A stretch of DNA of 64,000 nt from Octopus sinensis (taxonomy: Eukaryota): contig NC_043007.1 of NCBI RefSeq assembly GCF_006345805.1, positions 73,718,001 through 73,782,000 on the forward strand, in the 5' to 3' direction. Both the position numbers and the translations under genes were made by a program. Positions 1 through 64,000 of this stretch are shown here, one piece after another. The notes under the pieces were generated by a model. That model made no database searches, had not been told where the DNA came from, and saw only the letters and a program-made list of their open reading frames with translations. Position 1 is the first letter of the stretch. Each line of letters opens with the position of its first letter.

Positions 1-1326
1 CAGAACGTAACGGCAGACGAAATACCGCTAAGCATTTCGTCCGGCGTGCTAACGTTTCTGCCAGCTCGCCGCCTTTAATTAGTTAAGTACCAGTTGCATA
101 CTGAGGTCGATATAATCGACTGGCCCCCTCTCCCAAAATTTTGGGCCTTGTGCCTAGAGTAGAAAATGATATTTACGTTTTTACTTAGATGAAGGGGAAA
201 CGAAACATCACTTTTTCTAAGTCTGCTATGAAACATCATTCTCAGTTTTGTTTCTTTTATTTATGTAGAAGAGGTTGCAATCCTGAGTTATTATATTTTA
301 CGAGCTTAAGACAGTATCATGATGCTGCTTTTAGGACGGAAATTATCATTATAGATTTGATCCAGCAGCGGCCATAAAAGTATTAATTTTTCTGATGATG
401 AAGGCCAGTCTGTAAAATTATCCAATGGAGTTCCTAAACAGCCATAGCTTTGGTGAAATATCCTTTTCCATGTTTTGATCTTGAAAATGGATTGTGCTGT
501 GTAATGCTCTTGCAAAACTTAAATGCGGTCAGTGGACTTTGCAATGTAACATGATTCAAACAACTCATAATCGTTGCAGGATCAAAAGCGACATTGTATC
601 AGAAAGTGAGGCATGATTGTGTGGTTAAGAAACTCGTTTTGCAACCACGTCGTCTCGGGTTCAATCCCACTGCGTGATATTTTGGGGAGAATGTGTCCCC
701 CGTTACTCTGTATCCATCGCTTCCGATATAGGAAACGGTGAATAAAACAAGTACTGCAGTCAATTTAATTGACTAATCTCGTTCCCAAATTTCTGGTCTT
801 GTTCTAATTTAACTAATTATTAGGGATGTTTAAGATTGTTGTCTCAACTGAATGCGGGTTACTCTGGATGTCAAAACGAGATGAAACTAATAATTAAATC
901 AATCCTAGCTAGCTTTAATATATCCCTCGATTCTGAAACCAGTGGGATTGTCCTGAGACGATGGGAAAAGACCCTATGGATTCATGGTTTATTCTTGACA
1001 GCAACTCATTTGCTCCATCCGACATCCTTATTATTGGGGCTACTGCATTCGTAGCTGAACGGAATAAGACGCGGAAATACCATAATATATCGGCAAATTA
1101 CATTTTTCAATCTGTAGTTTTTGAAGAGTTCGTTAGAGAGCTTGGTCTCTGGCTATTGGCAGGGAGTTTTATTTTACTTCTTTGCTAAAATCTTGCGTCG
1201 CTGATGTGTGGGTGGCTGGCTGTTTCGCCATCTCTATGTCGCTGTGTCGCAATCATACGCGGTCATGCATTGAGTGTTTTGGTGCAGTGTATAATTAAAG
1301 ATGTGTCTACGTCTCTTTATCTTATA

Positions 1327-1757
1327 CTAGCAGCATAGCCCGGCGTTGCCCGGGTATGTAAGAGCCCCTAGTAGGCAACGGCTAATCCCAATCTGGTCCT
1401 TTCCCTCTAAGGAACGAAGGCGCATGTGTAGGTTGCAATGTCTTCTCTTCACTCGAATACTTCTGTGTATACAATGTTCCTAGCTGTCCCTTTGGGCGAT
1501 AAAACGGTCGAGTTGTGTGTCCCAGACAGAAAATGTGTTGCATATAAAAAGCTTAGATTCTCGACCCCATGTCGAATTTATCGATTTTTTCAGAACTGGG
1601 GGAACTTTTCAAAATTTTCGCTGCGTCAGTTTTGAATTATGACATTGGGCTATGTGTGTGTCAAGTTTCATCAGAATCGGTTGAAAGCCGTGGTCAGGAT
1701 GAGGGTACAACCTGACAGACACACAGACAGACAAACTGCTGTTTATATAGAGAGAGA
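1327..1757 (-). mobile_element. non-autonomous Helitron-like element
   Basis: 5' TC after A, 3' CTAG before T, GC hairpin CCCGGGCAACGCCGGG near the 3' end. Confidence 0.75.
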
Positions 1758-2120
1758 TATCTGTTTCTTAATTTCTATTTTCTTTACTCCTTTCCGTCTT
1801 CGGTGAAGGCGCGTATCCTAGTAAACCCAGGTGTTGCACTCACGATAGCAAGATTGTAGTTTTGTTTCTCAGATCGGGTAGAACGTTGTGTTCTTAAGCA
1901 AAACACTTCATTTCATTGTACTCAGTCCACTCAAGCTGTATATGGATGACACTGCGACGGACTAGCCCTCCAATAAGGAGAAATGTTGGCATGCTCGCTT
2001 AGCCAGCAGGGTAGCATCATTCAAAAGCTAAAACAATGCAAAAGTGCATTGTGACAAGCGATGTATAACAGCATCTGATAGCCTAGTCAGTCACGTAATC
2101 ACGTGATATGTATAATATAT

Positions 2121-2530
2121 TTGGATCTTTCTGGTTTGAACGGCAGTTTTTTCTAGCGGTGTCACATGAAATTGTTACCCATAATTATGACCCTAGTATC
2201 GATCTATTGCATTTCAATCTGTTTTAGGGTTAGGGGTGAGGGGAAGGGTATCTTTTTCTTCAGAAATGTAAATAAACCCTATCTATTTCTTAAACGAGGG
2301 ACATATTCATACGACACAATGTTTTCACATCAATAGACGTCAGTGATTGGTTGAAATTGCAGAAATTGAAGAAAAAAACAACAAATATTTTACAAACTAT
2401 AGAATTTTCTCAATAAAGCCAAGAGAAAAAGATGTTTTATAAACACATTCTACCAGTATACGAAGTTTAAAAGTGTTTAGTTACGTGGAAATTATTTAAA
2501 AAAACTGCCGTTCAAACCGAAAAGATCCAT
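2121..2530. mobile_element. MITE with TIR TGGATCTTT(T)C(T)GGTTTGAACGGCAGTTTT
   Basis: About 30-bp terminal inverted repeats in TA-rich flanks; reverse-oriented relative starts at 60788. Confidence 0.8.
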
Positions 2531-3789
2531 ATATTTAGTTGTATATACATTTAATGACAAAATTAATGAATCCAACTAAACAAGTGAAACTAAAGCTAAA
2601 CATACAGAATAACTTAAATTGTAATAAGTAATCCTGCGATGGACTGGTGTCCTATACATAAGGAACGTTGTGATCTTTGACGCTTATACGCCATGGAGTC
2701 CGAGTAGTTGGCCCTTATGATTCCTAGGACTCAAGACAACAATATCCAGAGGTCGATGATGATGGTGGTTTTCTGTTTTATTATGTTATTACTATTAATT
2801 ATTAGCAAGTATAGTTCTAAATTCTATAGTTTATCACTTAAGAACATGTTATTAGAGTTTATTTCAATAAAATGTTTTTTTAACGAAATAAAATTTTAAA
2901 AATCATTATCATGGGTGTGATTTCAATTAAAATTCCTTGCTGTTTTATACAAGGCAGCTTAAGTATTCATGTCGGAAGTATCGGAGAAGAGAGAATGTTA
3001 ATAACTACGGAGAAAATTACTGTAGGGTATTTGGTCTTCCGCTGACAACAATTGTTGACAGATAATTTTTGAATTAGTCATTACTGGAAGGTGCTCAGTT
3101 CGAATCAACAACATCTTAAAACTTCTTCCCCACCTCTCTCTCTCCCGCCTTTTTACTTTTGTCCTGGCCAAAGCAAGGATTTAAACTTCGGCATCTGTTC
3201 CCTAGTTTTACTTTTTACTCATCTGGCTATCTTTTCTTTCTTTCTTTCTTTCTCATCTCTTCTATTTTTTTTTCAGAAAGCTGCTCGTTATGCAGGCCAA
3301 GTTTAACACCACCGTTTAGTTTTTGGGTACGTTTAGTCGCAATGCAACCCGGTTTAAATATATATCACACCTCTCAATGCGCTATTTTCGGCGGCACATT
3401 TCCTTGGAAACTGTCTTTGCTTGTCAGGTGGAACAAAGTGCTCAGGCCGTTGTACCATATGGACAGGATTTTGAGAAGTTTTCTTGTGTTCATTAAATTT
3501 CATCGGGGCTGTATATGGGAAGTAACATAGGACTTAAGGAGATTCAATTAACCTGTCAGAACCCAACCGTTTTTATGCCCACTACACCTGACTACAAATG
3601 TGCTTCACACCTGATCCAGTTTGTATAGCTAAAAATATGGCCGAAACCATTCTTCTAGATATGTCTTTCCATGTCTCTCTAACAACGAAAGCATGTAAAA
3701 CTTAGTTTATCTTTTATGTGTTATAAATATCATTGTGATTTAACTGCTATGCAACTCCTTCACTTTGCTTGATAGCTAACATATTTGTA

Positions 3790-3920
3790 TTTAATTTGTC
3801 AAAATATTTTCTTCGCTTTGAGACCGCGACCTGTTCACTGATAAAACTTCGTGCTGCACGAAGTTTTGTCAGTTAACAGGTCGCGGTCTCAAAGCGACGG
3901 AAATATTTTGACAAATTAAA
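3790..3920. repeat. 131-bp palindrome (MITE-like)
   Basis: 65-bp arms centred on T3855 (...AAAACTTCGTGC-T-GCACGAAGTTTT...). Confidence 0.92.
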
Positions 3921-4169
3921 TTTATAAGTTGAAGTGAATCTAACGGTTTTTGTGTGTTTCTTAAATGGCTTATAAACATCTTCCACGCTGCAACTGTTTT
4001 CGTTCCAGCACACGATCTCAGATCAAGTCACTCGCTATGCAAGTACATCTCCTTAATAACATATTTGTGTTATTTTGATAGCATGGGAAACAAGAATATT
4101 GAGGTTTTGGAAATTTTATTGAGCTGTCATTCAATTAATTGTCAATAACCAGCTAGCGACAGGAGTCAG

Positions 4170-5200
4170 TATATTGTCTGATGCCCCAACTCGTAGTAAG
4201 TTTTTCCACTAATTTTTCTGTAAATCTTGAAAGACAATACATTGCTGACCTTAATGTCATCTCTACACCGATTGATACCTTATTTAAGTCGCCTTCATTT
4301 AACTCCCATGGGACTCTTCGAGGGATGTTCTGTTACTCGTACGCGTTCAGTATCTGTGTGGTTTTCTCATATACTTTCTCATAACTCAGGAGTAATCTAC
4401 AAACACGACTAACCCAGTGGCGTATGATGGTTGTTGTACTGGGTGTGCTGCTCCACCCAATGCCACCAAATTTCAAGCAGGGGTACAACAAAAGTTTTCC
4501 ATTAAGATTTGTGATTAAATTAATATTTGTAATGAATTTGCCATTTTCGATGTGTGTTCTGCGCACGCCTAGCACACCCGGAATATAAACCCTTGGACTA
4601 ACCCTATCGTAGCTATTGAGACCGAAAACTCCCTCCCTTTTCGCTCGTAGGCCTTATTCTTTTGTTTTCAGAAGTTGAGGGACAACTTGCAATTCGGAAT
4701 ATAACTCAGTAACGCACGAAATTTAACTGAATTATTGCAATTCTGCCCAAAAGACCACCATCGACAGACAAACTATATGGACTTGAAAGACTTATCTGTC
4801 GACGCTCTTTGATATTGGATCGCGAACATCTACAAATACTTCCCTGCGAATAATTAGGGATCTTATAGCTTCCCAGACGAACGCGACACAGATACCAACT
4901 TTGCAAGCAAAGATTGCTGTACTGAGGACAAATTACTCTGTGAGCTTTTACACAGTGATTACCTTCAAGCTTTCAAATGGTACTTGTAACTCCTGACACA
5001 AGCAATCAGCTGGTGTTAGACGTTGCTAATACCAAGATTCTAGAGACAGCTACATTCACTGTCGCTACAATCAAAGCTAAGTTCTAACATATTTATCAAA
5101 TATGCCAAGGTACAGCAACAAGTGGTTGACCTTGACTACCATTATTAACCAATTGTAGCATAGTTGTATACCACAATCTTCGCCTAGCAAGCGCCATATT
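4170..5200 (-). other. unclassified, probably retroelement-derived relic upstream of GTPBP2
   Basis: Minus frame 4575-4150 with one stop gives SSTPSTTT...RRVPWELNEGDL, loosely integrase C-terminus-like; PPT-like AAAAGGGAGGGAG near 4630. Confidence 0.25.
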
Positions 5201-6162
5201 TATGCTTCATACAACTCTCTGCGACCAGTGCTAAATAGAAAGTGGTCTAATGAAATCGAAACACGGTCGTTACTTCTATCAATTGGTTAAAAACCAAATC
5301 CACTCCCATATTACACCGAAGCATTTCAATTAATTTTATTGGAGTTACCTCCCTTGGTTTATTTATTTTCTTAAGTTTTTTTTAACAAACTTAGAATGAG
5401 TTTTTTTCCTATTAATTGCATAGATAATCTAAATAAATAAAGACTTTCAACTGCTTTATAACATATGTAAAACCCTACAGTCATTGTATTTAACATGTAA
5501 AAGTTCCTTTGACGTATTTTCCCCCGACCATATTGTCGATAACTTGTTATTGTAATAACCTTTATTGAAATCATCGTCTTTGAGGACTTCAATGTTCACA
5601 ATTCTTCTTGATACTTGCACTCATATACTGATGCTCCCGGAGCAAAAAACCAAATCTTGCGCAATAGTTCGCAATCCTTAGCTCTGCAACAATTGGTATT
5701 CCTCACCAACATACAGGCACCTCCCAACACTTATGTATTATGCAATCCAGCGACTATATAATTTAATATTTCATCATTGCACGATGTAAATGTTTTTATT
5801 AGTTTATTATCATCCAACCATGCAGAAGGAATTAGATATGACGCAATTTAATACGATATCATGCAATATAGTAGAGAAAGAGAGAAAGAATTGATGTTTA
5901 GAGGAGGTAAAGAGTTATATTCCTTGATTGTATTTGTTTGCCTACAGCAGCGCCACTGCGTTTCCCTCAACCACAATGGTCAGCTAAAATTATCATCGAA
6001 GACTCCTCCACCTCCACTTTTATTACAAGATATATATCACTTGTATCAGAAAGCGACGTACTTATGGATACAGTTCACCTGACTGCAACATCTATTCACC
6101 GTTTATACACGAATCAACGTCTTGATTACCGATTTATTAGGAGCAGGTAATCGACAGACACG

Positions 6163-6252
6163 ATGAAGAATCTGGAGGATTTCTTCGCATCGTCTTGTCA
6201 CCTAAGTGACAACAAAGCTCAAGTATCTTTAAATAGTTCCTTACCACCAGAG
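6163..6252 (+). CDS. GTPBP2: GTPBP2 coding exon 1 ([30 protein letters not shown])
   Basis: ATG 6163 with in-frame TAA upstream at 6148-6150; ends in conserved LPPE followed by donor GTAAAA; phase 0. Confidence 0.88.
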
Positions 6253-9200
6253 GTAAAATAAAACTAATGTTTTACTTTTATATTTCTCTCAACGTAGTAT
6301 TAAGATCGTTCTCTGAATTGTTAATGTTTAATAATTATCTGAGATGAGTTAATGTTAATAAGATTGTCATTTTGCGGAGTGAAAAATATCAAAATATTTA
6401 CATTTATCAGTATACATGTAAATATGTTATTGTTTAGTGCAGGTAGCCCCGATCGCACAGAGCTGTAAGAAAGACCAACAATCCGCGATCGTCTCATCCT
6501 TGATGTTTTGTTTTTTTTCGTATATTGTTAAATGTAAATATATTGTTATTTAGCTTTAGGGTAGCCCTGATCTAAATAAACTCAACAAGATCTACCCGTG
6601 ATCATTCCTTGTTTCAGGCCTTTTTCGTATATTGATAGATGTAAACATGTTATTTAGCTTCGGAATAATTCTGGTCTAGCCGATCTATGATAAAAACCAT
6701 TTAGCTGTAATCACTCTACCCGTGTCACTTTCTCCTTCCCGGAGTCCATATGAAATTAAAAGTGCTTACCTTGTCAAAAGTGCAGGTATTCTGCCCGGTG
6801 ATAAATGAAAGTGTGATTTGTATTTTACAAATGATTAACGGATCCTATATTTATAGATAATTGTTTAAATGCATCGTAGTGGATCTTCAATGAGTTTCAT
6901 ATCCACGGCGAAGTCGGGTGCGATATGCCATGAAGAAAAACTATTATTTAGAACACGTATTGTATTATTACGTTCATTTGTTTATCGCTTTAATTCTCTT
7001 TACGTTTGATACACTTTGTTAATAGCTAATCTTTGTTTACTTTAATTACTCTATATATTTAGATCCGATTGAAATACTCGGAATGACGAACTGGATACTT
7101 TAGAGTATCTAGTATTACACTCTACATTCGACTGTTTACGTTCATCACTGAAAACTTTCGTTCTTTAATTCGTATATTTGCGGAGGGGAAACGAAAGTAT
7201 AACAGAACAAACATTTTCAATAATAAAAGTGAATTACAGGAGAGTAGAGTACCGGCTTAGAAGAAACTATAAACGATCCAGGGATTTATAAATCATCCCA
7301 TTATTTGAGTCGGATCCTTCAAATGTTTCATCATTGCATAATAGCCAATCTTTGCTTACTTTAATTACCCTATATATTTAGATCCGATTGAAATAATCGG
7401 AACGACATACTAGATACTTTATAATATCTAGCATTTTGTAGTGTTGTATAATGTCTAATTGTATAATATAGTTAAATATTTTCACCTTTTGCTACACTTG
7501 AACTTTTAACAAGCTAAATACTTCTACTCCCTTGATGTCCCGGAAATTGAAAAAGAACCGGTCTTTCTTCTTTGTCCATCCATAAATACTTCATATAAAT
7601 GTCATTAATTTCCAAGAAAGTATACTGTGATTTGATGGAAAATTGGCTACTTTTTCTAGCAGATCGAAGCATCACGTAGTGGCTTGTCGCTGTGGCTCGC
7701 GATGTAAATATCAAATGTAGATGTAAATATTAAAACAAATTTTTATATCCCAAAATTAGGTTAATAGTCTTGTAGATTACAATATAATCAGATGAGGTGT
7801 CATAATAAATAGATCGTGTCTTTGTATATTGTCACTAATGTCAATGCAATTAAATGATATTATTATGCTGGATTTTCTGGGTTTAACTGATTAAGTAAGC
7901 CAAGACATCGACCCTCAGAATAGCTGAGACTTTCTCAGTTTATACGAGGTGGCGCTGAAAAGTTCCTGGCTTTTGGTAAACGAAAATACAGGAGGATCAA
8001 TTAATTATGATTTTGTTCAACATATTCCCCTCTCTAATTCAGACACTTATTGCAGCGGCCCTTCAGTTTATCCAAGCCCTGTAAAAGAACTCGGAAGGTC
8101 GGGCCTCCAATCAGGCCTTTCGCGACACTCTTAAAAAGCAAGGAATTTTGGTCAATATACAGTGTCACAAAAAACAACAAAAAAAACCCCAGGTGTAAAA
8201 AACGAATAAGAAAACAAAAATTTGTGCAAACGAGAGGACTTTCGGAAAATTTACAAGATCCGATTTTTCCCTCATAATTTCCAGGAAAATGTATTTTGAT
8301 GAAATTTTGTGGAAATGCTGTTCAAATGGCACAAATTGTGATTATAAAGAAATTTCCGGGGAAAATATTTTCCGAAGGGGTGGTGAGAGGAATTCGGAAA
8401 ATTTACACGATCCGTTTTTTTCCCCTCATAACTTTCAGGGAAATGGATATCTTTCAATGAAATTTTACAGAAGCACCTTTCAAACAGCATAGATTACGAT
8501 TATGAAGAAATCTGTGGGGAATATGTTCTCCGAAGAGGTGAGGAGAGGACAGTCGGAAAAGTCACACGATCCGTTTTTTTCCCCTCATAACTTTCAGGAT
8601 CTAGTTTAGCACTTAGTTACCAAAGTGAAAAAAGATCAGTTTACTAGGTGTAAAAAGACGTGTAGAAAACGAATATGAAAACAAAAATTTGTGCAAATGA
8701 ATGGGGTGGGTGGGGAGAGAACTTACGGAAAATTCACACGATCCAATTTTTTTCCCTCACAACTTTCAGGAAAATGGATATTTTTTAATGAAGTTTTTCA
8801 GAAAAAACTTTTCTCCCTATCCCTTCGGAAAACATTTTCCTCACAAATTTCTTTATCATCGTAATCTATGCTATTTGAAAGGTGTTTCTGTAAAATTTCA
8901 TTAAAAGCTAACCACTTTCCTGAAAGTTATGAGGGAAAAAATCAGATCGTGTGAACTTTTCGAAACACCTCTATCCTCACCCATCCCCGTTCGTTTTCAC
9001 AAATTTTTGTTTTCATATTCGCTTTCTCCACTTTTTCTTTTTTACACCTATTAGACTGTTTTTTTTTTTTTTTCTTGTCGTTTTGGTGACCAGGCACTAA
9101 ACTAGATCTTGAAAGTTATGAAGGTAAAAAACTGATCGTGTGACTTTTCCGAAATCTTCTCCCCACCTCTTCGGAAAGCATTTTACCCAGAAATTTTTTT

Positions 9201-12200
9201 ATAATCGTAATTTGTGCCGTTTGAACGGTATTTCTATAAAATTTCAGTAATATATATCCATTTTCCTGAAAACTTTCAGGAAAATGGATATATATTACTG
9301 AAATATATTGGATCTTGTAAATTTTCCAAAAGTCCTCGCCTCCCCCCCCCGTTCGTTTGCATTAACATCATGAAATATTACTCAATTTTTGTTTTAATAT
9401 CCATTTCCGACACATTTTTTTTTAACACCTAGTAGGCTTTTTTTTTTGTGATTAGGTTCATAAACTGTATATTGACCAGAATTTTTCAGCACCTCCTCGT
9501 ACGTGATCCCTTGACTTTCTAGACACAGCAACCTAGTTTACCTCAAACCACATATTACTTCTTAAAAACGGATATACTGGAGAAAGTGTTCCTGAGTGTA
9601 ATGAATGAAAAGATGGGATACATTTGGATGATATTTGTAGCAAGGTGAGCGGCCACACAGAAGCCTTTCCTCAGCTTGAAGTAAGCTGAGTTGTTCAACT
9701 CCAGAACAACTTTGATCAAACAGACCTATTTCTTCTAGTTGTAATCAGCCAATAGTTTTGTATACTAGGAAGTCTTTTGTTCAATATTTTCTTTATTTAA
9801 TAGGATAAAGGTATGATTTGAGGGTGATTTAGTTGCTACATTCTGCAAGTAAGCTTCCATGTGGAACTGCCAAACCAGCCAGCGTACATTAATAACATCT
9901 TACACAGGAAAAAATATTGCTAGGCAATGATTAAGGAGGCAGGAAAACAACCTTCTCTCTCTCCATCCTCTGTCTGTCTGTCTGTCTCTCACTGTCACAC
10001 TATTTATGCTTTGAGAGAGGTGGTGAATGTAAGGGTGACCTGCCTTCGTCTTTTGTTTATTTTCGTAAAGCTTCCTGTGATGTGTAGTATGAGTTACTAA
10101 GAAAAGGTATGATATGTTGTGAAAGGAAGGGCTAGCAGTGTTTCAGTTACATACATAGATAGACATACATAAGCTCCATTATAATAAGGATGTCAAAATT
10201 TGTCATCATTCATTAACCATTATTTTTGTAATAATTCTTTTTTTCTTTTGGCCATGTTTTAAAATAGTAGTTTTTGATGCAGAATTTGTGAAGTTTTACT
10301 CATCACAGTTTGTTAGAAATAACAACAGTATTCCCCTCAAATCACACCTTACCATCTTAGAAAGGGAAAGGGCAATATGGTTCTAGACAGTCATAAAAAT
10401 ACTAGATCATAAGTCTAATTGGTAAGGATTGACCTGGGGTCAAACAACAACCCACTTCAACATATTCAAAATTTCTCGCATTCTACATTAACACACAATG
10501 ACAAGTATTTCTTGTTGCAATAGTGAACTAATAATCAACTTTTATAATTCCTATTTTCTGCCCTTCTGCTCAGATTTAAATATAATTTATTTATAATTGT
10601 TACTGTTACCTAGTTTTATATGCCTTCCATTTTATTTTATGGCCTAGTATCTCATCTATAGTAAGACAGCTATCTGTATCCCTCTATCAAACTCTAACCT
10701 TTTGCCTGACACACAGCCACTTCTCTTGGGTCCACTCTCTCTCTCAGCTAAGAGGTCTTTTTCTTGCAAGTTACTTGGTGACTCTGCTGGCACTGCTACT
10801 ACATAAAAAGCACCTGTGCTGGTGCCATGTGAAAAGTACCTATATTGGTGCCACATAAGAAACACCCAGCACACCCTATAAAGCAGTTAGCATTAGGAAG
10901 GGCATCCAGCCATAGAAACCATACCAAAATAGACAATTGGAGTTTGTTGCAGCTCCCTGGTTGCCAGCTCCTGTTGAACCATCCAACCCATACCAGTATG
11001 GAAACTGGACATTAAATGTTAATGATGATGATGATGATGATAATGATGATGATAATGATAATGATGATGATGATGATGATAATGATGATGATAATGATGA
11101 TGATGATGATGGTGATTGAAAATATAATTGTTTTCTCCATTCTAGGTCGAAGAAGGCAATATCGAGTACAAGGTGAGTATGATGTACAATCAGTATAACT
11201 TGATATTATCTAGTATGAATGAGTTATGGATGAAATGGTTTAAATAAACCGTATTTGAACTTTGCAGCTTTGTTACAAAATTAAGTATAAACATCTGTAA
11301 TTGTCCTCTAAATATTTAAGGCATTCACACTAAAGCAACACCTATTTTCTCGCAAGGTGGATTTTTCTTTGTATTATATTGGAAAAAGGATGGATGTCTA
11401 CTATTGAGTTGAGATCTTTGTAATAGCAGGTATCATGAGTTTCCTTTGATACTTACCAATGGGGTGGGTGGGGGTGGAATACTGGATTTCAACAAATACT
11501 GTGTTCTTTGCTGGTACTGTAGATATATTGTCAGTCATGTTTTATACAAAAACATTTAATTTGATGTTGTTTATGTCATAAGAATTTAGACATGAAGTAA
11601 ATTGTTTTAATGATGGAACACAAAGCAGGTGAAGCTATAAATGAAATCATGTAAATATTGCTTTGGTCCAATGCTAGAACATCTGTCATGTTTGCAGAAG
11701 TTGTGGGCTCAAGTTCCATGGGAAACTTTCAACTTTTCCAAGCAAGGGATTTTTTTAACTCAGTATTTTCATGCTGTTCTTTATAGCTTTATCTACTTCG
11801 AGTTCCTTCATCAAAAATGATTTGTAATGATGGAAGTATTTAATGTAATTTGAATGTTTTCATTCCTGGATGATGTAAAGGCATGTATATTTTTCTAGCT
11901 GTCATTGACTTGCAGACAGTTCAAGCAGACCATTAATGGTATCATTCTCACTAAAGCGGCGAGCTGGCAGAAACGATATCACGCCGGGCGAAATGCTCAG
12001 TGGTATTTCATCTGCCGCTACATTCTGAGTTCAAATTCCGCTGAGGTCGACTTTGCCTTTCATCCTTTTGGGGGTCGATTAAATAAGTACCAGTTACGCA
12101 CTGAGGTCGATATAATCGACTTAATCCGTTTGTCTGTCCTTGTTTGTCCCCTCTGTGTTTAGCCCCTTGTGGGTAGTAAAGAAATAAGTATCACTCTCAC

Positions 12201-12525
12201 TAGTCTTGGAGGCTTTGTGAAGGCCATTGGCCTACTTCTTTCTGCCAAACCAATATTTAAAATATTATTTCAAATGGAGTTGACTGTTGATGTAGGCATG
12301 AAGAATGGAACCAGATAAAGGACTAAGCTTGAAAATTTTAACAAGTTGATAGCATAGAGCCATAAAATTTTAATTAGTTGATAGTGTAGTGATTAAAGAA
12401 AATTTAATCAATTTCTGTGAATGTGTGATGTTAGCTTTTAGAGAAGCCTTTTCTTCTACTATAGCCTTGGGCCGACCAAAGCCTTGTGAGTGGATTTGGT
12501 TGACGGAAACTGAAAGAAGCCCGTC

Positions 12526-12565
<40 letters not shown>

Positions 12566-15500
12566 ATATGTTCGTGTGTCTGCGTTTGTCCCCCCAACAT
12601 CGCTTGACAATCGATGCTGGTGTGTTTACGTCCCCGTAACTTAGCAGTTCGGCAAAAGAGACTGATAGAATAAGTACTAGGCTTACAAAGAATAAGTCCT
12701 GGGGTCGATTTGCTCGATTAAAGGCGGTGCTCCAGCATGGCCACAGTCACATGACTGAAACAAGTAAAAAGTAAAAAAAGTAAAAGTAAAGTTATATTTT
12801 TTATTTTGGTCACGCTATAATTTCCAAACCACATTTATTCAAAATATTTTTTACTGCTTTCCTTTATCAATTGAAAATGTTTTATTTTATTGTATTCTGC
12901 AGTTGAAATTAGTTGATCCATCACCTTCAAGGTTTGAACACCTGGTGACGCAAATGAAATGGCGGCTTCAAGAAGGAGAAGGAGAAGCTATATACGAGAT
13001 AGGTGTAGAAGACAGTGGAATTTTGGCTGGTTTACCAAAATTAGAACTTGAAGCTTCTCTGAATACTTTGAGGAAGATGGCCAAAAAGTAAGTTAGTTTT
13101 TTGTTTTTTTTTCAAGCTGTGCCATCTTCCAAACAGTTTACCGAATCAAACTATGTCAAAATCTCATAAACTTATTCTCTTTTAGTAACAAAATCTGTTG
13201 CTATATTTTCTCCTGCATCATTAATTTTAAATGTACACATTGTGTAACCAGCCCACCTATGCGTACCTTTCCTTTATTGGACACTAAATTCTGCTTGCGA
13301 AGACCTGTCGAGGCAAGTGAAATCAAAATTGAAATCAAATTCGATGACTGGCATCCATGCTAATGGAGTGCTAGTGGCCAGCAGAGCTGAGCACACCATT
13401 TGTCCTGAGATGTATGGTCCATTGCCCTCCCATCACTCTATCTTCTGTTGCTTTACCCTCATTTTTTCTTTCTTTTTCTCTAAGATGTATATACTCTCTA
13501 GACATAAAATAAATTCTGGTTAATGATGAATCTATTATTATCCATTTAAAACAGCAGTGTACTGTATTAATATTTTTCAAAGTAATTTTCCTGAAACTCT
13601 CCTTTAAATGGAATAATTTTTCTCTAAATTCTAAAACTATACAGCTGCTGATATTTTCTCTTATTGTATCAAAATATTGTAAAACTATTTCTTTAGAAAT
13701 TATGTCTTTTAATGTCTTTTGTTAGACTTGGTGCTACTATTACCATCTTGAGAGAACGAGCTGTTGATACAGATTCCAGAAAAGCTCTACAGATTCTTGT
13801 ACGAAAGGTTCCTGATGATCAACAGGTATGAGACAAAAATTTCTAACAAAGATGTGTTTTTTTAAAGTTCTATTTGTTAATGCTGTCATCATCATCGTTT
13901 AGCGTCTGCTTTCCATGCTAGCATGGGTTGGATGATTTTGACTGAGAGCTGGTGAACCAGATGGCTGCACCAGGCTCCAATCTTGATCTGGCAGAGTTTC
14001 TACAGCTGGATGCCCTTCCTAACGCCAACCACTCCGAGAGCGTATTGGGTGCTTTTTACGTGCCACTGGCACAGGGGCCAGTCAGGCGGTACTGGCAATG
14101 ACCTCGCTCAAATCTTTTTACATGTGCTACCGGCACAGGTGCCAGTGAAGTGACGTTGGTAACGATCACGCTCGAATGGTGCCATGGGTAAATTTGATAG
14201 CCATGAGCTAATCTAGATTAGTGGTTCTCAGTCGTAGTCCATATGGCCCCTGAGGCTACATATAAGATTTTTTGGGGTCCACAATAGTATTTTAAGGGCC
14301 CCTGAAAAAATTTTGCTTTAGATGTATGTATTGGTATGTATTGCAAAAAACAGTTAAGTTTCTTTCTCAAATGTTTTACATAGTTCAACCTACACAAGTT
14401 AATTCATGAATAACAAAAGGGGAACCTTGAAAGAAGTTTCTATGAAACTAGTTTTTAAACATTGAATGGCTAGGGGGGTCCATCCGAATAAAATAGTTAT
14501 CAAATGGGTCGATAGATAAAATAATGATTGAGAAAACCTGGTCTAGATCCACTATGATGTACAGTCTTTGTTGTGATGTGGTGGCTTGTGACCCTGAGAG
14601 CTATGCCAGCAGAGAGCAAGCACCTGGTAGGGCCTCCCATGCTGGATAGGTGAAAGAATAGAGGCCAGACTAATATGGATCAACTCTTCCCAGAGGTAAA
14701 AGTGGGTTTCCTTAGGGCCAACATCATCATTGTCATCATCATCATCATCATCATTGTCATCACCATCATCATCATTGTCATCATCACCATTATCATTATC
14801 ATCATTTAACGTCTGTTTTCATGCTGGCATGGGTTGGACAGTTTGATCAGAGCAGGTAACTAGAAAAAGCATATTTACAGAAGTGTCGATGATAATTCAA
14901 AACCAACACAAACCTGGGAGCGGAAAAGACAGCCCATACTTGAGAATAGTGGGGAAAAAAATGTTGTTGACGGCCTATGCTCCAAAGGGAGTGACTAGCT
15001 TAAGCAAAAGTAAGTTTGTCTCGTTGCTTTGTGCTATTTAGTTCAGTGTGTTTGTGTTCAATTATCAAAATACTACAGCTGATTTAAGGCAGCCAGCTGG
15101 CAGAGTTATTACCATGCTTAGCAGCATTTCTTTTGACTTTATGTTCTGAGTTCAAATACTGCCAGGGTCAACTTTGCCTTTCATCCTTTCAGGGTCAATA
15201 AAATAGGTACCAGCTGAACACTGGAGTTGATGAATTTGACTTACACCCTCCTCGAAATTGCTGGCCTTGTGCCAAAATTTGAAACCCATATGTTGATTCA
15301 TTTGATTATGTTATCTTCACTTATAAAATTGTGTTTGTGTTGAATTAGATTAGTGTTGTTATTTATGATGCTTAGTCATCATCAATCTGGCTTCTGATAA
15401 AAAGTATTGCTGCAGTGATTCAGTGACTACCACAACTTTTTGGATATCAAGAACTATATCGTTCTTCCATTTTTAATATGTTTGTGTATAATAGGAAGCA

Positions 15501-16860
15501 GATTTAGCTGCTATTTCCAGTATATTGAGAGACTCAGTAGAAGTTGTCTCATTATTTTTATAATAGATTATAACACCATTATCATCATTACCATTTAACA
15601 ATTGTCTTCCAAGTTGGATAGGAACTGGTGAACCAAAGGCTGTACCTGGCTCCATTTTCTGTTTTGACATGATTTCTACAGCTCGATGCCCTTCCTAATG
15701 CCAACCACTTTACAGTACATTGAGCACTTTTTATGTGGCACCAACATTAGTGAGGTCATCAAGTAACATTCAAGACAAAACCTAGCCTCAACTGAAAGTG
15801 GGGAATAGTAGTATTGAAGGAAATGACTTTGTGCCAGGTGATGAGAGTCTATGTGATTGGGAAGCAAGCTTTTTACCACACAGCCATGCCTGTGCCTTTA
15901 ATGTTAAGAATATTAATATATTTTTTATTGTGCAGTTCATTGACTTACGCCTCGCAGTTCTTGGTAATGTTGATGCTGGCAAAAGTACATTACTTGGAGT
16001 CCTAACTCAAGGAGAACTCGACAATGGTCAAGGACGTGCTCGATTAAATTTATTCAGGCATTTACATGAAATTCAATCTGGTCGCACCTCAAGCATCAGT
16101 CATGATATCCTGGGATTCAATAATATGGGCCAGGTAATTATAATTACTTTTTTTAATTAATCAAATTATCCAAATATTGTTTGTATCAACTTAAATAGCC
16201 TCTAATAAATTATTATTATGAGTAGTTATTATTACTTTTAATTGATCAAATTATTCAAATAAATATTGATTTGTGTCAGCTTAAACAGCCTCTCATAAAA
16301 CTCCTGTAATCTTTTATCTGTTTTTGTCAGTCAATGGCTCTTGTATTTCTTAGATCTTGGAAAAAGGCATGATGCCATTCCATGGGCTGAACCTTCATTT
16401 CTGGATCATAAATATACAGCTATATTTCATCTCCTGTTACAAAATTGAACCCCCCCCCCGAAAAACAGGTCTTCATTTCCTTCAAAAGTTTTCAGATCAG
16501 AGGAATTTCCACCTTTCTTTTCTTTAACCCTTTAGCATTTAAATCAGCCATATCTGTTCCAATTATTCTGCCTGATTTAAGTTCAGCTTGACTAGATCTG
16601 GCTTCATCCACCTACCCTACTATGTCTTTCTAAAAATAAATTATCACGCTGTCAGAATATTGAAGATATGCAATAGCACTTGATTAAATTCAAAACTTTG
16701 TAATTCCTATTAGCAAATGAAACATTTGTAATGGTGAATAAATAATACCAGAAAATTTCAAATTTTCTGTTTTATCTATATATATATAGGTCAACATTTT
16801 TTGTAAGTGCCAATGCACGAAACTCTCAGGCCTTGAATTATTCTGTTACTTCTACTAGTA

Positions 16861-16930
<70 letters not shown>

Positions 16931-17711
16931 TTTATATATATATAAAATTTCCTGATCTTTACCTTTTGACCGACAGATTTAAAAAATAATTTTTTGTAAC
17001 TAAACACTTTCAAACTTCGGACACTGGTAGAATGTGTCATATAAAACATCTTTTACTCTTAGCATTTTTGAAAAAAACTTATATTTCTTTTCTCATGTTC
17101 AGTGTTAATCTGCTTTTACATATGATACATTTTTGGCTTTTAGTCAAAAATAATTCATGTAATGAAGAAATGAAGGAAGCTGGTGCATGTCTTTTGCAGG
17201 TTGTTAATTACAAAGAAGCCAGAACAGTTGAAGAAATCTGTGAAAACTCAACAAAACTAATTACTCTGATTGATCTTGCTGGACACCAAAAATATTTGAA
17301 GACAACTATTTTTGGTTTAACTGGTTATTGTCCTGACTGTGCAATGCTTGTGGTCAGTGCAAATACTGGAATGGGTAAGTTAGTTTTTTTGTTTACATTT
17401 TTTCTTAACTGGACTGTGACATTGTGTGCAGGGGGCTGATGATTTGGCACAACTGGCAGGACATTAAATTTGGGGACTGTATTTTTGGCCCCCTGGCAGC
17501 AAACATGTACCCCCCACACACAACATATGCATATAAGTATACACGTTACAGCCAGGGTGAGTGTGTGGGAGAGAAATAGAGAGAGACACACACACATTAT
17601 ACATACATATAAACATAACGATATGCTCACACATAGAAAGAGAAAGAGAGAGAGATAATGAGAAAAGAAGAGATGTAATGAGAGAGATAGTGAGAAAGAA
17701 TGAGAGAAAAT

Positions 17712-17753
<42 letters not shown>

Positions 17754-20700
17754 TGTTAAAATGTTTGATGTGAAATAAATCAGCATTGAATTAGCAATGC
17801 CCTAATCAGTGGTGCTAAAATGGCAGTACCAATATATTTTGTACTCTTTCTGAATTACTTTGTGTTTTTTTTTTTTTTTTTCATGTGTCCAGTCAATTTT
17901 TATCCTTAGAAATTTATTCTTCAAGGTCTATGTAATAAAGTAAATTCCAATGAAGTAGTTTGTCTCATCTCACAGATCTAATACTAACCTCTGTTGATAT
18001 CTTGCTGCATTCAGTGAAAAAGTCTTCCCTCTCAGTTTCAGGTTTTGTTGACAGTTCTGACAGCTCAGTGTCACATTCCATAAATGGATCTCATTCTTAG
18101 CATATTTCAACTTCCTGGCCAGCTGGAATTCAGCAATCATGTGCATCCTAATGGTTGGGTATTCAGTCATCCATGGTGTTCAGTTTAACCCTTTAGCATT
18201 CAAATTACTCTGTCAAATATAAATGCCTATTTATTCACATTCCCCTGAATTAATCATGCATTATCTCATAGCTTTGAAATTTTGAGGATGTGGCTGCGTC
18301 TGGTTTTAGACTGACATTGTAGGGTTGGTATGAGAGGCTAGATTGGCCAGTTTTAACTTAAAACAGAATATTTGGGCCTGTTATGGTTGGTTTAAATGTT
18401 AAAGGGTTAACTTACTAGTCTCAAGCTTTGTGGCACAAACATTTGATTTCTTAACTAAGTCAACAGCTTCTCAAGAAACACATCTTCATCACAAAACTGT
18501 TTCATCAAAAGGCAATTGAAATACTGGACAATATAAAGATTTATTTTTTAAAGTATTGATTCTCCAGCAGGAATTGTATTTGAGGCCACATGAGACTAAA
18601 ACCAGCATTCCTTCAGCTGCAAGAAAAATTCATAGAATATCATAATTAAAAATAGTAAACCATCCACCCTAACAATACCATAGAACATATTCTTGGGATT
18701 GTTTTGTAGGCTTCATGTTAGGATCTATTGATATAAATATTGTACAAGAATGGATGGAGTATAGTGATGATGGTGATGATAATGCTGATGATTATGGTGT
18801 CAGTCACGATAGTAATAATAATGATGATGGTGATGATGATGATGACGGTGAAGATGGTGATATGATGATATTGATGTGTTTTGCTATATTTTCTTATAAT
18901 TTCAGCTGGTACAACCAAAGAACATTTGGGTTTTGCCCGTGCCCTTGACGTACCAGTTTTTGTAGTGGTCAGTAAGATTGATATGTGTCCTGAATCTCTT
19001 ATTGAAAAAACCATTCAACAACTGGAAAAAATCCTCAAATCTCCCAGCTGCAACAAAGTACCATTCCGAGTGAGCAGTGAAGATGATGCCATTACTGCTG
19101 CAACTAATTTTGATTCTCAAAGGTAGGTACCATGACGCATACTGGTTTCAAATTTTGGCACAAGGCTAGCAATTTCGAGGGAGGGAGTTAAGTTAAATAC
19201 ATCGACCCCAATATTCAACTGGTACTTATTTTATTGACTCTGAAAGGATGAAAGGCAAAGTCGATCTTGGCAGAATTTGAACCCAGAATGTAAAGTCTGA
19301 TGAAATTCTGCTAAGCATTTTACTTAGCATGCTAACAATTCTGCCAGCTTGCCCCCTTAGGTACCATAACACATATTAATAAACCCACAGTACTGCTTTA
19401 ATCCTTTAGCATTCAGATTACTCTATCAAATGTAAAGCTTATTTGTTCACATATTTTGAATTAAGCATGCATTACTTTATAGCTTCGAAATTTCAATGAT
19501 ATTATTGTTTATTTTCAGAATGACATTGTAGGGTAAGTGTGAGAGCTCAGATCTGGTTAGTTTGAGCATAAAATAGGTAGAATATTTCGACTGGGCGTGG
19601 CTGGTTTAAATACTAAAGGGTTAATGATATCTCTCACACCTCACTCCTCTCTCAAGTACTTCTACTTTGACTAACCTGTGTGATATTCAGTAAAAATAAT
19701 GTGTTTGTGTGAATCAGGATGCATTAACAATGAAAGGTCAATGATGTGAAAAGAAATGAGGCAAGACTGGTATGTTCTACCTGTATAAAGGACATAGCGC
19801 GACAAATGAGGCTCAAAGTGGAACTGAGTATTTTAAGACATTAAAAACAAAACAAAAAAAATCTGGCACTCCATCAGTTACAATGATGAGTGTTCCAGTT
19901 TATCTGATCAACAGAACAGCTTACTCATGAAATTAATGTGCAAATGGCTGAGCAGTCATCAGGCATGTCTAACCTTAATATAGTTCTCAGGGAGATTCAG
20001 TGTGACATAGAATGCGACAAGACTGGTCCTTTGAAATACAGTTGCTACTCATTTTTGCCAGCTGAGTGGACTGAAGCTATGTGAAGTAAAGTGTCTTGCT
20101 CCAGGACATGACATGCTGCCAGGAATTCACAACCGTATGATTGAGAGCCAAATACCCAGTGACTAAGCCATGTACCTTCAATTAAAAGACATTAGCCAAA
20201 TAGTGGAGGAGTGATTTCTGCATTAGTCATATACCGGTCATTCTTACCCTTTTATAACTCAACACTTCCTTTCATCAAATGGCACTTTTCAAGCTCTTCA
20301 TTGGAACATTTTTTTAAATACAGAACTAAAAAAAAAACATTATTTTAACCAAACAGAAGATAATTTAGTGTAGTGGTTTATTATCCATGTTTAATTTGGA
20401 AGCACTAAAACAAAATATTTATATCTTTTGCTGTAATTTTGATAAATATATTCATTTAACAATTTTCATTTGCTAATTTAATCATTGCTATTTTAATCAT
20501 TGCTGTTTTAATAATTTGCTAATTTAGATATAAAAGAAGCATTTATGAACATTAGAGCTTCATGCATCATCAGTTTGGTTTCTGCTCTCTGATAATACAA
20601 TGTCATACCATTGTCTTAGCAAATATCTTGTGCCTTTTTGTACTAACAACAACTATTACCAATAAATGCTAAGTTTATCAATGAACTTCTTTGGTATAAA

Positions 20701-23700
20701 AACTTAAAATATCTGAGGAGATAATCTTGCTTTCTTCAGAACCTGATCGCTTGTATTATATTTTTGAGGTCAAACAAATTCTTATTTCATCACTACTATA
20801 TAACTCATTTCCTTCTAATGATTTTTGCCTTAACTTTTTCCGCTGGAAAAAGAAGAATTAAAAAATTTGGTTCGGCAAATGTTGGTCAAATAATTCACCA
20901 TTTCTTGATTATTTTTTATTTCCAGCATAATACCGATATTTTCAGTTTCCAGTGTCACTGGCAAACACTTAGATCTACTCACCACATTTTTGAATGTTGT
21001 TCCACCACTACGAAATTTGAAAGAAAGAGAGAAGTGTGTTCAAGATATAACCGAATTTCAGGTAAATATTACTGCACATAAAGATTCATGAATGTTATTA
21101 TTAAATAATTAGCATTTATTTTATTTATATATATATATATATATGTATATATATCTAAATATCTTTTATTTATATATATACCTATCTGTCAGTCTGCCTG
21201 TCTCTCTGTCTTCCTACCAACCTACCCACCTGCCTGCTTGCCTGCCTGTCTGTTTGTCTGTCAGTCTTTCTGTCCATCTTGTGTTTGCTTATATATATCT
21301 ATCAGACGAAAGTGCTAATAAAGGATTATCCAAAATTCTGACTGCCTCCTTCTTCTTAATATATATACATATATGTATGTCTAAGGTGAGCTGGCAGGAT
21401 CATTAGCATGCCGAACAAAGTGCTAGGCAGCATTCTGTTCATCTTTACATTCAGTGGGGTCAATGTAATAGATTAATTACCCCCCCCCAAATTTCAGGCC
21501 TTGTGCCTATAGTAGAAAGAATTATAAATAAAGCAGAATTGTTTGCACAATGGACAAAAAGCTTAGAGCCATTTCTTCTGGCTTTTTACATTCTGAGTTC
21601 AGATCCTGCTGAGGTCAACTTTACCTTTCAACCTATTGGGCTGAAATGCATAAAAGATAAAAGAAAAGTTGCAAGCGGGGTTAAACTGCTGCCATGCCTG
21701 GCAAACAAGTGTCCAATACAGATCTGATTGTCTCGGAGCTAGGGTAGCAGGAGTTATCTCCCATTTGCAATTATTATCGTTTGCGAGAAGTGCACTTATA
21801 TATATATATTAGTAGTATTATAACCTGATTTCATTCGAGAGTATAGTGGGTGCTGTTACGTGTCACTGGCACGAGGGCCAGTCAGATGGTACTGGCAACG
21901 GTCACGTTCAAATGGTGTTTTTATGTACCACCTGCACAGGAGCCAGTCCAGTGGCACTGGCAACGGCCTCACTTGAATGTTTTTTCACATGCCACCGGCA
22001 CAAGTGCCAGTAAGGCAATGCTGGTAATGATCATGCTTGAATGGTGCTTTGTACGTGCAACCAGCACGGAAGCCAGTCAGCTGCTCTGGCAATGATGGTG
22101 CTCTTAGCACTCCACTAGCATAGATGCCAGTCATCAAATTTGATTTTGATTTCGATTGCCTCAACAGGTCTTTGCAAGCAGAGTTTAGTGTCCAATGAAG
22201 GAACGTTACACATAAGTGGACTGGTTACATCCCTGGCATAGGCCACAGGGTTATGGTCTCACTTGGCTTTCCAGGTCTTCTCCTGCACAGCATATTTCCA
22301 AAGGTCTCGGTTACTAGTGTGTATGTATATATATATATATATATAGGGGTTGGATAAAATAATGGAAATGCCTTAAAATTGGGCCCGTCGGACTCTTACA
22401 CGAATTGTTAGACAGGATCACAAAAGTACAGCTCCCAAAATTACTGCAGAGCTTAATGACCACCTTGAGAACCCAGTTTCCACAAAAACTTTTCGCCAGG
22501 AGCTGCACAAAGCCAGATTTCATGGGAGAGCTGCAATCAGAAAACCACTTCTTTGTTATTTTCTCGGATGAGTCATCCTTTACCTCATTTCCGACCACTG
22601 ACCAAATATACATGTGAAGTCAGCCAAAAGAAGCATTTGACCCAGACTGCCTTTTTCCAACAAGGAGGAGGATCTGTGATGATCTGAGGGGCTGTATCTT
22701 GGAAATCTGCCAGTCCAGTGGTATCCCTTCATGGAAGAATTAATAGTCAAGACTAATTAAGCATTTTATCTGATCAAATTCATCCTGTGGTTGCAGAACT
22801 GTTTCTGGAGGGAAATGCAATCTTTCAGGATGATAATGCACCAATTCACACAGCTAAAGTAGTTACTGAATGGCCCGAGGAACATTCTAGTGAAGTTGAA
22901 CATCTTATCTGGCCACCACAGTCCCCAGATCTCAATACTATTGAACATTTATGGTGCATTTTAGAAAATCAAGTAAGGAGTTGTATTCCTCCACTATCAT
23001 CACTACAAGAACTGGAGACTGTTTTAGCTGAAGAATGGACAAAAATTCCTTTAGAAACAATTCAAACTTTGTACAAGTCCATACCTCGTTGAATTCAAGC
23101 TGTAATTACTGCCAAAGATGATCCTACCCCATATTAAAATAAATTTGTTTGAAATTTTAAGGTGTTTCCATTATTTTGTTCAACCCCTATATATATATAT
23201 ATATATATATACACATACACACTAGTGACCGAGACCTTTGGAAATATGCTGTGCATGAGAAGATCCGGGAAGCCAAAATTTCAGGATTGCAGGTCCGGGT
23301 TCAGGCTGGAATGTTTTTAATTTATTCACAGAATTAATCTTTATATTATAAAAATTGTTATTGTACAAAAGGATTTGTCACAAAAAGTCATATAAAAAAA
23401 AATTACCAAAAACAAATACAGTAATGAAAACTTGGGAATCCAAAATTTCTGGATTGTGGGTCCAGATTTGGTCCGGAATGTTTTTAATTTACTATTACTT
23501 CCACTGCCACCATCAACATCAACTCTCCCTAAATTTCTGTCTCTCTTTCTCTCTTTTTCTTTCTTTCTCTCTGTCTGTCTTCGCCACCTCCCTCACTGTC
23601 TCTATGCCTACTATTACTCTCACCCTATCATGTGGAATAGTAGGAGTGTCACTGAATAGTGAGAGAGGGGGTCTAAGTGTGGCACACTGACACACAGAAA

Positions 23701-24192
23701 TTAGTTTTTGCATTTATTATTATATATATATATAACAAAATGGAGTTGTAAGGTACCACATGAGTGGAATTATATATGAAAGAAGGTTTGAAAATGCAAT
23801 TTTAAAAGATGTTTATTTACTTTACCAGTTTCACTTTTTAGAAAAAGATTGTCAAAAGTAACATGTAAAAGTTTGATTGTGTTGATTATTGGTTGTCACA
23901 AAATGCTACAATACATATATACATTCTTTGGTAACAAGAACATGTTAAGAACATAAAAAAATTTAACAAGTTCATTAAAATATTGGGCACAAAAGATTAC
24001 AACATCTATATACATTCTCAAGAAAATGTTAAAGATAGTTTCCAGAAGGAGTTATTAAAAAGTTCAGTGGAATATTGGTATTGTATCTGTATATACATAC
24101 ATGCACAGAATATTATGATTTCAAAAAAGTTTACATTATAGTAGTAGGGAAGCTCAAACTGACCTGGTCCACCATGTTATCGTAAAAGAGTC

Positions 24193-24245
<53 letters not shown>

Positions 24246-27232
24246 GTGTATCTATATGTATATATTATATATATAAATTTCATATACAATACTATCCATT
24301 GTAAACTAAGGATAGGTTTTATTAAATAGGTGACTATATTTTTAAAGTTGAGTGTACTAAAAATATAGCATCCAGATAAGAAAAGGAGTGGACAAATTGC
24401 AATAAGCAAAGAGTTCCTTCCTCAAAGTAAAGAGTAGTTTGTATGATTTTTGTGTATAAAGTATAATACTGCATGGTGGTGAGATGTGGGCTTGAATGTT
24501 GAAGAGTAAGGACAGCTAAAAAGAAATGAAGCAAGCATACTTTGTTGGATGTGTAATAGTGTGAATGAATGGCAAAGCAAAAGCGATCTGAGAGAAAAGC
24601 TGGATATAAAAGTCAGATGGAATGGAGGTTGTTTAATGAAGTACCAAGTGGATGGGATCTGTAGAAGTATTTTAGGAGACCTTGGAAAACATGGGAAAAT
24701 GTGGTAAAGAGCAATCTGAAGGAGGTGAGTCCCATGAAATATTTCTAATGAGGATTTGATGCTCATTGGTATCAGCATAGCAAAATGATCATTAAAATTG
24801 TGATGATGTGATGGAGGTTAGGCTGTACAAAATATCTACAATTTGGTGTCAATAGAACATTGCAACACCTAATGAGAAAATAATCATTACGAAAACAAAA
24901 TACACAACAGAATGAACAAAAAGATAGTTTGAACATTTAAATGAACAATTAATAAATGAAGATATTCCAAATTGTCAAACAGGTAGTTTTTAAGAGAGCA
25001 ATAGTAGCAACAGCAATAGTGGTGACATTTGCACTTAAATCATTTGTATCATAGCTCTGTTAAAGCTGATCTTGTCTCAATTTCAACACAAATATAAAAA
25101 ATTGTATGGGTTGTAGAATTTTGTAAGACCAAGCAGTGTTTCTTTGCTACAGGAACTGACCTAAGAGAAAGACTGAGTGAGAGAGAGAGCAGAGAGGATA
25201 ATTAGTTACCTTAATATTTTGACATGGATGTATTTTGTAAATAAAATTTTGATGATTCTATATAGAAAAAGAAGGTAATTTTGTTTTTAAATATTGATGC
25301 AACCAAAATATAACTGTCATTCTATCATTATTTTACTTTCTTTAATTAAACAGGTTGATGAACTCTTCACTGTCCCAGGTGTTGGAACTGTTGTGGGTGG
25401 CAATTTAAAACGGTTCGTATGGCACTATTAATATTTTCCTGTGTTGTATTAATGCATTGATTTTTTTTACACTTGTTTAAAATGTTTTATGGTAATACTC
25501 CTGATATATATTTAAAATGGTGAGCTGGCAGAATTGTTAGCATGCTGGGGAGGATGCTTAGTGACATTTTGGCTGTCTTTAAGTTCCGAGTTCAAATTCT
25601 GCTGAGATCAGCTTTGCCTTTCATCCTTTTAGGGTTGATAAAATAAGTGCCAATTGAGCACTGGGGTCAATGTAATCGACTTGCCCCTGCCCTGAAATTG
25701 CTGGCCTTGTGTTAAAATTTGAAATCAATATTTCTGATATATATATATAGATATATATATATATATGCACACACACATGCATTTTTAATAATAGTTTGGT
25801 TCAGCTCCACATAACTTCAAGTTTTGTGGGCACATAGGGTATGTCTGCCTCAGCAGATACTTGGAGCAGAATGGGGACAGGTGAGTTACACTGCTATTAA
25901 ATATATGTAACTTCTACCAGATGTGCTGAGTGCTATTTTCTTTCATTTGTATACTCATTCATCATCACAATCATCATTTAATGTTCATGTTCCATGCTGG
26001 CATGGGTTGGATGGTTTGACAGGATCTGATGTGCTCAAGGACTTCATCATGCTCCAATGTCAGCTTTGGTGTGGTTTCTATAGCTGGTTGCCCTTCGTTA
26101 TGCCAACCTCTTTAGAGCATGGCCTGGGTGCATTTTTTGTGCCACCTGCATTATTGAGGTTGTCATGCAGCTCGCAGGACTACAAATCCTGAGGTGGTGG
26201 TGGTGGGGTCAACTTCATGATAGGGGACATGGGGATTAAGATGTGAAAGGAGGTGGGGACTAGAGCAGGTTCTTGTAGAGGGATCTGCCTAGTTACTCAC
26301 TTCTAGTAGGGGAAAGAGGAAGAGGGAAAGAGAAAATGATCAGTAGGAGCTGCAAGAGATAGATAATGGCGATGAGGTGTCCAGGTGTCCCCCCCCCAAG
26401 GTACAAGTGGCTGGGTAGTTTGCAAGATTGCATAGGTAGGAGAATGAGAGGATAAAGGCTGACTGCCAAAATGGGTAGAGCTGGAGGGTGGATAAACAGA
26501 AACACTGAGCTAGGGAAGATAGAAGGATAGGGGTGAGTGGCAGGAGTAGTAGGATGATACAGTTGTTGGGATGAGGATGAACAAGAAGGGGAGATAACAA
26601 GGTTGGGGTGTCTGTGGAGCCTTGTGGGGGAGGTGCAGGTATAATGTTTGATAGGGGAGGGAAAGTGATTGTAACATGGGTAGAGAACACGAGACATAGC
26701 ACTTCCACAACTCAGTTTTGGTGAGGAAGATGAGTTTTTTTTGAGTACATCATATTGCCAGAGATCCCAGTTCTTAGTCATCTCTTTTGTCAGGCTCAGA
26801 GTTCTTAGGTCAGCCTTCACCACTTCATCCCATGTCTTCCTGGCTTTCCCTCATCTATACCAGTGCAGTCTTCTTTCTTGTACACAGCACCTGATTCTGC
26901 CTATTTCCAGGTTTTCACTCAGCACCTTTGTGCTAATTCTTTCACACACACTTACATTGCATGTCCAATGAAGCGTCCTCTCTTCACTTCTTTCCAATCT
27001 TCTCAAGTGATACAGTCAAGGCCCATGTATCACTACCATGAAGCATCACAGTTCTAATACAAGTGTCTTACAGTCTGCCCCTCACTCTGAGGGAATAGAT
27101 CTTTGTTACCAGCAGCAGATGTTAAATAAGATATTTTATTAAATAGTTAATTAAAAAAAACTTTTTTAATTATTGTGACTGTATCAAGTAATTTTTACAA
27201 AAGCTTTTAAATGTGTGTGTGAGCGAGTGAGT

Positions 27233-27264
<32 letters not shown>

Positions 27265-30201
27265 AAATGAGTGTTTGTTTACCTTCCGTTTTAGGTGTCC
27301 AGGTAAAAAAAAAAGCGCATTGAGTTATGTCCCTTGAATTAGTTCGTCTATAGCAGTGAATCTCGACCATTTTTTTGCCTACAGACCCTCTTGATTCCTG
27401 TTTTACTCTATTAGCCCCTCCCTCCCACTACAAAAGAAAAATCCTATTATATTTTTATAATTAGATATTGTTGGGAAGTGTATAAAATAAGTTGTTAAAT
27501 ATTTTGTTTTGCAGATATATAACCAATTTATTGCTCATAAATTTTAACAACAAAATTTCATATGGATCCCCAAGGGTCAGATGAATATCGGTTGAGAACC
27601 ACTGGTTTATATCTATGCGTGACCACATTAATATGCATGTATATATGTGTCTACATGCATATTTATACATGCACACACACACGTGTCTGTGAATGTACAT
27701 CATCATCATCGTTTAGCATCCGCTTTACATGCTAGCATGGGTTGGACGGTTCAACTGGGGTCTGGAAAGCCAGAAGGCTGCACCAGGCCCAGTCTGATCT
27801 GGCAATGTTTCTACGGCTGGATGCCCTTCCTAACGCCAACCACTCCGTGAGTGTAGTGGGTGCTTTTTACGTGCTACCGGCACAGGTGCCAGATGAGACT
27901 GGCAAACGGCCATGATCGGATGGTGCTTTTTACGTGCCACTGGCATGGGGGCCAGGCGAAGGTGGCAACGGCCACAATCAGATGGTGCTTTTTACGTGCC
28001 ACCGGCACGAGCCAGTCGGGGTGGTGCTGGCAACGGCCATGTTCGGATCATGCATGAATAATATAAAGACTTGAAGTCACATTGCAATATTTCACAGATT
28101 GCACTTTTCTTTTTAATATATATCATCCCTGTACCCATAGCAAACAAGAAATATATATATATAGTAATGCCCAAGTGACATACACTGATCATGATATGGG
28201 GTTTATCCATAATTTATATTGGTGCTACTATGGCATGTAATCTACAACTTTAAGGGTGATTACTTTAGATTTTTAGTTTATGTTGCAAAAGTTGCAGCTG
28301 CCAAACTTGTGTGATGTATGCACTTATTCTAATTATTATATTGTTTATTCTTGGTTTCTTATTGTTATTTACTAAGACGTAAATGAAACAAGGTTTTATT
28401 ATTAAAATAGTAAGAATTTTGAAAAAATACTGTGTCAATGTATTCTCTTTTACTCATTTACTTGTTTCAGTCATTTGACTGCAGCCATGCTGGAGCACTG
28501 CTTTTAGTCAAGTAGATCGACCCCAGGACTTATTCTTTGTAAGCCTAGTACTTTATTCTATCGGTCTCTTTTGCCGAACTGCTAAGTTACGGGGATGTAA
28601 ACACACCAGCATCGGTTGTCAAGCGATGTTGGGGGGACAAACACAGACACACAAACACACATACACACATATATATATATATACATATACATATATACGA
28701 TGGGCTTCTTTCAGTTTCCGTCTACCAAATCCACTCACAAGGCTTTGGTCGGCCCGAGGCTATAGTAGAAGACACTTGCCCAAGATGCCATGCAGTGGGA
28801 CTGAACCTGGAACCATGTGGTTGGTAAGCAAGCTACTTACCACACAGCCACTCCCGCACCTATATGCATAACTTTGATAGGTTTCAGCCAGTATATGCCC
28901 AGGCTATGTTTAACTTAATAGCACCACTTGGTACAAAAGAATTTATTGTAAAAAATCTGTAGCTAACATGCTAAGTCTTTTTAGAAATTGAAAAGTAAAC
29001 TAAAATGTAACCTAAAGTAATCACCCTTTAGGTTGTAGACCATACACTTTTATTTTTGAGTCAATGTTTGAAGTTGTCTTCAGCCATGTACTTGTGGTAT
29101 TTTTAAAAATACAACTTAGAAAACTACAACTGACTGAATTCATTAGGTATTCACTGACTGACCAATTGTCTCATCTAGATTCGTTGCAAGTAGGTACCAT
29201 GGAGCGGAACGGTACACTGCTTTATGCAAGCACTGGGTGCTGTTCTACTCATGAATGACATGCAGTTTGTTAACCCTTTAGCATTTAACCCTTTTGATAT
29301 CAACCCGGCTAAAACTGCCCTGGCTCTGTAGTACAAATGTCTTGTTTTCATAAGTTTTGAATTAAAATCTTCCACCAAACCTTAGTCACAATTTATATTC
29401 CTAACACTAGCTGAATGATAACTAAGTTATTTTACTAAATTCTTTGTTATATTTAAAGTAATTGAAAGAAACACAGAGCATCTCAAAATAAATACAGTAA
29501 CAAAAGGGTTAAACCAGTCATATCTGGCCAAAATATTCTGTCTGTTTTATGCTCAAACTGGCCAGATCCATCATCTTACACCTACCCTACAATGTCATTC
29601 TAAAAATAAACAATCTCATCATCAAAGCTTCAAAGCCCCAAGATAATGAATAATTAATTCAAAACAATAATTAAGTATTAGATTTGACAGAGTACTCTGG
29701 ATGCTAAAGGGTTAAATGACTTTACTCACTTCACAGGATTCCCCAAGAGTGATTATGAGAGTAGTTTGGAGATAGCTGAATGTGAAAAAATGATTAATTT
29801 GTCTTAGATTCACTATCATAAAATAAATGGTGCTAATATAACCTAATAAATAAAACCACTAGCATCTTATATTGAGAGTTGTTTTATTGTTTTTTAAAGT
29901 GGCTCTATCCGGGAAGGTGACTCTCTCATGCTTGGACCTATGTCGGATGGAGAATTTCATCATGTTACTGTGAAAACAGTTCATCGAAATCGTCTTCCTT
30001 GTCGCCTAATTCAAGCTGGACAGTCAGCTACTGTGGCTCTGTATAATATTGAACGTGAATCTCTTCGCAAGGTTTGTAACATATTGCGTCCCATTCTCAA
30101 TTTGTTTTGTATTTTTAATTCTATCTCTCTTCTCTCTCTCTGTCCTCTATGCTTTCTTCTTCACTCACTCCTCTTCTTTTTTACTTTATACATACATACA
30201 T

Positions 30202-30252
<51 letters not shown>

Positions 30253-33200
30253 TTTGAAAAGGATCTGAGTTCTTTTTTGATCTGTTAAAAGAAAAATAAA
30301 TATTTATGGTATGCATTGTTCAAATAACTCTGATCCTGTTCAGATCTAAGAGCTCTAATCCACTGCTGAATTCTAGATTGAAATTTTCAGTGGTTGTTCA
30401 AGCAAACATTAGTTATGCAGGTAACTTGCCTGAACAAATGTCTGGGTTTGATGTTAGCCTATAAATCCTCAAGAATTGTGTCAATGCTGTGTCATTGACC
30501 AGCTCATTTCTTGATTTCTTTAATGCTCTTTTAAATGTATCCATGAACCGTTCTTCTTGCCTGTTTGATCTTGGGAAATATAGCGGAATAGAGACGTGTT
30601 CAATTGCAAGAATTTTAAAATTCATATGCTGTAAATTGTGTACCATTATCGGATAGTATGGTGTCTGGGACACCATATCCTGCAAAGTATTTGTGAAGAA
30701 ATTCTATTGTTACCGTGGAGGTTGGTTTCCTACATCTACATATTTCCGGCCACTTAGTATAACTATCTACTACTATCTACAACTTCTTATAAGTGATTTC
30801 ATTCTCAAAATTCTTGGGCGACCAATATGAAATTCTTTTAATAAATGCTTTTGTTGTGCGGCTGGCACTATGACTCTTTGTGCATTTATCAACTCATTGT
30901 CACACAATGAAGAATGGTTCACATTTGTGTTGCGCATATTTTTATCTTCTTTGACCTTCAGTGTTTCTTTCATTTTTATAAAAAGTTTACTGGTCCAGCA
31001 AAATTTATATGAAGCGTGGTCCTTGGGCTGTCAGTTTTAGGCCATGGTTGAAATTTTACCAGTGGTGACTTGGGTGCAAGGGCACAATCTCTGCAGGATT
31101 TCACTGACTCTTCATTGTCAAGGTCCATTGTTGGCCAATATACATAACTTCTCATAAGTGATTTCATTCTCAAAATTCTTGGGCGACCAATATGAAATTC
31201 TTTTAATAAATGCTTTTGTTGTGCGGCTGGCACTATGACTCTTTGTGCATTTATCAACACATTGTCACACAATGAAAAATGGTTCACATTTGTGTTGCGC
31301 ATATTTTTATCTTCTTTGGCCTTCAGTGTTTCTTTCATTTTTATAATGAGTTTATCATTCTCCAACTTTGATTTTATGTCTGGCAGCATAACCGACAGTT
31401 CCTGAATACGTGACACAAAACATTTTAAATTTCATTTTGACATTCCTCTGCCACTGCCTGTAGAGTCAAATTCTGGTCCTGTTTTAATTTTGTCAATATC
31501 TGGGCACATATCTCTGATTTTTGCTTGCAGTTAACCCTTGCAGAAAAATTAGACATTTGAACATATCCAGGGTTAATTTTTTTAGTTTGAATTTTTTGCT
31601 TTCTCGATTGATGACTCTGGCAAAGGTGATGAAATCTTCATCATCTTTTTTTTTGCTAAATTCAAACACTCTCAGTGAGTATTGAACAAGGGACTTCACT
31701 TCTTTCACTGATAATTTTCAATAACAATTTGTTTCATTGAAACAAATTTTACATTTTTTTTTTTGGCAGCATGTAGTTACAGTATTTTTTGTGTTCCGCA
31801 GGGGATAATGTTCTTAAAAGTATACATTCTTCTGGGTTATAACTAAATTCTGCAATTGTGTTTGTTACGCCATATGGCGAGAACGAACCTGAAGTATTTT
31901 CAAACTTCAACATTAATTCCAGCAACTGTTGATATTGCTGTAGTTATTGTTGTAATTGCTGCTGTAACTGTTGTTGCTATTGCTGTTGCAACTGCATCAC
32001 AGAGGCTAATAAGTTTTCCATGTTAACTAATTTTTCTTTGATTTTGTATCAAAAGAAAATGTTAACATCTTACATAAGCTTTGAATAAACTTGTCACCAC
32101 TTTCATAAGTGGATATCCTTGTTGCCAATGTTATATCCTTCTGCAGGTTTGATACACAGATTTCATGAAGCAGGGATAGGCACAACTATCTTCACATGAG
32201 ACTCCTATAAATACAAACTCTCAATGATCTCAATGACTTCCACAAACTCTCAATGATTCTTACGACTTCCTCTCATCTCTACCAATATGCTACTTTTGGC
32301 TAGTCCATTCTTCCAATCCCACAGGGGTGTCAATGACTCTCGCCACAACACTTTATCTCCTCATAACTTAGTAACCTTAAAATGGTTTTATTTACATACA
32401 GAAACTTAGAACATTTTATATTATTATTTTAAGTCTTAAGGTGCATATTAACATTCATATGTATGAAAGAATGTGCAGACATGGCTGTGTGGTTGACAAG
32501 TTTGCTTTGCAACCATGTGGTTGCCCAAGGTGAGGTGTCTTAAGGTGGAAAGCTGGCAGAATCATTAGCATGCCAGGCAAAATTCTTAGTGATATTTCAC
32601 CTGTCTTTACATTCTGAGTTCAAATTCTGCCAAGGTAAACTTTGCCTTCCATTCTTTCAGGGTTGATGCATTAAATACCAATTGAGTACTGGGGTCAATG
32701 TAATTGACTTAACTTCTTCCCAAAATTGCTGGCCTTTACCTCTTTTACCTCTTTTACTTGTTTCAGTCATTTGACTGCAGCCATGCTGGAGCACCACCAT
32801 TTTTTTTAATCGAGCAACTCGACCCTGGAACTTATTCTTTGTAAACCCAGTACTTATTCTATCGGTCTCTTTTGCCGAACCGCTAAGTGACGGGGACATA
32901 AACACACCAGCATCGGTTGTCAAGCAATGCTAGGGGGACAAACACAGACACACAAACATACACGCACACACATATATATATATACATATATACGATGGGC
33001 TTCTTTCAGTTTCTGTCTACCAAATCCTCTCACAAGGCTTTGGTCGGCCCGAAGCTATAGTAGAAGACACTTGCCCAAGGTGCCACGCAGTGGGACTGAA
33101 CCCGGAACCATGTGGTTGGTAAACAAGCTACTTACCACACAACTACTCCTGTGCCTTGTGCCAAAATTTGAAACCATTATTACTTCAAGTCTTAAGGCAG

Positions 33201-36200
33201 TGAGCTGGCAGAATTCCTAGCATGCTGGACGGAATGCTTAGTGGCATTTCATGTCTTTATGTTCTGAGTTCAAATTTTGTTGAGGTTCACTTTGCCTTTC
33301 ATCCATTCAAAGTTGATAAACTAACTACCATTTGCACACTGGGGACCAATGAAATTGACTGGCCCCTCCCCCAAAATTTCAAGCCTTGTGCCTATGATAG
33401 AAAGATTCTCACTGTGTAACACGATTTTTGTCCTTGGGTCGCAACTGTTATTTCCTATTTGCTTACCTCTAGAAAGCATGAAAAATGACTAATATTTCCT
33501 TCAAACTTTGCTTTTGTTACATTTATGCAAACCCCAAATAATCCCTCTCAACACATGGCTGTGATACCCTCCACCACTCTACTCTTGCTCATGATCAGCG
33601 ATGCACATATTGTCAGTCTCAAAGGAATGTACTCAATTTGTTATGGTCAAACAGTTGAAAAGTAAATCTGTGGTATTGAGCAGAGTATTTGCTATAACAA
33701 TATTTCTGCTTCAGAAGGTGGTGAGCTGGCAGAAACATTAAAATGCCGGGCAAAATACTTAGTGGTATTTCATCTGTCTTTACGTTCTGAGTTCAAATTC
33801 CGCCGAGGTCGACTTTGCCTTTCATCCTTTCAGGATCAATGAATTAAGTACCAGTTGTGTACTGGGGTCAATCTAATCAACTGGCCCCATCCACCCAAAT
33901 TTTGTTTGTCTGTCGTTGTTTGTCCACTCTGTGTTTAGCCCCTTGTGGGTAGTAAAGAAATAAATATTTCGTCTGCCATTACGTTCTGAGTTCAAATTCC
34001 GCCGAAGACGACTTTGTCTTTCATCCTTTCAGGATCGATAAATTAAGTAGCAGTTATGCACTGGGGTCGATGTAATCAACTTAATCCGTTTGTCTGTCCT
34101 TGTTTGTCCCCTCTATGTTTAGCCCCTTGTGGGCAATAAAGAAATAAGAAATGTTATCACGTAGGGCGAAATGCTTAGTAGTATTTCGTGTCTTTACGTT
34201 CTGAGTTCAAATTCCGCCGAGGTCGATTTTGCCTTCCATCCTTTCAGGATCAATAAATTAAGCACCAGTTGCGTACTGGGGTCAATCTACTCAACTGGCC
34301 CCATCCCCCAAAATTTTGGGCCTTGTGCCTGGAGTAGAAAAGAATATTTCTGCTTGAACAACTTGACACTGAATCTGTCTGAAATATAATGAAAAATAGG
34401 AACGGCGGTGAGCTGGCAGAAACGTTAGCATGCTGGGCGAAATGCTTAGCCCTATTTCATCTGCCGTTATGTTCTGAGTTCAAATTCCGCCGAGGTTGAC
34501 TTTGCCTTTCAATCTTTCGGGGTCGATAAATTAAGTACCAGTTATGCACTGGGGTCAATGTAATTGACTTAATCCATTTGTCTGTCTTTGTTTGTCCCCT
34601 CTGTGTTTAGCCCCTTGTAGGTAGTAAAGAAATATATGATGAAAAATAGGTCAGTTTCAAAACATTGATGTCCAAATCACAAAAGCAAAGTTTGAAAGGA
34701 AGAGTTGTTATTTCCTTTGATTTCTAGATAGAAGCAAATAGGAAATAACAGTTATTGACCGAAATAAAATAAATAAATAAAGAAAGAAATAAATAATTTT
34801 GTGAACAGTGTTATCACTTCAAGTTTTCCTCTAACATATTATTATTGTCAACTCTATTCTAATACTTTACAAAAACATGATTTTCATGGTGTTCTTCATT
34901 TCTTACTCCTCCTCCTTCATTCCCACCCTCATACACAATATGAATATTGAAACATCAGCATTTTTTCACACAAATTCCAGGGGGCTTCTGAACTCTTATA
35001 ACAATAAAAGCTATAAATTCCAATGTATTTTTAACCATATTTCTGAGGTATTTGTTTGTATTTTGACCGAATTCTGACCTGTATTCTTTCATATTTGACC
35101 ACTACTGAACTCTGTGTTTTCTTAAACGGAATGAAAACCTCAAGAAAAAAAGTTAATGTTTGTGACATGTGGTTGATCATCTGTAAAACAATGCCTCACT
35201 GATTTGTAGACAAACTACACTGGTTGTCAAGTGGTGGTGGTGGACAAACACAAAGACAGAGACACACAAACATATACATTCATATACATCTATAGGTGTA
35301 GCTGTGGGATAAGAAGTTTGCTTCCCAACCATATGGTTCTAGGTTCAGTCCCATTGTATGGCACCTTGGGCAAGTATCTTCTACTATAGCCTTGGGCCAA
35401 CCAAAACTTTGCGAGTGGATTTGCTAGACAGAAACTTGAAGAAGTCCATTGTGTGTGTGTGTGTGTGTGTGTGTCTGTGTTTGTCTACCACCACTGCTTG
35501 ACAACTGGTGTTGGTGTGTTTATGTCCCCATAACTTAGCAATTTGGCAAATGAGACAGCTAGAATAAATACCAGACTTGACAAAAATTAAACAGTATAAT
35601 AAGTACTGGAGTTGATTCATTCAACTAAAATTCTTGAAGGCAGCGATCTTCTTCTTACAGCATTCACCCGGGGTGGGTTGAGCTGGCTTCATTCATCCTC
35701 AATGCTGCATCTTTCACAAACGCCGACCAGGCCTGGCGATTTGAGGCTAACGACCGCGTGATCTCCAACCACTCCTTGTTCCAGTGGTGAATGCCATAGA
35801 TATGGGGGCCTAGGTTGGGTTCCAGATCAGCCTTGACTGTCATCAGCCAGGTTTTTCGTTGTCCACCACATCACTTTTGCCAACTCTGAAGGGGAGCTGG
35901 GGCAATTGCTTCGTAGATGAATTCTCCTGGTTGACGATGCTCCAGCATGGCTGCAGTCCAATGACTGAGACAAGTAAAAAAGTTACAACAGACTTCCACA
36001 CATTTTCTGTCTACCAAATTTACTCACAAGGCATTTGGTCTTGGCTTTAAAAGAAAAAGACACTTGCCTAAGGTGTCACATTGTGGGCCTGAACCTGAAA
36101 CCACATGGTTGCAAAGTAAACCTGTTAACCACACAGCTATTCCTATGTCTGTACCTTCTTTCATACATATGAATGTTAATATGCACCTTCAACAACTCAG

Positions 36201-38734
36201 TACATATTCATGTGTTTGTTTATACATGGAGTTGTATGTAACAAACTAGAAATTACTAATATTTTACTAGGAAAAGTAGTTTGTTGGTTTCATTATACTT
36301 TTTTAATAAGCAATATTTTTTTTCTTTTACAGGGAATGGTTTTAGTGAGCCCAGAATCATCTCCTTTTGCTTGTATTGAATTTGATGCAAATATCTACGT
36401 TTTATTTCATGCTAAACACATATCGACTGGCTTCCAAACAACAATACATGTTGGTAATGTCAGGCAAACGGTGAAAATTGTCAGAATGGATAAAGTAAGT
36501 TAACATTAAATAACATTTCGTTTTTGGATTTGGTTTGCAAGATTCTTTATATGAGTTCGTGTGTTGAAGCATATTCTGTTGCGTCTGGGGAGAGTCATTC
36601 TCTTGTAGCGCCTTATTATTTAACACACTCACCGGTAAAATTTCCACTTATTTCTTAATTTTATTTTCTAAAATTTTCGTTGCATCTTGCAACCTTTTTA
36701 ATAGTCTTGAGAGTCAAGACTATTAAAAAGGTTGCAAGACGCAATGAAAATTTTAGAAAATAAAAATAAGAAATAAGTGGAAATTTTACCGGTGAGTGTG
36801 TTAAATAATAAGGCACTAAAAGAGAATGACTCTCCCCAGACACAATTAAATAACATCTTAGACTTGAATGGAATTTACTCAGTTCATAAGGTGCTGCCCT
36901 ACTGATCAAAGAGTTTTTTACTCTGTTATTATGATTGCTATGAGGTTTTAGCCAAAACACTTTAAATTTCAGTGGTCCTGTACATGTAACTGTGATTAGG
37001 TTAGTGCAGTAAGTTGTTGTGATTCTGTAAAATTGATATTTCGTTGGTTCTCAGTGCTCAGCTCAACATTTTCCATGGGTAAAGCTTGGAGAGGGAATGG
37101 ATTTTGATACTGGGCTTCTGCAGATACTGGCATTCTTTCAGTTACGTTGACAAGGGTTCCAGTTGATCTGATCAACAGAACAGCCTGCTCATGAAATTAA
37201 CATGCAAGTGGCTGAACACTCCACAGACACACATACCTTTAAGATAAGCCTCAGGGAGATTCAGCATGACACAGAATGGGACAAGCCTGGCCCTTTTGAA
37301 ATACAAGTACTACTTATTTTTGCCAGCTGAGTGGACTGGAGCCACCTGAAATAAAATGTTTTGCTCAAGGACACAATATGCTGCTAGGAATCAAACTGAA
37401 AACCTTACGATTGCAAGCCAAATACCCTAACCACTAAGCCATGTGCCTTTCCGCAGATACCTAAATACAAAACCTTCAAGATACCAAATCTAATCCATTA
37501 GCAATTCCTCATACTTGAATAAGTGTGATTCCTGTAGAGTTTGAGTGAGTTCTTGCTAAATTATCTTATTTCATTTGTGCCTCCACTTTATGGCTGTACT
37601 CAATCATTAGAAGCACCGTGATGACAAACTTTTTGGTAAAGACTTAACGAACTCATTGAGGGTTGTGTGACATTATTCGTAATTACATAAAGGTAGTGAG
37701 CTACAGTGGAAAATGATTTGTTGTGTTTGCTCCAACTCATTATATTCTGAGTTCAATTTTCATCAAGATCAACTTTGCCCTTCATCCTTTTAGGGTTAAT
37801 AAAATATATATCAGTCAGATACTGTTATGATGCAATTGATTTGCCCCTTCCCCTCAAAATTTCTGGCTTTTTGCCACATTTTGAAAGCTTTATTTGTACA
37901 ATACTGTTAATTTATATTATCTTTAGTTTAAATGTGCATAATTTAGTAGAGCTTTTCTTTTTTTTTTTTAATCAAAAGACTCCAGAGCTAATCACAAACC
38001 TGTTTTTCAAATATTGCTTGACCAAATAATGCAGATACACTTGAGCTGGCAGAATCGTTAGCACACCGGGCGAAATGCGTAGCCGTATTTCGTCTGCCGT
38101 TACATTCTGATTTCAAATTCCGCCGAGATCGACTTTGCCTTTCATCCTTTCGGGGTCGATAAATTAAATACCAGTTACGCATTGGGGTTGATGTAATCAA
38201 CTTAAACCCGTTGTCTGTCCTTGTTTGTCCCCTCTATGTTTAGCCCCTTGTGGGTAAAAAAGGAACATATCAAACTTTTCAAAGATAAATCTATAGAGTT
38301 TCTTCAAATTCAACTGATAGAATTTTGGATTCTGGTTATCTTGTATCTTTTACATATTGGCAAACTTAGTGATGTTTGTCTGTTAGGATTTCTCCAAGTA
38401 AGTTGTCAATCAGGTGCTTAACCCTTTAGCGTTTGAAATGGCCAGATCTCCAGCTTGCCACCTTAGTAATTGAAAATATTTGTATCTCTAACATGCTATT
38501 TGTGTTTTGGCGTCAATTTCCTTAACTTTCTATATTTTTCACACCTGTTTTTTCTCTGTTTTTTTCCAGGAAGCTATTAAGACAAATGAAAAGGCTCAAG
38601 TGACATTTCATCTGATAAAACAACCGGAATATATTCGAATAGGTGCTCAGCTTCTTTTTCGAGAAGGTCAGACCAAAGGAATGGGCGAAGTAATAACTGT
38701 TTATCCATTCAATGAGAAAACTCCCCACAGATGA
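6163..38734 (+). CDS. GTPBP2: GTP-binding protein 2 (translational GTPase, EF-Tu/eEF1A-like), complete 12-exon CDS, 561 aa
   Basis: Manual splicing of 12 exons (90+27+185+100+198+175+217+136+59+172+162+165=1686 nt), all GT-AG, phases compatible, no internal stop. Motifs: G1 GNVDAGKST, switch [10 protein letters not shown]3 DLAGHQ, G4 SKID. N-terminal [38 protein letters not shown] and [14 protein letters not shown] match GTPBP2 rather than GTPBP1 (recalled sequences). Confidence 0.96.
7945..9499. mobile_element. non-autonomous mariner-like element with internal modular foldback (intron 1)
   Basis: TA-flanked TIRs CGAGGTGGCGCTGAAAAGTTC and GAATTTTTCAGCACCTCCTCG; internal inverted arms 8150-~8800 vs ~8820-9477. 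Confidence 0.75.
11020..11116 (+). repeat. (GAT/AAT)n microsatellite, tail of a SINE-like repeat
   Basis: Direct inspection. Confidence 0.95.
11146..11172 (+). CDS. GTPBP2: GTPBP2 exon 2, 27-nt micro-exon (VEEGNIEYK)
   Basis: ttctccattctAG acceptor, GTGAGT donor, conserved EGNIEYK; missed by the ORF track. Confidence 0.93.
11955..12188 (+). mobile_element. tRNA-derived SINE family A (Deu/Nin-like core)
   Basis: A-box-like GAGCTGGCAGAA, B-box GAGTTCAAATTCC, core GCCTTTCATCCTTT.GGGGTCGAT.AAATAAGTACCAG; other copies ~1-75(-), 15088(+), 19143-19356(-), 21385(+), 25518(+), 33197(+), 38043(+), 62060-62190(-), 63115-63340(+). Confidence 0.85.
12903..13087 (+). CDS. GTPBP2: GTPBP2 exon 3 (LKLVDPSP...RKMAK)
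   Basis: tattctgcAG acceptor, GTAAGT donor, phase 2. Confidence 0.96.
13726..13825 (+). CDS. GTPBP2: GTPBP2 exon 4 ([11 protein letters not shown]...KVPDDQQ)
   Basis: ttttgttAG acceptor, GTATGA donor; VRKVPDDQQ conserved. Confidence 0.95.
14219..14540. mobile_element. hAT (Charlie/Buster-like) MITE
   Basis: TIR-like TAGTGGTTCTCA...TTGAGAAAACCTG; 8-bp TSD ATCTAGAT/GTCTAGAT fits NTCTAGAN. Confidence 0.75.
15936..16133 (+). CDS. GTPBP2: GTPBP2 exon 5 (P-loop and switch I)
   Basis: tgcAG/GTAATT; [31 protein letters not shown]...SGRTSSIS. Confidence 0.97.
16866..16945. repeat. (TA)n microsatellite
   Basis: Direct inspection; further (TA)n, (CA)n and (CAT/CAC)n tracts at ~24195, 30205, 40618, 47460, 53955, 55125, 60130. 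Confidence 0.95.
17200..17374 (+). CDS. GTPBP2: GTPBP2 exon 6 (G3 DLAGHQ)
   Basis: ttttgcAG/GTAAGT; phase 1. Confidence 0.97.
18189..18406. mobile_element. piggyBac-like MITE
   Basis: TTAA|CCCTTTAGCATT...AATGTTAAAGGG|TTAA. Confidence 0.8.
18906..19122 (+). CDS. GTPBP2: GTPBP2 exon 7 (G4 SKID)
   Basis: atttcAG/GTAGGT; GTTKEHLG...VSKIDMC; phase 2. Confidence 0.97.
19402..19620. mobile_element. piggyBac-like MITE, same family
   Basis: TTAA|TCCTTTAGCATT...ATACTAAAGGG|TTAA. Confidence 0.75.
20926..21061 (+). CDS. GTPBP2: GTPBP2 exon 8 ([12 protein letters not shown]...TEFQ)
   Basis: ttttatttccAG/GTAAAT; frame not shown in the ORF track. Confidence 0.95.
22344..23189 (+). mobile_element. internally deleted Tc1-superfamily DNA transposon with DD36E spacing (Incomer-like)
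   Basis: About 37-bp TIRs (TAGGGGTTGGATAAAATAATGGAAATGCCTTAAAATT / AATTTTAAGGTGTTTCCATTATTTTGTTCAACCCCTA) inside (TA)n; remnants [11 protein letters not shown]...[39 protein letters not shown]. Confidence 0.92.
24420..24760 (+). mobile_element. RTE-clade LINE 3' fragment (older)
   Basis: Degenerate [36 protein letters not shown]. Confidence 0.65.
25354..25412 (+). CDS. GTPBP2: GTPBP2 exon 9 ([19 protein letters not shown])
   Basis: aaacAG acceptor; EF-Tu domain [10 protein letters not shown] motif; weak donor GTTCGT; phase 2. Confidence 0.93.
26730..27075 (-). mobile_element. RTE-clade LINE 3' fragment
   Basis: [35 protein letters not shown]; internally deleted. Confidence 0.8.
29274..29711. 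mobile_element. piggyBac-like MITE with a second piggyBac-like MITE (29289-29508) nested at an internal TTAA
   Basis: Outer CCCTTTAGCA...TGCTAAAGGG; inner CCCTTTTGATA...TAACAAAAGGG; each flanked by TTAA. Confidence 0.8.
29900..30071 (+). CDS. GTPBP2: GTPBP2 exon 10 (GSIREGD...ESLRK)
   Basis: ttttttaaAG acceptor, GTTTGT donor. Confidence 0.94.
30330..32000 (-). mobile_element. degenerate, deleted Gypsy (K02A2.6/Mag-like) relic, antisense in intron 10
   Basis: Gln-rich gag start (~31990-31800); [15 protein letters not shown]; integrase RVIVP...[21 protein letters not shown]...[30 protein letters not shown]; many stops. Confidence 0.85.
33717..34635 (+). mobile_element. head-to-tail multimer of SINE family A
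   Basis: Four B-box/core units in tandem, one headless. Confidence 0.85.
35645..35880 (-). mobile_element. RTE-like LINE 3' terminus
   Basis: [54 protein letters not shown] then stop and a short AAG tail. Confidence 0.6.
36333..36494 (+). CDS. GTPBP2: GTPBP2 exon 11 (GMVLVSPE...VRMDK)
   Basis: ttcttttacAG/GTAAGT; HVGNVRQT conserved. Confidence 0.97.
36583..36841. repeat. 259-bp near-perfect palindrome (MITE-like), intron 11
   Basis: About 129-bp arms around a GAG loop (36711-36713); about 5 mismatches by eye. Confidence 0.95.
37135..37445 (-). mobile_element. tRNA-derived SINE family C
   Basis: Minus-strand head GGCACATGGCTTAGTGGTTAGGG; relatives at ~19865-20180 and ~1860-2095. Confidence 0.7.
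38570..38734 (+). CDS. GTPBP2: GTPBP2 exon 12, terminal (EAIKTNEK...[12 protein letters not shown]...PHR-stop)
   Basis: tttttccAG acceptor; [12 protein letters not shown] motif; TGA. Confidence 0.96.
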   Translation, partial: EAIKTNEKAQVTFHLIKQPEYIRIGAQLLFREGQTKGMGEVITVYPFNEKTPHR

Positions 38735-38979
38735 ACAAAAAAAAAAAAATACTAACTAATCTGTTAATTTCTTTCTCCATGCATATTTATTTCATAACAA
38801 TGCACATTGTGATTATTGTTTGAATCTACAGTTGTAAAAAATTACAAAAAACAAAACAAAACAAAAAAACAATTTATCTGAAAGTTATTATATTTAAACT
38901 GATAACTTTCAAATATAAGTACTGTTTATTGATGCTTGAAACAAGCACGCATTATTTAAAAACAATTTGTCCATGTTAT

Positions 38980-38985
38980 ATTAAA
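38980..38985 (+). promoter_or_regulatory. candidate polyadenylation signal ATTAAA of GTPBP2
   Basis: ATTAAA about 250 nt after the stop in an AU-rich tract, before a Helitron starts at 39096; region is AT-rich so chance is possible. Confidence 0.3.
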
Positions 38986-39095
38986 TTTTTATTATGAATT
39001 TATTTAATTACATTGCATCATATTATGTATTTGTCTGATAAAATTTTGTATATATAATTTATCAGAAGTGGTAGCTTTTCTTCAATATCATCTCA

Positions 39096-39459
39096 TCTCT
39101 ATGTATATAAACGGCAAAATGTCTGTGTGTGTGTCCTTTATACAAATCCACAATTTTTCAGTTCGAGGGCTCGCACTTTCTATGGTCGTTCAAAACCGTC
39201 CAAGGGTGGTCGTGCACATCTTTACATTTCCCCAGTCACAACGCAAAGCCGTTAAAAAATCAATAGAAGTGACTTTTTTGTAAATTTTCTATCCAAAACC
39301 CAATCAAAATACCCGAAACTTGATACGCCAATTGAATGCCAGCTAGCTGTATGTGATTGGTCGGAGATTTGGACAGTACTCGCGTGTATGTGTGCACGCA
39401 TGCAGCTGTATATGCATGCACTAGCACTATGACCCAGCGTTGCCGGGTCATAGTGCTAG
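39096..39459 (+). mobile_element. non-autonomous Helitron-like element
   Basis: A|TCTCTATGTATATAA...CTAG|T; terminal 16-bp-stem hairpin 39420-39460. Confidence 0.75.
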
Positions 39460-40631
39460 TGTCTGATATTTTAGTAGTTGTTTACAAGATAGATGCATTG
39501 TCTTTCTTGGAGTCTATCTTAGAATTTAAAACTTCCTCAAAAGTTTATTTTATAGTCCTGAAAATGCAAGTTCAATCACTTTGATACAATTAGCTTTTTA
39601 TGATCAATCACTAAAAATAGTTATATCTAGTAAGTATAAGATAAATTTTGGAGGTACATATGTTAATCAGAGGCTATTTAACTTGAAAATGGTTCATCAT
39701 CATCATTTTACCACTCACTTTTCCATTTTTGCATGGGTTGGACAGAGTTAGTTGAGGTAGATTTTCTATGGCCAGATGCTTTTCATGTCACTAAACCTCA
39801 CCTGTTTCCAAGTAAGGTGTCATTTCCTTATGGCCAGGCATGGAAGATTGGAAAGGACTCTGCTTGCATGACAATGATACTTGTTTGTAACTGTCACATG
39901 ATGTCAAGACAAAGGCACAGTAGCACACGCCCACACACAATCTAATACATAGATAAACACATGTACACACATACACCCATAAACTGATGCACACATACAC
40001 ATACACACATACGCCCATACACTGATGCACACATACATACACACATGCATGCATACACCTGCTTCCTCACCCACACAGATGAAATCAGTTGTCTCTCAGG
40101 GATGGGCTTGTCAACATTTCTGATGATAAGAAGCTGTGAGTCTTATGTTTCATTTACTTATTTATTATGCAAGATCCTGTTTGAGACACACAGACACCCA
40201 CACACACAGACACCCACACACACAGACACCCACACACACACCATCAGTTTCCATCTACCAAATCCACCCACAAGGTTTCGATCAGCTTGAAGCTATAGTA
40301 GAAGACACTCGCCCAAGGTGCCACATAGTGGAACTGAACTCAGAACCATGTGGTTGGGAAGTGAACTTCTTACCATGCAGCCACACCTACGCCTATAGAT
40401 ATTTTTGCACAAAATATTATACTGATGTAGCTGTGTGTCATGAAGTTTGATTTATAAACCCACGGCTTTGTGTTCCACCCCTTTATGTAGCACCTTACAC
40501 AAATGTCTCCCACTGTAGCGTTTGACTGCCCAATGCTTTGCGACACGATTATATTTAAATGTCTTAAAGTAGAATTGCAAATCATGTAACTGGTTTTCTT
40601 CTGAAAGCAGACTTGTTTCATCATCATCATC

Positions 40632-40663
<32 letters not shown>

Positions 40664-41576
40664 CACCACCACCACCACCACCACCACCACCACCATCATC
40701 ATCAGTTTGATTTCGATTTCACTTGCCTCAACAGGTCTTCACAAGCAGAATTTAGTGTTCAAAGAAGGAAAAGTTACGCATAAGTGGGCTGATTACGCCC
40801 ATGGCATAGGCCACAAAGTTATGGTCTCATATATATATATATATACGAAGAAGAAAAAAGGAATTAAAAAATCCAGGCAAATAGCAATGAAGCACTCAGA
40901 TTTAAACAAATTTGTTTAAACTATATCCAACTATCAGACATTAATAAATGCAAGTAGTATACACATCCAAGGTAATTCCTTGTATGGCATGAGCCAAATA
41001 TCATTTAGAAGAATTTTGAGAAATTCAGAGTATTAGACAATGAAAATCCGTATCAAGAAAATCACATCTTTAATTATAGCATTCACCTTACGAAACTGAC
41101 AAATGTTTCTATTGTATTAACATATTTAGATATAGGAAATATCATTTAAAATAAATATTTCCAAAAATACATGTTAACACGTTTTGAAAATGTTCTAAAA
41201 TTAGTTAGATTCATAGTATGTTTGGAAATATTATGTTATATGTATGTGTATGTTGTGTGTGTGTATTTACATATCCAGTGTTTTAAATCCGGGTTTTGTC
41301 CCCATTAATGGGGGTGGCCAGATCTACTTCAATGCCAGATCTGATTGGAGCCTGGTGCAGCCATCTGGTTCGCCAGTCCTTAGTCAAATAGTCCAACCCA
41401 TGCTAGCATGGAAAGCAGATGTTAAACGATGACGATGATGATGATGATGATCACAGCTCATACTATTACCACCCCATTACCATCTCAACTATCAATCTAC
41501 TACCGCCCTCACCATCTCTCTGCTTACTGTTATTCTCACCCCAGTAAGTGGAGTATTCGTTTTGTTTATATATATA

Positions 41577-41864
41577 CTAGCAGTATCGCCCGGCGTTGCT
41601 CAGGTTTGTAAGGGAAATAACTATATAAGCATTTTTAGAGAGTTATAGCCAAAAAATAACAAAAAATGCATTAAAATGGAAAAAAAATTATGGTAAATGT
41701 TTTTTAAAATCGTAGACTCATCGTAGATGCGTGCTAATACCCAGAAGGGCTCGATATGAATCACGACTATAAGATTTTGGTTAAACTGCACCGCAAAATA
41801 TGGGAGTAGTTAGGAATCTAAATCGTAGGAGACAGATACACAACTTGACTTTTATATATAAAGA
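41577..41864 (-). mobile_element. non-autonomous Helitron-like element (short variant)
   Basis: A|TCTTTATATATAA...hairpin...CTAG|T; same family as 58652-59044. Confidence 0.8.
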
Positions 41865-42264
41865 TATATATATATATATATTTATGATGGGCTTCTTTCA
41901 GTTTCCATCTCACAGGGCTTTAATTGGCCTGAGGCTATAGTAGAACACATTTTCCCAAGGTGCCACAGTGAGACTGAACCCAGAACTATGTGATTGGGAA
42001 GCATACTTCTTCCCACACAGTCACACCTATACTTTCTGTTTATCAGATTTCAACTTGTTATTCTATTTTAGGACTAATAAATTACTCCCCACACCCAGAG
42101 AGGAAACATGTTAGTTGATTGAGACAGTGTATTAGAATGTGACAGTTATACAGACAATGAATTTACTGCTAGTATTTAGATGTAATAGTTAAAAGATTAC
42201 TGTGATAACATCAACAAGTGCAGCTAAACTAACTATTGTGTAGTATTTCTACGTCTCAAAGAAG

Positions 42265-42740
42265 AAATCATCATCATCATCATCATCATCGTTTAGCATC
42301 CGCTTTCCATGCTAGTATGGGTTGGATGGTTCAACTGGGGTCTGGGAGGCCAGAAGGCTGCACCAGGCCCAGTCTGATTTGGTAATGTTTCTACGTCCGG
42401 ATGTCCTTCCTAACGCCAACCACTCCGTGAGTGTAGTGGGTGCTTTTTACGTGCCACCGGCACAGGTGCCAGACAAGGCTGGCAAACGGCCACGATCGGA
42501 TGGTGCTTTTTACGTGCCACCGGCACAGGGGCCAGGCGTGGCTGGCAACGGCCACGAACGGATGGTGCTTTTTACGTGCCACCGGCACGGGGTCCAGGCG
42601 AGGCTGGTAAACGGCCACGATCGGATGGTGCTTTTTACGTGCCACCGGCACGAGGCCAGTCGGGGTGGCGCTGGCAACGGCCACGTTCGGATGGTTCTCT
42701 TACGTGCCACCGGTACTGGTATCACAGCAGCAATTTCCAT
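42265..42740 (-). mobile_element. (GAT)n-tailed SINE-like repeat with 4-5 tandem ~55-60-bp internal units
   Basis: Repeated GGCAA(A)CGGCCACG...GGATGGTGCTTTTTACGTGCCACCGGCAC; (CAT)n at the left end. Confidence 0.8.
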
Positions 42741-43129
42741 TTACCTATGGTTGTTAAAAGTTTTTCAGGTTTTTGTTTTTCATTAATAATAACTATTATT
42801 GAAACAAAAACGTTAGAAGATCATTGTTTTAGGGAGCTTAACTATTCAGCATTGATCCAGATTAGGCAGACATGATATGCAGTGGAATTAAGGAAACTCT
42901 TCAAAAGTTTGATTCCAAGTCTTATGTATGGGCAAAATTGCTGATATCTTACATATCACACTGACAACAATGGATATATTTATCTTTCATCTTTTATTTG
43001 TTTCAGTCATTGGACTGTGGTCATGCTGGGGCACTGCTTCGAATGATTTAGTCAAACAAATCGACTGCAGTACTTTTTAAGGGTGGTACTTGCTGAACTG
43101 TCATTATGTATGTGTGTATGTGTGTGTGT

Positions 43130-43176
<47 letters not shown>

Positions 43177-44431
43177 TCCCTTACACTGCTCAACAACTGG
43201 TGTTGGTTTGTTAATGCCCTTGTAACTTAGCTGTTCAGCAAAACAGACTGATAGAATAAGTATTGGGCTCTATTTGTTTGACTGAACCAGTGCTTCTCAA
43301 CAAGGGCCCATATGGCTCTTGGGGGTTCAAATCAGATTTTGTTGTTAAAATTTATGTGTGATAAATTGGTTATACCTCTACAATGCAATCTTTTTTTATA
43401 CAATTGTTAATAATATACAATTATAAAAATATAATAGGATTTTTTAAATATTGCTAGGCAAAGTCGATCTTGGTGGAATTTGAACTTAGAATGTAAAGAG
43501 AGGATGAAATGTCGCTAAGCATTTTACCCGTATGCCTATAGTTCTACCAGCTCAACTCCTTAAGTTCTACATGAATTTTCAGAGATATATGTATTTAACA
43601 GAACAACTTGGCTGTTATTGAGAGGCAGGTATGGCTGTGTAGTAATAAGCTTGCTTCCTAACTACATGGTTCTGGGTTCAGTCCCACTGTGTGGACAAGT
43701 GTCTTTCTACTATGGTCTTGGGTCAACCAAAGCCTTGTGAGTGGATTTAGTAGATGGAAACTGAAAAAAACCTGTCATATATGTGTGTGTGTGTGTGTTT
43801 GTCTCCTGCTACTGCCTGACAACCAGTGTTGGTGTATTTACATCCCCGTAACTTAGCAGTTTAGTAAAAGAGACCAAGAGAATAAGTACCAGGCTTAATA
43901 AAAAGAAAAAAGAAAATAAGTATTGGGATTGATTCATTTGACAAAAAATTCTTCGAGAGAGTGCCCCAGCATGGCCGCAGTCCAATGACTAAAACAAGTA
44001 AAAGATAAAAGATAAAAGATACCTGAATTGAGCAAGATATCTTAGGGTCAAGATATATATACAAGAAGCTGATAGCTGAGAGGTCAGATTCTTGTTAGAG
44101 TCGATCAAAAAAAATGAAATGAATTGCCCGGACATGTTAGGAAGATAAATAAAACCCCACTGCAGTACAGAACAGTATTTGGCACGAGTGCCATATATCA
44201 GGTCTCCAGTATATATTCCTTAATCTTGATCCTGTGTGCTTTTATTTATTAAAGTTTAACATTCGAATATGGTCTCGTTGTTTCTCCATAATGGCGAGCT
44301 TCCCCTATCAACACGTGACCACTGCAGTAAATCTACCAAATAAGTAAACAAAACTAGACATGAATGAAGACAAAGAATTGCTCAGTTAATTCAAGAAAGC
44401 AATCTTGTTATTGTTATTTTTGTTATTGGCA

Positions 44432-45470
44432 GTAAGGTGGCGAGCTGGCAGAAACGTTAGCATGCCGGGCAAAATGTGTAGCCGTATTTTGTCTGAGTTC
44501 AAATTCCGCCGAGGTTGACTTTGCCTTTCATCCTTTCGGGGTCGATAAATTAAGTACCAGTTACGCACTGGGGTCTATGTGATCGACTTAATCACTTTGT
44601 TTGTCCCCTCTATGTTTAACCTCCTGTGGGCAATAAATAAATATTTAAGGCGATGTGCTGGCAGAATCGTTAGCATGCCGGGCCAAATGCTTAGCAGTAT
44701 TTCGTCTGCTGTTACGTTCTGAGTTCAAATTCCGCCGAGGTTGACTTTGCCTTTCATCCTTTCGGGGTCGATTAAATAAGTACCTGTTATGCACTGGGGT
44801 CTATATAAATAACTTAATCCGCTTGTCTGTCATTGTTTGTCCTCTCTGTGTTTAGTCCCTTATGAGTAGTAAAGAAATAGGTATTTCGTCTGCCGTTACA
44901 TTCTGAGTTCAAATTCCGCCGAGGTCGACTTTGCCTCTCATCCTTTCAGGGTCGATAAATTAAGTACCAGTTACGCACTGGGGTAGATGTAATCAACTTA
45001 ATCCCTTTGTCTGTCCTTGTTTGTCCTCTCTGTGTTTAGCCCCTTGTGGGCAATAAAGAAATAAGAATTGTTAGCATGCCGAGCAAAATGCTCAGCGGCA
45101 TTTTGTTCGTGTTCACATTCTGGATTCAAATGATACCAAGGTCGACTTTGCCTTTCATCCTTTCAGGGTCAATATAATAAATACCAGTTGAAGATTGGGA
45201 TCGATGTAATCAACTAAACCTCTACCTTCGAAATTTCTGGCCTGTGTCAAAATTTTAAAATCAACATTATTATATATAGTAAGGCAACGAGAAGGCAAAA
45301 TGCTTAGCAGCATTTTGTCCATCTCCACGTTCTGAGTTCAAATGATGTCAAGGTCGACTTTGTGTTTTATCCTTTCGAGGTCGATAAAATAAGCACCCGT
45401 TGAAGACTGGGTCGATGTAATCGACTTACCCTCTTCCAAAACTGCTGGCCCTTTACCAAAATTTGAATTC
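44432..45470 (+). mobile_element. head-to-tail multimer of SINE family A
   Basis: Five B-box/core units in tandem. Confidence 0.85.
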
Positions 45471-45992
45471 ACTTCTGTTATTGATAGTAGCTGTAGTGGC
45501 TAATCTAGTGAAAGTATAGTATCCAAGAAAGAGGTTATAGATTTACTCTCTTTTCTCTCGTTTACTTGTTTCAGTCATTTGACTGTGACCATGCTGGAGC
45601 ACCGCCTTTAGTCGAGCAAATCGACCCCGGGTCTTATTCTTTGTAAGCCCAGTACTTATTCTATCGGTCTCTTTTGCCGAACCACTGAGTGTCGGGGACA
45701 TAAACACACCAGCATCGGTTGTTAAGCAATGCTAGAGGGACAAACACAGACACACAAACATATACACACATACATACATATATATATATATACATATATA
45801 CGACAGGCTTCTTTCAGTTTCTGTCTACCAAATCCACTCACAAGGCTTTGGTCGGCCCGAGGCTATAGCAGAAGACACTTGCCCAAGATGCCTCGCAGTG
45901 GGACTGAACCCGGAACCATGTGGCTGGTTAGCAAGCTACTTACCACACAGCCACTCCTGCGCCTATTTGTTACTTTTTGATAACAAAATTTC

Positions 45993-47160
45993 TGGTGTCA
46001 CATAAAAAAAGCACCTTTAATGGTCCCATGTAAAAAGCACTCATCCTGGTGCCATGTATAGAGTACCCGTTTTGGTGCCACGTAAAAAGCACCGGTGCTA
46101 GTGCCACATAAAATGCACCTTTAATGGTCCCATGTAAAAAGCACTCCTCCTGGTGCCATGTATAAAGTACCTGTTTTGGTTCCATGTAAAAAGCATCGGT
46201 GCTAGTCCCACGTAAAATGCACCTTTAATGGTCCCATGTAAAAATCACTCATCTTGGTGCCATGTATAAAGTACCTGTTTTGGTGCCACGTTAAAAGCAT
46301 CAGTGCTAGTGCCACGTAAAAAGCATCGGTGCTAGTCCCACGTAAAATGCACCTTTAATGGTCCTATGCAAAAATCACTCATCCTGGTGCCATGTATAAA
46401 GTACCCGTTTTGGTGCCACGTAAAAAGCACCGGTGCTAGTGCCACGTAAAATGCACCTTTAATGGTCCCATGTAAAAAGAACTCATCCTGGTGCCATGTA
46501 TAAAGTACCCGTTTTGATGCCACGTAAAAAGCACCGGTCCTAGTGCCACGTAAAATCACCTTTAATGGTCCCATGTAAAAAGCACTCATCCTGGTGCCAT
46601 GTATACAGTACCCGTTTTGGTGCCACGTTAAAAGCACCGGTCCAGTGCCACGTAAAAAGCACCTTTAATGGTCCCATGTAAAAAGCACTCATCCTGGTGC
46701 CATGTATACAGTACCCGTTTTGGTGCCACGTTAAAAGCATCGGTGCCAGTGCCACGTAAAATGCACCTTTAATGGTCCCATGTAAAAAGCACTCATCCTG
46801 GTGCCATGTATAAAGTACCCGTTTTGGTGCCACGTAAAAAGCATCGGTGCCAGTGCCACGTAAAATGCACCTTTAATGGTCCCATGTAAAAAGCACTCCT
46901 CCTGGTGCCATGTATAAAGTACCCGTTTTGGTGCTACGTAAAATGCACCTTTAATGGTCCCATGTAAAAAGCACTCATCTTGGTGCCATGTATAAAGTAC
47001 CCGTTTTGGTGCTACGTAAAATGCACATTTAATGGTCCCATGTAAAAAGCTCTCATCCTGGTGCCATGTATAAAGTACCCGTTTTGGTCCTACGTAAAAA
47101 GCACCAGTACTAGTGCCACGTAAAATGCACCGTTACTGGTGCCTGGTATAAAGCACCTGT
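45993..47160 (+). repeat. higher-order minisatellite of 26-bp monomers (78/104/130-bp units)
   Basis: Anchor CACCTTTAATGG or a close variant at 46012, 46116, 46220, 46350, 46454, 46557, 46660, 46764, 46868, 46946, 47024, 47128. Confidence 0.93.
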
Positions 47161-47410
47161 GTTAGTTGCATGTATAAAGCGCACATACTGTTGTCATGCA
47201 TAAGGCACAGGTGTTGGTGCCATGTAAAAAGCACCTGGTACACTCTGTAAAGAGACTGGCGTTAGGAAGGGCATCCAACTGTAGAAACCATGTCAAAACA
47301 GACAATTGGAGCTTGGTGCAGCTCTCTGGCTTGCCAGCTCCTGTCGAACTGTCCAACTCATGCCAACATGGAAAACGGATGTTAAATGATGATGATGATG
47401 ATGATGATGA
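47160..47410 (+). mobile_element. 3' part of a (GAT)n-tailed SINE-like repeat, continuous with the array
   Basis: GGCGTTAGGAAGGGCATCCA...CATGGAAAACGGATGTTAAATGATGATGAT; family also at ~10770-11116(+), 13884-14185(-), 21850-22343(-), 27700-28050(-), 42265-42740(-). Confidence 0.8.
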
Positions 47411-47493
47411 TCTCAAAGATAAGGTTATGGGTATTTTTAATCTTAGGCTTCTCTCACTTCACACACACACACACATACACACGCACGCACGCG

Positions 47494-47548
<55 letters not shown>

Positions 47549-48000
47549 GGGCAGTGTATGAAGTATACATGCAAGAAGCTTAATACTGTATGACAGTGTA
47601 ACATGGTTGACTAGCGCAGAAGATCTCCAGCAGGTGAAAAATAATGCAAGAATGGTTACGTGAACTGTGGATAAAAAAAGATGTAGTGGATACAGCTCTA
47701 AGAAAACACATAATCAGGTGAAACTAGAAAGTCCTGTGACAATGCAAGACAGATTTATTGATTTACTTGCTTAATCTTACATGAGGGATTAGTCCTTAAT
47801 TATTTCAGGAGAAGTGAGGATTTAAAATTTTAATATTCTGATGGACAAAAGAATCATTATCAATGATTCAACTCGTAATTATATTTGAGCAGAAGACTAA
47901 GTTTTTTTAACAAAGAGTTTAACCCTAACTGTACAGTGCATGATATCAATGTTTGTACATTATTTACATTCGACGGATATTTGTCATCTCGTTTGTTGTT

Positions 48001-48046
48001 AACACAACATTTTGGCTGATATACCCTCCAGCCTTCTTCAGGTGTC
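48001..48046 (-). ncRNA. mutated minimal type I hammerhead ribozyme motif (PLE-type), probably inactive
   Basis: Minus strand GACAC-CTGAAGA-A-GGCTG-GAGGGTATAT-CAGCC-AAAA-TGTT-GTGTT; stems I and II pair; GAAAC core reads AAAAT. Confidence 0.65.
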
Positions 48047-48184
48047 TTGGGGAAATTTTGAACTTGGGTTCTCATTCCTAAGGTATTTTTTGATGTTATT
48101 ATTATTATTATTATTATTATTGTTAGTGTGCATATGGCATAGTGGTTAAGAGTGCGGGCTTCTAACCTCAAGATTCCATGTTCG

Positions 48185-48221
<37 letters not shown>

Positions 48222-48518
48222 CGACAACAACAACAATAATAATAATCATGTACATTTTTAAAAAAGGTAAAATCGGATAGAACTTATGGGATGACCTGAT
48301 ATATAACAATAATAATAATAATAATAAAAAGCCCTGATGCAGTACCAGGAAGTGGCTCTCGTAGCTTCTGATCTTAACTGATTGGAAGTGTTATCATGTA
48401 CATTGTTTTGTCTTAGTATAAAAGGTGGGCTACAGCAAATATTCTGCTCAATACCACAGATTTGCTTGTCAGTTGTTTGACCTTAACCAGCTGACGATGT
48501 CTCTTAGTGGCTGATGAT

Positions 48519-48756
48519 TGTTATATAATCATCACAACAAACATGAACAATCAACGTCGCCCATTGTCTCCCTTGATAAAAGGACTTTCACTTTCTTTCC
48601 CGCCAAAACAATTAACTTGTACAACAACGGCAGTCGAATAAAGTATCTCGTATCGTTAACACGTTGTTTTAGTCTCTCTCATTTTCTTAATCTTTCATAC
48701 TAAATACTCACTACTTCCTTTAATACTCAATACATTATATATATATAACAACAACA
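48519..48756 (+). repeat. 5' LTR (238 bp)
   Basis: Identical to 52814-53051 except 2 substitutions (ACTTTC/GTTTCCC; GTTGTTTT/CAGTC); contains AATAAA. Confidence 0.97.
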
Positions 48757-48767
48757 TGGTGTCAGAA
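48757..48767 (+). promoter_or_regulatory. primer binding site TGGTGTCAGAA, complementary to the 3' end of tRNA-Leu (...UUCUGACACCA)
   Basis: Immediately follows the 5' LTR CA end; tRNA assignment from recalled tRNA-Leu 3' sequence. Confidence 0.85.
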
Positions 48768-48834
48768 TACTAAAAGAACCCAAAATACAGAAACCAAAGG
48801 AAAAAAGAAGTTGAAATCATACTTCAAAGACGAA

Positions 48835-51534
48835 ATGGAAAATTTACCGCATCCAAAAGACCTAGACTTTAATCAGGAAAATCTAGCCGCAGCATGGAAA
48901 AAGTGGAAAAAAGAATTCAATCTCTTTTTGATAGCAACAGAAAGTGACATGAAGCCAGACAAAGTAAAAACTTCAATGTTTTTAACTTGCATCGGTTCTA
49001 AAGGCCGAGATATCCATTCCACACTGGATTTCGATTCACCCGACGAAGAAATGAACCTTCAGACAGTAATCGAAAAATTCGATGCATATTGTGAACCCAG
49101 GAAAAACATAACTTTCCTAAGACACAAATTCTTCACATGTGGACAAGCGGAACATCAAAAATTCGATGAGTACGTAGTAGAGTTGCGCCAAAAGGCACAA
49201 CAGTGCGAATTCGGCAACCTCACAGACAGTCTCACCAAAGATATTCTGATATGTGGAATCAGAGACATGAGATTAAGAGAAAGATTATTGAGAGAACCAA
49301 ATTTAGACCTACAAAAAACAATTCAAGCAGGTCAGAGTGCAGAGCAAACACGACTCCAATCAAGGATGCTAAATGCCACATCCGAAACAAGAGATAACGA
49401 AATCTCGAGGGTATATAGTCAACACGACAGAAAAGGCGCCAAAACTCAAATAACCCGCCATATGCAATCCAGACATCAAAACGAACAAGGCGGAAGTGAC
49501 AGAAAGCCCGCGAAGTTTCAAGCGCCAAGTCAACACTACGTCACTAACTGTCACTATTGTGGTTATAATCACAAAAGAAATAAATGCCCAGCATTTCACA
49601 AGACATGTGAAAAATGCAAGAAACAAGGACACTATGCAAAAATGTGGAAATCAAGAAAATTTGTACATAAAGTAGAGATACATACCGACGATGAATCAGA
49701 TGACGATACACATGCACTCGAAATGATCACTGCAAATAATTCCCGCGTGCACAAAATCGAGAAGTTCAAGACTCCAAAAGACATTTGGACGGTCGAACTA
49801 AAAGTGAACAACTCGAATGTAACATTCAAAATAGATACAGGAGCAGACGTAACCGTACTGCCATTCAGAGAATATAGAAATATAATTCCAAAACCACAAC
49901 TGCAAAAAACTTCAACTCGATTATCAGCTTATAATAACACAGCTATAAAAGTGCTAGGAAAATGCACAGCAGTCATTAAATACAAAGAATTATCAAAGCA
50001 AATAAAATTCATTGTTGCAAAAACAAACTCGCACGCAGTTATAGATGCAAAGACAGCTAAAGATCTGAACCTGATTCAGAGAATTTCAAAAATAAATTCG
50101 TCGAACACAAACGACATATTAGAAAAATATGAAGACTGTTTCGGAGAAATCGGCACTTTGTCAATAACACATCATATCACAGTGGATCCACAAATAACTC
50201 CTGTAATTCATCCACCAAGATCGGTTCATTTTTCTATAAAAGAAAAACTCAACAAAGAATTAAAAAGAATGACAGAATTAGATATCATAAAACCTGTTAG
50301 TGAACCTACAGACTGGGTAAATTCCCTAGTCATCGTTGAAAAAGCCAACGGAAAACTCCGACTCTGTTTAGACCCCAAGAATCTAAACAAAGCCATAAAA
50401 AGGCAACATTTCAAACTCCCTACAGCGGAGGACATTTTTGCACAAATGCATAACCCTAAATATTTTTCAAAACTCGATGCATCTAATGGATACTGGCAAA
50501 TTCCAGTTGACGAAGAAAGCTCCCATCTTTTAACGTTCAACACACCTTTTGGAAGGTATCGCTTCACACGACTACCCTTTGGAATTCACAGCGCCAGTGA
50601 AGTTTTCCAAAAAGAAATTTCAAAAATAATAGAGGGCATAGAAGGAGCAAGAAATTCACAGGATGACATCATAATCTGGTCCAACACTTTAGAAGAACAC
50701 ACAAATAGACTACAACAAGTTTTCGATCGAATCCGAAAGCACGGATTAAAGTTAAATAAATCAAAGTGTATCTTCTATGAATCACAAATCAAGTACCTTG
50801 GGCATATATTAACCAGCGAAGGGATAAAACAAGATCCAACCAAGGTACAAGCAATCATTCACATGCCACTGCCAACAAGTAAAAAAGAATTACAAAGATT
50901 CCTAGGTATGACAAATTACCTATGTAAATTTTTATCTAATTACTCCGAAGTCACAGCACCATTGCGCCAGCTTCTACAGAGTGACACGTTATGGTCATTC
51001 GACAAACCACAAATCGAAGCAATAAAAAAGCTAAAAGAAATGATTACCAGAAAACCAGTGCTACAATTTTATGATCCAGATCTACCAATAAAAATAACTA
51101 CAGATGCTAGTAAGCATGGGCTCGGAGCGATACTTGAGCAGAAACACAACGAAAGATGGCTACCTGTTTCGTTTGCATCTCGTGCAACAACTCAAGCGGA
51201 ACAAAACTACTGTCCAATAGAGAGCGAAGCTCTCAGTATAGTTTTCGCATGCAAGAAATTTCATCAGTTTATATACGGAACTCATTTCAGAATCGAAAAT
51301 GACCATAAACCGTTGAAGCAAATATTCAAAAAATCGATCACTAAATGCCCCCCCAGAATCCAAAGATTTCTACTAACATTACAAAGATATGATTTTGACC
51401 TAAACCACATACCTGGTAAAGAATCAATTGTTGCAGATACCCTATCACGTGCATACCTTGAGCAAAATACTCCAGAAGTATCAGACGAAGATATGAAATC
51501 GCACATTCATGCAGTAATAAAAATTACCCCATAA
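48835..51534 (+). CDS. Gypsy gag-pol polyprotein: gag, aspartic protease, RT, RNase H (frameshifted before integrase)
   Basis: First ATG 48835; Zn knuckles CHYCGYNHKRNKC and CEKCKKQGHYAKMW; protease KIDTGAD; RT LCLDPKNLN, KLDASNGYWQ, LPFG, SQDD; RNase H TDASKHGLGA, NDHKPL. Confidence 0.95.
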   Translation: MENLPHPKDLDFNQENLAAAWKKWKKEFNLFLIATESDMKPDKVKTSMFLTCIGSKGRDIHSTLDFDSPDEEMNLQTVIEKFDAYCEPRKNITFLRHKFFTCGQAEHQKFDEYVVELRQKAQQCEFGNLTDSLTKDILICGIRDMRLRERLLREPNLDLQKTIQAGQSAEQTRLQSRMLNATSETRDNEISRVYSQHDRKGAKTQITRHMQSRHQNEQGGSDRKPAKFQAPSQHYVTNCHYCGYNHKRNKCPAFHKTCEKCKKQGHYAKMWKSRKFVHKVEIHTDDESDDDTHALEMITANNSRVHKIEKFKTPKDIWTVELKVNNSNVTFKIDTGADVTVLPFREYRNIIPKPQLQKTSTRLSAYNNTAIKVLGKCTAVIKYKELSKQIKFIVAKTNSHAVIDAKTAKDLNLIQRISKINSSNTNDILEKYEDCFGEIGTLSITHHITVDPQITPVIHPPRSVHFSIKEKLNKELKRMTELDIIKPVSEPTDWVNSLVIVEKANGKLRLCLDPKNLNKAIKRQHFKLPTAEDIFAQMHNPKYFSKLDASNGYWQIPVDEESSHLLTFNTPFGRYRFTRLPFGIHSASEVFQKEISKIIEGIEGARNSQDDIIIWSNTLEEHTNRLQQVFDRIRKHGLKLNKSKCIFYESQIKYLGHILTSEGIKQDPTKVQAIIHMPLPTSKKELQRFLGMTNYLCKFLSNYSEVTAPLRQLLQSDTLWSFDKPQIEAIKKLKEMITRKPVLQFYDPDLPIKITTDASKHGLGAILEQKHNERWLPVSFASRATTQAEQNYCPIESEALSIVFACKKFHQFIYGTHFRIENDHKPLKQIFKKSITKCPPRIQRFLLTLQRYDFDLNHIPGKESIVADTLSRAYLEQNTPEVSDEDMKSHIHAVIKITP

Positions 51535-52753
51535 CCGACACTAAATTAAAAGAGTATAAAGAAGCCACTGCAGACGACCCGTCTCTACAGACACTCGTCA
51601 CATATACAAGAACAGAATGGCCCCCAAAAGACAAAATACCAATAAACATCAAACCATTCGTATCTGTTCGTGATGAAATATCAATCGTCAATGGTCTCGT
51701 TCTAAAAGGTTCAAGAATAATTGTACCTAAGTCATTACGTAGAGAAGCTCTACAGGAAATACATACCGGACACATGGGTATCGAAAAATGCATAGAGAGA
51801 GCGAAGGAATGTATATACTGGCCCGGCATTAACGCTCAAATCAAAGACATGATTAACACATGCTCATACTGCATTGACTACAAAAATCAACAAGCAGCCG
51901 AACCATTAATAAATCATGAAATACCTACTACATCATGGACCAAAGTGGGTACAGACGTATTTCACCTGTCTGGAAATTCGTATGTCACAATTATTGACTA
52001 TACAACAAGATTTTTTGATCTACACGAAATAAAAGATTGCCAGTCAAAAACCGTAATCAAAAAATTAAAAGAAACTTTTGCTAAATTCGGAATTCCGCAA
52101 ACAGTTGTAAGTGACAACGGTCCAGAATTCAATTCGGCTGAATTCAAAAAATTTGCAAAAAATTGGCATTTTCATCACACGAAGACAAGCCCGCATTATC
52201 ATCAAGCGAATGGCATGGTTGAGAGAAATATACAGACAATAAAAAAGACGCTAAAAAAGGCATTCAAAAGTGACGAAGAACCTCAGTTAGCGCTCTTAGC
52301 ATTACGCACGACTAAATTACAAAATGGTGCACCATCCCCTGCAAATCAAATAATGAATAGAACATTGCGAACACAATCTCCCAAACATACTACACGACAA
52401 ATTGGTATCAGGCTCACGAAAAGAAGAAATCAAACATTACAACAGAACTCCCAGAGTTAAAACCACACGACACGGTTAGAATTAATTTTAACAACAATTG
52501 GTTTAGAAGGGGCAAAATAATTAAAAAAACTAGAGCAACCTCGTTCATACTTAGTAATAACAGAGGAAGGAAATACAGTCAAACGAAATAGACAACATAT
52601 TCTTAAAACAAACGAACACGTTCGCATAACAGAAGAATTAGATTATGAAAATATATTTCCAAAGTCAACAAACACGCATGAAAAAAAAAAAACACACAAC
52701 TACAGAATTCAACACTACAAAATAATAAAACCACAAAAAGTGGACGACGAATA
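51525..52753 (+). pseudogene. Gypsy integrase region (HHCC + DDE + C-terminal PRSY), disrupted by indels
   Basis: Open from 51525 in a shifted frame: HTGH...CSYC, GTDVF, SDNGPEF, GMVER; C-terminal ELPELKPHDTV and LEQPRSYLV lie in two different frames. Confidence 0.9.
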
Positions 52754-52813
52754 ATTATTCCCTGTAGATACAGATGATATAAAAAAAATTAAAAAAAAAA
52801 AAAAAAAAGGAGA

Positions 52814-53051
52814 TGTTATATAATCATCACAACAAACATGAACAATCAACGTCGCCCATTGTCTCCCTTGATAAAAGGACTTTCACTTTGTTTCCCGCCA
52901 AAACAATTAACTTGTACAACAACGGCAGTCGAATAAAGTATCTCGTATCGTTAACACGTTGTTTCAGTCTCTCTCATTTTCTTAATCTTTCATACTAAAT
53001 ACTCACTACTTCCTTTAATACTCAATACATTATATATATATAACAACAACA
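52814..53051 (+). repeat. 3' LTR (238 bp), preceded by polypurine tract A(n)GGAGA
   Basis: Direct repeat of 48519-48756. Confidence 0.97.
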
Positions 53052-53423
53052 ATGATAAGTGCATCTCTGATCATGAGCAGAAGTAGTGGGGGAGCATCAT
53101 AACCGTGTGTTGAAACGAATTCTTGGAGGTTTGTACAATTCACCTTTGGAAACATGGGTGTTTCGTTCAACATCCTTAAACAATCCTTATTCAGGGACCT
53201 TTTGAGGCGGGATGGACTACTCGACCAGAAGAAAATTTTAACTGAGCCCCACCTGCACTGTTTATCTTGATATGAGATCACCATGTCGCGCACATATGGT
53301 TGTGATGCATGTGCCTAGTGTACCCTTATCTGGTGGGTAGTCATAATGGGTATACTGGGCTTCGTATATTTTACCCCAGTGTCACTTTCATGGCATGCAC
53401 TGCTCTCTCACTCAATAATAATA

Positions 53424-53913
53424 ATATCCAGCCGGCACCGGCCCGACATACAGGACGCTCGGCCGACGGTGCCGCACGCTTTGCGGCTCCATGACCCTTT
53501 ACTCTTCTCACTCATCCTTCCTTCCTCGCTCGCATCCGCCGGGGGCCTAGCGCCTCCGGCCGTCGCGGCCGCCTTCGACAGTCGCGCTCTGTTCCGCTGC
53601 CGAAGCCTATTTCTCACGCGCAGTTTCCTCACGAAACTGCCATCCACCGAACAAGTCGCGGCCGGGCCCCCTCGCCTTAATACACTTCGTCGGCCCTCTA
53701 ACAGCGCAGTAGCAGCAGTGTCGCAGCCCGCTAACGTACCGCTCTCGCCGCCGCTGCCGACCGCGCAACATCCAGCCGAGGCCGGCCCGACATACAGGGC
53801 ACTCGGCCGATGGTGCTGCACGTTTGCGGCTCCATGACCCTTCACTCTTCTCACTCATCCTTCCTTCCTCGCCCGCGTCCGCTGGGAGCCTAGCGTCTCC
53901 GGCTGTCGCGCTC
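53424..53913. repeat. GC/CpG-rich segment bounded by ~150-bp direct repeats
   Basis: ATCCAGCCG...CCGGCCCGACATACAGG...GTCGCGCTCTG at 53424-53591 and 53770-53913. Confidence 0.85.
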
Positions 53914-53970
53914 TGTAACTATGACTCTCTTAAGGCATCCAAATGCCTCGTCACCAATAATAATAATAAC

Positions 53971-54011
<41 letters not shown>

Positions 54012-54109
54012 TGATGATGATGATGATGTATTCATATACATATATTGTGATTTGGTATCCTATTTTCCCAATAATTTACCTCCATGTCTGAAATCTTAAT
54101 CAAATACAA

Positions 54110-54725
54110 GTTGAGAAGAATGGGAAATCATTAATGATCTCAAGGATGATCATAATATAGTTACAAAAGAAGCTGATGAAATGAGTTCTGTTGTCATGGA
54201 TTCAGAACAATACATAAATGATACTCTAGGTATTGTCAATTACAGTCTCTTCGAGACAATACCTGTTATGAAAAGAATAACAATTACAGTCAATTCAAAA
54301 TAAGGACAAAGCTCACTAACCTTGTCCAACAGTTCCAACAAGATTTAATGGAAAAGGAAAAAAAATTTGACTGCAAAACCAGCGACTTTTACGAGTTTCC
54401 AAAGATCTACAAGTGTGAAGCCATAAACGAAGCCTTTAACAGATCAGCCTCAATAATAATTTTCCACATCCTTGAGTTCTCAAAAGGAGACCGGTTTCGG
54501 CCAGTTCATCCTGTGAGACACACAGACTGAACAACTTCATTGGCCTTCTACAATCCATTCTTCAGAAGATACCAAGCTTCATAAGAAATGACTTGAACTT
54601 TTTAAACCATCTCCCGAGCAAAACCAACATAGACTCTCTTTTTATCTTATTCAATAATATAAATCTCTACACCTCGATTCCTCACGAATACGGAATAGAA
54701 GCTATACAACTCAAGCTGGAAAAGT
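54110..54725 (+). pseudogene. degenerate Penelope-like element reverse transcriptase fragment
   Basis: Broken frames give NIVTKEAD, VVMDSEQY, FYEFPKIYK, IPSFIRNDLNFLNHLP, NLYTSIPHEYGIEAI, resembling PLE RT motifs IKPADKG, FYGLPKIHK, SLYTNIP. Confidence 0.75.
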
Positions 54726-55121
54726 TCACTACACTGTCCTTATCTCTCTCTCACTCACCCTCAATAATCCCTGACACTGCACTTTTTCCCTTCTATAACT
54801 CTTTCCCAAATACCCTCCTCCCACCAACAATAAACCTGGTTATCCCTTCATACTTCAACTTCTCAACATCTTAATAAAAGTCACCATCCTCTCTTCTATT
54901 CTTCCCCTCTGTCATGGGGGTAGGGAAGTCTCTTAAGGTTTGTGAGATACAAGGTAACCTCACTAGTGCTTGTGCCACAGAAAAAGTTCTCAGTCCACAT
55001 TCTGTAAACCATGCCAAAACGGTGAGACATTGCAGTAAGACGACGTCCACCAATCGTTGGATCCTATCGAACTGTCAAACGCGTGCTAACATGGAAAAGA
55101 CATAAAAGTACACACATGCAT

Positions 55122-55169
<48 letters not shown>

Positions 55170-55299
55170 ACACACATGTATTGCTGCCCATCACTTTCTT
55201 CTCTTTTTCATTTACCTCAATGACTCATCCCTATTGTTGTTTATTATTCTCTTAATCAAACTGCTGATCATATTTTATATTCCCTCTCCTTGACCTCCA

Positions 55300-55760
55300 T
55301 GGAACTTTCTCTCACCTCTCTCTCACTCGTGCTCTCTTTCTCTCCCTCGTACTCTTTCACACTCATGCACCCTGTCTCGCTCCTTCGTACTCTCTCTCTC
55401 TCTCTCTCTCACTCATGCTCTCCTTCCCTCCCTCCCTCGTGCTCTCTCTCTCACTCGTGCCCTCTCTTCCTCATTCGTGCTCTCACTCTCTCCCTCGTGC
55501 TCTCTCTCTCTCGTTCTCACTCGTGCTCTCTCCCTCTCCCTCACTCATGCTCTCTTTCACTCGTTCACTCTCTCTCTCTCTCTCTCGTGCTCTTTCTCAC
55601 ACTCGTGCGCTCTCTTACTCTCGTGCTCTCTCTCTCTCACTCATATGCTCTGTCTCACTCTCTTGTGCTGTCTCTCACTCATGTTCTCTCACTCACTCGT
55701 GCTCTCTCTCTCTCTTGTCCTCTAACTCTATCACTCGTGCTCTCTCTCTCTCTCTCCCTT
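55300..55760. repeat. (CT)-rich minisatellite with recurring TCACTCGTGCTCTCTC unit
   Basis: Direct inspection; produces spurious Leu/Ser-rich ORFs. Confidence 0.9.
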
Positions 55761-56379
55761 TACTATCTTGCTCCTATCATTATTTCCCCCCTCGCTAACC
55801 CTTTTTTCTACCACCTTCTCATCCTAATTCTTTCTTCTACTACCTGTTATGTATGTAAGTCTTCAATGAACGAGACACTACAGAGCACACTGGACTCTTT
55901 AATCGTGTCATTGACAACGCAATCTATTCAATGCTTTTGTTATGACAAAAAGCACATTGTACTTCTGTAAAGTAGTCGAAAGATGAGAAGACAACGAAGA
56001 GGAGAGATTTTCTTTAGTTGGAGACTGGATTAGCAGGACCCCGAGACATTCCACGTTTTATCAATTTTCGTATTTCATTCGATAATTTGATGCTTAAATT
56101 TATAGATTTTTATTATAGTGTTTTATTACGGCTTTGATTTCGTTCTGTAGTTAAGGTTGTTTGAGGTGTAACACCTGAATACACGAGTATCGTGACAATA
56201 CAATACACTGGCCAATATATTCTAACTTTTATTCTGCTGGCCTAAGTTTGAGATCTGTTTTAAGGTAATTTGGGGGTCACTGAGTTTAAAAATGGCAATC
56301 ATTTTTTTCTGTCACATCGAGTTTTTTTTCTATGACCTGGCTCATATTGGCCTCCCCCCACCCCGTAGCTCTATATTTC

Positions 56380-57400
56380 AGAAATGTCTCTATGTGTTCT
56401 TCGTATGGTACGTTAGCTGTAAGAGTCTCTGTCAGTTGAGCGTTCAGTGAGTGAGGTTGTGACGCTTTGTTGGTTTAGTATATGCACCTCTGTAGAAGTG
56501 TGTTTCCTAATAACTTTGAGCTCGAACGGTCGGTCTTCTTAATCTGCATCGTTAATCACATTTATTTCTTGAAATAACGCAGGGGTTCAGTAGCATGGTG
56601 TCATTGCGAAAAAAGTGTACGAAAGATATAGTTTGTAGCGTACGCTTAGGGAAGTTCCTCTCTTTCTGTTATATATACACAAATACGGACGTAGTAGATA
56701 ACAGCTAGTCTTCGGCGCCCTTTTAGACCCTGTTGTGTCTACAACTCTGATTGGTTGGTATTGGTGCAGTTTGTCTCTTGCTCTATTGCACGCCAATATG
56801 CAACCCAACCAATTGCAGCCTTCTGACAAGATAACGTGAGACAGTCTCTTCCAAACTTCCGGTGAGCCGATAGTTCAGTATAAAACGCTAGCTTCAAATC
56901 GATCGATGTCTTTCAGTTCTAGACCATTTGAGGTCTAACCACTAACCACAGAGGACACAGCCAGTTCCAGCGATAACACAACAACAGCCACATGGAGTCA
57001 CAGCAACCCTCCTCCAACAGCATACGGCAAACTCTTTCTTCGTCGCCTCCGTCATCTTAACGTCGTCAACAACATCTCTCTACGTACACAGCAACTAGCA
57101 ACCCTCGCACAGGTTCTATCTCAACACTGTTCGTGAATTACTTCACAATGGTTAACAGCAAACACAACCTGCGAGAACCTTCTGTACCAAGTAGCCGGCT
57201 CTGCATAGTAGCTACAGCTTCACGTATGACACATGCCTCAACTGACTCTGCATTGCAACCTCAACTTCTTGATACATCACTTCAACTATCGTGTACCTTG
57301 ACTTCGAACTGGCATTTATCATCCTTGTGTCTGAACATTCTTCTAACGTCATATTATAGACTCTTTCAATGCTCTGTACTTATCGCACACGCATACACCC
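56380..57400 (+). mobile_element. possible old LTR-element 5' relic
   Basis: ...GTAGCA followed by TGGTGTCA (PBS-like, 56596-56603); no intact ORF, second LTR or TSD found. Confidence 0.3.
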
Positions 57401-58128
57401 ATGTTTCTACATACACATTATGTATACATGACGGCCTGTCTATTATTATGTATATATGACGCACACACAGACACACATGTTACCCTATCAATAAAATTTT
57501 CTCTTAAACATTCTACCCGGGTGTGTCTCTCTTTTCCTTCTGTCACTTATACTCATTTATCCTTTTCGTATTTATTTTATCGACCGTGCAATGTACTAAA
57601 CGAGCCATTCTCGCCACCTCTCCTTCGCACGGTCGTTTACAAGTTAAACATTTCTATTGAATATCTATTAATGAGAGATATCAAGGCTGATGGAACAAGC
57701 AGAAATTTACTCCGAGAATGCGATGAAGGTATGTGTATAATGGTTTGTGTTTTACCCATCATATTAGAGAATTAACATTATGTCTTTAGTAAAAGGTGAC
57801 GCTATCTTACATTTCTTTTATCATTTCATATTCTATTGACATTATAACTTATGGTTTGAAGCTATAAGACTCAGTAAAGTATCCTGACCGAATGAATTAT
57901 TTGTACAGTACATCATAAAATAGGGATATGCTATATAATGTGTTAAAAAAAAAGGATGCCATATTTGAAATCAGCATCTCAAAATTAACTAAAATCAACC
58001 GCAAAACCAAAGTCAGCAAAAAATGTGTTGACCAGTGTTATTGATGGTATTAAACATTATAAGTATAAATTCTTTTGTTATTAGATTATCTAGTTAAACA
58101 ACTCCGTAAATGACCGCACGCGCGCGTG

Positions 58129-58159
<31 letters not shown>

Positions 58160-58651
58160 AATCATCATCGTCATAATTTTATAACTGTTTTTCCATATTG
58201 TCACAGATTGAATAGTTCTACTCCAGAACAGTGTCTCTCCTTTATTACTGTTCATGTCTCTTTCATGAAGACCAGCATCCAGAGATCAAATCTCAGTCTT
58301 TTCTCATCTCCTTCTTCTACAGGTTTCCTCAAACTGGAATGAATGTTTGCTCTCTTCCCCGACCCGAATGTAACCTTCGCTATTCACCATGTGTCCCTTC
58401 ATTCCAATGTAATTTCTCTGCATACCATCATACCTTACGGTTCATTTCCCCTGTTTTCCTAATTTTTTCTTTTTCTCAGCTCACTCTTGTCCTGTCATTC
58501 ATGTTTACTAACAATACAGATTGAGCAGGGCATGCACGCCTCATCTTCCAGCCTTCACACCTACTCCATTTTCAGAGTATGTCTCACTATTGTGCAACAG
58601 CGGACTTCATAAACAAACTCTGTACAAGTCGTTTTTTATTTTATTGTTTTA

Positions 58652-59044
58652 CTAGCAGTATCGCCCGGCGTTGCTCGGGTTGTAAGGGAAATAACTATAT
58701 AAGCATTTTTAGAGAGTTATAGCCAAAAAATAGCAAAAAAAATGCATTAAAAATTGGAAAAAAAATTAAGGTAAATTTTTTAAAATCGTTGACACATCGT
58801 AGATATTTTTAGAGAGTTACTTCCCTTATATAAAAGCGAAAAAAATGCATTAAAATGGAAAAATATGATGGTAAATTTTTTAAATCGTAGACTCATCGTA
58901 GACGCGCGCTAATACCCAGAAGGGCTCGATATGAATCACGACTATAAGATACCCGCTTTTGGTTAAACTGCACCGCAAAATGTGGGAGTAGTTACGAATC
59001 TAAATCGTAGGAGACAGACACACAACTTCACTCTTATATAAAGA
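58652..59044 (-). mobile_element. non-autonomous Helitron-like element (long variant with internal duplication)
   Basis: Same termini as the 41577 copy; TTTTTAGAGAGTTA...GCATTAAAA...GGTAAATTTTTT module present twice. Confidence 0.8.
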
Positions 59045-60129
59045 TGCTTTTTTTTTTCAGTCATAGAGTTAGATTTATGAAGGTCTTCAGTAGAAAATCC
59101 TTCGAATTCTGACTCGCTGCTTGATATAATGAAATTCGTATCCATTTTTTGTCAGAATTACAAATTTTGAAAACACAATAGGAACAAATTTCGGAAAAAA
59201 ATCTCCCATAATTCACGGAATTAAAATTACACTTCGATTTTTGTACAAAACTGTATTTGAAGTGTTTACGAAGTATAATACGTGTTTTCACGAATGTACT
59301 AAAGAGATTTACTCTGATATTCTCATTTAAATATGAATAGGTAAATTCGGGCGGTTTGGTAACGAAAGGGTTAAACGGATGCATACATTTATTAATAACT
59401 ATATATAAGTGTCGTCTGTTTATACATAAACACTGTTTCATACTTTCAGTTTAGTCTTCCTCAAATCACTCTGAGGCTATTTACTCTCTTCCAAGAACAT
59501 TTTCACTCACTCTTATCTCTTAGCTTGTCATACATTTTACTCATGTATCTATCAGCGTGATAGACAGAAACAAATATTACATCGCCATCGCATTCTATTG
59601 TCTACCTGTCAACACACTCACAGTGAATTAGTTTCACTTTATTCGTTGCACACTGTGTGTGTGCGTTTGCGTGTGCTGTAAACCAGACTAAGAAAAGCAT
59701 TTGACATACACACCAGAATGTGAGTTTTCTGTAAATTTTGCTTAATTGGAGTTTAAATTTTAAAAACTGGACCTGGCATGACCCGATGCATTCTACTCTT
59801 AAAAATGCTAGGTAAATTGTAATTGAAGAAATCCTATATTGTAGATTTCTATAAGTGACAAAGGGAGGCAGATAAAATCTGCCTTTTATAATAAGAGATT
59901 CCTTTATTTGTTTCAGTTATTTGACTGCGGTCATGCTGGAGCACAGCCTTTAAGGTTTTTTTTAGGCAAAGAAATCGCCCCCAGCACTTATTCTTTGTAA
60001 GCCTAGTACTTATTCTATCGGTCTGTTTCGCCGAACCGCTATGTTATGTGTACGTAAACGCACCAACATCAGTTGTGAAGTGATGGTGGGGGACAAACGC
60101 TGACACAAAGACACACAGACATAAACACA

Positions 60130-60196
<67 letters not shown>

Positions 60197-60835
60197 GACG
60201 GGCTTCTTTTAGTTCCTGTCAACCAACTCCGCTCACCAGGTTTTGGCCAGCCCGACGCTACAGTAGAAGACACTTGCCCAAGGTGTCACACCGTGGGACT
60301 GAACCCAGGAGAAATTTGGTGAGAAAAAGAAATTTTGTTATCAACAAACGTGGTAGTTCCCCAGCGTTTCTCCATTCCCTCCTTACCCTAGCTACTCTAT
60401 TTTCAGTACATTCACCTCCTCCACTATTGATTAGGTCCCCCACATTGCAGAGTTCGTGCCCTACCATATTTACTCGTGTATAAGTGGCACTTATGTAATA
60501 AGTTGCACCTTTAATCTAGCGTTAAATCTTGGTACAAATTTTTTTTCCTATCATAGTTTTAGCTTTGCTCCGTGTATAAGTCGTACCTTAGATTTTTCAG
60601 TTAAAATCAAATATAAAAATAATAAATGCAGTTTTAGCAATGAAAGTTTTGCTTGTTTAATATAAAGGCTCTGAGCGTAGCGGTTTGTTGATACCACCAC
60701 CTTGCATAGAGTTCTGTATAGAGATGTGTAGTATTTAACAGAGGTGCATGTGGTGAGTTAGCAGTAAATGAATGAATGCGTGAAGATATGGATCTTTTCC
60801 TTTTGAACGGCAGTTTTCAACACAATTTGTAGTTA

Positions 60836-61530
60836 CCGTATTTGACGGCATATAGGACGCACTTTTTTCCAAAAGATTTGGCTAAAGAAATCGCCCTGCG
60901 TCTAATATGCGAAGTCAAGACCCTCCCGTAGGCTAATCTTCTCCCAGACGCTCACTAACCTAGCTTACGATAAGTATTTCTACCTACGTTAACGCCTTAA
61001 TGATATTTTCCGTACTCATGCATCATTATTTTATTGCTAGTATTATTATTATTACTATTACCAGTATTATTACTTTAAAATACGAATTATCGTAAAAATC
61101 AAAGCAATCTACCGTAAATTGTTAGGCTGCGATCCATGACACACGTTTACTAATATCAGCTGATCGGAACCCTAACTCGATGCCATCTGCCGGTGAGGAG
61201 TAAAACTACATGATCGTTGCGAGTTCGTGTATATACGGAGGTAGGTTGGATATCTTGGTACAACAAAGTTTATGATCATAACAAAACACACTACAACAGT
61301 ACAAGCACCCTCACGGTTATGGCAACACCCTCACGGCTATTGCAATTTGTATGCTTTCCTTTTGTATGCTTGCTTTTATACAGCAATGTGTTCTGCTTTT
61401 GTAATGTGCTGCTAGACTGCTTTCAACAATATATGCTTAAATACACTTAAAACTTTTTTTCCTGAATTTGACCTGCTGAAATGAGGGTGCGTCTAATATG
61501 ACAGTGCGTCTAATATGCCGTCAAATACGG
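60836..61530. mobile_element. pogo/Tigger-like MITE nested in a copy of the 2121-type MITE
   Basis: TA|CCGTATTTGACGGCATATAGGACGCAC...GTGCGTCTAATATGCCGTCAAATACGG|TA. Confidence 0.85.
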
Positions 61531-61727
61531 TAACTAAACAATCTTAAACTTCGTATACTGTTAGAATGTGTCAAAATAAAACATTTTTTTTCTCTTGGCT
61601 TTCTTGAGAATATTGTAATTTGTAAGTTTAACGTAGTTTAATTTTTCGAATGTTAACCAATCCTATGGTCTCTATTGGGCTAAAATCATTTGCTGTGTCT
61701 AAAACTGAGACAACATCCTGTCACTGT

Positions 61728-61809
61728 CCCTAACCCTAACCCTACACTAACCCTAACCCTAACTCTAACCCAACCCTAACACTAACCCTAACCCTAACCC
61801 TAACCCTAA
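61728..61809 (-). repeat. interstitial telomere-like (TTAGGG)n tract, imperfect
   Basis: About 13 CCCTAA-type units on the + strand inside a MITE. Confidence 0.85.
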
Positions 61810-62526
61810 ATTTTAGCCTTTGGTTTTTTTCTTAATTGTTAAATAAATTTAATTGTTACGCGTATGTCTAAAATTATTCGTTTTGTTTTTGTGTTGAGAT
61901 ACACGTGTATTGTTTAAACTATTTTCCATTGCTTAAGAAAAAAAAAAAACGAAAGGCTAAAACGAAAGCAATGGAAAATCATTTAAACAATTAACAAACA
62001 AAATAATTCTATAATTTTATACACACGCTTTCCGAACGTAAACATGACAATGACATCGACCCTAGTATTTAACTGGTACTTATTTTATCAACCCTCGAGA
62101 AAAGAAAAAACAAAGTCGATCTGGCGGAGTTTGAATTCAGAACGTAAAGACGGACGAAATGCTAACGGCTCTAGCAGCTCGCCACCTTTCTATGTTTAAT
62201 AATAAGTCATTACTGGTCTTCAAGAGGTTTCTGAATTACAAATAAAAAAGATATTTTTTCGGCGTGTTTTTCACTGAAACCACATATTTCCATCTCCCAG
62301 TTATAAAGAAGATGGAAGCATAAACAAACTGAGGTGTGTCATTGACATCTGCGTTGTTGTAGGTGGTGGAAATTAGATCTGATAAACGCGATATATAGCA
62401 TTGGAATGAGAATAATGTTACAGAGATACAAATCACAACTGACTTTGACAGTTTCATCTTGTTGACTTAGTAGACCGCTTATCATTCTTGTTAGTCTCCA
62501 GCAGATTTATGACAAATTGTGTTCGA

Positions 62527-62885
62527 GTGGCTGTGTGGTAAGTAGCTTGCTAACCAACCACACGGTTGCGGGTTCAGTCCCACTGCGTGGCATCTTGGGC
62601 AAGTGTCTTCTGCTATAGCCCCGGGCCGACCAATGCCTTGTGAGTGGATTTGGTAGACGGAAACTGAAAGAAGCCTGTCGTATATATGTATATATATGTA
62701 TATGTGTGTGTGTTTGTGTGTCTGTGTTTGTCCCCCTAGCATTGCTTGACAACCGATGCTGGTGTGTTTACGTCCCCGTCACTTAGCGGTTCGGCAAAAA
62801 GAGACCGATAGAATAAGTACTAAAAGGTGGTGCTCCAGCATGGCCGCAGTCAAATGACTGAAACAAGTAAAAGAGTAAAAGAGTA
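62527..62885 (+). mobile_element. tRNA-derived SINE family B, near full length
   Basis: GGCTGTGTGGTAAG...GGGTTCAGTCCC head, CTTGGGCAAGTGTCTTC, internal (TA/TG)n, GACTGAAACAAGTAAAAGAG tail; other copies ~12455-12790(+), 28445-28850(-), 32735-33145(-), 35290-35640(+), 43628-44010(+), 45545-45962(-), 59905-60305(-). Confidence 0.85.
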
Positions 62886-64000
62886 TGTGGTTGTTCCATG
62901 TATGTTTTTTTACATAGTTTTGCTTTCCTCGCCATGTCTTCTACTTGTGGTGTAAATGTATTACATGCATCTTCCAATACCTTCCCCTTCTGTGTGTATA
63001 GTTTGTTTACGATGTTGAATGTGATGTTTGGTTGTATTTCATACTCTCTGGTGTTGCCAGTAAGAAAGGAGACAATGGATTTAATATGTGCTACTTATAA
63101 GTCGATTGTTGTGCGAGCTGGCAGAAACGTTAACACGCCGGGCGAAATGCGTAGCTGTATTTCGTCTGCCGTTACGTTCTGGGTTCAAATTCCGCCGAGG
63201 TTGACTTTGCCTTTCATCCTTTCGGGGTCGATAAATTAAGTACCAGTAACGCACCGGGGTCGATGTAATCGACTTAATACCTTTGCCTGTCCTTGTTTGT
63301 CCCCTCTGTGTTTAGCCCCTTGGGGGCAGTAAAGAAATATGTTGTGGATCCAGATTTCTCGAGGATTTAAGTAAAGTGCAGTACTGCCAGGAGAATGGTG
63401 GGGTGGGTGTAAGTATGATGTAATCTGAACATAAGTTTGTCTACGAATTTCGTAGAAATGTGAGAAGTTGGTTTCGATATAACTTAAAAGAAAGTAACAT
63501 GATGGATCCCTGATGTACATCACTTATGACATCGAAGGCTCTGTACACTACATAAGTTCTGCAGTTAGTTTTCTACCCAGCGTTTTATGTTGTTGATTTA
63601 AGGTAGTGTTGAATATTTGCTTATGAGAAATGGAGTGAAAAGGTTTACTGTTTGGATCGAGTAATGGATTTCGAAACGAAGTGGGCTTTCGTCTCTATCT
63701 TGACGGCCAGTTAGAGCTTTTGACTAAAGATGCGAGTTGCTGCAAAAGGTTGAGAACAGCAGTTGAAGTATAGGAGGCGGTAGGCAGTTGCATGAAGCTT
63801 AAATCGCCCTGTCTGGGTTGTCTGTCCTATAAGTTTCACATATTCATACTATATTTGTTTGGCGACTTTTGGTAGATGTCTACTGAAACTGGCAGCAAAA
63901 CAGGAAAATTCCTAGTTCTGTGAGCTGGTGAGTGGTAACGTTGGTGAGAAAGAATGCCAGCGAGTGAGGTGAGGTCGTAAATAACTTTCAGCCCATAACT

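Follow-up and report, generated by a model that had tools for sequence, protein, structure and literature searches.

Among named Tc1-like transposons with a DD36E catalytic triad, the Incomer family (DD36E/IC) consists of ~1.2-kb elements that encode a transposase of ~346 aa, carry terminal inverted repeats (TIRs) of 22-32 bp and are flanked by a TA duplication (Sang et al., 2019; PMC6875036). The only other described DD36E group, TLEWI, comprises Tc1-like elements of bivalves that contain introns, lack TIRs and have a YQDNDSKH motif at the second catalytic Asp; they are low-copy, possibly domesticated, and reportedly missing from the genomes and transcriptomes of cephalopods (bioRxiv 10.1101/656579). 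Tc1-Mariner elements as such are abundant in cephalopods, with 73 entries in the Octopus vulgaris table of recently active repeats, and ZB, another Tc1 family, was already reported in Euprymna scolopes; the cephalopod repeat literature treats Tc1-Mariner at the superfamily level only. In the literature that we searched on DD36E elements and molluscs and on cephalopod repeats, no catalogued cephalopod DD36E element was found.

We analyzed a 64-kb stretch of the Octopus sinensis genome, hereafter the window, in which a preliminary description had noted an Incomer-like DD36E transposon of the Tc1 type. Very probably, this locus is a dead, internally deleted DD36E Tc1/mariner copy that belongs to a distinct lineage sibling to Incomer and has decayed neutrally in octopus.

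Structure and decay of the octopus copy

The element occupies positions 22344-23189 of the window (~845 bp), has TA at both ends, and is bounded by TIRs of 35-37 nt, so that its ends read TA-GGGGTTGG...CCAACCCC-TA. The left TIR (TAGGGGTTGGATAAAATAATGGAAATGCCTTAAAATT, 22344-22380, plus strand) agrees with the reverse-complemented right end in 33 of 37 positions, and the right TIR (23153-23189, minus strand) terminates in ...CCCCTA, the same end that is followed by (TA)n in L001, one of three related DNA copies used for comparison (L001, L002, and L003, from samples ERZ8879894, DRR201531, and ERZ25070786, respectively). The left TIR is homologous to those of L002 and L003, which read CAGGGGTTGGACAAAATAATG..., and its first two bases are ambiguous in the (TA)n context, representing either the CA terminus of the relatives or the TA target-site duplication; likewise, the TA at the two element ends is indistinguishable from the surrounding (TA)n. 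The L003 and L002 elements end in ...CCCTG and ...CCCCTG, respectively, each followed by TA. All three octopus-lineage copy ends seen, namely window positions 22344-22349 and 23184-23189 and the 3' end of L001, have the form TAGGGG.../...CCCCTA, in contrast to the CAGGGG and CAGGGA termini of L002 and L003; either the terminal base changed from C to T in this subfamily, or the flanking (TA)n makes the terminus ambiguous.

Between the TIRs, three reading frames together spell the conceptual translation of a transposase. A remnant of the second helix-turn-helix (HTH) of the DNA-binding domain, delimited by alignment to L001 and L002, lies at 22386-22553 on the plus strand (Pfam HTH_Tnp_Tc3_2, E=4.2e-10). 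It is followed on the same strand by the first part of the DDE domain (22554-22658, frame 22345+3n) and by the remainder of this domain with the C-terminus (22659-23137, frame 22346+3n). Pfam models DDE_3 (E=1.3e-16) and HTH_Tnp_Tc3_2 (E=4e-10) both match the conceptual translation. With HTH and DDE domains, TIRs, a TA target, and all three catalytic residues identifiable, we assign the element by its sequence features to the Tc1/mariner superfamily, in line with the Tc1-type designation given earlier. Neither blastn nor tblastn detected a second copy in the 64-kb window, and an Rfam scan of the window returned no matches.

The catalytic codons and the spacing named in the preliminary description were confirmed in the sequence. 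The first Asp is GAT 22567-22569 (the D of FSDES, frame 22345+3n), the second is GAT 22832-22834 (the D before N in FQDDNAPIH, frame 22346+3n), and the Glu is GAA 22943-22945 (the E of NTIEHLW, frame 22346+3n). The latter two residues lie in one unbroken ORF (22787-23092) and span 38 residues inclusively, leaving 36 between them; in the reference alignment, Sleeping Beauty counts as DD34E in this same register. With the conceptual translation as query (stops written as X), a protein search retrieved 674 relatives (best E=1e-120). Given these homologues, the Pfam E-values, and the presence of L001, an independent contig (ENA ERZ8879894) with 89.6% DNA identity to the window copy over ~850 bp, the match from D to E is not due to chance.

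An alternative that had been raised together with the initial observation is that the element is a canonical DD34E Tc1 transposon whose extra 6 nt between the second D and the E are private to this copy. We looked for such an insertion and consider it excluded, since the D-E codon distance is equal in the window copy and in L001, L002, and L003, with no indel between these codons in any of the four DNA copies, and since all 62 of the closest relatives with a readable motif, among the 120 of 674 matches listed, are DD36E. The more distant listed relatives are DD34E or DD35E. Judged from these alignments, the 36-residue spacing is a trait of the lineage.

The window sequence and its relatives P0001-P0027 are hereafter called clade W. 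Outside the window/L001 pair, the nearest relatives share 76-78% identity with the window copy in the DDE domain, and at the DNA level its identity is 80% to L003 and 77% to L002. Contigs of ~1.27 kb hold intact relatives that encode 343 aa and have ~30-nt TIRs of the form CAGGGG... and TA flanks. In L003 (positions 1-12046 of ENA ERZ25070786 ctg130681l) the sequence shared with the window is limited to the Tc1 element; there, the clade-W copy is 5'-truncated, lies beside an inverted 66-bp fragment of itself (7958-8023), and is surrounded by RVT_1, DDE_1, and piggyBac-like ORFs.

The uninterrupted reading frames of the intact relatives also bear on TLEWI, which shares with the octopus element a mollusc host and the DD36E spacing. 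Membership in this group is nevertheless very improbable: TLEWI, which we compared by its published description, has intron-split ORFs, no TIRs, and the YQDNDSKH motif, and was reported absent from cephalopods (bioRxiv 10.1101/656579), whereas the octopus element has TIRs, a different motif at the second Asp, and relatives with continuous 343-aa ORFs.

Alignment to L001 and L002 points to a parent element of ~1.27 kb with a 343-aa transposase and defines the lesions of the window copy. Directly after the left TIR (about 22380/22381), ~340 bp are deleted, comprising the 5' UTR and codons 1 to ~66; a further 75 bp are missing at 22553/22554, and an 8-bp deletion at 22658/22659 shifts the reading frame. 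Lesions including this frameshift account for the location of the first D in another frame than the second D and the E. Four premature stops are present, namely an in-frame TGA at 22615-22617 and a stop at 22685-22687 (both Trp in relatives), a stop at 22754-22756 (Tyr in relatives), and a stop at 23090-23092 (Arg in relatives), in addition to the original stop TAA 23135-23137. The earlier characterization of the copy as a non-autonomous one that contains stops and has lost N-terminal and internal parts thus holds throughout, and from its sequence we conclude that the copy cannot encode a transposase.

Between the window copy and L001, dS is 0.12 and dN/dS is 0.84, a value that reflects neutral decay of two copies from one subfamily. 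Comparisons of the window copy with L002 and L003 give dS of 0.7-1.1 and dN/dS of 0.11-0.24, which indicates purifying selection on the transposase along the lineages that separate the window/L001 subfamily from the other two. The parent transposase was a 343-aa protein with two HTH motifs, a DDE domain, and a DD36E triad. As known for the Tc1/mariner family, it would have bound the ~30-35-nt TIRs, excised the element, and reinserted it at a TA that became duplicated. The present copy inserted into a (TA)n microsatellite in the middle of an ~85-bp palindrome of the octopus genome. Its subsequent decay was neutral and left it with two large deletions, a frameshift, and four stops. Since the TIRs are both preserved (33/37 matching), an intact relative, should the genome contain one, could presumably still move the copy in trans, which is the most that can be expected of it; for the octopus genome, the copy is inert repeat sequence.

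Relationship to Incomer and other Tc1 families

We placed the element using neighbor-joining (NJ) trees with 200 bootstraps. The DDE-domain tree, a type of phylogeny with Incomer and DD34E references already proposed in the preliminary description, used reference domains published with the Incomer paper (PMC6875036, Additional file 4), which include Incomer sequences of bats, frogs, fish, hagfish, insects, and spiders. The full-length tree was built from relatives obtained in an exhaustive representative search with the intact P0002, together with two full-length Incomer representatives. Clade W is monophyletic in both trees (97% for DDE domains, 100% for full-length proteins), and the window sequence groups with P0001 at 100% in the full-length tree. 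In the DDE-domain tree, the published Incomer references form a clade of their own at 96%, which excludes clade W, and all DD36E sequences cluster together at 60%. In the full-length tree, clade W is joined by P0062, P0467, and the two Incomer representatives as its sister group, with the joint node at 34%.

Three observations that do not depend on the trees identify Incomer as the nearest named relative of clade W, a conclusion supported by the sequence comparisons as a whole. The two residues by which both groups exceed the DD34E spacing occupy the same alignment columns and are accompanied by a common W.EEH..E[FV] (EEHxxE) motif, whereas two DD35E groups carry their extra residue at another position. 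Among non-self families, the clade-W sequences score best on the Incomer HMM and the Incomer sequences score best on the clade-W HMM, for every sequence tested. The L002 TIR matches that of the Incomer element of Nephila clavipes at 21 of 29 ungapped positions, a level reached by none of 100000 shuffles, and the inner TIR sequence AATAATGTGA.C.ACC is common to both; by comparison, only 13 of 29 positions agree between the TIRs of spider and insect Incomer. Similar N-terminal motifs, DLSDF.RG.IVGAR and (S/C)GRK, are also found in both groups. In overall format the two are alike as well, each having a single transposase of ~343-346 aa in an element of ~1.2-1.3 kb with ~30-nt TIRs and a TA target; the intact relatives (343 aa, ~1.27 kb, ~30-nt TIRs) have the dimensions described for Incomer, while the window copy itself measures 845 bp.

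These observations have to be weighed against the possibility that the 36-residue spacing arose separately in clade W and in Incomer, and that clade W is one of many Tc1 lineages derived from DD34E ancestors, with no special tie to Incomer. Such convergence is in keeping with the weak to moderate NJ bootstrap values for the union of clade W and Incomer (60% for DDE domains, 34% for full-length proteins) and with the homoplastic behavior of the spacing itself: the Sleeping Beauty-like P0507 is also DD36E via an unrelated insertion, so the spacing alone is not diagnostic of a family, and DD35E occurs elsewhere in two groups. The authors of the TLEWI preprint likewise stated that spacer size cannot accurately distinguish families (bioRxiv 10.1101/656579). 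It is opposed by the insertion in identical columns with the conserved EEHxxE[FV] motif, by the reciprocally best HMM scores, by a TIR that is closer to the spider Incomer than the spider and insect Incomer TIRs are to each other, and by the intermediate DD36E lineages P0062, P0466, and P0467 in the same region of the tree. We therefore regard convergence as unlikely, albeit a serious competitor, and propose that the two-residue insertion was most likely inherited by clade W from an ancestor shared with Incomer.

Descent from a shared ancestor still leaves the question of whether the octopus element falls within the published Incomer family, in one of its clusters A-D. Its DD36E spacing, the ~1.2-1.3-kb size, short TIRs, and TA target of its group, and the rank of Incomer as the nearest named family would all suit such a membership, which is nonetheless improbable on four grounds. 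Incomer references are monophyletic at 96% without clade W; the DDE-domain identity between clade W and Incomer is 36-53%, compared with 52-59% between the Incomer clusters checked; the TIR termini of clade W are CAGGG or TAGGG, as opposed to CACAG, CACTC, or CACTG in Incomer, with CAGGG found nowhere in the Incomer supplement tables, even though the inner TIR agrees at 21 of 29 positions with the spider Incomer; and Fundulus heteroclitus carries both a published 346-aa Incomer element and a separate 343-aa clade-W element. Other differences are the transposase length, 343 aa in clade W and 346 aa in Incomer, and TVKHGGGS in clade W in place of the TVQAGGGS of Incomer. At full length, P0002 is 38-39% identical to the two Incomer representatives, which look degenerate, a value no higher than the 40-43% that it shares with some DD34E proteins. 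Based on these comparisons, clade W is a well-populated, apparently unnamed sister group of Incomer, not a member of it. The initial label of an Incomer-like element is accordingly apt as to the nearest named family, as indicated by the insertion columns, HMM scores, TIR, and NJ trees, and needs to be amended in that the element lies outside the published Incomer clade.

With the DD34E/Tc1 transposons, such as Sleeping Beauty, Passport, Frog Prince, and Quetzal, clade W shares the architecture of the superfamily and, presumably, a cut-and-paste mechanism. It differs from them in that its second D and its E are two residues farther apart and in that the DDE-domain identity is only 31-43%; moreover, Sleeping Beauty and ZB have long TIRs of the IR/DR type, in contrast to the short TIRs of clade W.

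P0062, P0466, and P0467, which branch in the same part of the tree, are further DD36E lineages that belong neither to clade W nor to the published Incomer. Their extra residues lie in the same region, and GRPR is replaced in them by (S/C)GRK. Taken together, the DD36E sequences look like a radiation of several lineages. The value of these results is taxonomic, in that the group is broader than the published Incomer and includes clade W and at least three further lineages (P0062, P0466, and P0467). Since many intact 343-aa transposases with matching TIRs were found, active elements may exist in clade W, and these could be tested as gene-transfer tools, as for other Tc1 families.

Hosts of clade W and horizontal transfer

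By their protein names, members of clade W occur in the teleosts Sphaeramia orbicularis, Xiphophorus maculatus, and Fundulus heteroclitus, and, among invertebrates, in the spider Trichonephila clavipes, the talitrid amphipod Trinorchestia longiramus, and the nematode Strongyloides venezuelensis. In this patchy distribution across phyla clade W resembles Incomer. Across 103 residues, the amphipod protein shares 94% identity with that of the cardinalfish, a cross-phylum similarity that is hard to reconcile with vertical descent; on this sequence evidence, we conclude that horizontal transfer occurs within clade W, adding one more case of Tc1 transfer between phyla. Over 101 residues, the octopus copy and the amphipod protein share 68% identity. 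Horizontal transfer of clade W into the octopus lineage is plausible by analogy and, for some point in the past, likely on general considerations.

A mollusc copy had been expected to extend the host range of the family. The published list of Incomer hosts contains no mollusc (PMC6875036), and a cephalopod is hereby added to the hosts of the DD36E group; however, clade W already spans teleosts, an amphipod, a spider, and a nematode, and the extension amounts to one more phylum for a clade that is already promiscuous. A more far-reaching reading of the data would be that clade W constitutes an unnamed, family-level DD36E sibling of Incomer that moved horizontally between aquatic and other animals, including teleosts, a talitrid amphipod, spiders, a nematode, and octopus, with the window copy as the first Incomer-type DD36E element in Mollusca and Cephalopoda, acquired by horizontal transfer. 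We advance this reading tentatively, giving it slightly less than an even chance.

Insertion site and neighborhood

The element sits at the (TA)n center of a near-perfect palindrome of ~85 bp. The left arm of this host palindrome (about 22263-22345) consists of unique sequence followed by (TG/TA)n and is 93% complementary to 23194-23276; the (TA)n and the right arm, which pairs with the left one as an inverted repeat, occupy 23190-23276. When the flanks are joined, the resulting empty site is predicted to fold into an ~85-bp hairpin (-77 kcal/mol). Tc1-type transposases prefer TA and ATATATAT targets, and Sleeping Beauty prefers TA sites within AT repeats. Insertion into an AT repeat would fit this target preference.

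We also considered whether the outer 83-nt inverted repeat could be a long TIR of the element itself, and rejected this assignment. The L001 flank differs beyond the (TA)n, the arm sequence occurs nowhere else in the 64-kb window, and the upstream repeat shows homology only as far as 22261. Instead, the palindrome may represent a microsatellite locus prone to hairpin formation, or else a small element of the foldback or MITE-like type. The upstream repeat, at 21836-22261, is a SINE-like dispersed repeat with internal tandem units of ~63 nt, and this copy abuts the palindrome. At least six partial copies are present in the window, including those at 13243-13373 (minus strand), 14035-14182, 27846-28044, 40699-40829, and 42426-42719.

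Upstream of the element, exons of a GTPBP2-like GTPase were detected on the plus strand at 12954-13088, 13724-13834, 15930-16139, 17197-17379, and 18893-19111, with fish GTP-binding protein 2 as the best named match (84%). The element lies ~3.2 kb downstream of the last exon detected in this 12954-19111 span. For two ORFs of the window, no exact protein match is on record. A 146-aa ORF on the minus strand (30976-31416) resembles the zinc-finger region of a retrotransposon integrase and represents a separate, decayed element. Further downstream, an LTR retrotransposon on the plus strand (48811-52460) contains a 907-aa Gag-protease-RT-RNaseH ORF (48811 to about 51534) and a 228-aa integrase ORF. 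Two Octopus vulgaris proteins match its Gag-Pol ORF at 99% identity, compared with 55% for the next best hit, which assigns the window to O. vulgaris or a very close relative; by reason of this identity the retrotransposon is probably young.
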